From: a virus
Lineage: Duplodnaviria; Caudoviricetes
Virus record (IMG/VR): IMGVR_UViG_3300021963_000318
Span: 1-37,662 of that record
Reading direction: 5' to 3' (one strand)
DNA: 37,662 nt
The notes beneath the pieces are model-generated. The model worked only from the letters and a program-made list of their open reading frames with translations. It had not been told where the DNA came from and made no database searches. Position numbers and translations under genes: made by a program. This document shows, piece after piece, positions 1-37,662 of this stretch. Each line of letters begins with the position of its first letter. The first letter of the stretch is position 1.

Positions 1-7
1 ATGCAAT

Positions 8-490
8 ATGATGCAGACACTAGTGAGAAAGGGACTTATTACAAAAGAGAACAAGCTCACCACACAAGGAATAGAGCTATTAAAGTTTGTAGAGTCTGAG
101 CAACCCATCAAGATTGTAAAAGCCACTTCTGCTAATGTTCAGTTTGAAGAGTGGTGGAAAACATTTCCAGGCACTGATACATTCACACACAAAGGCAAGA
201 AGTTTGAAGGATCTAGGAGTCTCAGACAGAATAAGGAAGAATGTAAAATAAGATTTGATAAGATAGTGCTTGAAGGAGAATATACAGTGGCTCAACTAAT
301 AGAAGCACTTAAATTTGATGTCCTTCAAAAGAAAGAAAACTCTGTTAAAACTAGCAACAACAAGCTTACGTTTATGCAGAACTCTCTCACCTATCTAAAT
401 CAAAGAAGCTTTGAACCATTTATTGAATTAATTAAAGAAGGAGCTAAGGTGGAAGAAGCTCCTAAAACTGCAGGAGGCACTGACATATGA
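8..490 (+). CDS. Putative replication initiator/helicase-loader-like protein, possibly 5'-truncated by the window edge
   Basis: FEEWWKTFP...TYLNQRSFE pattern resembles phage replisome-organizer C-terminal domains; ATGA overlap with the DnaB-like gene; frame is open to the window start. Confidence 0.45.
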   Translation: MMQTLVRKGLITKENKLTTQGIELLKFVESEQPIKIVKATSANVQFEEWWKTFPGTDTFTHKGKKFEGSRSLRQNKEECKIRFDKIVLEGEYTVAQLIEALKFDVLQKKENSVKTSNNKLTFMQNSLTYLNQRSFEPFIELIKEGAKVEEAPKTAGGTDI

Positions 491-1548
491 GTTTTGAACA
501 GCTAAGAAAAGAAGTGGAGCTAGGGCTGGAAGGACGCAATGGGGGTATTCCTATGGGATTTGACAGACTCAATAGATACATTGGTATCCGTAAGAGTATG
601 TATTTCCTTGTGGGCGGCTTAACGGGCTCAGGTAAGACATCCTTCATAGATGATGCATTTGTGCTAAATCCATTTGATTGGTATATTGCTCAAAAAGACC
701 CAGGCATTAAATTACGCATCATCTATCGCTCTATGGAGCGCACAAGAGTGTATAAGATGGCTAAATGGGTGAGCAGAAGAATATTTCTAGATCATGGAAT
801 AATAGTTCCTGTTCCTAGACTGTTAGGCTGGACAGAAAAGATGAGCAAAGATGAACATGACCTATTTCTAATGTATGAAGATTATATTGGAAACATGTCA
901 GAAACCATCACCATCATTGATGGACCAGAGAATCCTGTAGGTATTGCAAAAGAATTAAAGGCGCACGCTCTTCAAAATGGGCGCATTGAGCAAATAGATG
1001 AGTATAATAAGCGCTATTTCCCCACTCATGAGAACGAAATAACTATTGTTGTATTAGATCACATTGGTCTACTTAAAACCACTAAGGACCAGACTACCAA
1101 GAAGCAGGCTATTGATAAAATGTCAGATGAGCTTAGATATGCTCGTGACTTTTATGGGTATACACCAGTGGTGGTGAGTCAGTTCAATCGTGATATTAGC
1201 AATCCCATTCGTATTAAAAATGGGGATGTTGAACCTCAACTAGAAGACTTTGCAGAGAGCTCTCAAACCCAAAATGATGCTGATGTTGTATTAGCCCTGT
1301 TTGATCCTATGCGCTATAAGGTGGCAGACCCTAGTGGTTATGACCTAAGCAAACTAAAAGATGACTATGGAGCTAAGTATTTTAGAAGCCTTAGGCTTAT
1401 TAAGAATAGCTATGGTGAAGATGATGTTCGTATTGGTTTGGGCTTTTTAGGCCAAATAGGCATGTTCAAAGAGCTTCCAAAGAAATCTAGTATGACAGAA
1501 GCTGATTATGAGGCTATTGTGAATAAAACATATTTTTTAAACAATTAA
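487..1548 (+). CDS. dnaB: DnaB-like (SF4) replicative helicase
   Basis: Walker A GLTGSGKT, Walker B VVLDHIG, SQFNR motif, QNDADVV, KNSYG arginine-finger region. Confidence 0.85.
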   Translation: MSFEQLRKEVELGLEGRNGGIPMGFDRLNRYIGIRKSMYFLVGGLTGSGKTSFIDDAFVLNPFDWYIAQKDPGIKLRIIYRSMERTRVYKMAKWVSRRIFLDHGIIVPVPRLLGWTEKMSKDEHDLFLMYEDYIGNMSETITIIDGPENPVGIAKELKAHALQNGRIEQIDEYNKRYFPTHENEITIVVLDHIGLLKTTKDQTTKKQAIDKMSDELRYARDFYGYTPVVVSQFNRDISNPIRIKNGDVEPQLEDFAESSQTQNDADVVLALFDPMRYKVADPSGYDLSKLKDDYGAKYFRSLRLIKNSYGEDDVRIGLGFLGQIGMFKELPKKSSMTEADYEAIVNKTYFLNN

Positions 1549-1560
1549 AAACTACAAACT

Positions 1561-1911
1561 ATGGCAAGGACTAAACAAGACATGATTAATGAGATCATTG
1601 CTTATTTCGATTTTGAGGAAGTGCAGAATTATAGGCACAAACTTGGAGAAGGTAATTTTAACCCTGAGGACAAAACTTTAGGATCTTTGAGAGAATCTGC
1701 TCGTGAGGTACTTAGTGATGTATTAGATTTAGATAATCTATCCACTTATTATAGTGAGCAGGGTGTATACACAGACCAGAGTGCAGGATTTCTGGCTATT
1801 GTTACATTCAAGCCTAATAAGAAGAAGAAAATCACTATGGATGATATTATAAACCTAGAGCTCCATTATTCAATTGCAGCTGCGTCAGCTGATGAAGATG
1901 TTTGGTATTAA
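1561..1911 (+). CDS. Hypothetical protein
   Basis: 116 aa ORF packed in the operon with an A-rich leader. Confidence 0.6.
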   Translation: MARTKQDMINEIIAYFDFEEVQNYRHKLGEGNFNPEDKTLGSLRESAREVLSDVLDLDNLSTYYSEQGVYTDQSAGFLAIVTFKPNKKKKITMDDIINLELHYSIAAASADEDVWY

Positions 1912-1922
1912 AACAACAACTA

Positions 1923-2120
1923 ATGAACATAAAACTATTTAGCACAGCTCCACACTCCACAGACACATTTTGGCAGATTGTGATTGTGCCAACAATAAGT
2001 GTGCTTAGAAACAATGCGCCTGAAGGAGCTTACACTGTGTGCAGTGTTGAGTGGTTATTCTGGTCACTAACATTTGTAATCAATGACATTAAGAGATCAA
2101 AGACAGCAGGAATTTGCTGA
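1923..2120 (+). CDS. Hypothetical small protein
   Basis: In-frame ATG at 1923 after an A-rich leader; overlaps the next gene. Confidence 0.5.
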   Translation: MNIKLFSTAPHSTDTFWQIVIVPTISVLRNNAPEGAYTVCSVEWLFWSLTFVINDIKRSKTAGIC

Positions 2121-3186
2121 TATGTGGCTAAACCATGGGATGTATGGTATTCTTCATCTATGTCCTAGGTTTGGTAAAATATACACCACCATCAACATTC
2201 TTGAGAAAATTAAGCCTAAGGTTAAAAGTGTGCTTATTGCCTATCCAGACAACAAAATCAAGGATTCTTGGAAAAAGGACTTTGAAGCTCGTGGATATGA
2301 TGATAGCCATGTCACATACACCACCCATCTATCGCTTAAAAAGCACTTAGAAAAGCAGTTTGACCTCATTGTTATAGATGAGATACATCTGCTCTCAGAA
2401 GCCCAAATAGAGGCTGCTAGAGAGATGATAGATAAGCACATGGAGTTTAGCCACGTGGGAGGACATGTTTTAGGCCTTACAGGCACACTCTCTAGCTTTA
2501 CAGAGAAAACACTACGTGAGGAACTAGAACTTTGTGTAGTGGCTGAATACTCAATAGACCAGGCTATAAAAGAGGGTGTTATTGTAGACTATGAAATCAC
2601 TGTTGTGAGTGTTCCTTTGGATAATAAACGCAAACAGAAGTATAAGTCTGGATATAGAACAGAGAAAGCACAATTTGTGGCTTATGGATATGTTATAGAC
2701 AGTTTAGAAAGACAGGGAAAAGCCACCATGTTTCTTAGACTAGCTAGAATGCGTATTATTCAAAACAGCATAGCTAAGATGGAGAAAACTAGAGACCTCT
2801 TACGAAAGCACAGAGATGAACGTGTGCTTGTGTTCTGTGGTGTCACCAAAATAGCTGATACATTAGGCATCCCTAGCTACCATTCAAAGAAAGAAGAGAA
2901 AAAGATATTTGATGATTTTGTAGCTGGTAAGGGTAAACACCTGGCTGTCGTAAAGATTGGTAATACAGGAGTGACATATAAACCTCTTAACTACGTAATC
3001 ATCAACTATTTTGATAGCAATGGTGAGAACCTAGCACAGAAGATCAATAGGTGTATGGCTATGGAATATGATAATCCAGACAAAAAAGCACACATATACA
3101 TCGTGTGTAGTGATGAAGATGTAGAAAAGAAATGGCTGAAGAAAGCCTTAGAATTCTTTGACAAAACAAAAATTAAATACATATGA
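2083..3186 (+). CDS. Superfamily 2 (DExH) helicase
   Basis: Q-like motif LRDQRQ, motif I PRFGK, DEIH, GLTGT, VLVFC, QKINR. Confidence 0.8.
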   Translation: MTLRDQRQQEFADMWLNHGMYGILHLCPRFGKIYTTINILEKIKPKVKSVLIAYPDNKIKDSWKKDFEARGYDDSHVTYTTHLSLKKHLEKQFDLIVIDEIHLLSEAQIEAAREMIDKHMEFSHVGGHVLGLTGTLSSFTEKTLREELELCVVAEYSIDQAIKEGVIVDYEITVVSVPLDNKRKQKYKSGYRTEKAQFVAYGYVIDSLERQGKATMFLRLARMRIIQNSIAKMEKTRDLLRKHRDERVLVFCGVTKIADTLGIPSYHSKKEEKKIFDDFVAGKGKHLAVVKIGNTGVTYKPLNYVIINYFDSNGENLAQKINRCMAMEYDNPDKKAHIYIVCSDEDVEKKWLKKALEFFDKTKIKYI

Positions 3187-3521
3187 TAAAGTTTATCTGC
3201 CAGTATTGTGGCAAGGATACATCAGAGGTGGATATTGACTATCTAGCTGGTACAGACCATTTAGGCTGTTATCTAGAAGCAAGAAAAGCTGAAGATGAAA
3301 TAGACCACTGTGTGTTATGTGGCGTAGAAACCCCTTATAAGCGTTCTACACACATTGACATGAGAATAGGATATATTGAGGGAGCTGGACAGCTGTGCAA
3401 ATCCTGTTATGACAGAGGCACAGAAAGAAGACAAATAGTGATTCCAGCAGACATCATCTATAACACTCCTAATGATATGGAATTAGGAGCAAAGGTGAGA
3501 AGAATCTATAACAATCAATAA
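3183..3521 (+). CDS. Zinc-ribbon hypothetical protein
   Basis: CQYC...HLGC and CVLC...CKSC pairs. Confidence 0.55.
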   Translation: MIKFICQYCGKDTSEVDIDYLAGTDHLGCYLEARKAEDEIDHCVLCGVETPYKRSTHIDMRIGYIEGAGQLCKSCYDRGTERRQIVIPADIIYNTPNDMELGAKVRRIYNNQ

Positions 3522-3531
3522 AACAAAACAC

Positions 3532-3759
3532 ATGAAAAAAGAAAAAACAGCAGAACTACGCATCACTTGTTTTGAGGATCAACAATGCAAAATAGAACTT
3601 GGTGGAGAATATTCAGAACTAGCATCAGCACTTGCTTCTCTTATAGAGCAAGCAGATGAAGACAATCCTGTGTACAAAATACTGATAACAGTGTTTGGTT
3701 CTATAGAGCTAGAGAAGGTGTGTAAGAGTTTGTCCAGTGATGATGATAATATCATCTAA
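3532..3759 (+). CDS. Hypothetical protein
   Basis: 75 aa ORF in the operon. Confidence 0.55.
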   Translation: MKKEKTAELRITCFEDQQCKIELGGEYSELASALASLIEQADEDNPVYKILITVFGSIELEKVCKSLSSDDDNII

Positions 3760-3765
3760 GATTTA

Positions 3766-3797
3766 TTTGGAAATCACTAATAATTTCACTATATTTA
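3766..3797 (+). promoter_or_regulatory. Bacteroidota sigma-type promoter (-33/-7)
   Basis: TTTG-N20-TATATTTA in the intergenic gap, one mismatch to TAnnTTTG. Confidence 0.6.
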
Positions 3798-3818
3798 CAG
3801 CAAAAATAACAATTAATC

Positions 3819-4490
3819 ATGGCAAGCAAACTCATCGGGATTGTGGGGCCCACTGGCACAGGTAAATCCACTGCTATCAAGCACCTTGATCCCAAAACAA
3901 CCTACATTATTAACGTAGCAAAAAAAGAGCTCCCATTCAAAGGAGCAGAAAAACTCTACAACGCAGAAAGCAGAAACTACAAAGAGGTGTCTGAAGCAAC
4001 AGAAATTACAAGACTGCTAAAGACTATTTCCGACAAAGCTCCTCACATCAAAACTATTGTTATTGAGGACAGCAATTATATCATGGGCTTTAACATTGTG
4101 TCTAAAGCTACAGAAACTGGTTATGCTAAGTTTAGCTTAATGGCTAAAGACATGACAGAGCTGCTTATGCAAACCAGAGAACTTAGAGAAGACCTTACAA
4201 CATTCTACTTAACACATCCTGAAATCATTGAGGATGGTGGAGATATTGTAGGCTATAAGATTAAAACTGCAGGCAAGCTGATTGATAATCAGATTGTTAT
4301 GGAGGGACTTATGTCTATTTGTCTTTACACGCACGTAGAAGAGAATAAAGATGGAAGCGCTAGCTATCATCTGCTCACTAACAGATTTAAAAAATATCCT
4401 GCAAAAAGTCCTGATGGAATGTTTGAAGATATCAAAATTCCTAATAACTTGCAGCTTGTATTAGACAAAGTAAAAGAGTATTATCAATAA
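3819..4490 (+). CDS. AAA-domain P-loop ATPase (AAA_24/Sak4-like)
   Basis: GPTGTGKST, IVIED, FYLTH, KIKTAGK, AKSPDGMF, typical of crAss-like replication ATPases. Confidence 0.75.
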   Translation: MASKLIGIVGPTGTGKSTAIKHLDPKTTYIINVAKKELPFKGAEKLYNAESRNYKEVSEATEITRLLKTISDKAPHIKTIVIEDSNYIMGFNIVSKATETGYAKFSLMAKDMTELLMQTRELREDLTTFYLTHPEIIEDGGDIVGYKIKTAGKLIDNQIVMEGLMSICLYTHVEENKDGSASYHLLTNRFKKYPAKSPDGMFEDIKIPNNLQLVLDKVKEYYQ

Positions 4491-4509
4491 CAATTAAAAC
4501 CTAGAAATC

Positions 4510-5379
4510 ATGTCAAACATTGGAGGCAAATTAAAAGAACAAGCACAACTACCAGAATTCACCAAGAAGGTGGGATTATTTGAAGCAAAGGTGATTGCTG
4601 TCAATCCCACAGCAGAAGAGTACAAGGACCTATTGGACATTGAGCTTAAAGAAGACAGCAAAGCTGTTGAGTATTTAGGGGAGAGTTTAGAGGGAAACAC
4701 AAAGCTTCGTTTGGACTTTTGGTTGAAAGAAATCAAGAGTGGAGACAAATTCAAGCTCACATTCTTCTTAGAGAACAAAGAGAAGGAAAACAAAGATGGT
4801 ACTAAAAAGCAATACATCAATGCTGTAGGTACCACCACATGGTCTGAGGATGCAGACAGTCTTCCTGATTGGTTTGCAAAGCGTGACTATCGTGTAGCAT
4901 TTGTAGGAGAAGATGAACTCTATAACTTCCTACGCACATGGTTGGGTAATCTAGACTATCGTGATGCAGAAACCACATTACAGCTTGATTGGAAACCACT
5001 GATGAAGGGTAATGTAAAAGACCTCAAGAATCTTGTAGGAGGTTCTCTCACTACTAATGTTGTAGCTATGGCCACTATTAAAACTGTAGTGAAAGAAGAT
5101 GGTACAAGAGAATATCAAGGAGTTTATAACAAAGGATTCCTTCCTTCTTATAGTTTAAAAAGCTTCCGCCTTGTAAACTATACAGATGCAAGTGTGGTGG
5201 ATAAACTACGTAAGAAGAAATCAAAAGATTTAAAGCCTCATGAGCGTTTTGTTGTAAACATTACAGGTGAATATGGCTGTAAAGATTTCTTTGTCTTAAA
5301 AGATTTGAGAGATTATAACGCTGGTGATAACTTTGTTGCTTCTGACAAAGCTATTGCTGATGATGATTCAACATATTGA
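4510..5379 (+). CDS. Putative single-stranded DNA-binding protein
   Basis: Sits between ATPase and primase; VIAVNPT N-terminal motif, beta-rich, acidic tail ADDDSTY. Confidence 0.45.
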   Translation: MSNIGGKLKEQAQLPEFTKKVGLFEAKVIAVNPTAEEYKDLLDIELKEDSKAVEYLGESLEGNTKLRLDFWLKEIKSGDKFKLTFFLENKEKENKDGTKKQYINAVGTTTWSEDADSLPDWFAKRDYRVAFVGEDELYNFLRTWLGNLDYRDAETTLQLDWKPLMKGNVKDLKNLVGGSLTTNVVAMATIKTVVKEDGTREYQGVYNKGFLPSYSLKSFRLVNYTDASVVDKLRKKKSKDLKPHERFVVNITGEYGCKDFFVLKDLRDYNAGDNFVASDKAIADDDSTY

Positions 5380-5403
5380 TTCCTCCTCTGCTGTTCCTCA
5401 ACA

Positions 5404-5437
5404 AGCCCCTGTCAGAAGTGATGGGGGCTAATTTTTT
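5404..5437 (+). terminator. Rho-independent terminator
   Basis: AGCCCCTGTCA-GAAG-TGATGGGGGCT stem-loop followed by AATTTTTT. Confidence 0.7.
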
Positions 5438-5442
5438 AAGAA

Positions 5443-6447
5443 ATGATTAAAGGGAAAATTAAAAAGCCACTACTGGCTGAATCCATTCTTGATAAGATAA
5501 GTGAATACGACATATTTATGTTCTATATGCCTCATAAAGGCTGGAAGCTGAATGTGGTGACACTATCTCCATTTAGAAATGAGCGCAATCCCTCCTTTAT
5601 AATAGGTAATAAACATGGCAAGCTTACATACATAGATTTTGCTGACACAAGCAAGCGTGGAGATTGTTTCACATTCGTTCAACAGCTCTTCAATCTAGCT
5701 GGTATGAGAGATGTTCTTCTGATGATAGACAGAGATTTCAAACTTGGTATATCTACAGGAGAGATGACAGAGGAATATAAAAAGATAACCTCTGCTTATA
5801 AACAACCAGAGAATTTAGGTAAACGCTATTCCCTCATACAAGTGGTGACACGCAATTTTACACAAGAAGAACTAGCCTATTGGAACCAGTATCATCAAGA
5901 CATTGAGGATTTGAAGAAAAACCAGGTGTATGCTATTAAGAAGCTCTATTTCAACAAAGCTCTCTATCCCTTAAAGGATACAGAGCTGAGATTTGGGTAT
6001 TTCTATGATGGACATTGGAAGATATACCGTCCTTTTGGTGATAAGAAAAGCAAATGGGTGCCCAATAATGTTCCTATTACAGTGATGGATGGTAAAGAGG
6101 ATATTGTCAATTGTGAAACAGCTTTCATTAACAAGAGTAAGAAAGACTATATGGTGATGAAAAAGGTGTTTCCTTGCTGTTGTGCTGTCCAAAATGAGGG
6201 CGTAGGATGTTTTTCTCCAGAGAACGTAGAATATTTAAAAGCCAACTCTGATAGACAAATCCTGAGCTTTGACTCAGATGTTACAGGTGTTAAGAACAGC
6301 CAGCAAATTACAAAGCTGTTTGATTTTGGATATGTGAATGTTCCAAAACGCTATTTAAAGGAAGACATAAAGGATTGGGCTGATTTAGCCAAAACCTATG
6401 GTCTCAAGAGAATTGAAGACTATTTACGATTTAAAACTATTTTATAA
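5443..6447 (+). CDS. DNA primase (DnaG/TOPRIM, crAss-like type)
   Basis: SPFRNERNPSF...YIDFA...GDCF N-terminal domain, FDSD and KDWAD TOPRIM motifs. Confidence 0.8.
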   Translation: MIKGKIKKPLLAESILDKISEYDIFMFYMPHKGWKLNVVTLSPFRNERNPSFIIGNKHGKLTYIDFADTSKRGDCFTFVQQLFNLAGMRDVLLMIDRDFKLGISTGEMTEEYKKITSAYKQPENLGKRYSLIQVVTRNFTQEELAYWNQYHQDIEDLKKNQVYAIKKLYFNKALYPLKDTELRFGYFYDGHWKIYRPFGDKKSKWVPNNVPITVMDGKEDIVNCETAFINKSKKDYMVMKKVFPCCCAVQNEGVGCFSPENVEYLKANSDRQILSFDSDVTGVKNSQQITKLFDFGYVNVPKRYLKEDIKDWADLAKTYGLKRIEDYLRFKTIL

Positions 6448-6464
6448 CAAACAAACCAGAAAAC

Positions 6465-7214
6465 ATGGAAACTAAAAAGTCCTATGTGACAGCAAAGGAT
6501 ATTTTGTTAACAGCAGAACTTCCATTGCAAACAAAAACCTATAAGCCTGTTTCTCACCAACAGCTTATGGATCTCACGTTAGAGAGCATATATCAAGCAG
6601 GATTTGAACTAGAAGAAGAAAAATACTCTGCAGCAAAAGGTGGTGATGTAGCAAATGGTAGATATGTCATTAAGAATGTAGCAGATAGTGAAATGAAACT
6701 ACAAATTGGATGGCAGAATAGCTATGATAAGAGTATGAGTCTTAAATTTGCTGTTGGTACACACATTATAGTGTGTGCAAATGGTTGTGTTTCAGGAGAT
6801 TATGGTGCTTTTAAGAAGAAGCACGTTGGAGAGGTGCAGCTCTTTGCTCCTGTTGCCATAACAGAATATATTAAACAGGCAGGTGATGCCTTTGCTAAAA
6901 TGCAAAGAGATCGTGAACTAATGAAACAAAGAGAGGTGAGCAGACGCACTTGTGCTGAGCTTATTGGTAGAATGATTATTGAAGAAGATATTATTGAAAG
7001 CACACAGCTCAATATTATTAGAGGTCAAATAGACAATCCATCTTTTGACTATGGTGCATCAGGCAGTTTGTGGGAGCTCTATCAGCACACTACATTCTCC
7101 ATGAAAGAGGTGCATCCAAGTGTATGGATGAGAAATCATATTAACGCACATAAATTCTTTGTAGATGCTTTGGGAGAAGTTTCAAGACCAGTTCCACGAG
7201 AGCTGGCATGCTAA
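6465..7214 (+). CDS. DUF932-like protein
   Basis: YKPVSH, NSYDKSMS, VCANG motifs and SLWELYQ helix. Confidence 0.6.
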   Translation: METKKSYVTAKDILLTAELPLQTKTYKPVSHQQLMDLTLESIYQAGFELEEEKYSAAKGGDVANGRYVIKNVADSEMKLQIGWQNSYDKSMSLKFAVGTHIIVCANGCVSGDYGAFKKKHVGEVQLFAPVAITEYIKQAGDAFAKMQRDRELMKQREVSRRTCAELIGRMIIEEDIIESTQLNIIRGQIDNPSFDYGASGSLWELYQHTTFSMKEVHPSVWMRNHINAHKFFVDALGEVSRPVPRELAC

Positions 7215-7884
7215 AATGAAACCATTTATTGAAAGTGAAGAATGTGACAAGATTTATGAGTTTTTGAAAAGGGAGAGTAAGAGGGGTAAGCAAATTGCCC
7301 CTCTTTCTAGCTCCACCTTTAGAGCTTTTAAAGAAACCCGTCTAGATAGACTATATGTCATTATGATTGGTATGTGTCCCTATCACACCTTCAAAGATGG
7401 TGGTCCTGTAGCTGATGGACTGCTTATGGGCTGTTCTGTTACAGGCTATCCTCAACCCTCTTTACAGAAGTTTTACGAAGGTCTGGAAAGTGAATTTTAT
7501 AACGGGCTAGGCTTAGAGATTAAGAAAAATCCAGATGTGGGCTATTTAGCCAGACAGGGTGTTCTAATGCTTAACGCAGCACTTACAACAGAAATGAATA
7601 AGGCAGGCTCACATATTGCTTTATGGGAACCATTCACCAAATATCTGCTTGAGAACGTGCTAGATACAGCTGGTGTTCCCATCATATTCTTAGGCAAAGA
7701 TGCTGCTAGGTATGAACGTTATGTTCCACCATTTACATGGTCTTTCACTCTGTCCCATCCAGCCAGTGCTTCCTATAAGCAAACTGATTGGGATACACAG
7801 GGAGTGTTTAAGAAGGTGAGTGAGATTGTTAAACAAAACAATGGTGTAGAGATAGACTGGTTAGACACCACCCCACCATTTTAA
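7165..7884 (+). CDS. ung: Family-1 uracil-DNA glycosylase-like protein with an atypical active site
   Basis: GMCPYH (canonical GQDPYH), ADGL, PQPSL, ARQGVLMLNAALT, SHPAS. Confidence 0.8.
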   Translation: MLWEKFQDQFHESWHAKMKPFIESEECDKIYEFLKRESKRGKQIAPLSSSTFRAFKETRLDRLYVIMIGMCPYHTFKDGGPVADGLLMGCSVTGYPQPSLQKFYEGLESEFYNGLGLEIKKNPDVGYLARQGVLMLNAALTTEMNKAGSHIALWEPFTKYLLENVLDTAGVPIIFLGKDAARYERYVPPFTWSFTLSHPASASYKQTDWDTQGVFKKVSEIVKQNNGVEIDWLDTTPPF

Positions 7885-7885
7885 A

Positions 7886-7917
7886 TTTGGAAATGTCGTA
7901 AAAGTTGTGTATATTTG
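7886..7917 (+). promoter_or_regulatory. Bacteroidota sigma-type promoter
   Basis: TTTG-N20-TATATTTG, 9 nt before ATG 7927. Confidence 0.75.
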
Positions 7918-7926
7918 TACAACTGT

Positions 7927-8328
7927 ATGAAAACCAAGAAGAAACGTAAGTCTAACAAGCCAAGGGTTGTACGCACAAGAAATGCTGGTACAATGACAGA
8001 ATCAGCATTCTGGAGCTTTATACGTAGTGCTCTAAGACAAAAGAGCAGATGGTGGAAACCTATATTGCAATGCAAACTAGAAGCTCGTAGAGCATATAAA
8101 GGACCTAATAAGCGCCAGAAGTATGAATATCAGTGTAAAAGCTGCGAGAGATGGTTCCAAGAGAAGAAAATTAATGTGGACCATATAATCCCAGCAGGAA
8201 GCCTAAACTGTGCAGCAGACCTTCCAGGCTTTGTAGAACGTTTATTCTGTGAAAAGGACAACTTACAGGTGTTATGTTCTGATTGTCACGATGAAAAAAC
8301 AAAACTAGAGAAAAATGGAAAAGTTTAA
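7927..8328 (+). CDS. HNH endonuclease-like protein
   Basis: CKSC...VDHIIP...NLQVLCSDCHDEKT; ATG 7927 preferred because the longer TTG start lies inside the promoter. Confidence 0.8.
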   Translation: MKTKKKRKSNKPRVVRTRNAGTMTESAFWSFIRSALRQKSRWWKPILQCKLEARRAYKGPNKRQKYEYQCKSCERWFQEKKINVDHIIPAGSLNCAADLPGFVERLFCEKDNLQVLCSDCHDEKTKLEKNGKV

Positions 8329-8554
8329 TCAGATAGTGATTAACGAAGAGCCTTCCTTTACAGAAATCTGGCATGAAGGATATGTAAAGGTGGATGGAGA
8401 ACGTCATTATTTCTGGTTAATTCACCCTCAGGGAGTTGATCCTAGAGGTAATGAATATGCTCCAGAGGTGAGATGGTTCTTTGGCAGAGTGCCTAAGGAG
8501 GTGAGAGTGATGTACAATGCTATTATTGAAGCATTTAAACAGAAACAGAAATGA
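8315..8554 (+). CDS. Hypothetical protein
   Basis: Overlapping operon packing. Confidence 0.6.
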   Translation: MEKFNQIVINEEPSFTEIWHEGYVKVDGERHYFWLIHPQGVDPRGNEYAPEVRWFFGRVPKEVRVMYNAIIEAFKQKQK

Positions 8555-8808
8555 TAGTGCAAACAGTGCACGAAATCTTAAATCCCTTTGATGTAGAAGT
8601 GAAGGACTTGGGGTATGGAGTGGCCTTATTCATGATTGTGGGTAGCATCCATTCTAATCCTCAGTTTATTGTACGCTTTTACAACACTGGAATATTAAGA
8701 ACCGTAGATCAAAATGACCTGCAAGTGTATGGTAATCCAACAGCAGGAGAATCTTTAAAACCACAAACAAATGATAAAAGGAGCAGTGAAAACAGAAGCT
8801 GTCTATAG
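8551..8808 (+). CDS. Hypothetical protein
   Basis: ATGA overlap with the upstream gene. Confidence 0.6.
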   Translation: MIVQTVHEILNPFDVEVKDLGYGVALFMIVGSIHSNPQFIVRFYNTGILRTVDQNDLQVYGNPTAGESLKPQTNDKRSSENRSCL

Positions 8809-9820
8809 AGCAGTGCTATTAGACAGTTCGTCCAGCTTAAAAGAGTTTAGCTTGGACAGGAAGAAATACTATCGTAAATATGTCCTAGGGGAGGATGTAG
8901 AAGACAAAGATACACAAGCTGCTACAATGGGCAGACTTGTAGAAACCCTGCTTATGGAACCTGATGAGTTTGATAAGCGTTTCTTTATGTCTTCTTGTGT
9001 AGAAGCCCCATCAGCTCTTATGCTAGCTTTTGTAAATGCTTTGTATAAGCACACAAAAGATGCTACAGATGAGGATGGTGCAGTGACTAGAACATTTGAG
9101 GAGCTATCCAGAGCAGCATATGTTGATTCAGGATTTAAGATTAAATATGACGCTGTAATAGCTAAGTTTGTAGGCTCTGATGCTGAGGTGTATTACAATG
9201 AGATGCGTACAGTGAAAGCCAATGGACTAAGTGTAGTGACAGGAGAGGATGTAAATAACGCTGAGAAGATTGTAGAAGAGCTACGCAACAATTCTGTTAC
9301 AAAGGACATTGTGAATCTGGTGAACAGTAAGCGTTATAGTGTATATAATCAGCTTCAAGTGGAAAACTATGAAGTGGCTGGACATGCTTTCAAAAGCATG
9401 ATGGACAAGGTGATCGTTGATCACGAACAGCAAACAATACAGGTGTACGACCTAAAATGCACATGGAGTGTGGAGAACTTCCTAGAGGAATACTATCTCT
9501 ATCGTAGAGCTTATATTCAAGCCTATTTGTATACAATGGCTGCAGCAGCATTCAGAGATACAAAAGAGGAGCTAGAAGGATATAAGGTGTTACCTCCTAG
9601 ATTTATTGTTTGTGACAGCACCAACTATTACAATCCCTTGGTTTATACGCTTTCTGAGCAGGATTTAACAGATGCATATGAGGGCTTCACTCATAAGAAC
9701 AGAGAGTATAAGGGTGTGGGTGAAATCATTGAAGACCTGAAATGGGCTCTTGAGAACAATGTATGGAACCTATCTAGAGAGAATTTTGAAAACAATGGAC
9801 TTGTAAAAATTAGAAAATGA
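8771..9820 (+). CDS. PD-(D/E)XK exonuclease (RecE/exonuclease VIII-like)
   Basis: SSSSLKEF, MGRLVE, KSMMD...YDLKCT, YIQAYLY motifs. Confidence 0.75.
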   Translation: MIKGAVKTEAVYRAVLLDSSSSLKEFSLDRKKYYRKYVLGEDVEDKDTQAATMGRLVETLLMEPDEFDKRFFMSSCVEAPSALMLAFVNALYKHTKDATDEDGAVTRTFEELSRAAYVDSGFKIKYDAVIAKFVGSDAEVYYNEMRTVKANGLSVVTGEDVNNAEKIVEELRNNSVTKDIVNLVNSKRYSVYNQLQVENYEVAGHAFKSMMDKVIVDHEQQTIQVYDLKCTWSVENFLEEYYLYRRAYIQAYLYTMAAAAFRDTKEELEGYKVLPPRFIVCDSTNYYNPLVYTLSEQDLTDAYEGFTHKNREYKGVGEIIEDLKWALENNVWNLSRENFENNGLVKIRK

Positions 9821-10383
9821 AAGAAGTAAAAAAGACAATCACTAGTATATTCATGGTGCCCACGCTAAAAATTAGTCGTGATCACCTCAAGGACAATGGA
9901 TTTATCAATGGATATGTTAGAGATGCTGGAATAGATGAGCAGTATAAAGATGCTGTTTATTTACTATTTCAGCCCAAAGACCTAGATAGATTCAGAGAGT
10001 TTCTAGACAACGAATATGAACGCACAAAAGCCATTATTGATGATTATGATTATGAGGATGGATATGTTGTGGTGGTGTATGAGCTAGACACTAGATTCAA
10101 AAAAGACTTCCTTCTTGTAAAAGAGGGACTCTATTCTCAAACTTCCAAAGCATTCCAAAACCTATTCCCAAAGATTGTTAAGATAAAGAAAGGATATTTG
10201 AACAAGGATGAAATATCTCTGCAATATCGTGTCTTCAATAAGACAGCTGATCTTGTACAATTCTGGGAAGAAAAGCTTGGTGTGCAATTTGACAGTGATC
10301 AGGAGGTATGGGAAGGCTTTGATATTGACAAGGAAACATTAGACATTAAAAAAATGAAAAAACCATGTACGACAACCAAATAG
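9817..10383 (+). CDS. Hypothetical phage protein
   Basis: 188 aa ORF with ATGA overlap. Confidence 0.6.
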   Translation: MKEVKKTITSIFMVPTLKISRDHLKDNGFINGYVRDAGIDEQYKDAVYLLFQPKDLDRFREFLDNEYERTKAIIDDYDYEDGYVVVVYELDTRFKKDFLLVKEGLYSQTSKAFQNLFPKIVKIKKGYLNKDEISLQYRVFNKTADLVQFWEEKLGVQFDSDQEVWEGFDIDKETLDIKKMKKPCTTTK

Positions 10384-10565
10384 CAGAGGTGCTACGAAAA
10401 ACCTATGGAGATGAGAATTTCAAGATATATTGTGAGATGCAAGTGATGCGTCATAAACTAGCTAAGGAAGAGCTTGATAGACTAAATCAGTCTTCTGATG
10501 AGGATTATGAGCGCTACTTCTGGAAAACAAAGCTTGATGAACTTTTAAAACAAGAAAATCACTAA
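10365..10565 (+). CDS. Hypothetical protein
   Basis: Operon packing. Confidence 0.55.
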   Translation: MYDNQIAEVLRKTYGDENFKIYCEMQVMRHKLAKEELDRLNQSSDEDYERYFWKTKLDELLKQENH

Positions 10566-10567
10566 CT

Positions 10568-10933
10568 ATGGACATACAAAAACTATTTGAAGACTATCCA
10601 AAGTCTTGTGAAATCATCAAACAATGGTTCTTAGAAAGAATGCTGGAAAGCTTTAAGGATGAGAATGTTCCTGCTGATTTTAAAGACTTTGTTCGCCAGC
10701 AGGGTATTGGAACAGAGCAAATAGCTAAAATCATAGGAAGCAATCCTAGAAGCCTCTTCCAGGTGTTTGATGACAATAAGCTCTTTATTGAAATCAGAGT
10801 GAATGTAGAAGAGGGTCCTGAGTTTTCTTGGGGAGTGAATGGAAAGAAGGTGGATGACTGGTATGCCACCAGAACAGAGGCTGAACTTAAGGCTGTCATT
10901 GAGTGTCTTAAACAATTAAATGAAAGAGAATGA
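10568..10933 (+). CDS. Hypothetical protein
   Basis: Operon packing. Confidence 0.6.
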   Translation: MDIQKLFEDYPKSCEIIKQWFLERMLESFKDENVPADFKDFVRQQGIGTEQIAKIIGSNPRSLFQVFDDNKLFIEIRVNVEEGPEFSWGVNGKKVDDWYATRTEAELKAVIECLKQLNERE

Positions 10934-11184
10934 AAAAGGATAAGATAGTACAAAACATGGTGGATAAATATGCCTTCAGAAGCGCTGTAGGCTATATGAA
11001 ATACGGTACCACCCTAGATGCTAACAATAAGGATAACTACTTACAACACTTACAGGAGGAACTTATGGATGCCACCCTGTATATTGAGAAGCTCATGGAC
11101 ATAGATAGGGAGCTAACTAGATTAGTTAATCTTCATAAAAATGATGCTGAACTGGGAGCAATTGTAAGAAAATTAGTTAGCTAG
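10930..11184 (+). CDS. Small all-alpha protein, possibly a MazG-like NTP pyrophosphohydrolase
   Basis: G..KYGTTLD...QHLQEELMDATLY with an EE..D metal-binding pattern. Confidence 0.45.
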   Translation: MKKDKIVQNMVDKYAFRSAVGYMKYGTTLDANNKDNYLQHLQEELMDATLYIEKLMDIDRELTRLVNLHKNDAELGAIVRKLVS

Positions 11185-11210
11185 AATTTTGTAAATCTCT
11201 TGGTTTTTTG

Positions 11211-11245
11211 GAAGGGCAGTCGTACATTCGCTGCCCTTCTTTTTT
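11211..11245 (+). terminator. Rho-independent terminator
   Basis: GAAGGGCAG...CTGCCCTTC 9-bp stem followed by T6. Confidence 0.7.
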
Positions 11246-11268
11246 AACCACAAAAAAACTATAGAATT

Positions 11269-14200
11269 ATGACAGATTTGGGATTAGATGCCTTAAGTAA
11301 GATTACGGTGTTTGGAAAGTATGCAAAGTATGTACCTGAGCTTAAAAGACGTGAAACATGGGATGAGATTGTTAATCGTTATCAGGCAATGATGATTAAA
11401 AAGTATCCCAAATTAGAGGACCAGATTAAAGAAACCACTGGTTTTATTAGAGAGAAGAAGGTGCTTCCTTCTATGAGAGCCTTACAGTTTGCAGGTGCTG
11501 CAGCTGAGGTGAATAACTCCCGTATCTATAACTGCTGTTATTTACCAATTGACAGCATTCACAGCTTTAGTGAGACCATGTTCCTCCTTTTAGGGGGTAC
11601 AGGAGTGGGTTATAGTGTTCAAAAACACCATATTGCACAGCTTCCAGCTATTACAAAGCCTGGAAAACAGCGTAACTATCTAGTTGAGGATAGCATTATG
11701 GGCTGGGCTGATGCTGTAAAGGTGCTCATGAAAGCCTATCTAGAGGGTGGTTTTATGCCTAAGTTTGACTTTAGAGCTGTTCGTAAGAAAGGCGCTAGAC
11801 TGATAACAGCTGGTGGTAAAGCTCCTGGTCCTGAGCCTCTGAAGATATGTCTAGCACATGTACAGGCAGTTTTGGATAGAAAGCAAGAGGGAGAAAGCCT
11901 CACACCCCTAGAATGCCATGATATCCTGTGTCATATTGCTAACTCAGTGCTAGCTGGTGGTATCCGTAGATCTGCCATGATAGCTCTATTTAGCCATGAT
12001 GATGAGGAAATGATCACCTGTAAGTATGGAAACTGGTGGGAAACTAACGAACAGCGTGGAAGAGCTAATAACTCAGCTGTTCTGAAGCGTGGAGAGATTG
12101 GAGAAGAGGAGTTTGATTCCCTTTGGAAGAGAATTGAGCTATCTGGTTCTGGAGAGCCTGGAATCTATTGGACTAACAATCTAGACTGGGGAACTAACCC
12201 ATCTCTGAGAGCTGGTACTAAGGTGCTCACTTCAGAAGGAATATTTCCTATTGAACAACTTGAAGGCAAAGAGTTTATTGTTCCTAATTTAGATGGACAA
12301 TGGTCTCAAGCCAAATGTTGGAAGTCTGGTACAAATATCAACCTTATAGAATTGAAATTAGACACAGGAGAATCCTATTTTAGTTCTCCTGAGCACGAAT
12401 GGCCTGTGTTTATAAATGGTAGATATGTAAAAGTGAAAGCTTCTGAGATTAGAGATGGTGATAAGCTTCCTGTAAATGTATTTAATAGAGAAACTCTTCT
12501 TCAAAAAGAAGGTGTGGGCACTTATGATGAAGGGTTTCTTGCAGGATGGATTTATGGAGATGGATGTATTACAGAAAGATCAGACACTGATAAAAGAGTG
12601 GTGTCTTTGGTTGTTAGTGAAAAAGATGATGTTTTAGAAAAACTCCTATCAATAGTGAAAAGTATTGATGGTAAAGAAAGAAAAACATATCAAAGAGGAA
12701 AGGTGAATGAATTCCAAATAGGTAGTCCTGAATTCTTAAAATGGCTTGATAAATTTGGAATTGATAAAAAGTCTAAAGGACTTCCAATAGGTATTTGGAA
12801 GGATTGGTCTGAGCAGATGATTCGTGGTTTTATAGATGGTCTATTTTCATCTGATGGACATGTACCTCTTGATATGCACGGTGTTGTGTTAACATCATCT
12901 AATTATCAACTAATCAAAGATGTGCAAGACCTTCTTGGATTTTATGGCATAAAAAGCAGTTTCAGAAAGAAAACTCAAAAAGGAATAATGTTTCCAAATG
13001 GATATTCTGACAAAGAATATACTGTTTACACCATAAGAACCACAGTTCAGGGTAGGAAAAAGATGTCTTCTATTTTTAAACTATCTGTAGAGCATAAACA
13101 AAAAAATCTGACACTTTCTATAAAAGAAAAACCAGAATTTGTAAAAGTTCAATATGCAAAAAGAACAGAATTGCATGAGGATGTTTGGGATATTTCTGTA
13201 AAAGATGAAACTCATTGTTTTCATCTACCTCAGGTCACTACAGGTAACTGCTGCGAGATAGCCCTTAGGCCTTACCAGTTCTGTAATCTGTGTGAGGTGA
13301 ACGTAAGTGATGTAACTAGCCAGGAAGACCTTAACAACCGTGTTACAGCAGCTGCTTTCTTAGGCACTCTGCAAGCTGGTTTTACAGACTTCCATTATTT
13401 AAGACCTATTTGGTCTAAGACCACACAAAAAGATGCTCTATTAGGCATAGGAATGACTGGTATTGGTTCAGGGGAAATCCTTAAATATAATCTAGAAGCT
13501 GCAGCTCATGTAGCCAAACTAACTAATTCAATGATTAGTGAGAAGATTGGCATCAATGAAGCAGCTCGTGTTACATGTATTAAACCTTCTGGTACAACAT
13601 CTCTAGTGTTAGGTACAGCTAGTGGTATTCATGCATGGCATGCTCCCTATTACTTACGCACTATGCGTTTTGGTAAGAATGAGGACCTAGCAGCCTATTT
13701 AATGGTAAATCATCCAGAACTTGTTGAGGATGACCAACTTAGACCACATGATACTATTTGTGTACGTATTCCTGTAAAAGCTCCAGAAGGATCTATATTC
13801 CGTACAGAAACAGCTATTGACACCCTTGAGCGTGTTAAGAAGTTTTCTAATGAATGGATTAAGGCTGGGCATAACACAGGAGACAATACACATAACGTAT
13901 CAGCCACTATATCTATTGACAAAACTAGAACATACACAATAGATCAGTTCCTTTCCAAAGAGGTTGTAGCAGACCGTTATGATTTTGGAGGAGATGATGG
14001 ATATCTATCAGAAGGATATCATGTAAGTGATATATCAAAACATGATATTGCTAACACTAAATATGATGAGTGGGATGCTGTAGGACAATGGATGTGGGAG
14101 AATAGAGAAGTGTATAACGGACTAAGTGTTCTTCCTTACTGGGGAGGTACATATGTACAAGCTCCTTTTGAAGACATAACAGAAGATGATTATAACTCTC

Positions 14201-14310
14201 GTGTATCTCATCTAAAGAGCATCGATCTCACTAAGGTGACAGAATTAGATGATTCTGTAGACTTTGGTCAGGTGGCTGCTTGTGCAGGTGGTGCATGTGA
14301 GATAAACTAG
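11269..14310 (+). CDS. nrdJ: Class II (B12-dependent, monomeric-type) ribonucleotide reductase containing an intein
   Basis: PSMR, YNCCY, GTGVG, GGIRRSA, GEPG, TNP/CCEI, FCNL, KPSGT, C-terminal CAGGAC; no NrdB in the window. Confidence 0.85.
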   Translation: MTDLGLDALSKITVFGKYAKYVPELKRRETWDEIVNRYQAMMIKKYPKLEDQIKETTGFIREKKVLPSMRALQFAGAAAEVNNSRIYNCCYLPIDSIHSFSETMFLLLGGTGVGYSVQKHHIAQLPAITKPGKQRNYLVEDSIMGWADAVKVLMKAYLEGGFMPKFDFRAVRKKGARLITAGGKAPGPEPLKICLAHVQAVLDRKQEGESLTPLECHDILCHIANSVLAGGIRRSAMIALFSHDDEEMITCKYGNWWETNEQRGRANNSAVLKRGEIGEEEFDSLWKRIELSGSGEPGIYWTNNLDWGTNPSLRAGTKVLTSEGIFPIEQLEGKEFIVPNLDGQWSQAKCWKSGTNINLIELKLDTGESYFSSPEHEWPVFINGRYVKVKASEIRDGDKLPVNVFNRETLLQKEGVGTYDEGFLAGWIYGDGCITERSDTDKRVVSLVVSEKDDVLEKLLSIVKSIDGKERKTYQRGKVNEFQIGSPEFLKWLDKFGIDKKSKGLPIGIWKDWSEQMIRGFIDGLFSSDGHVPLDMHGVVLTSSNYQLIKDVQDLLGFYGIKSSFRKKTQKGIMFPNGYSDKEYTVYTIRTTVQGRKKMSSIFKLSVEHKQKNLTLSIKEKPEFVKVQYAKRTELHEDVWDISVKDETHCFHLPQVTTGNCCEIALRPYQFCNLCEVNVSDVTSQEDLNNRVTAAAFLGTLQAGFTDFHYLRPIWSKTTQKDALLGIGMTGIGSGEILKYNLEAAAHVAKLTNSMISEKIGINEAARVTCIKPSGTTSLVLGTASGIHAWHAPYYLRTMRFGKNEDLAAYLMVNHPELVEDDQLRPHDTICVRIPVKAPEGSIFRTETAIDTLERVKKFSNEWIKAGHNTGDNTHNVSATISIDKTRTYTIDQFLSKEVVADRYDFGGDDGYLSEGYHVSDISKHDIANTKYDEWDAVGQWMWENREVYNGLSVLPYWGGTYVQAPFEDITEDDYNSRVSHLKSIDLTKVTELDDSVDFGQVAACAGGACEIN
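12202..13248 (+). mobile_element. Intein (349 aa) with LAGLIDADG homing endonuclease, inserted at NP|CCEI
   Basis: Starts SLRAGTKVLT; block B SPEHEW; LAGWIYGDG and IDGLFSSDG; block F VWDISV; ends VTTGN before the catalytic Cys. Confidence 0.9.
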
Positions 14311-14330
14311 TTTTTACGGTTAATAATAGA

Positions 14331-14364
14331 ACCCTGGGTGTTTCTACACCTGGGGTATTTTTTT
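14331..14364 (+). terminator. Rho-independent terminator
   Basis: ACCCTGGGTGT-TTCT-ACACCTGGGGT followed by ATTTTTTT. Confidence 0.75.
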
Positions 14365-14374
14365 GTTAAAAACA

Positions 14375-14406
14375 TTTGGAAAAAGCGTGAAAAAGTATTA
14401 TATTTG
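14375..14406 (+). promoter_or_regulatory. Bacteroidota sigma-type promoter
   Basis: TTTG-N20-TATATTTG upstream of recA. Confidence 0.75.
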
Positions 14407-14429
14407 TGAACATTTAAACACAATTACAT

Positions 14430-15467
14430 ATGGCAAAATCAAAGCAAGAAAGCTCTGAATCAAAGAGCAAGTTTCAAGAAGCTATGGATAAGCTAAATAA
14501 AGCTTATGGTATGGGTACTGTCCTAGCCCTGGACAGCAAAAGTGAGGGTAAATATGATGTAATTAGTTCAGGATCAATTGGTTTTGACTGGATTACACTT
14601 GGTGTAGGAGGATTTGTAAAAGGACGTTTGTATGAATTAATGGGATGGGAAGGAACAGGTAAGTCCACCATCTGTGGTCACCTTGCTGCTGAATGTCAAA
14701 AACAGGGTGGACGTGTACTGTATATAGATGGTGAGCATGCTGTGGATAAGAACTATTTTCAGGCTCTAGGTGTAGACACTACAAAACTGCTTATTTCTCA
14801 GCCTAGTTGTGGTGAGGAGGGTTTTAACATTGCTATGGAAATGATTAACACTGGAGAGATTGACTTAGTTATTATTGACTCAGACTCATCATTAATTCCT
14901 AAGAAGGTGTTAGATGGTGAGGTGGGTGACTCAGCTATTGGTAAGAAGGCTGTACTGAATAGTAATGCCTATCCAAAACTAAAGACAGCTCTCAGCTTAC
15001 ACAACGTTTGTGTTGTTGTAATTAGTCAATATCGTGAGAAGATTGGTATTATGTTTGGTAATCCCACTACAACACAGGGTGGACATGCATTAAAATTCTA
15101 TTCTGATGCTCGTATTGAGGTGACTAAAACAGGAGCAAAAGATGGTGATGTGCAATATGGTAACATCACTAAACTGAAAGCTACAAAGAATAAGATGTGT
15201 CCTCCTTACAGAAAGTGTGAGTTTGAGATAGTGTATGGTCAGGGTATTGATAGAACAAAAGAGATGATGGAGCTTGGTAATGAGTTTGAGGTACTAAAGA
15301 AATGGGGTAAAACCATCACCTTCCGTGATACTAAATATGATTTAGAAGAGTTTACAGCTATGTTAGGTGATAACGAAGAGTTCTTTAATGAGATCAAAGA
15401 CAATATTGTCCTTAAAATCAAAGAAGCAGACTTAAACGTAGAAGCAGATGCTGAAAATCAAATTTAA
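14430..15467 (+). CDS. recA: RecA recombinase
   Basis: GWEGTGKS, IDGEHA, SQP, IIDS, SQYREKIG, TTQGGHALKFY, KNK. Confidence 0.95.
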   Translation: MAKSKQESSESKSKFQEAMDKLNKAYGMGTVLALDSKSEGKYDVISSGSIGFDWITLGVGGFVKGRLYELMGWEGTGKSTICGHLAAECQKQGGRVLYIDGEHAVDKNYFQALGVDTTKLLISQPSCGEEGFNIAMEMINTGEIDLVIIDSDSSLIPKKVLDGEVGDSAIGKKAVLNSNAYPKLKTALSLHNVCVVVISQYREKIGIMFGNPTTTQGGHALKFYSDARIEVTKTGAKDGDVQYGNITKLKATKNKMCPPYRKCEFEIVYGQGIDRTKEMMELGNEFEVLKKWGKTITFRDTKYDLEEFTAMLGDNEEFFNEIKDNIVLKIKEADLNVEADAENQI

Positions 15468-15885
15468 AAAACTCAGTGAGCATGCCAAGCTACCCACCAA
15501 GGGTAGTTTGGACGCTGCTTGCTTTGATGTGTATGCAGCTAGTGTAAGAATAGAACGTCCTAATAAGATGATTGTAGGACTAGGATTTAGCACAGAAATC
15601 CCTAAGGGCTATAAAGGAATTCTTGTTCCTCGTAGTGGTATTTCTAAACATAATTGGGTGCTAGCCAACTCTATAGGCATTATAGATGCAGACTACCGTG
15701 GTGAATGGATGGCTGTCTTTAGATGTCTAGGAGATATGATTTACCAACCTTTACCGTTTGGTGTAGGTGACAGATGTGCCCAAATCTATTTTGAGAAGAT
15801 ACTAGATGTAGCATTTGTAGAAACTGAAGAGCTCTCAGACACAGAAAGAAATGATGGGGGCTTTGGATCAACTGGAACAAAATGA
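15448..15885 (+). CDS. dut: Trimeric dUTPase
   Basis: ACFD, PRSG, GIIDADYRGE, GDRCAQ, RNDGGFGSTG. Confidence 0.95.
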   Translation: MLKIKFKKLSEHAKLPTKGSLDAACFDVYAASVRIERPNKMIVGLGFSTEIPKGYKGILVPRSGISKHNWVLANSIGIIDADYRGEWMAVFRCLGDMIYQPLPFGVGDRCAQIYFEKILDVAFVETEELSDTERNDGGFGSTGTK

Positions 15886-16109
15886 GTAAACTAATACTAT
15901 CCCTGGATGATGAGAACACAAGCTTGTTCTCCAAGCAGTATTTAAGCCTTCCTGAGCTCTGTGATGAGATAGAATCCAGACTGGAAGAGATTAACACGAT
16001 GGATAAGCGTAAGAGAAAAGAAGTGAAGAAGGCTAAAGAAGATGTTAACTTCCTCATTGACATGTATAACGCTAAGGCTAAATTTAAAACCTACAACCGA
16101 GTAAAATGA
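15882..16109 (+). CDS. Hypothetical protein
   Basis: ATGA overlaps at both ends. Confidence 0.6.
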   Translation: MSKLILSLDDENTSLFSKQYLSLPELCDEIESRLEEINTMDKRKRKEVKKAKEDVNFLIDMYNAKAKFKTYNRVK

Positions 16110-16483
16110 TAGATATACAAGAAGTGTCTAAAATCAAGGAGTATCAAAGAGACTTTGAAGAGCGCTTTGGTAAACGCCTGGAAATTGATTGGGACACTAT
16201 GAAAGGCTCTAGAAAATGTTCAATTACATTTAGACACTTCAAAGAACAGGATTTTATTGATCCTGAGCAGGTGTTAATGGAATGTGTCACCAAATATGGT
16301 GCTAGCCTTGATAAGATAAAGGATAGGAAAACCAGAATACATGCTGCTGGTAACAGAAGAGAGCGTAAAGCTGTTGAGGAGTTTTCTAAAGCTGTTATAG
16401 AAAGCAGAATCAATGTGAAAGAAGCTGCAACACTTATCAACCGTGACCGCACTATGATTTATCACTTTGCATCCCTTAGCTAA
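16106..16483 (+). CDS. Hypothetical protein with C-terminal helix-turn-helix (DnaA domain IV-like)
   Basis: VKEAATLINRDRTMIYH resembles the RDHTTVxH recognition helix. Confidence 0.45.
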   Translation: MIDIQEVSKIKEYQRDFEERFGKRLEIDWDTMKGSRKCSITFRHFKEQDFIDPEQVLMECVTKYGASLDKIKDRKTRIHAAGNRRERKAVEEFSKAVIESRINVKEAATLINRDRTMIYHFASLS

Positions 16484-16896
16484 TGAAAAACAAATGTAAA
16501 ATATGTGATAAGAGTTGTGAAGGAGAGTATTGTTTTAGACACAAACCTAGAAAATCACCATCTAAAATGTCCAGTTTATTTGCTAAAAAACTTGACAAAC
16601 CTGTCAAAAATGATGATGAAATTCGGAAGATTTCCGAAATGCGTAAGTTTTTCTTACAAATATGGAAGAAGCGTGCACATTTTTCTGAGATAAGTGGTAC
16701 ACCCCTAGGTAAACAACCCCTAACAATATTCTTCCACCACATCCTGTCCAAAGAGAAATATCCTCAGGCAGCGTTTGATGAACAAAACATCATACTACTG
16801 ACATTTGATGAGCATACAGCTGTAGAAAATGACATATATAAGTATGAGAAGATTAATGAGAAACGTAAACTTTTACTAGACAAATACAACCAATGA
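16483..16896 (+). CDS. HNH/NinG-like nuclease-fold protein
   Basis: N-terminal CKIC...CFRH; C-terminal SEISG...HHIL..KYP...NIILLT..EH. Confidence 0.5.
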   Translation: MKNKCKICDKSCEGEYCFRHKPRKSPSKMSSLFAKKLDKPVKNDDEIRKISEMRKFFLQIWKKRAHFSEISGTPLGKQPLTIFFHHILSKEKYPQAAFDEQNIILLTFDEHTAVENDIYKYEKINEKRKLLLDKYNQ

Positions 16897-17195
16897 AAAA
16901 CCAATTCTTTTACACTCGTAAGGAACTAAAGAGTGGTACACCTGAAAATCCTGTGTATAATGTGTTCCGTGATAGTTTTAACATTAACAAGGTGATTCGC
17001 ACCATAAGTATTGAGGATGGAAGACTCCTCATCCTTTTGGATGATTTACATGAGCGTGCTCAAGAAATGCCTGATGTTGATCCTCGCACTAATAAGGTGA
17101 AAGGAATCAAACGTCAGAGAAACACCTTCCAGAGTGAAATCTATTTAGAACCAGAAGATGTAGAACGTTTTTATGCTGCCACTAATCTCGTGTAA
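16893..17195 (+). CDS. Hypothetical protein
   Basis: ATGA overlap; 100 aa. Confidence 0.6.
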   Translation: MKNQFFYTRKELKSGTPENPVYNVFRDSFNINKVIRTISIEDGRLLILLDDLHERAQEMPDVDPRTNKVKGIKRQRNTFQSEIYLEPEDVERFYAATNLV

Positions 17196-17922
17196 ATGCA
17201 TCACTTACGGTAGGGTGGATACGCTTGAGGAGAGTTTACATTCTTTCCTCAAGCAAGACTACCCTGCTGATAGATGTGAGCTGGTGATAGTGAATGACTA
17301 TCCTCTACAAACCCTTAAGTTTGATCACCCACAGGTGAGGATTATAAATGTCAATCACACCTTCACCACTATTGGGGCTAAGGAGAACTTTGCAACAGAA
17401 ATGTGTGAGGGGGATATTATATGCCAGTGGGATGATGATGATGTAGCTATGCCTTGGCACTTGCAGAATGTAGCTAAATATTTCACAGATGATGTAAACA
17501 TCCTCCATTGGAATCCAGGAGTGTATTATAATGGAAATAACATCACTGATATCACCTGGATAGGTAATTCAGGGATTGTGTTCCGTAAATCTGCTTGGGA
17601 AGCTGTGGGAGGTCATCCTATTGAGAATGCTGGATATGACATGACATTCATAGAAAGCCTTCATAAACACGGAGGAAGACTATTTGCTAAGCCTCCTAGA
17701 GCTGAGGCTAGCTGGTTTTATATGTGGGGAGGACGTAGCTATCATATGTCTGGTCAGGGACATGATAAGCCTGGCAAACCTAACGCTATACAAAGACACA
17801 GCGCTCATATTGAGCAGCTTAGATTCCAGGGAAAAATACCTACAGGAGATGTAGAGCTAAAGCCCAAATGGAAGCATGATTATGTTAAGATGCTTGCAGA
17901 CTTTGTAAAAGCTCATCCTTAG
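17173..17922 (+). CDS. Glycosyltransferase family 2 (GT-A)
   Basis: ISCKCITYGR, LKQDY, ELVIVND, WDDDD, GYD. Confidence 0.8.
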   Translation: MLPLISCKCITYGRVDTLEESLHSFLKQDYPADRCELVIVNDYPLQTLKFDHPQVRIINVNHTFTTIGAKENFATEMCEGDIICQWDDDDVAMPWHLQNVAKYFTDDVNILHWNPGVYYNGNNITDITWIGNSGIVFRKSAWEAVGGHPIENAGYDMTFIESLHKHGGRLFAKPPRAEASWFYMWGGRSYHMSGQGHDKPGKPNAIQRHSAHIEQLRFQGKIPTGDVELKPKWKHDYVKMLADFVKAHP

Positions 17923-18748
17923 TAAATATCCTGATGGTGTTATCACCATAGTTTGTGATGGCTATCCTACCATTTAGCGCATCTATACCATGTGGGAAGT
18001 TAAACCCACCGATTCTACCAATATATTTAAGTTTATCATCCACTAGTGTGCAATGTGCCACTGTATCATCTCCTTGAATGGTTATCAATATATCATCACC
18101 ATCCATGGTGAGAGAGTCTGTTTGTCCGTGAAATCTCACCTCATCCAGTCTTTCTAACGTAGAAAGTTTGAATAGATAGAGAATAGACTCACCTATCACG
18201 GTGGTTTGTCCTATTTGAGGAAGACTCTTTGCACACACCACTACCATTCTATCATCTTTTATATGAACATCTTTGGGGTAGTGGTCCATGTCTTTTAGGT
18301 TGCTTTTTACCACGCCTTTATTTACGTCTATAAACAAGCACCCCTTGTTAAAGTCACTATTACTAGTGATGATGATGGTGTTGCTGTCTACAATCTTACA
18401 TCCGTGAGCTTTTGTACTGGGAAGCGTGATGCTTTTCCTATACACTATCTTATCATCCACTACATCAAATATAGAAGTATGTCCATCAGGGTCAGAAAAT
18501 GGATAGTCTGATGTAACTATCACACCATCTTTATAGTCCATTAAGTCTGGATTGTAGGGAGCCTTGAAAGAGTCCAATATTTGTGAGGTGCCATCCTCTT
18601 TCAGCTCTATTAGATATATTCTTCTGCTATTAAAAGCAGCTGATACAAGCTTATTCTCATTAATCCATGCTACAGCTGTGGCTGTTGAATATCTTTTTCT
18701 ATTACCCACTGTCACCTCAGGAGCAATAGTGAGCTCATTTCTAGGCAT
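17885..18748 (-). CDS. Beta-propeller (NHL/lactonase-like) protein
   Basis: Repeated ~40-aa blades, e.g. FPHGIDALNGRIAITNYGDNTIRIF; ATG 18748 follows the upstream TGA by 1 nt. Confidence 0.55.
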   Translation of the reverse strand: MPRNELTIAPEVTVGNRKRYSTATAVAWINENKLVSAAFNSRRIYLIELKEDGTSQILDSFKAPYNPDLMDYKDGVIVTSDYPFSDPDGHTSIFDVVDDKIVYRKSITLPSTKAHGCKIVDSNTIIITSNSDFNKGCLFIDVNKGVVKSNLKDMDHYPKDVHIKDDRMVVVCAKSLPQIGQTTVIGESILYLFKLSTLERLDEVRFHGQTDSLTMDGDDILITIQGDDTVAHCTLVDDKLKYIGRIGGFNFPHGIDALNGRIAITNYGDNTIRIFTKDELLQSLQAS

Positions 18749-18749
18749 T

Positions 18750-19409
18750 TCAATAAGGAACATAAAGAGTTGTTTGTTTTTGGTTTGGGTTAGGCCAGTG
18801 CCCATCTTTTTGCTTTCTAGCTATTTCATCCAAATATTTATTTCTAATAGGAGATCCGTGTTTTGTAGAGGGTCTCATGGTAAGATTGTCTCCATGCAAT
18901 CTTCTGTGATAGGCTACACCATCAAAGGTGGTGTGTTTCACCTTGTTATACATCAGACGATTGTGAAACTCTGTATCAGCTCCACATATCCAGGGATAGA
19001 AACCATTTAGCTGGTTAAAGACATCTCTTTTGATGGCTATAACAGCATCACTCATCTTATGTCCCTTCTTTACTATTTTATTGTAGAAGTTGATGTAAGT
19101 GAGTTTTAGATAGTGCACAGGCTGTAACTGTTCTTCTATCTTCTGCAGGCTTCCTTCAGCTAACACATCATCAGCATCAAAGAAGAGGATGCTGTTATGA
19201 GAAGCTTTGTCAATCAGGGTGTTTTTAATAACATAAGGTCCTACATTAGTGGGAAAATAGAATAGGCGTATATCAGTTCTATCTTTTAAGTGGTCAAGTG
19301 TTTCTTGACAACTGTCTACCCCCACCAGTATTTCTGCTCCCTGAAGAGAAGCAATGCTCTCATCTATGTATTTTATAGCCTTGTAGGCTGGCATTATAAC
19401 AGAAAACAT
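18750..19409 (-). CDS. Glycosyltransferase family 2
   Basis: SVIMPAYK, GPYVIKN, FFDADD, GADTEF, RRLH. Confidence 0.85.
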   Translation of the reverse strand: MFSVIMPAYKAIKYIDESIASLQGAEILVGVDSCQETLDHLKDRTDIRLFYFPTNVGPYVIKNTLIDKASHNSILFFDADDVLAEGSLQKIEEQLQPVHYLKLTYINFYNKIVKKGHKMSDAVIAIKRDVFNQLNGFYPWICGADTEFHNRLMYNKVKHTTFDGVAYHRRLHGDNLTMRPSTKHGSPIRNKYLDEIARKQKDGHWPNPNQKQTTLYVPY

Positions 19410-20038
19410 TAGTCAATAGCTGTTTCTCTGTAATTAGGAATGCTCATAATAATGTACGTAGGAGTGGCTTTGCTCTTCTTTATCTTATATCCTCCTTTCA
19501 TCACTCTATCCACTAGTCTCCAATCATGCTCATATTCAGCGTCTAATCTGTATTCTTTTCTAAGGACATCTGTCTTAAAAATAAGCTCAGCATTCCCTAT
19601 CCCCCCTCTAGAAAGTGTAGAATGTCTATCTTTCTTCCAGGGCTCTGTACGAGCATTAAAATAGCCCATGTCTATGTCAGGGTTTTCCTGCATAAATCCA
19701 TAATAGTTGGCAAAATGGTTGGGCTTTAAGACATCATCATTGTCTAGAAAGCATATATATTCTCCTTGAGCTATATCAATACCATATTTGCGTGCACCAT
19801 GCCCCCATCCTCCATAACGTGTGTCCATATTATGGAAGAGGATTCTATTGCCTGTAGCAGCCATTTGTTCTTCGTATTTCTTAAATACACTCTCGTCTAG
19901 ATGCTTTTGAAACAAGGGACAATTGTCTCCTATAAACAGAGCTTCCCATCCATCAAACTTCTGGGCTACAACAGATTCTATAGCTCTAATAGTCCTCTGT
20001 GGTCTTTTCCACACAGGGCATATACATGTTAGTTTCAT
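19409..20038 (-). CDS. Glycosyltransferase family 2
   Basis: CPVWKR, GEYICFLDNDD, HDW; start set to ATG 20038, since the longer ORF runs through a terminator. Confidence 0.85.
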   Translation of the reverse strand: MKLTCICPVWKRPQRTIRAIESVVAQKFDGWEALFIGDNCPLFQKHLDESVFKKYEEQMAATGNRILFHNMDTRYGGWGHGARKYGIDIAQGEYICFLDNDDVLKPNHFANYYGFMQENPDIDMGYFNARTEPWKKDRHSTLSRGGIGNAELIFKTDVLRKEYRLDAEYEHDWRLVDRVMKGGYKIKKSKATPTYIIMSIPNYRETAID

Positions 20039-20044
20039 ACAAAT

Positions 20045-20071
20045 AAAAAAACCCCTCACAAAGGAGGGGTT
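20045..20071 (-). terminator. Rho-independent terminator closing the basic-protein operon
   Basis: Minus strand AACCCCTC-CTTTGT-GAGGGGTT followed by a T run. Confidence 0.7.
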
Positions 20072-20076
20072 GTGTG

Positions 20077-20214
20077 TTATTTTGACAATCTTTTTGTTTT
20101 TAGAGGCCACATCTTGCTCTTTAGTCTGAGTTTTGTGTCTGCCTCTTTCATATAATTAGCGTTGGGTCTTGGGTTGGGCACCTTGGGTGCTTTTTTTGGT
20201 CTACCTGATTTCAT
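20077..20214 (-). CDS. 45-aa Lys/Arg-rich protein, not in the ORF track
   Basis: MKSGRPKKAPKVPNPRPNANYMKEADTKLRLKSKMWPLKTKRLSK; ATG 1 nt after the upstream stop and ends before the terminator. Confidence 0.65.
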   Translation of the reverse strand: MKSGRPKKAPKVPNPRPNANYMKEADTKLRLKSKMWPLKTKRLSK

Positions 20215-20215
20215 A

Positions 20216-20602
20216 TTAATAACATCCTCCTCTGCATTTACCACCCATGTTCATCTTACCACCATTACGCATACTCTTTCCAATAGTGCGCTTGTAACCA
20301 CCAAGGTTACTAGATACACTCTTCTTAGAGGGAGAAAGTGTTGCCCCACCACGAGCTTTTTTAGGCTTTTTACCAGCAGCTTTCATAGCTATAGCTGTTG
20401 CAGCTTGCTTCTTTAATTTAGCACCACCTTTGGCTTGTTTCTTAGCTCCTGCAATTTTATCTGCATATGTAGGATTGGGATTTTTATCAATCCCAGCCTT
20501 CACTGAGAGCATTCCAAAAGAACTTCCACTTTTAGCTTTCTTGTGCATACCACCATGTTTCATTGTGGAATATCCACCCATTGCTTTTTTAATCTTTGCC
20601 AT
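20216..20602 (-). CDS. Highly basic protein with many xxGG motifs
   Basis: KKAMGG, MKHGG, QAKGG, KARGG, MRNGG, MNMGG, CRGG. Confidence 0.75.
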   Translation of the reverse strand: MAKIKKAMGGYSTMKHGGMHKKAKSGSSFGMLSVKAGIDKNPNPTYADKIAGAKKQAKGGAKLKKQAATAIAMKAAGKKPKKARGGATLSPSKKSVSSNLGGYKRTIGKSMRNGGKMNMGGKCRGGCY

Positions 20603-20623
20603 TTGTATTTAAGTTTTTAATTG

Positions 20624-21064
20624 TTAGCAGTTCCATTTCCTCAAACTTTTATTGATTCTGCTATTTGGATCATTAGCAGTTTTAGCAGATGTACGACTTC
20701 TCTTCATACCTGACATTCTCGCACAAAAGCTCTTACGTCTATTAGCAGCTTTACTTCCAGGCTTTAACTTGGAAGGTTTTGTAGTGACAGCCATCTTTAA
20801 TTTACTTCCAGGATTAGCAGCTCTATAGCTTGCCACTCCCTTAGCATTTAGTCCTCCAGATTCTGACTTACCAGCTTTACGAGTCCATGCTGCAGTTTTA
20901 CCACCAGAGCGCATTTTGGGAGCTCTACGTGCTTCACGTTTAGCTTCTCTATCAGCTAGTCTATCAGCTCTACGGTTTTCTTTTGCAGCAATTCTTTCAT
21001 CTCTACGAACTTGTTTTTCAATACCACAAGTTCTACCAAACTGAGCTTTACTAATTTTACCCAT
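20624..21064 (-). CDS. Highly basic protein with a DUF6321-like C-terminal module
   Basis: KAQFG leader, MRSGG linker, then AAWTRKAGK...GGLNAKG...RRKSFCARM...SLRKWNC. Confidence 0.7.
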   Translation of the reverse strand: MGKISKAQFGRTCGIEKQVRRDERIAAKENRRADRLADREAKREARRAPKMRSGGKTAAWTRKAGKSESGGLNAKGVASYRAANPGSKLKMAVTTKPSKLKPGSKAANRRKSFCARMSGMKRSRTSAKTANDPNSRINKSLRKWNC

Positions 21065-21066
21065 GG

Positions 21067-21534
21067 TTATTTCTTTTTCTTTGTAAAACGCATATTGCCC
21101 ATACTGCTTTTAGCAGATCCTAGCTTTTTAGAAACACTAGATTTCTTAGGAATAAGCTTACCAGTTTTAGCTTTTGCTGTACCACCTGTTTTGTAATTCT
21201 GTTTCTTTATTTGTCTTTTCACCTCACCAGCAGCTCTTACGTTTCTATTTCCAGAACCTATATTTTTTTCGCTCATCATGCTGTTATAATCATCCTTAAT
21301 TCTTGAGAATATATCTGTAAGCTTAGGATTTATATAAGCATCAGTTGATCTATTAGGATTGGAAGTTCCTATTTTCTTTACCTTTGAAGCTTCAGATCCT
21401 ATTTTTCTGGATATTTGGTTCTCTGCAAAGTCTTTAGCCTGTTTTTTTCTTGACATGTTTGATATACGATTGGCTGCTTCTGGAGCATACTTACTCAACC
21501 ATGAACCAATTTGGGCTTTTTTTGGACGTTTCAT
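21067..21534 (-). CDS. Highly basic protein
   Basis: KKAQIG leader, YKTGG and KAKTG motifs. Confidence 0.7.
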   Translation of the reverse strand: MKRPKKAQIGSWLSKYAPEAANRISNMSRKKQAKDFAENQISRKIGSEASKVKKIGTSNPNRSTDAYINPKLTDIFSRIKDDYNSMMSEKNIGSGNRNVRAAGEVKRQIKKQNYKTGGTAKAKTGKLIPKKSSVSKKLGSAKSSMGNMRFTKKKK

Positions 21535-21980
21535 TTCTTCTTTTTGTAGTAATTAGGATTTTCCCTGTGCCACTTCTTAACAGAAGCAACACCCTGTTTT
21601 ACTGTCTTAGCTTTGGCTTTTTTAGTGAGGTTAATTTTGTCCCATTTACCAGCAGGAATACCAGCTGTATGGTCTACAACAATATCACCCTTTTTATTCT
21701 TAAACACCTTGTGAGTTTGCCCTCCTACCTTCACCACCTTACCACCCTTTTGAAGAGTGGAACCTGCATAAGGTCCTTTCTTCTTAACTAGTGGTCCATT
21801 GGGAACAGGAGTGATGGAGCCCTTAATAGCTGTAATTGTATCACCACTCCTTAAAACACGTTTACCCACATAAGCTTCTGCTTTCTGTGGGTTACGTACG
21901 CCATTCCCTCTTGTTACATTCTGAGGAAGTGTATTGCGCAATCTAGGAGCGCTCTTAAGGAGTTTCTTAATGCTTGGCAT
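21531..21980 (-). CDS. Highly basic protein
   Basis: LQKGG linker before a C-terminal module; overlaps both neighbours. Confidence 0.7.
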   Translation of the reverse strand: MPSIKKLLKSAPRLRNTLPQNVTRGNGVRNPQKAEAYVGKRVLRSGDTITAIKGSITPVPNGPLVKKKGPYAGSTLQKGGKVVKVGGQTHKVFKNKKGDIVVDHTAGIPAGKWDKINLTKKAKAKTVKQGVASVKKWHRENPNYYKKKK

Positions 21981-22366
21981 TATTTCTTCTTCTTAGAAGT
22001 TGTAGATTTAGTCTTAGTAACAGGTTTAGCTTTAGGTTTAGCTTTAGCTTTAGTCACTTTACCACCTGCTTTCTTCTTTTGAAGTGCCTTTTTTTGAGCT
22101 TCGTAAGTGCTGTCTCGTCTAGCATTTTCTCTTTGAAAACTTTTATTTCCAAGAGCACCACCAACACGACTTACACCTTCTGAAAGTCCTCTAGCCATTT
22201 GAATAAATGGGTGCAATCGTAACGCTTGATTAACTAGATTCTCTGGATCTTTAGGATTTTTCTTAATCCTTCTGATGGCATTAGATATGCTCAGATCATC
22301 ACCTAAATTTCTAGTTTCAGGTACGTTTCTGCCAGTTTGAGCTTTTCTTTTTAATATACGTCTCAT
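21980..22366 (-). CDS. Highly basic protein with a histone-H1-like Lys-rich tail
   Basis: RKAQTG leader; KKAGG then KVTKAKAKPKAKPVTKTK; ATG 22366, GTG 22372 also possible. Confidence 0.7.
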   Translation of the reverse strand: MRRILKRKAQTGRNVPETRNLGDDLSISNAIRRIKKNPKDPENLVNQALRLHPFIQMARGLSEGVSRVGGALGNKSFQRENARRDSTYEAQKKALQKKKAGGKVTKAKAKPKAKPVTKTKSTTSKKKK

Positions 22367-22368
22367 AA

Positions 22369-22755
22369 TCACTTTCCTTTACGTCCTTTGGACATCTTCT
22401 TTAAGGTCTGAGCAAGACGTGCACGCTGACCTAATTTACCTTTAGACTTAGCAGCTTTAGCTAGCTTAGCAGCAGGGATGGGTTTACCAGGCTTAGCACC
22501 AAGTTGAGCACGAAGAGCTCCAGGCTTCTTGATAGCACTCTGAATCCATTTGCCACCTTTAGCCTTCACCTTAGCACCCTTCTTAGCAGTCATGCTAGTG
22601 GCACCAAGTTCTTTATCACGCGTAAGACTAACTGGTGTGCGTTTACCAGCAAGTGTCATTTCTTGCACCTTTGTCCAAGCGCCCTTAGGATCAACAGGTC
22701 CTACACGCTTAGTAGAAGCATTCAAACCACGTTGAGCTTTTTTAATGTGTCTCAT
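22369..22755 (-). CDS. Highly basic protein
   Basis: KKAQRG leader; KVKAKGG then KWIQSAIKKPGALR...RARLAQTL module. Confidence 0.75.
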   Translation of the reverse strand: MRHIKKAQRGLNASTKRVGPVDPKGAWTKVQEMTLAGKRTPVSLTRDKELGATSMTAKKGAKVKAKGGKWIQSAIKKPGALRAQLGAKPGKPIPAAKLAKAAKSKGKLGQRARLAQTLKKMSKGRKGK

Positions 22756-22935
22756 TTTCCTTTAGCTTTAATTTTACGTTCTTGTTTTAGCATTGCTGCT
22801 GTAGGTTTTTTACCAGGCTTACCAGCAGCTTTATTACGTTTAGCTGCTGCACGAATGTTATCCCACAAACCACGTTGTGAAACAGAACCATCAGCACGCT
22901 TAATCATTTGTTTACCACCTTTAGCTTTCACCTTA
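22553..22935 (-). repeat. 21-nt direct repeat (22553-22573 and 22915-22935) encoding the KVKAKGG linker
   Basis: ccacctttagc(c/t)ttcacctta, one mismatch, in two adjacent genes. Confidence 0.8.
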
Positions 22936-23183
22936 ATACCTTTTCTTCCAATATTCTTTTGAGAAGCAGGCATAGAGCCTTTTTTCTTAAGTTCTTCCAT
23001 CATTCCTTTACCAGGAGCGCTAAGATCAACATCTTTTTTACGAGATGGAGTTTGTTTAGTAGGCAGACGAAATATATCTCTATACTCTTTAATAGTGCGA
23101 GCAGTGTCCACCTTTACACCTTTTGGCATACCTCCTTTTCCTATAGGAGAACCTCCAGTTTGATATTTTTTAATCTTTCTCAT
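22752..23183 (-). CDS. Highly basic protein
   Basis: KKYQTGG leader; KVKAKGG then KRADGS..RGLWDNIR module. Confidence 0.75.
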   Translation of the reverse strand: MRKIKKYQTGGSPIGKGGMPKGVKVDTARTIKEYRDIFRLPTKQTPSRKKDVDLSAPGKGMMEELKKKGSMPASQKNIGRKGIKVKAKGGKQMIKRADGSVSQRGLWDNIRAAAKRNKAAGKPGKKPTAAMLKQERKIKAKGK

Positions 23184-23185
23184 GT

Positions 23186-23425
23186 TTATAAGTTTGCTTG
23201 TTGAGGAGTTTCTTCCACCTCTTTCACTACACCTGTTTCAACAGCTTGTGCCATCTTTTGCTCAATAACAAGAGCTGCTTCGTTAGCTAAGAGGATTCTT
23301 TGTGCTTCTGGAGTGCTTGTAAGAACACGGAGAGCGTTCAAAAGCAAACCAAATTCATTACCGCTGAGCTCAAATTTGTCTTCAGCAGTCCATGTGTACT
23401 TCTTTGAAGGATCGTAAGTTGCCAT
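23186..23425 (-). CDS. Small acidic hypothetical protein, first gene of the basic-protein operon
   Basis: Glu-rich and helical; directly downstream of the promoter. Confidence 0.65.
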   Translation of the reverse strand: MATYDPSKKYTWTAEDKFELSGNEFGLLLNALRVLTSTPEAQRILLANEAALVIEQKMAQAVETGVVKEVEETPQQANL

Positions 23426-23452
23426 AATTTATGTAAGTTTTTGGTTTAGAAA

Positions 23453-23485
23453 CAAATATAAGGGTATTTTGGTCAATCTGCCAAA
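23453..23485 (-). promoter_or_regulatory. Bacteroidota sigma-type promoter
   Basis: Minus strand TTTG-N21-TATATTTG. Confidence 0.7.
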
Positions 23486-24072
23486 TTTATTTCAAGTTTT
23501 AGTTTTTGGTTTCTCATTCTTGATTCTGTTACTTTTCTAACATGTTCTGGAGATTTTTTCTTACCAAGAGCAGAGTTTCTCATTTTTAGTTTTGTTTCCT
23601 CTGAGTGAACTCTTCCTTTTCTAGATTTTCCCATTTTCAGTCGTGTTTCTTCAGATGCAGAACTTCCTAATCTTATAGTATTCCCCATCATAAACTCGCT
23701 TCTTTTCTTCTTAAACTCTTCAGAACATTTTCTTCCAGTGTTTGCTTTTCTTAACTTCTCAACACTTTCTGCAGAGTGTTTTCCACGACTACCTGCTTCT
23801 CGAATATTTATTAACTCTATGTTACAATCTCTAAACTGATCCATGTAAAACTGTTCATAGTTGTCAAGAATAGTTTGAGTAATATCCTCAGGTAACTCAT
23901 GAAGTATCATAAACTCATGATTATCAACACCATACTTCAAAAATGAGTTATAGAGTTTTGGTTGTCGTTTACAAGTAAGATTTTTATAGTTAGATATTCT
24001 TCTCTTAAAATTCCATGTCTGTCCTATATAGATCTTACCAGAAGGAGATGATATTTTGTATATAGTAACCAT
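23473..24072 (-). CDS. Free-standing GIY-YIG homing endonuclease with NUMOD3 repeats
   Basis: TIYKI...IYIGQT, RR..Y, LDNYEQ; HSAES/HSEETK repeats. Confidence 0.85.
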   Translation of the reverse strand: MVTIYKISSPSGKIYIGQTWNFKRRISNYKNLTCKRQPKLYNSFLKYGVDNHEFMILHELPEDITQTILDNYEQFYMDQFRDCNIELINIREAGSRGKHSAESVEKLRKANTGRKCSEEFKKKRSEFMMGNTIRLGSSASEETRLKMGKSRKGRVHSEETKLKMRNSALGKKKSPEHVRKVTESRMRNQKLKLEINLAD

Positions 24073-24353
24073 CAGATTTCTATTTCAAATGTTATGGTAC
24101 TAGAGCTCTTAATGCTTTTAGACAGCTGGAGCTTGATACCAAACAGGTTGTGAAACTTTAATAGCTCCTCTAGTAACATCTGTGTGTACATAGGCACTGA
24201 AGGAGCTATTCTAAAGTGGTATGAATAAGGGTTCTTAGTCACTTCCATAGAGGATAGCTCATCTATGGAATCTATAAGTCCTTGGAGGTGTGAAAAATAA
24301 GCAAGTTCGTTATCAGGCATCACCTCAGGGAAGAACCTCTTACTGATTGTCAT
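24072..24353 (-). CDS. Hypothetical protein
   Basis: Stop/start overlaps on both sides. Confidence 0.6.
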   Translation of the reverse strand: MTISKRFFPEVMPDNELAYFSHLQGLIDSIDELSSMEVTKNPYSYHFRIAPSVPMYTQMLLEELLKFHNLFGIKLQLSKSIKSSSTITFEIEI

Positions 24354-24772
24354 TAGGACAGGGTTAATAAATAACGTGCTTTTGCAGCTTCTCCACTTAA
24401 TGATTGAGCAATGTTCTCAATATCAGGCATGTTGTTAGCAGCTGCGTAGTTCTCAAGCTGTTTAGCAAAGCTAATTAGCTCACTTACAACAGCATCGCTA
24501 ACTCCCACACCATAGTCTTTAAGACCATTCACTCCTATAGTTTTAGCTCTAGTGTTTGTATAGCCCATCACCTTTTCCACTATTTCATCTTTCAGGTCAA
24601 ACACCTTGTCATACAGTCCACCAAGAGCTAAATGCTCAGCGTGGTTTCTTGTAGCCCAATGTAGGTTATGAAGCTGAATCTCAAAATAAGAAAGCTTTGT
24701 AGCTATAGCATCTGGAGAAAGTTCTCCACCAGATGTGTTTAGCATCTTCTCAGGAAACAGTGACTTTGCCAT
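24353..24772 (-). CDS. Dps/ferritin-like four-helix protein
   Basis: HNLHW...HLALGGLYD...DEIVE ferroxidase-like motif; YLL at the C-terminus. Confidence 0.75.
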   Translation of the reverse strand: MAKSLFPEKMLNTSGGELSPDAIATKLSYFEIQLHNLHWATRNHAEHLALGGLYDKVFDLKDEIVEKVMGYTNTRAKTIGVNGLKDYGVGVSDAVVSELISFAKQLENYAAANNMPDIENIAQSLSGEAAKARYLLTLS

Positions 24773-24894
24773 TAGTTAGTTTTTATAGATCCCCCAAAGC
24801 GGTTTGTATAAATGAGGTATTGCTTGATAGCCTCTGCTTTATCATCAGGATATTGTTTCAAAAAATCCTGCAGGGTTTTTATTTCTTCTGCCAT
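24772..24894 (-). CDS. 40-aa hypothetical protein, not in the ORF track
   Basis: MAEEIKTLQDFLKQYPDDKAEAIKQYLIYTNRFGGSIKTN; TAATG coupling to the Dps-like gene. Confidence 0.55.
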   Translation of the reverse strand: MAEEIKTLQDFLKQYPDDKAEAIKQYLIYTNRFGGSIKTN

Positions 24895-24921
24895 GGTATT
24901 AAGTGTTTTTAGTTGTTATTT

Positions 24922-25362
24922 TTATCCAATTCCAATGTTCCATCCAGAAACATTATCTGTGCACACTCTTCTAAATCCAATAGCACATGATTGTTCTAGA
25001 ATATTATTTGGAACATAGTAGTAGTATACATTACCAACAATGTTTGTAACATCTAATGTGATGATTACTCCTGGAGGTTCTGACTCACAGCTAATCATTG
25101 CCACTTGTAATGTAGGATTGGTGAAAGGATTAGTTTCAATTGCAAATATTGCTCCCTCTGGCTGACTTATTAAATCATTGATAATAAAGTCTTCTCCATA
25201 AACAGGAGGAGTACAGCTTGGATCACAGCACTCGTAAGCACCAATTTGTTTCCAATTACCCACCTTAGGTTTAGAGCGCTGGAGGATCAAACTTCCAGAT
25301 ATTAGTCTGCCTGTGCCATCATAGCGCACAAAGGCTTTCAAGTCTTTTTTATTGCTTGCCAT
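24922..25362 (-). CDS. Putative virion accessory protein, paralog A2
   Basis: N-terminal LKAFVRYDGTGR...KPKVGNW...YECC shared with the 25373-25759 gene. Confidence 0.6.
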   Translation of the reverse strand: MASNKKDLKAFVRYDGTGRLISGSLILQRSKPKVGNWKQIGAYECCDPSCTPPVYGEDFIINDLISQPEGAIFAIETNPFTNPTLQVAMISCESEPPGVIITLDVTNIVGNVYYYYVPNNILEQSCAIGFRRVCTDNVSGWNIGIG

Positions 25363-25372
25363 TTCTTAAAGT

Positions 25373-25759
25373 TTAAATAAGGGTGGTAGTTGTTGTTGTA
25401 GTGGGAAGAACGCCACAAGGACCTCCTTCTAACACCTCACTTGTTTCTCCTGAGATGGCAACAGTGCCTTGTTGAGCACAGAACTGGATAACATCTGGTC
25501 CAACAATTTCAAATTCTGCAATAGTGCCATTACAGTTGTTATAGGTGAGAGTTACAGTTTCTTCTCCTACAATAGCTTCATACTGAATGCATGGAAGCTG
25601 TGTTGTTGTGGTGGGATTGCAGCATTCATAAGCTGGAATTTCTACCCAGTTACCCACCTTGGGTTTCTTTCTTCTGAGTATCAGGCTGCTAGGAACGATT
25701 CTCCCAGTACCATCAAAGCGTACAAAAGCTTTGAGAGGGCGTTTGTCAATTGTGGCCAT
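25373..25759 (-). CDS. Putative virion accessory protein with Thr runs, paralog A1
   Basis: Same N-terminal domain; PTTTTQ and PTTTTTTT tracts. Confidence 0.6.
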   Translation of the reverse strand: MATIDKRPLKAFVRFDGTGRIVPSSLILRRKKPKVGNWVEIPAYECCNPTTTTQLPCIQYEAIVGEETVTLTYNNCNGTIAEFEIVGPDVIQFCAQQGTVAISGETSEVLEGGPCGVLPTTTTTTTLI

Positions 25760-25761
25760 GA

Positions 25762-26778
25762 TTAATAGTTTAATTTATATTTGTTAAAAAGTTGTTTCAG
25801 TTTGTTTGCGTAATACCACGTACAACGTGTCTTAGCTTTTTCATCATTTAGGACAGCATCTAGGTGAGGGTCTTTACTAGGATCTAGTCCTTTGTGGTAT
25901 TTACCTTTATAGAAGCAATTATATCCATCCATGGAGGTGGATACAATCCCTGCGTTATGAAGGATGGGGTGTGTATCTAGTTTTGTAATGGGGTCTGGAG
26001 CCCAGCTGAATCCCATCTCAGGAACCACCCTTGTTTCAGCTTCTCTGAGCCATAGATTCCAAAGAAGTGCCCACATATCAGCACACCAGCTCTGGAATCC
26101 TTTGCTTTCGCTTTCAAAGAAGTCTCTATTCACCTTTTGTAGATAGGACCTGATGACAATTGTGTCTGTCATCATCTTTTTCCAGAAGGCTGCATCTATA
26201 TTCTTTATAAGATATTGAGCTCCTCCTGAATGTTCGTTATGCGCCTCAGCTATCTCTCTGCTTATTCCCACAACACTAGCTATTTCAGCCAGGATGTCTC
26301 TTGTTTTATACTCCTCCAGCTTGTCTGGAAGAACATCTTTAATCTTAGAGTCAAAATACTTAGCGTTAATATAGCTGTTCGCATCTGATAGGTAGTTTAT
26401 GTCATCATCTACAAACTGTTGAATATCAAACTTTTCTGTAAATAGAATGTCTGAATCACAGTAGAATATTGCCTTTGAGCTCATGTCTGGATGGTCCTTG
26501 AAATACCTCCAGAGAACATAAGGTCTTAGAATGGGAATGTATATACCCAATAAATCACTAATACTATCTGTGTCTTTGTAGAAAACAAACTCAGCTTCTG
26601 GGTAGAGGGCAATCACCTGGTCCCATTTCTCATTTCGTTCTCTGTACTTAGGGATAAAAATGAGGACAATAGCTTTGTCACTATCTCCTCTTTCCTTTAA
26701 GCTTTCTAGCCATAGATTCACCTGCCATGTGTAGTAGGTATCATCTGGCTGAGCTGTAACATACTTAAGCTCCTTCAT
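25762..26778 (-). CDS. GT-A glycosyltransferase resembling HPAT/peptidyl-serine galactosyltransferase (GT95/GT96)
   Basis: YYTWQ..L, YIPILRP..L..YF, YCDSDILF, GAQYL, WCADMWA. Confidence 0.6.
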   Translation of the reverse strand: MKELKYVTAQPDDTYYTWQVNLWLESLKERGDSDKAIVLIFIPKYRERNEKWDQVIALYPEAEFVFYKDTDSISDLLGIYIPILRPYVLWRYFKDHPDMSSKAIFYCDSDILFTEKFDIQQFVDDDINYLSDANSYINAKYFDSKIKDVLPDKLEEYKTRDILAEIASVVGISREIAEAHNEHSGGAQYLIKNIDAAFWKKMMTDTIVIRSYLQKVNRDFFESESKGFQSWCADMWALLWNLWLREAETRVVPEMGFSWAPDPITKLDTHPILHNAGIVSTSMDGYNCFYKGKYHKGLDPSKDPHLDAVLNDEKAKTRCTWYYANKLKQLFNKYKLNY

Positions 26779-26805
26779 ATGTAGTTGTTGGTTTTAAGGG
26801 CGCTA

Positions 26806-26952
26806 TCACCCAATAGTGGTGCTAGTGGTGGTGGTGGTGAAATTGTCATTCAGCTCACAAAGCTGGCAAGAAATCCCTTCCAGTTGCTTTGCAATCTGCC
26901 ACAACAAGTTCTCTGTTGTACCCCATCCTATTTGTTTAGCTGGTATTCCCAT
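26806..26952 (-). CDS. 48-aa paralog of the N-terminus of 26954-27823 with a Thr tail, not in the ORF track
   Basis: MGIPAKQIGWGTTENLLWQIAKQLEGISCQLCELNDNFTTTTTSTTIG. Confidence 0.75.
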   Translation of the reverse strand: MGIPAKQIGWGTTENLLWQIAKQLEGISCQLCELNDNFTTTTTSTTIG

Positions 26953-26953
26953 T

Positions 26954-27823
26954 TTATATTCCTATTTTATTCACTGTGAAAATTACTCCTGGAGATTGCG
27001 GTATGGTGCTTCCAACAGGAGGAATGCTTGTTATAGCTGTTTTTCCCTGGTTGCTAGTCCACTCCAGAGCCACTACATCACCAGCAGAAAGTGCTAGAAA
27101 AAGATTCACTGTCATGAGGGTAGCACCAGGTGTACCTCCATGTATAGTGGGAGTGGTAATATAACTAGCTGATTTAGGAACATCGTTCCCGTTCAATGTA
27201 AACCACATTATAGCATCCTCAACATCGTTGCTAAAATTTTCAAACTGAGTACTAAACTGCAAATTGTACACCCCAGCATTAGCAATAGTGACATCACCTG
27301 TAAGAGGGTTGAGTGTCACTCCGTTTGAAAGATCAGTTACATCCAATAACACTTTTGCAGGTACGCCAGCAGCTGTATATTGTGCTTGAGCTACACCAGC
27401 CCCAATACTGTGATTGGCTCCATTAGAACCAGCTACACCCCTTGTAATACCCGTAAATGTATTTCCAGATATGCCAGTGTAGGCTATAATCTCTGCACCG
27501 ATTCTAATATATCCAGGAACATTAAACCCTGTTGTATCTACCACCTGAATTGGGTTGGTAGTGTTGGAGTTCATACCAGCTGTAAGGGTGGTGGCACTAT
27601 CAAATATGAAAGATCCATAATATAAGCTTACACCACTAGTACCAGAACTTCCAGAACTACCTGATACTCCACTTGTTCCTGAGGTACCGCTTGTTCCTGT
27701 AATTGTGCCTATATTATCGTTGAGGGTACAGAGCTGACAACCAGTTTGCTCCATTTGTTTAGCAATCTGCCACAACAGGTTGTCCTGTGTGCTCCAGCCT
27801 ATCTGTCTTGAAGGTATTGACAT
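26954..27823 (-). CDS. Fibre/decoration-like protein: N-terminal anchor, SG(T/S) triplet stalk, C1q/BclA-like head
   Basis: GTSGTSGTSGVSGSSGSSGTSG; YYGSF...AGVYNLQFSTQ...LSAGDVVALEW. Confidence 0.6.
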   Translation of the reverse strand: MSIPSRQIGWSTQDNLLWQIAKQMEQTGCQLCTLNDNIGTITGTSGTSGTSGVSGSSGSSGTSGVSLYYGSFIFDSATTLTAGMNSNTTNPIQVVDTTGFNVPGYIRIGAEIIAYTGISGNTFTGITRGVAGSNGANHSIGAGVAQAQYTAAGVPAKVLLDVTDLSNGVTLNPLTGDVTIANAGVYNLQFSTQFENFSNDVEDAIMWFTLNGNDVPKSASYITTPTIHGGTPGATLMTVNLFLALSAGDVVALEWTSNQGKTAITSIPPVGSTIPQSPGVIFTVNKIGI

Positions 27824-27832
27824 GAGATGTTA

Positions 27833-27863
27833 CAAATATATGGTGATTGTTAGAGAAAACAAT
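27833..27863 (-). promoter_or_regulatory. Bacteroidota sigma-type promoter
   Basis: Minus strand ATTG-N19-TATATTTG, 9 nt before ATG 27823. Confidence 0.6.
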
Positions 27864-27905
27864 GAGCATCAACAATTTACAATAACTAAATTAGTTAAAA
27901 CGGCT

Positions 27906-28127
27906 CTAACTAAATTTGTTTAAATGCCTGGACAGCAAAATATAGCAGACAAAGAATAATCCTGAAACGCAGTAAAAGATAGCGTCTGCTATCCAATATG
28001 ATCCAGTGGCTTCCATTAATAATCGAAAAAGTGCATCGTATCCAAAAGGCAAAAAGAACATTGCCAGCATCAGAGATGTTTCTCTCAAGGCCTTTAGCCT
28101 GTTTCTTTGTTTTCTTAACATGCTCAC
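27906..28127 (-). CDS. Small membrane protein with two hydrophobic segments
   Basis: LMLAMFFLPFGYD and AIFYCVSGLFFVCYILLS; start uncertain. Confidence 0.55.
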   Translation of the reverse strand: MSMLRKQRNRLKALRETSLMLAMFFLPFGYDALFRLLMEATGSYWIADAIFYCVSGLFFVCYILLSRHLNKFS

Positions 28128-28148
28128 CGTCCATACAGGGGGGTTTGG

Positions 28149-28274
28149 TTATCTGCCTTGACCTCTATATTTAGAGACCTTTTTATCTTTTGGACCTCTG
28201 GATTTTCTAGCTTTGCCACCCTTGCGTTTGCCAAAGGTGATTTTCCTAGAGTCTGTTAGTTTTCCTTTTGCCAT
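28149..28274 (-). CDS. 41-aa basic protein ending YRGQGR, not in the ORF track
   Basis: MAKGKLTDSRKITFGKRKGGKARKSRGPKDKKVSKYRGQGR. Confidence 0.65.
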   Translation of the reverse strand: MAKGKLTDSRKITFGKRKGGKARKSRGPKDKKVSKYRGQGR

Positions 28275-28278
28275 GGTT

Positions 28279-28707
28279 TTATTTATTTAACATTATAGAT
28301 GTATATACAGTCCAAGCAGCTAGAAGGCTGAGAACACCTACAACAACGTTTTTATGATCACGCTTGAGAAAGCGGATGGTGTTTTCAGCTTCTTCATATT
28401 TACCCTTATACAGATCCACCTGCTTAGTAACCACTCCTATCTCATCCATGGACTTAGACAGGTTCTTAGAAAGCTGTATATTTCTAGCTCCCATGCTTGC
28501 CATTTGCTTACGAAGGGTGAGAGTGAGCTCATTAAGTGTTGATAATGAATCATTTAGAAGGGTGAACTGGTTGTTTATATCCTGTCCCTGCTTAACGGTC
28601 ATTATCACCACAGTGTCCTTACCTATTGTCTTTACCGTTGGATACTGGCAGTAACTTGAAAGGCTTACCAGCATCAACAGCGTCATCAAGCTTAGTCTTA
28701 AGTTCAT
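28279..28707 (-). CDS. Exported coiled-coil protein with a C-terminal TM (spanin-like candidate)
   Basis: N-terminal signal peptide ending SSYC|Q, heptad region, C-terminal hydrophobic helix. Confidence 0.5.
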   Translation of the reverse strand: MNLRLSLMTLLMLVSLSSYCQYPTVKTIGKDTVVIMTVKQGQDINNQFTLLNDSLSTLNELTLTLRKQMASMGARNIQLSKNLSKSMDEIGVVTKQVDLYKGKYEEAENTIRFLKRDHKNVVVGVLSLLAAWTVYTSIMLNK

Positions 28708-28942
28708 TGTTTTCCTCTTTAAGGGTTTTCACTTCTTCTTTGAGCGTGGTGATTTGCTGGACTGTTTTGGTGACTTTTTTGTTGATGAGTTCGTCACTTC
28801 TTCTTCCAACGCTGTCAGCTGTGATAAAGCTTTTTTCACTTTGTTCAAGAATTGAATCAACTGATTGAGTTTCATTGCTTTGTATGTTTGTTTCTGGAGA
28901 GCTACAGCCCACCAAAAAGATTAATAAAAATATAAGTCTCAT
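28619..28942 (-). CDS. Lipoprotein with coiled coil (o-spanin-like candidate)
   Basis: MRLIFLLIFLVG-C lipobox; heptad repeats. Confidence 0.55.
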   Translation of the reverse strand: MRLIFLLIFLVGCSSPETNIQSNETQSVDSILEQSEKSFITADSVGRRSDELINKKVTKTVQQITTLKEEVKTLKEENNELKTKLDDAVDAGKPFKLLPVSNGKDNR

Positions 28943-28944
28943 GA

Positions 28945-29238
28945 TTATTTGATTTTACCAAGTTCCTGGAGAGTGGCTATTTTAGACATAGCAGAACTGA
29001 GTGCACTGTCAGACTTACAAAGCTGATTAGTGAGCTGGTCCACCTTTGTCTCTAACACCTCAATCTTTTGTCCTTGTTTTTCAATTTGGTTATTAGCGTT
29101 CACCTTTCCATCCACATAGAGGTAGCCCACAGCCACCAAGCAGATGAACATGAGCCCTTTTACAGGCTCTTTGGCAAACTCCTTAAAACTTATTGGAAGA
29201 GCATTAACATTAAGCTCCTTCGCTGCTTTCTTCACCAT
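28945..29238 (-). CDS. Single-TM coiled-coil protein (i-spanin/holin-like candidate)
   Basis: GLMFICLVAVGYLYV TM followed by a coiled coil. Confidence 0.5.
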   Translation of the reverse strand: MVKKAAKELNVNALPISFKEFAKEPVKGLMFICLVAVGYLYVDGKVNANNQIEKQGQKIEVLETKVDQLTNQLCKSDSALSSAMSKIATLQELGKIK

Positions 29239-29479
29239 TGTTATTTCCTTTTGTCTTGTTAATAAATTTATCTACAGAGGCTATACCAAAGCAGGCTATT
29301 GTTAATATCTTAAATGAGTCAAATATGAATTCGTTAACTAACAATGGCTTATTCATAGCTCCTGTAACAATATCTGCCACAGCAAATATTGTCATCATGA
29401 TGAATGCAGCAAATCCAATAACTGCCTTCTCATTGATAGAATTACTGTCGTTAAATAGATCGTGTAAGAATTTTTTCAT
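29210..29479 (-). CDS. Putative holin
   Basis: Two TM segments, charged C-terminus, adjacent to the endolysin. Confidence 0.55.
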   Translation of the reverse strand: MKKFLHDLFNDSNSINEKAVIGFAAFIMMTIFAVADIVTGAMNKPLLVNEFIFDSFKILTIACFGIASVDKFINKTKGNNNGEESSEGA

Positions 29480-30069
29480 GATAATAGATTGTGGTATTCT
29501 TTAAAATGTTTCAAACGGTCAGGAAGACCAATTGTACCTCCATTTACGCACTTACTTACAGCTGTAACAGTGATGTCAGAAGCGTCTACACACTTCTTAA
29601 GACAGTTCTTGTGGAAAAACCACGCTGCTGAAAGAAGGGGATATTTAGTGGCTACAAGGTCTGGGGTGGCTAATATGTCCTCAGGAACCACAGCATCAAA
29701 TGCTTTATAGTTGTCTTTTCCTGTAAGCTGAATATAGCCTCTTCCACGAAACTTATATCCCTCACCAGAAGCCTCAGGACCATTTCCCATTCTTCCTCCA
29801 TACACCAGATTAGCTATCTTTTCAGGTTTACGCTCGTATTCCTTAGCTTTAGCTTCTGTAGGAAAATACTTCTTAAAGATGGATAGGAGCCCTTTAGCTC
29901 CATAATTGAGGTTTTCATTCACCACCTTAAACCCACCAGATTCATGTCCTGCTTGGGCTAAGAAATGGGCTAATTTAACGGGGGTGTCTAGTTCAAATTT
30001 GGAGATGGTGTCAGGTAGCTGAGCTATTACAGCATCAGGAATGTGACCTTTTAGTTTTTCTATATTCAT
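29476..30069 (-). CDS. GH19 (chitinase-like) endolysin
   Basis: HFLAQAGHESGG, ENLNY, FRGRGYIQLTGKDNY, SAAWFF, VNGG. Confidence 0.9.
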   Translation of the reverse strand: MNIEKLKGHIPDAVIAQLPDTISKFELDTPVKLAHFLAQAGHESGGFKVVNENLNYGAKGLLSIFKKYFPTEAKAKEYERKPEKIANLVYGGRMGNGPEASGEGYKFRGRGYIQLTGKDNYKAFDAVVPEDILATPDLVATKYPLLSAAWFFHKNCLKKCVDASDITVTAVSKCVNGGTIGLPDRLKHFKEYHNLLS

Positions 30070-30677
30070 TTTTTAAGCTTTATCTTCCAAAATGCACCTA
30101 TTCCGTATTGTAAATCGCCATAAGTATTTACACTTAGTGACCCTGACAAAGCAAAATCCTTCCTGGTTTTCAGAAGAGCAGATGCCCCTATTTGCTGATT
30201 ATCACCACCAGTTTGGAAGACCCCCCCTACATACAGCTGTGTCACTTTTTTTGGAGGAATTGTGACAGTCTCCTTGATAATGGGATACTTAATATTCACC
30301 TGTGTGCCTCTACCTACAATTAGGTTTTTCTGTACAGTGTCTGTTATCTTTACATACCCATTTGTATCAATGCGTATGGAGTCCTCCATGATGTTCTTTG
30401 CAAGTAATTGATTTACAATCTCTTGGTACTGAATCACTAGCTTTGCATAATTGGTGTCTGGTATATACTGGTTGATAATGGTGTCATGTGATTCTATCTC
30501 AATAGTCTTTACCAGCTGAGGTTTGCTGTATATCAGGGAGTCTTTTACCACCCAAGCTGTATCCCTAACAATCGTAGGTTCTTCAGAAGGATTAGGTTGA
30601 GCACACTTTTGTAGAGCCACCACTATTAGTAGCACCACTATGGCTAAGCTCAATAAATTCTTCTTAACAAACTCCAT
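30066..30677 (-). CDS. Membrane-anchored lysis-cassette protein
   Basis: N-terminal TM, VRDT/HDTI repeats, amphipathic C-terminal beta-strands. Confidence 0.5.
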   Translation of the reverse strand: MEFVKKNLLSLAIVVLLIVVALQKCAQPNPSEEPTIVRDTAWVVKDSLIYSKPQLVKTIEIESHDTIINQYIPDTNYAKLVIQYQEIVNQLLAKNIMEDSIRIDTNGYVKITDTVQKNLIVGRGTQVNIKYPIIKETVTIPPKKVTQLYVGGVFQTGGDNQQIGASALLKTRKDFALSGSLSVNTYGDLQYGIGAFWKIKLKK

Positions 30678-30678
30678 A

Positions 30679-30999
30679 TCAATTAGTTAGGTTGGCAATA
30701 ATTTTGGTGACATATTCAGCTCCCATAACAAGTGCGCCTATAATGGCAGCAGCCCAATACACCTTTTTCTTGAATTCCTCATGCTTCTCCACCTGCTTTT
30801 CTAGCTTGTTTATCTTCTCTTCCAGATACTCAATATCTTTAACAAACCCACCCTGTTTTGTGAGGGGGTTGCCCAAAATAGCGTCTACCACTTGTGTAAG
30901 TTTGGTATCTATGGAGGTCATTTTCTCCTCTAGATCATAAAGACGCTGGTCCATGCTTTTTAATTCTTCTTTTACTTGTTCTTCAAATAGGTTTTCCAT
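30679..30999 (-). CDS. Coiled-coil protein with a C-terminal TM (holin/XhlA-like)
   Basis: Heptads followed by VYWAAAIIGALVMGA. Confidence 0.55.
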   Translation of the reverse strand: MENLFEEQVKEELKSMDQRLYDLEEKMTSIDTKLTQVVDAILGNPLTKQGGFVKDIEYLEEKINKLEKQVEKHEEFKKKVYWAAAIIGALVMGAEYVTKIIANLTN

Positions 31000-31027
31000 A
31001 GCACATTTACATAGGAAAGGGGTTTAT

Positions 31028-31077
31028 AAAAGCATAGCACTCCCAGATCTCTCCGAACAGAAACCAGAAGTGCTATG
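31028..31077 (-). promoter_or_regulatory. Long hairpin with short U tract in the lysis-cassette 5' leader (attenuator-like)
   Basis: CATAGCACT...GTTCGG...AGTGCTATG followed by CTTTT. Confidence 0.5.
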
Positions 31078-31151
31078 TAATTTGGCCTGAAATAAAATCC
31101 CCAGGACGGGGCATAATATAGCAATAACCTGACAGAGTAGGTGTCTCGTGG

Positions 31152-31183
31152 CAAATCTATGAAAAAGTTTTGAAACTACCAAA
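31152..31183 (-). promoter_or_regulatory. Bacteroidota sigma-type promoter for the lysis cassette
   Basis: Minus strand TTTG-N20-TAGATTTG. Confidence 0.7.
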
Positions 31184-31200
31184 TATTTTTTCTACCTTTG
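31169..31200 (+). promoter_or_regulatory. Bacteroidota sigma-type promoter for the GT fusion gene
   Basis: TTTG-N20-TACCTTTG. Confidence 0.7.
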
Positions 31201-31220
31201 GGACAGAAAATCAAGTGGTT

Positions 31221-34200
31221 ATGCCCAATAGTTATGACTATTTCAAGCAGGATGTAAGACAGTGGTTTATAGATAATGTTCCCTTAAACAAAAGAATCTT
31301 AGATGTGGGTCCTGGACAGGGCACCTATTCAGAGCTCCTAAGAGACCTAGGATATAGAATAGATGCTGTGGAGGTGTTTGCTCCCTACGTGGATAGGTTT
31401 GATTTAAGGGATAAATATGATAGTGTTTATGTGGCAAACATCCTAAATTTTGATGTAAAACCCTATGACTTCATCATTCTAGGAGATGTGCTAGAACACA
31501 TTCCTACAGAGCTAGCCCAAAACCTGCTTACAGATTTTGATTTAATGGACAAGAGGTTTCTAGTGGCTGTACCCTATATGATGCCTCAGGATGGTGAGCA
31601 GTATGGGAATGAATATGAAACTCATCATCAGCCAGATCTCACACCAGAGGTGATAGCAAAACGCTATCCAGGACTAGTGAAGCTGTACGATAACCAGTGG
31701 TATGGATATTATGTAAATGAGGATGTTAGATGGGAAAAAGCCTATGTGCTCTATGCTACAGAGAGCTATAAAGAAACTGTCCAAGCCTGTGTAGATTCCA
31801 TTTTAACATTTAGCAAGTTTCCTGTGGTAATGGTGTATATGCTCAACTCAGATGTAAAAATTGAAGGAGCAGTCACCTTTCGTTGGAATTGTGATGTCAA
31901 GGATATACCCCAACAGAAATATATTGACAGGTCTAATAGCGACATCTATAACATCCTTATACAGCGTCCACTAATTGTTAAAGATGCATTAACACATGCT
32001 AAAATAGTGGCTTATATAGATAGTGATAGTGTTGCCACCAAGTATATAGACAGGATATTTAGCTTCTTCTCACCAAAGTCCGTTTATCCCTATTTCACAG
32101 AAGGGATATATGACTGGATGATACTTAATGGTAGAGGTGGGGCTGACAGTAGAGATGATATGTCAGGCACCCTTGAACATCCAGCCTGTGAGCTGTTTGG
32201 TGTGGACCAATACATCAGGGATAAATATAGACAGACAGGGTATTTTGTAGCTGGTGATTGGTGTATAGACTTCCTAGATGAGTGGGCATGGATGTGTAAC
32301 CATCCAAGGATAATTCAGAATCCACAATGGTATGCTCCCTATCACGAGGAAACCATAGCTAATGTACTTCTATGGAAATACAAAGCCTTTAGTGGACTGC
32401 CATACATATACATTAATGGGTCCTTAGATAGGGTGAATAATTTAACATTCACAGGTAGGAAGCAACACACCAACCATTTTGTTGCTGTGCCTGCTGTTGA
32501 GAATCAACTGCTATTCTACCATGGAGAGAAGGATGCTGTCACTATGTACAGGATGATAGAGCGTCAAAAGAACCAGCTAAAGGTGTTATTCCTTGCACCA
32601 CATCTATCTACAGGAGGCATGCCTGCATTCCTTCTAGAGAGAATCAAAGACCTAATTAAATACACCAACACTAGAATCATTGTGGTGGAATATGCCAATC
32701 ACAGTGATCATTATGTAGTGCAGAAAAAACAGATAAAAGAGCTAGCTCACCACTTCTACACACTAGGAACTGATAAACTAGAGATAGTGGATATTATTAA
32801 AAGACATGCTGTAGATATAGTGCACATAGATGAGATGGTGGAAGATGGGCATAATAACTGGCCAGAAGAGGTGAGACAAGCTATTTACAATCCAGATAGA
32901 ACCTGGAGAGTGATTGAAACATGTCACAACATTATATTCAAACCAGATATTGAGAAGCGCTATCATCCAGATGCATATGCATTCTGTACTCCTTTCCATC
33001 TAAAGACATTTGCTAACATGCCTTCTAGAAAAGAGGTGATAGAATATCCTATTGTAAGGAAAAACAGTGCACCTATGATAGGATGGGGACCAGGGAAACA
33101 TGTGCTCAATGTAGGACTATGGACTCCTGGAAAGAATCAAGGAGAAGCTGTAGAGCTAGCTAGACAAATGCCAGATGTAACATTTCATTTTGTAGGAAAT
33201 CAAGCAGGCAACTTCCAGCACTACTGGGAACCTATTATGAAAGACCTACCTTCTAATGTACATGTGTGGGGAGAAAGAGATGATATAGATGGGTTTATGG
33301 CATCTGCAGATGTGTTCCTATTCAATAGCACATTTGAATGTAATCCACTAGTGATTAGAGAAGCTATAGGACACGGGTTACCAATTCTAGCTCGCAATCT
33401 TCCTCAATATGGAGATATGTTCACGCCCTATATTACAGATCTGAAGCCTGAGAAAATGAAAGAACAGCTCACAGAGCTGTTAAAAACTAAACCAACATAC
33501 ACCATTCCCGTAGAACAAAGACTTCAGTTTGCTCAAAAACACATTGATTTATATCATGAGGTGGTAGATAAACCAATACAGCCTCAAGAGGAAAGCGTGA
33601 CAATTGTTCACTATTTTATTCATGAACCGTTTCTAGAAATAAGAGGAAACTCTAAAAGCAAATTCCTAGTTAAATATTTTGATGAGCAGGGAACATGTCA
33701 CTTTGATAGTGAAATCACCACTAACAACTGGGTGAAGCTCAACAGAAGATGGTATACCAAATGGACTATTAAGGTGTGGAAGGATGGTGATTTGTATTAT
33801 GAATACACACTAGACTACACAGGTAAGCGTGTGTACATAGCTTTTGACAGTAAGTCACTAGGAGACACTATAGCCTGGATGCCTTATGTGTTAGAGTTTC
33901 AGAAAAAGCACAATTGTAAGGTGGTGGTGAGCACACACAAAAACTTTCTCTTTAAAGATGTCTATCCAGAGCTTGAGTTTGTCAAGCCTGGAGAGAGGAT
34001 AGATAACATTATTGGTATGTACAGCATAGGATGGTTTTACAATCCTGACAAAGAACCGCTTTTGTGTAACACTATAAGGCTTCAAGAGGCAGCTACAAAC
34101 ATCTTAGGCCTTGATTATCAAGAACTTAAACCAAGAATTAGCTTTACGCCTGGTAACAATTTATATGGTAAATATGTTACGATAGCCACTAATTCTACAG

Positions 34201-34649
34201 CTGGCTGTAAGTTTTGGACCAAGGATGGATGGCAGCTATTAATCAACTTCCTACATGAGAAGGGATATAGGGTGATAAACACCTCACAGGAAAGAAATCC
34301 TTTTGACAATTGTGAACAGCTGGAAGACTGCTCTATAGAAAACACGATGAATGTTATTCATCATAGCCATCTATTTATAGGACTATCTAGTGGGCTTAGC
34401 TGGTTAGCGTGGGCTATGGATAAGAAGGTGGTGATGATATCCAACTTCACAGAGGCTGACCATGAGTTTAGCTGTATAAGAATACACAGAGAAGATGTAT
34501 GTCATGGATGCTGGAATAAACCACATTTCAGATTTGATCCAGGAGATTGGGATTGGTGTCCTGAGCACAAAGGCACAGACAGACAATGGGAATGCCATAA
34601 AAAAATAAAGGCTAGCCAGGTGATATTATCCCTGCTAGCCCATATTTAG
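31221..34649 (+). CDS. Multidomain SAM methyltransferase / GT-A / GT4 / Aah-TibC-like O-heptosyltransferase fusion
   Basis: ILDVGPGQG and GDVLEH; YIDSDS; HLSTGGMP, KNQ, ECNPLVIREA; SLGDTIAW, FIGLSSGLSWLAW, CHGCWN...WCP...EC; start set to ATG 31221 downstream of the promoter. Confidence 0.8.
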   Translation: MPNSYDYFKQDVRQWFIDNVPLNKRILDVGPGQGTYSELLRDLGYRIDAVEVFAPYVDRFDLRDKYDSVYVANILNFDVKPYDFIILGDVLEHIPTELAQNLLTDFDLMDKRFLVAVPYMMPQDGEQYGNEYETHHQPDLTPEVIAKRYPGLVKLYDNQWYGYYVNEDVRWEKAYVLYATESYKETVQACVDSILTFSKFPVVMVYMLNSDVKIEGAVTFRWNCDVKDIPQQKYIDRSNSDIYNILIQRPLIVKDALTHAKIVAYIDSDSVATKYIDRIFSFFSPKSVYPYFTEGIYDWMILNGRGGADSRDDMSGTLEHPACELFGVDQYIRDKYRQTGYFVAGDWCIDFLDEWAWMCNHPRIIQNPQWYAPYHEETIANVLLWKYKAFSGLPYIYINGSLDRVNNLTFTGRKQHTNHFVAVPAVENQLLFYHGEKDAVTMYRMIERQKNQLKVLFLAPHLSTGGMPAFLLERIKDLIKYTNTRIIVVEYANHSDHYVVQKKQIKELAHHFYTLGTDKLEIVDIIKRHAVDIVHIDEMVEDGHNNWPEEVRQAIYNPDRTWRVIETCHNIIFKPDIEKRYHPDAYAFCTPFHLKTFANMPSRKEVIEYPIVRKNSAPMIGWGPGKHVLNVGLWTPGKNQGEAVELARQMPDVTFHFVGNQAGNFQHYWEPIMKDLPSNVHVWGERDDIDGFMASADVFLFNSTFECNPLVIREAIGHGLPILARNLPQYGDMFTPYITDLKPEKMKEQLTELLKTKPTYTIPVEQRLQFAQKHIDLYHEVVDKPIQPQEESVTIVHYFIHEPFLEIRGNSKSKFLVKYFDEQGTCHFDSEITTNNWVKLNRRWYTKWTIKVWKDGDLYYEYTLDYTGKRVYIAFDSKSLGDTIAWMPYVLEFQKKHNCKVVVSTHKNFLFKDVYPELEFVKPGERIDNIIGMYSIGWFYNPDKEPLLCNTIRLQEAATNILGLDYQELKPRISFTPGNNLYGKYVTIATNSTAGCKFWTKDGWQLLINFLHEKGYRVINTSQERNPFDNCEQLEDCSIENTMNVIHHSHLFIGLSSGLSWLAWAMDKKVVMISNFTEADHEFSCIRIHREDVCHGCWNKPHFRFDPGDWDWCPEHKGTDRQWECHKKIKASQVILSLLAHI

Positions 34650-34657
34650 TCTATTTA

Positions 34658-34996
34658 TTAAGAATTAGTATATTCAATTATATCATATTCTACATTTATA
34701 CCAATGTTGATAGATTCAATATCAGGAATGATGATGATTTTAAGTTTCTTTTGTTCAATTAAATCCATCAGCTGATTAGACAGATGATACATTATCTCAA
34801 TAGCAGACCAAGGATTCTTTTCATCTGTAGGAACATCTCTAATAGCTATTAATACTTTACCCCCTTCATTAATTACTTGATTAAACATTTCTTTATGACC
34901 CCTATGAAGAGGTTGCCATCTTCCTATAAAAAGTGCCCATTGATTTTCAGTCTTAGGTAGAGAACTCTTTACATGAACTTTTTTAGACCATCCCAT
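34658..34996 (-). CDS. HIGH-family nucleotidyltransferase (cytidylyltransferase/NadM-like), C-terminus apparently truncated
   Basis: FIGRWQPLHRGH, IAIRD, NPW, PDIESI; lacks the usual IS(A/S)TxIR motif; ATG 34996. Confidence 0.7.
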   Translation of the reverse strand: MGWSKKVHVKSSLPKTENQWALFIGRWQPLHRGHKEMFNQVINEGGKVLIAIRDVPTDEKNPWSAIEIMYHLSNQLMDLIEQKKLKIIIIPDIESINIGINVEYDIIEYTNS

Positions 34997-34997
34997 A

Positions 34998-35552
34998 TTA
35001 TTTGGTTTTAATATGATTAACAATACTCTCACATAAAGATATGAAATAATCTTGATCAAATTTGTTTTTCATTATGTTTATGTGCTTGTGTACAAACTGT
35101 ATATTGTCTTTTACATAACCTCTAGAAGAGTCAATTCTGTCTAAACTAACTGTTTTAGTTACAGTATCTTTTCTCACCTTTGAAAATTCAATAGGTAATC
35201 CTGACAAAGCGCACTTTCCATTTTGTTTTAGAAAAAGTTCCCACAGATCTTCTATGGTTATATCAAACTCTATTTTTCTAGATTCAGCTCCTCTTTTAAT
35301 ATTTGAATAGAAATCTCTAGGAATATCACCAAAACCTTTCCAACTCTTGTGATCTTTGTTTTTGAGATTGGTCATGCATCCACAACTTCTAGTGTATCCA
35401 TTCTGTAAGTGTTTTCTCTGAATAAGCTTTACATTTCCACACTCACACTTGCACACCCACATTCTTTCTCCAGATGCACTCTTATCACCCTTGTATTCTA
35501 AGGCAGTTAGTTTTCCAAACTTATGTCCTGTTAAATCTATTGTTACCGCCAT
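34998..35552 (-). CDS. Free-standing His-Me-finger/HNH-like homing endonuclease
   Basis: DLTG..FGKLT, WVCKCECG, SCGC; KCALSG, SLDRIDSSRGY..DNIQFV...N.MK. Confidence 0.75.
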   Translation of the reverse strand: MAVTIDLTGHKFGKLTALEYKGDKSASGERMWVCKCECGNVKLIQRKHLQNGYTRSCGCMTNLKNKDHKSWKGFGDIPRDFYSNIKRGAESRKIEFDITIEDLWELFLKQNGKCALSGLPIEFSKVRKDTVTKTVSLDRIDSSRGYVKDNIQFVHKHINIMKNKFDQDYFISLCESIVNHIKTK

Positions 35553-35562
35553 AATTTTGAAT

Positions 35563-36066
35563 TTAAAAAGTTACTGTTTGCCAATAAACATTGCCCATTG
35601 TCCAGACTTGCTCGAAGCTTTTGCCAAAACGTTTTGCATTGATATGACTATTTATGATTTGTGTACAGTTGTCCAAAGATAGGGAAGATGTGTCAAGATT
35701 CAAAACATCTTCATCAACAGGTGTGTCAAAATCTTGTACATGGAAAGATTCTCTACCTCTTTCACCCTTGTATGTTAGGTGAACAAAATAGACATCCTTT
35801 GTCAAACTTCTTAAATAGTCTCTAGCTTCTTTGTAGGGATAGACAAGCGATAGAACAACGTTCTTACCTGTGCTGTTTAGATAGTGAGCAATGTCACTAG
35901 CTCTGTTCAGGTTTTTTATTCTACCCTCTTTAGAATAATCCTTGTTTACAAACAGCTCTCTAAGCTTATCTCCATCTATGTTCACATAGGTGGTGGTCTT
36001 TTTTAATATCTCATTGGCTATAGTGGACTTACCACTATGAGGTTGGCCAAATAACACTATAATCAT
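35563..36066 (-). CDS. cysC: Adenylyl-sulfate (APS) kinase-like P-loop kinase
   Basis: GQPHSGKST, IDGDKLRE, DYSKEGRIKN, VYPY..AR, FDTP. Confidence 0.7.
   Translation of the reverse strand: MIIVLFGQPHSGKSTIANEILKKTTTYVNIDGDKLRELFVNKDYSKEGRIKNLNRASDIAHYLNSTGKNVVLSLVYPYKEARDYLRSLTKDVYFVHLTYKGERGRESFHVQDFDTPVDEDVLNLDTSSLSLDNCTQIINSHINAKRFGKSFEQVWTMGNVYWQTVTF
35571..35639 (-). pseudogene. Orphaned 5' fragment of the nucleotidyltransferase gene
   Basis: MQNVLAKASSKSGQWAMFIGKQ*, matching KSS...QWALFIG of 34658-34996. Confidence 0.65.
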
Positions 36067-36106
36067 ATGTTTCTCAAGATGTTATCAATTTTAAACATTT
36101 AAATGA

Positions 36107-36514
36107 TTATTTCTTCTCATCTACCAGCTTGAAAACCAATGGATAATACTCCTCAGTTTCAATATTAGATAGACTGTCTAATGTCAAGTCAGCTCCCCAT
36201 AATGTTGCTACATTAATAGTCTTATCTGCTTGAAGGAGATCATTATGTTCCTTATTAAATTCAGGAAGGTTTTCATTACTAATACTAATCATTCCATTTT
36301 CTTCTTTGCCATGTTTCTTAAACAGTTCTTTTCTAGCCTCCTCATAGATTTTAATATCTTCAGCTATAGAGTTGTTTAGTCTTTGTAAATACACTTTTAG
36401 CTTAAGAGACATCTTCTGCTTCAAAAGACCTTGTGTTACCACCTGTCCATCTTCCTTTGTAACACCATTGAGTTCATAAAAGAGGGTTATCACCTCATGT
36501 AATTTTAAGTTCAT
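36107..36514 (-). CDS. Hypothetical helical phage protein
   Basis: 135 aa ORF downstream of a promoter. Confidence 0.6.
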   Translation of the reverse strand: MNLKLHEVITLFYELNGVTKEDGQVVTQGLLKQKMSLKLKVYLQRLNNSIAEDIKIYEEARKELFKKHGKEENGMISISNENLPEFNKEHNDLLQADKTINVATLWGADLTLDSLSNIETEEYYPLVFKLVDEKK

Positions 36515-36531
36515 AACTTGTTGATTTTATA

Positions 36532-36563
36532 CAAATATAGTTTGTTTTGTTCACTTAATCAAA
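36532..36563 (-). promoter_or_regulatory. Bacteroidota sigma-type promoter
   Basis: Minus strand TTTG-N20-TATATTTG. Confidence 0.7.
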
Positions 36564-37258
36564 TATTCCCATTTAAATCCGTATGATGTTTTAGCTATAC
36601 CTCTGCAACACCTCCAAATATTACCTTGACTGAATCCTAGTTCTATCTCAGGCCCGTGCATTGAGTTCCAAACTCTTATAAAACCACCGTCAAGACTTTT
36701 CTGGACTATTGGTTTTTGCTTAGATTTTGACATCTTTCTTTTAGTTTCTTCAGAAAGTTTAAATCCTTTTCTCCTAATACAGCTTAACCTAGCAGACTCT
36801 TTGGCTTTATCACTATTTCTTAAACCATTTGTAAGCTTTTCTCTGTACAAAGGATCTTTAAGCCTTTCTCTCATCCTTTTAGCCATCGCAGCCCTTTGCT
36901 CTAGTGTAAAAATTCTTTTTTTATTAGCCTCCCCAATAGCTTTTCTGTGCTCTTTGGAAATTATGGCTCCAAGGTTCCCTTCTCCACCATCAGTAAGATT
37001 GGCTAAAATACCAGTTTTATTATTTAGTCTTCCATATTTAGCTATAAGCTCTTTCTCTTTTTGGCAAGCATCTTCCCAAGATAGATTGTCATATATAATT
37101 TCCACTTTGTAGGAGGTTTTGTTGGCAATTCTTTGCCATATTTTGTTCCTACCTTTCTTTCTGTATGCTCTATTATAATACTTAGAAGACCCTATACCGA
37201 TATAAAAAGGCTCGTTTTTGTCGAGCCTAATGTGTTGATAGACATAAGTGGCGGTCAT
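36551..37258 (-). CDS. Free-standing GIY-YIG-type homing endonuclease with NUMOD3/NUMOD1 domains
   Basis: YVYQH...FYIGIG, RA, EKELI, NLTDGGEG; LSEETKRKMS; C-terminal HTH with YGFKW. Confidence 0.8.
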   Translation of the reverse strand: MTATYVYQHIRLDKNEPFYIGIGSSKYYNRAYRKKGRNKIWQRIANKTSYKVEIIYDNLSWEDACQKEKELIAKYGRLNNKTGILANLTDGGEGNLGAIISKEHRKAIGEANKKRIFTLEQRAAMAKRMRERLKDPLYREKLTNGLRNSDKAKESARLSCIRRKGFKLSEETKRKMSKSKQKPIVQKSLDGGFIRVWNSMHGPEIELGFSQGNIWRCCRGIAKTSYGFKWEYLIK

Positions 37259-37262
37259 CTAG

Positions 37263-37604
37263 TTAATTACCATTTAACCAAGGAAGAGGAAGTGATATTA
37301 CAGGAGGATTTATTTGATTCTCAATCTGTTGTGCTAAACTAGCATCAATTGCTTGCGTGTCTAACACTTCTTCCAACCAGCCAATTACAATCTCTTCTGT
37401 AAGATCTTCATAAGGAATGAAATCTTCAGGAGAAGGAAGAGGAAGACTCACTGTCCTATATGTATCAGCAAAATAGGTTTTTCCATCCACTTCAGATGTT
37501 GCGTTGCGTCTATAATGCACTGTAAACACTACATCCGTCAGATTGTCAGAAGTTTGTGGGTATTCATCCATTGAGGATATCACCCAGTTGTAAATAATAG
37601 TCAT
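37263..37604 (-). CDS. Acidic tail-associated hypothetical protein
   Basis: YNWVI...FIPYEDLTEE.VIGW...LPW pattern common next to phage tail fibre genes. Confidence 0.5.
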   Translation of the reverse strand: MTIIYNWVISSMDEYPQTSDNLTDVVFTVHYRRNATSEVDGKTYFADTYRTVSLPLPSPEDFIPYEDLTEEIVIGWLEEVLDTQAIDASLAQQIENQINPPVISLPLPWLNGN

Positions 37605-37662
37605 AAGTTATTGAATTTTAATTGTTTAAATGTTTTGTTTTTTTTTTTTTTTTTCCAATTTT

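Follow-up and report, generated by a model that had tools for sequence, protein, structure and literature searches.

Organization of the gene cluster

The window, i.e. the whole stretch of 37,662 nucleotides analysed here, comes from an aquatic crAss-like phage and is a fragment without head genes. Its assignment to the order Crassvirales was examined on G001, a complete crassvirus record whose cluster is near-identical to that of the window, and in which crassvirus capsid, portal, terminase, tail-ring and giant cargo genes were found in conserved order (PF23898, PF24228, PF25702, PHROG portal, TerL). Pieces of the window region were matched with zero differences by contigs from a different study; the RNA run X24 gave short pieces only, at the level of relatives.

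An operon made of a promoter, a 79-aa ORF, eight basic ORFs and a terminator had been described in an earlier note, and each of these elements was confirmed on the minus strand where it had been placed. They are given below; "seam" designates the Gly-containing motif analysed in the next section and "leader seam" the copy that closes an N-terminal leader.

23453..23485, minus strand: promoter-like site of the Bacteroidota type, TTTG-N21-TAnnTTTG; both elements present in 19 of 38 related loci
23186..23425, minus strand: first gene after the promoter, 79-aa conserved protein, mildly acidic, without family match
22752..23183, minus strand: mini-protein 1 of 143 aa, with the leader seam YQTGG (23151-23165), a variable insert, the seam AKGGK (22911-22925) and the portable module KQMIKRADG...GLWDNIR
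22369..22755, minus strand: mini-protein 2 of 128 aa, with the leader seam AQRGL, the module LNASTKRVGP, two seams (AKKGA, AKGGK) and the module KWIQSAIKKPG
21980..22366, minus strand: mini-protein 3, 128 aa (130 from GTG 22372); leader seam AQTGR, insert, seam KKAGG, Lys/Ala tail
21531..21980, minus strand: mini-protein 4 of 149 aa, in which LQKGG (21741-21755) connects two portable modules, without leader seam
21067..21534, minus strand: mini-protein 5 of 155 aa, with the leader seam AQIGS, a rare insert, two seams (YKTGG, AKTGK) and a short module IPKKSSVSKKLG
20624..21064, minus strand: mini-protein 6 of 146 aa, with the leader seam AQFGR, a segment rich in Arg and Glu, the seam MRSGG (20900-20914) and the DUF6321 module (20624-20899)
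20216..20602, minus strand: mini-protein 7, 128 aa; very short modules split by six seams
20077..20214, minus strand: mini-protein 8, 45 aa, without seam
20045..20071, minus strand: intrinsic terminator-like hairpin with a T tail (hairpin 20071-20050)
28149..28274, minus strand: a 41-aa basic mini-ORF, the ninth, which falls outside both the operon and the coordinates first noted; look-alikes lie upstream of the cluster in relatives

At 23485-23453 the promoter reads TTTG-N21-TATATTTG. This site, whose pattern we take to be the Bacteroidota promoter consensus, is likely a late promoter used by the host polymerase. At the other end, mini-protein 8 is the final cluster gene in the closest relatives shown (25 loci). 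No relative of the insert of mini-protein 3 was found among 160 loci.

The eight basic proteins contain 24-33% of Lys+Arg, with predicted pI values of 10.7-12.0 and net charges of +13 to +32, and are Lys-rich rather than Arg-rich. The first gene had been called acidic, which holds in a mild form, the net charge of the 79-aa protein being only -5. This conserved gene lies directly upstream in 36 of 80 loci holding a module and is missing from the other 44.

A two-form glycine motif at the module junctions

Every GG peptide quoted in the earlier note was found in the proteins, and the doubt raised there, that GG may be no more frequent than composition predicts, has a two-part answer. Plain GG is modestly enriched (19 observed against 11.2±3.0 in 20,000 composition shuffles, P ~0.01). 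The motif itself is not simply xxGG: derivation from 150 independent C1-like proteins gave two forms, [MFY]-x-x-G-G and K-A-[QK]-x-G-x, which together occur 14 times in the mini-proteins of the window against 1.05±1.0 after shuffling (maximum of 7 in 20,000 shuffles) and twice in the 10,857 aa of its 51 other ORFs.

In the Ala form, which is enriched independently in C1 proteins, the second Gly is absent from 126 of 131 seams and is replaced in 590 cases against 54 across C1 proteins. Positions 1 and 5 of the motif covary, Ala going with non-Gly and a bulky residue with Gly, and the second position after the motif keeps a hydrophobic residue (L/V/I/M/A, 86% in the bulky form). The longer proteins had been regarded as otherwise dissimilar; at their starts, however, six of the seven share one leader ending in the motif at about residue 10 (shuffled mean, 0.11). 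A seam lies 15 aa or less from the C-terminus in 50 of 161 mini-proteins, and successive seams are spaced by 12 aa or less in 62 of 219 spacings, these seam counts including related sequences that are not independent events. Cuts at C-terminal or so closely spaced seams would free little, an observation that speaks against cutting.

The proposal of module shuffling was borne out: the motif marks the junctions before modules, and these modules are portable and also occur alone elsewhere. On this comparative evidence, the motif is a marker of module junctions. No published description of the motif or of these clusters was found in the literature searched.

Shared modules and swapped joining signals

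Residues 65-144 of mini-protein 6 belong to DUF6321 (Pfam PF19846; PHROGs 727, 4689, 11180 and 3477), with 64.9 bits for a cut-off of 28.5. This module has two invariant Cys and thousands of relatives; no function is described for it, and the term is absent from the literature searched. Predicted folds start right after the seam, the residues of which have pLDDT values below 50. Fold searches with DUF6321 gave no Foldseek match, a best VIA Z of 4.4 and Atlas hits below 0.9. There was no clear match to a solved fold, and no histone- or HU-like fold stood among the top rows.

What precedes DUF6321 was examined in 201 distinct contexts, a count that covers related sequences rather than independent events: a GG seam was found in 77 and [LIVMFY]-x-E (background rate of 12%) in 92; in 14 there was a bare Met, and 18 had something else. 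An N-terminus resembling the T4 IPIII leader, at a threshold score of 15, was present in 50 of the 92 E-type carriers, whereas none of the 77 GG-type carriers reached 15. One E-type carrier, S-SCSM1, possesses a gp21-family protease, and its shared-module protein is annotated "virion protein". Two further modules of the window stand directly behind L/I-x-E in such polyproteins, in two proteins each (E 2e-3; 1e-7 to 5e-7). Minimal forms exist in both codes: a T4-type leader plus a module (L164), or a GG leader of 5-9 residues plus a module (P0051 and L131).

As DUF6321 follows a GG seam, a gp21-type site or a bare Met, it was concluded from these comparisons that the modules are common to several lineages and that the joining signal is swapped. 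A wider proposal is advanced tentatively, being rather more probably wrong than right as a whole: at least four aquatic tailed-phage lineages (T4-like cyanophages, crassviruses, HTVC023P-type phages and other pelagiphages) would share one pool of basic mini-domains re-addressed by lineage-specific signals, and the Gly seam would be, in crassviruses, the substrate and loading code of a putative head-maturation protease. We know of no prohead protease in crassviruses.

The motif in the C1 cargo proteins

The C1 domain of the relatives matches gp45 of the Bacteroides phage crAss001 (hhalign 87%, E 4e-6), and its top VIA row was 7qog_M (Z 4.7, rmsd 5.1, 92 aligned). This gp45 (PDB 7QOG; Pfam PF25725) is a virion cargo protein detected by mass spectrometry (PMC10172136). 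It carries eight seam-type motifs, including K-A-K-G-G-K near its C-terminus, and such motifs are also present in the MS-annotated g070 of phi14:2, where HExxH modules follow seams. In G001, G004 and G005, the motif density per 1000 aa is 15-17 in the mini-proteins, 6-8.5 in C1 and its neighbour, and 0-0.4 in C2, vRNAP, head/tail and other genes. Since C1 cargo proteins carry the same motif, the mini-proteins are probably virion cargo as well.

The cryo-EM segment 425-552 of gp45 opens with the motif itself, A425-F-G-G428, and residues 214-552 were interpreted by the authors as a single chain (PMC10172136). Because the modelled segment begins with the motif, this seam is uncut after GG in those copies. 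The gp45 passages of the same paper mention neither the motif nor a cleavage. The seam is moreover not required for all loading, as the motif is missing from C2 and the vRNAP subunits, which are also cargo, and stand-alone modules without a seam exist in crAss-like loci.

The two kinds of protein also differ. In contrast to the mini-proteins, gp45 is one protein of 842 aa with a predicted membrane helix, and the module profiles of the window do not match it; a homology between the KWIQ module and gp45 375-424, suspected by eye, was not detected by iterated profiles. The CARG1 portal-binding domain of gp45 and phi14:2 g070 is absent from all mini-proteins. None of the cultured crassvirus stretches examined has the mini-modules, and a tblastn search of cultured phages with mini-protein 2 gave no match.

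Searches for a protease

A gp21-family (S77) protease was found in none of four crAss-like records, the positive control S-SCSM1 being recovered and the window genome being incomplete. The Pfam scan of the 90 ORFs of G001, most of which have no family, revealed no head peptidase, and no C5/C48/C57 cysteine peptidase was found by Pfam in these or in the 57 ORFs of the window; a diverged enzyme may lie among the G001 ORFs that match no family.

Other candidates were considered. The "WDC" protein phrog_3704 occurs inside clusters of two lineages but in 7 of 160 loci only, and a profile detected it in no ORF of G001, G004 or G005 (a separate family search lacked a positive control); it was rejected as a general enzyme. 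HExxH motifs are present in a protein of 147-149 aa that lies close to the cluster in both G001 and G004 but was not observed in G005, once in the 3781-aa protein of G001 alone, and in only 3 of 150 C1 proteins.

As a separate observation, lambda gpH contains similar peptides at 737, 782 and 846, and its cut site has been estimated near 690-730 (PMC12617516). The C1 profile does not match gpH, so that this is a resemblance only.

Possible roles of the seam

The best explanation, which we hold to be evenly balanced between right and wrong, is that the mini-proteins are head cargo comparable to the T4 internal proteins and that the seam is a signal for loading and probably for processing. In its two forms (bulky-x-x-G-G and Ala-x-x-G-x), the seam would be the counterpart in this lineage of both the T4 capsid-targeting sequence and the gp21 site. 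After late expression from the host-type promoter, the 9-13-residue leader and the internal seams would be recognised by a prohead component, and the proteins would be loaded into the prohead and packaged with the DNA. A putative protease would free modules at some seams, net charges near +30 might lead to non-specific binding of nucleic acids, and delivery into the host would take place with other cargo. The conserved modules may serve a function that does not depend on the host (charge shielding or DNA protection); the rare inserts may be effectors that change quickly, like those of the T4 internal-protein loci.

It is somewhat unlikely that the seam is instead a docking handle that stays uncut, probably a small turn or hairpin of which the portal, the scaffold or the capsid wall would bind several copies, the proteins again being head cargo. 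The seam that is modelled intact where the portal-bound gp45 segment begins is consistent with a handle, the covariation of positions 1 and 5 and the conserved hydrophobic residue fit a size-compensating pair, and the tandem and C-terminal copies fit avidity. However, constraint on both sides could also come from a protease site, the predicted models leave the seam unstructured, and the seam takes, before the same module, the register that gp21-type sites and free N-termini have.

It appears unlikely that the seam serves only as a flexible hinge and a landmark for recombination, in proteins that work within the infected cell (binding the nucleoid, RNA or ribosomes) and do not enter the virion. 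Seam-coding DNA does form near-repeats: the 21-nt repeat reported at first is a near-repeat with 28 of 33 nt identical. Moreover, alignment breakpoints against relatives fall near seams in 9 of 20 cases (4.0 expected), modules stand alone without a seam, and in G001 the mini-protein cluster lies apart from the cargo genes. Yet the repeats are degenerate at synonymous positions and the longest exact one in the cluster is 14 nt; leaders with nothing upstream retain the motif, as in P0051 and L131, where the seam links nothing; and the shared modules lie elsewhere behind T4 capsid-targeting leaders, one carrier being the annotated virion protein mentioned above.

Adenovirus pVII and pre-mu and the ASFV polyproteins mature at Gly-Gly, the adenain consensus being (M/L/I)xGG or (M/L/I)xGxG. 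The window resembles these systems in its basic peptides split by Gly-containing sites, but the virus group is unrelated. The first interpretation, in which protamine-like peptides, matured by a GG-specific cysteine protease like adenain or pS273R, condense the genome into a core and the 79-aa protein is a chaperone, is most improbable: it can draw on the high net charge, on GG at many junctions and on the adjacent 79-aa gene, but the seven longer proteins contain no adenain consensus site, the second Gly is not invariant as in an ASFV-type site, no such peptidase was detected in the 90 ORFs of G001, the core and the chaperone find no support beyond charge and adjacency, the 79-aa protein has a net charge of only -5 and its gene is often missing, and the passages of PMC10172136 on crAss001 DNA give an ordinary packing density and describe no core. 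Complex prediction of the 79-aa protein with a seam and the DUF6321 module scored 0.00 and gave no verdict either way. What stands of that interpretation is the idea of a processing or loading signal, which gains comparative support from the same modules behind gp21-type sites in T4-like phages.

Relation to known systems and significance

IPI, IPII and IPIII, which are internal proteins of T4, have a capsid-targeting sequence and are cleaved by gp21 (PMC9026906, PMC9958956, PMC7411985); the gp21 site is L/I-X-E, and the 10-residue leader targets the capsid and is then removed (PMC9026906). Like the mini-proteins, they are small, basic and variable between relatives and have a leader that is about 10 residues long and closes on a conserved site, and T4-like cyanophages carry three of the modules of the window behind T4-type leaders and L/I-x-E sites. 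The window proteins differ from them in leaders without similarity to the capsid-targeting sequences of IPII and IPIII (scores of -12 to +2), in net charge (+27 to +32 against +2 to +9), in the chaining of their modules and in the lack of a gp21-family gene in the four crAss-like records. The phage polyvalent proteins (Iyer et al., PMC5512222) are also strings of shuffled domains delivered with the genome, but the modules of the window are tiny, basic and without recognisable catalytic motif; the accessible text of PMC5512222 contains neither "crass" nor "GG motif".

The motif is common to the mini-proteins and C1, and takes, before a shared module, the register of the T4 gp21 site, which gives named residues to examine in cultured phages: gp45 of crAss001, g070 of phi14:2, gp43 of the Pelagibacter phage HTVC023P, and DSL-LC04. 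Pag-Yong1 is, like the last two, a cultured carrier. To our knowledge, no mechanism for the selection and loading of head cargo has been described in crassviruses and no head protease has been assigned to them. If the seam is a loading signal, it would be the crassvirus equivalent of the T4 capsid-targeting tag, and cargo would become predictable from sequence in these very abundant uncultured phages.

The operon and its surroundings

The earlier note had described the minus-strand operon at 20045..23485 as a promoter, an acidic gene, eight Lys/Arg-rich basic mini-proteins and a terminator, and this layout was borne out when the ORFs, the promoter and the terminator were checked. The promoter-like site reads TTTG-N21-TATATTTG, which we take to be a Bacteroidota pattern; both elements were present in 19 of 38 related loci. 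Where a 21-nt repeat had been claimed, a similar stretch exists, but only as a near-match (28/33 nt).

Used as a query on viral contigs, mini-protein 1 gave 601 pattern matches, of which 531 were relatives; 80 of their loci were kept for analysis. The sequencing runs of the cluster holders were labelled marine, estuary, lake and pond. One relative, G001, is a 114-kb genome with terminal repeats and a mini-protein cluster near-identical to that of the window. Since it also encodes crassvirus capsid, tail-ring, portal and terminase, the window is a fragment of a crAss-like phage. In the 37.7-kb record, the plus strand carries replication genes and the minus strand lysis, glycosyltransferase and small genes.

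Features in the window
11269-14310, plus strand: ribonucleotide reductase with an intein and a LAGLIDADG domain (domain matches)
17173-20110 and 31170-34649: a number of GT2 glycosyltransferases, together with a methyltransferase/multi-glycosyltransferase fusion of 1159 aa (domain matches)
23473-24072, minus strand: GIY-YIG homing endonuclease gene, inserted directly upstream of the promoter; close relatives lack it
24353-24772, minus strand: Dps/ferritin-like DUF5856 gene, close to the cluster in 53/80 loci
24922-25759, minus strand: two genes; a small conserved domain of the 'KAYVRYDG' type opens the first, if not both (36/80 loci)
25762-26778, minus strand: phrog_4417 protein of 338 aa, similar to HPAT-type protein O-glycosyltransferases (Atlas 0.97, the family being assigned to just 10% of the cluster concerned)
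28149-28274, minus strand: ninth basic mini-ORF, C-terminal KYRGQGR; pelagiphage Greip and many relatives have similar ORFs

Features in related loci
L137:4383-5072, L161:4280-4954 and L182:3523-4002: phrog_3704, within mini-protein clusters
L083:5270-5713 (G001) and G004 83253-83702: small HExxH protein, on the strand opposite to the nearby cluster

The 3' end of the GIY-YIG gene resembles that of the 93-aa gene before it and includes the upstream promoter element. Relatives carry 1-3 copies of the 'KAYVRYDG'-type domain, and the tails vary. The phrog_4417 gene, found inside the fetched flank of 34/80 loci, adjoins small proteins with Thr-rich tails in relatives, and its product is a candidate glycosylator of virion proteins. 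Phrog_3704, whose 'ferredoxin' label is doubtful and which has conserved Cys, His and Asp, lies in clusters of two unrelated lineages. No small HExxH protein was seen in the window or in the relative G005.

A two-form glycine motif

Plain GG was observed 19 times, against 11.2 in shuffled sequences. In 287 distinct basic mini-proteins, chosen by composition from the 80 loci, the motif joining the modules (the seam) takes two forms in one register. In the Ala form, K-A-[QKR]-x-G, the next residue differs from Gly in 126/131 distinct contexts; in the bulky form, K-[YFMLQ]-[QKR]-x-G, it is Gly in 70/81. The same split was found in 150 proteins resembling the crassvirus cargo protein C1 (clustered at 50%), with A-[QK]-x-G-nonG at 2.7x and M/F/Y-[QK]-x-G-G at 4.5-12x the shuffled count and a hydrophobic residue two places after the motif; because both sets include kin, these counts overstate independent events. 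The pattern taken from the C1-like proteins occurs 14 times in the seven longer mini-proteins of the window (1.05 when shuffled), six of which bear a leader motif within their first 14 residues; the 51 other ORFs hold two copies in all. The operon and its motif are real and non-random.

Gene classes in G001, G004 and G005 were assigned by position and by PHROG and Pfam matches, the largest ORFs being partly cut at stretch ends; on this basis, the motif is concentrated in the mini-proteins and in two genes between a muzzle-like gene and that of a second cargo protein, C2. In C2, the polymerase-region giants, the head/tail genes and the remaining genes of these genomes, it does not exceed the shuffled level. 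One of the two motif-rich genes encodes a C1 homologue (hhalign 87%; weak top fold match 7qog_M), which Pfam did not recognize. [AFYML]-x-x-G-G occurs eight times in crAss001 gp45, which is C1 (3.4 shuffled, P 0.017), and four times in the C1-type g070 of phi14:2 (0.7 shuffled, P 0.004); crAss001 gp46 has none, and phi14:2 g069 has two, not significant. Furthermore, a second lineage with HTVC023P-type capsids, including the cultured HTVC023P, DSL-LC04 and Pag-Yong1, carries basic mini-protein clusters with the same seams.

In C1 of G001 (L085:16605-20000), a peptidase-M15-like motif set was noted by eye behind an Ala-form seam, possibly a cell-wall hydrolase module. Lambda gpH (L192:143-2704) has aromatic/Met-x-x-G-G peptides, seam-like in pattern, at 737, 782 and 846, in its cleaved-off C-terminal part.

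Travelling modules and a swapped signal

As judged from sequence, the modules travel between lineages and the signal in front of them is swapped. Profiles of the window modules match 0 to 123 of 160 loci, the inserts o1a, o3a, o3b, o5a and o5b of its mini-proteins matching 0-2. For four modules, a seam marks the start in 16/34, 16/19, 13/17 and 20/26 distinct contexts; the corresponding counts for a free N-terminus are 10, 3, 3 and 0. Stand-alone modules, which the earlier note had proposed to look for, do occur.

DUF6321 (PF19846), the module ending mini-protein 6, has two invariant Cys, and its model gave no clear match in fold searches. AlphaFold modelling of the module with its seam, from 38 sequences, gave a mean pLDDT of 77, the seam scoring <50; in a modelled C1 segment the fold likewise begins directly after its seam. 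It is matched in 517 phage-collection records, mostly of cyanophages and pelagiphages. Its contexts were taken from the best 240 of about 15,000 protein matches, a choice biased to close relatives, and from carriers in related loci; 201 were left after removal of 16 without anchor and of duplicates. In this set, the module is preceded by GG in 77 contexts, by [LIVMFY]-x-E in 92 (74 with L or I; background 12% in the same proteins), by a free start in 14 and by other residues in 18, several being Ala-form or shifted seams. Within the same set of best matches and related-locus carriers, the N-terminus scored at least 15 against the capsid-targeting leader of the T4 internal protein IPIII in 50 of the 92 E-type and none of the 77 GG-type proteins. 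According to PMC9026906, the T4 head protease gp21 cleaves after L/I-X-E, and the 10-residue leader is a targeting signal that is itself removed.

In five cultured cyanophages, DUF6321 lies behind x-x-E within a chain of such modules, which adjoins terminase genes in four of them; these E sites are probably cut. In two pelagiphages the module begins at Met. L/I-x-E also precedes two further modules of the window, each in two proteins.

Role of the seam

The reading that we rank first, at roughly even chances, is that the mini-proteins would be expressed late and carried inside the head as basic cargo, and that the seam would be recognised as a signal, with cleavage at some of its sites. Judging by their charge, the mini-proteins may bind nucleic acid. 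Several observations speak against cleavage: the portion of gp45 that was resolved at the portal (425-552) begins A-F-G-G, the second Gly of the seam is variable, many seams are tandem or close to the C-terminus, and no head protease was found in a scan of 90 G001 ORFs, those left out being mostly window-equivalent annotated genes and mini-proteins. An uncut docking handle comes next, as a possible but clearly less probable explanation. As an obligatory loading tag the seam is disfavoured, since C2 and the polymerase subunits have none and seamless modules occur.

A mere hinge on cytoplasmic proteins, ranked third, appears improbable. The adenovirus-like core proposed in the earlier note ranks last and is very unlikely.

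No published account of the motif or the cluster was found in a literature search that stopped short of the extended data of PMC10172136, whose gp45 peptide map is relevant to cutting. We regard the cluster as a new form of the internal-protein theme, the mechanism being a proposal.
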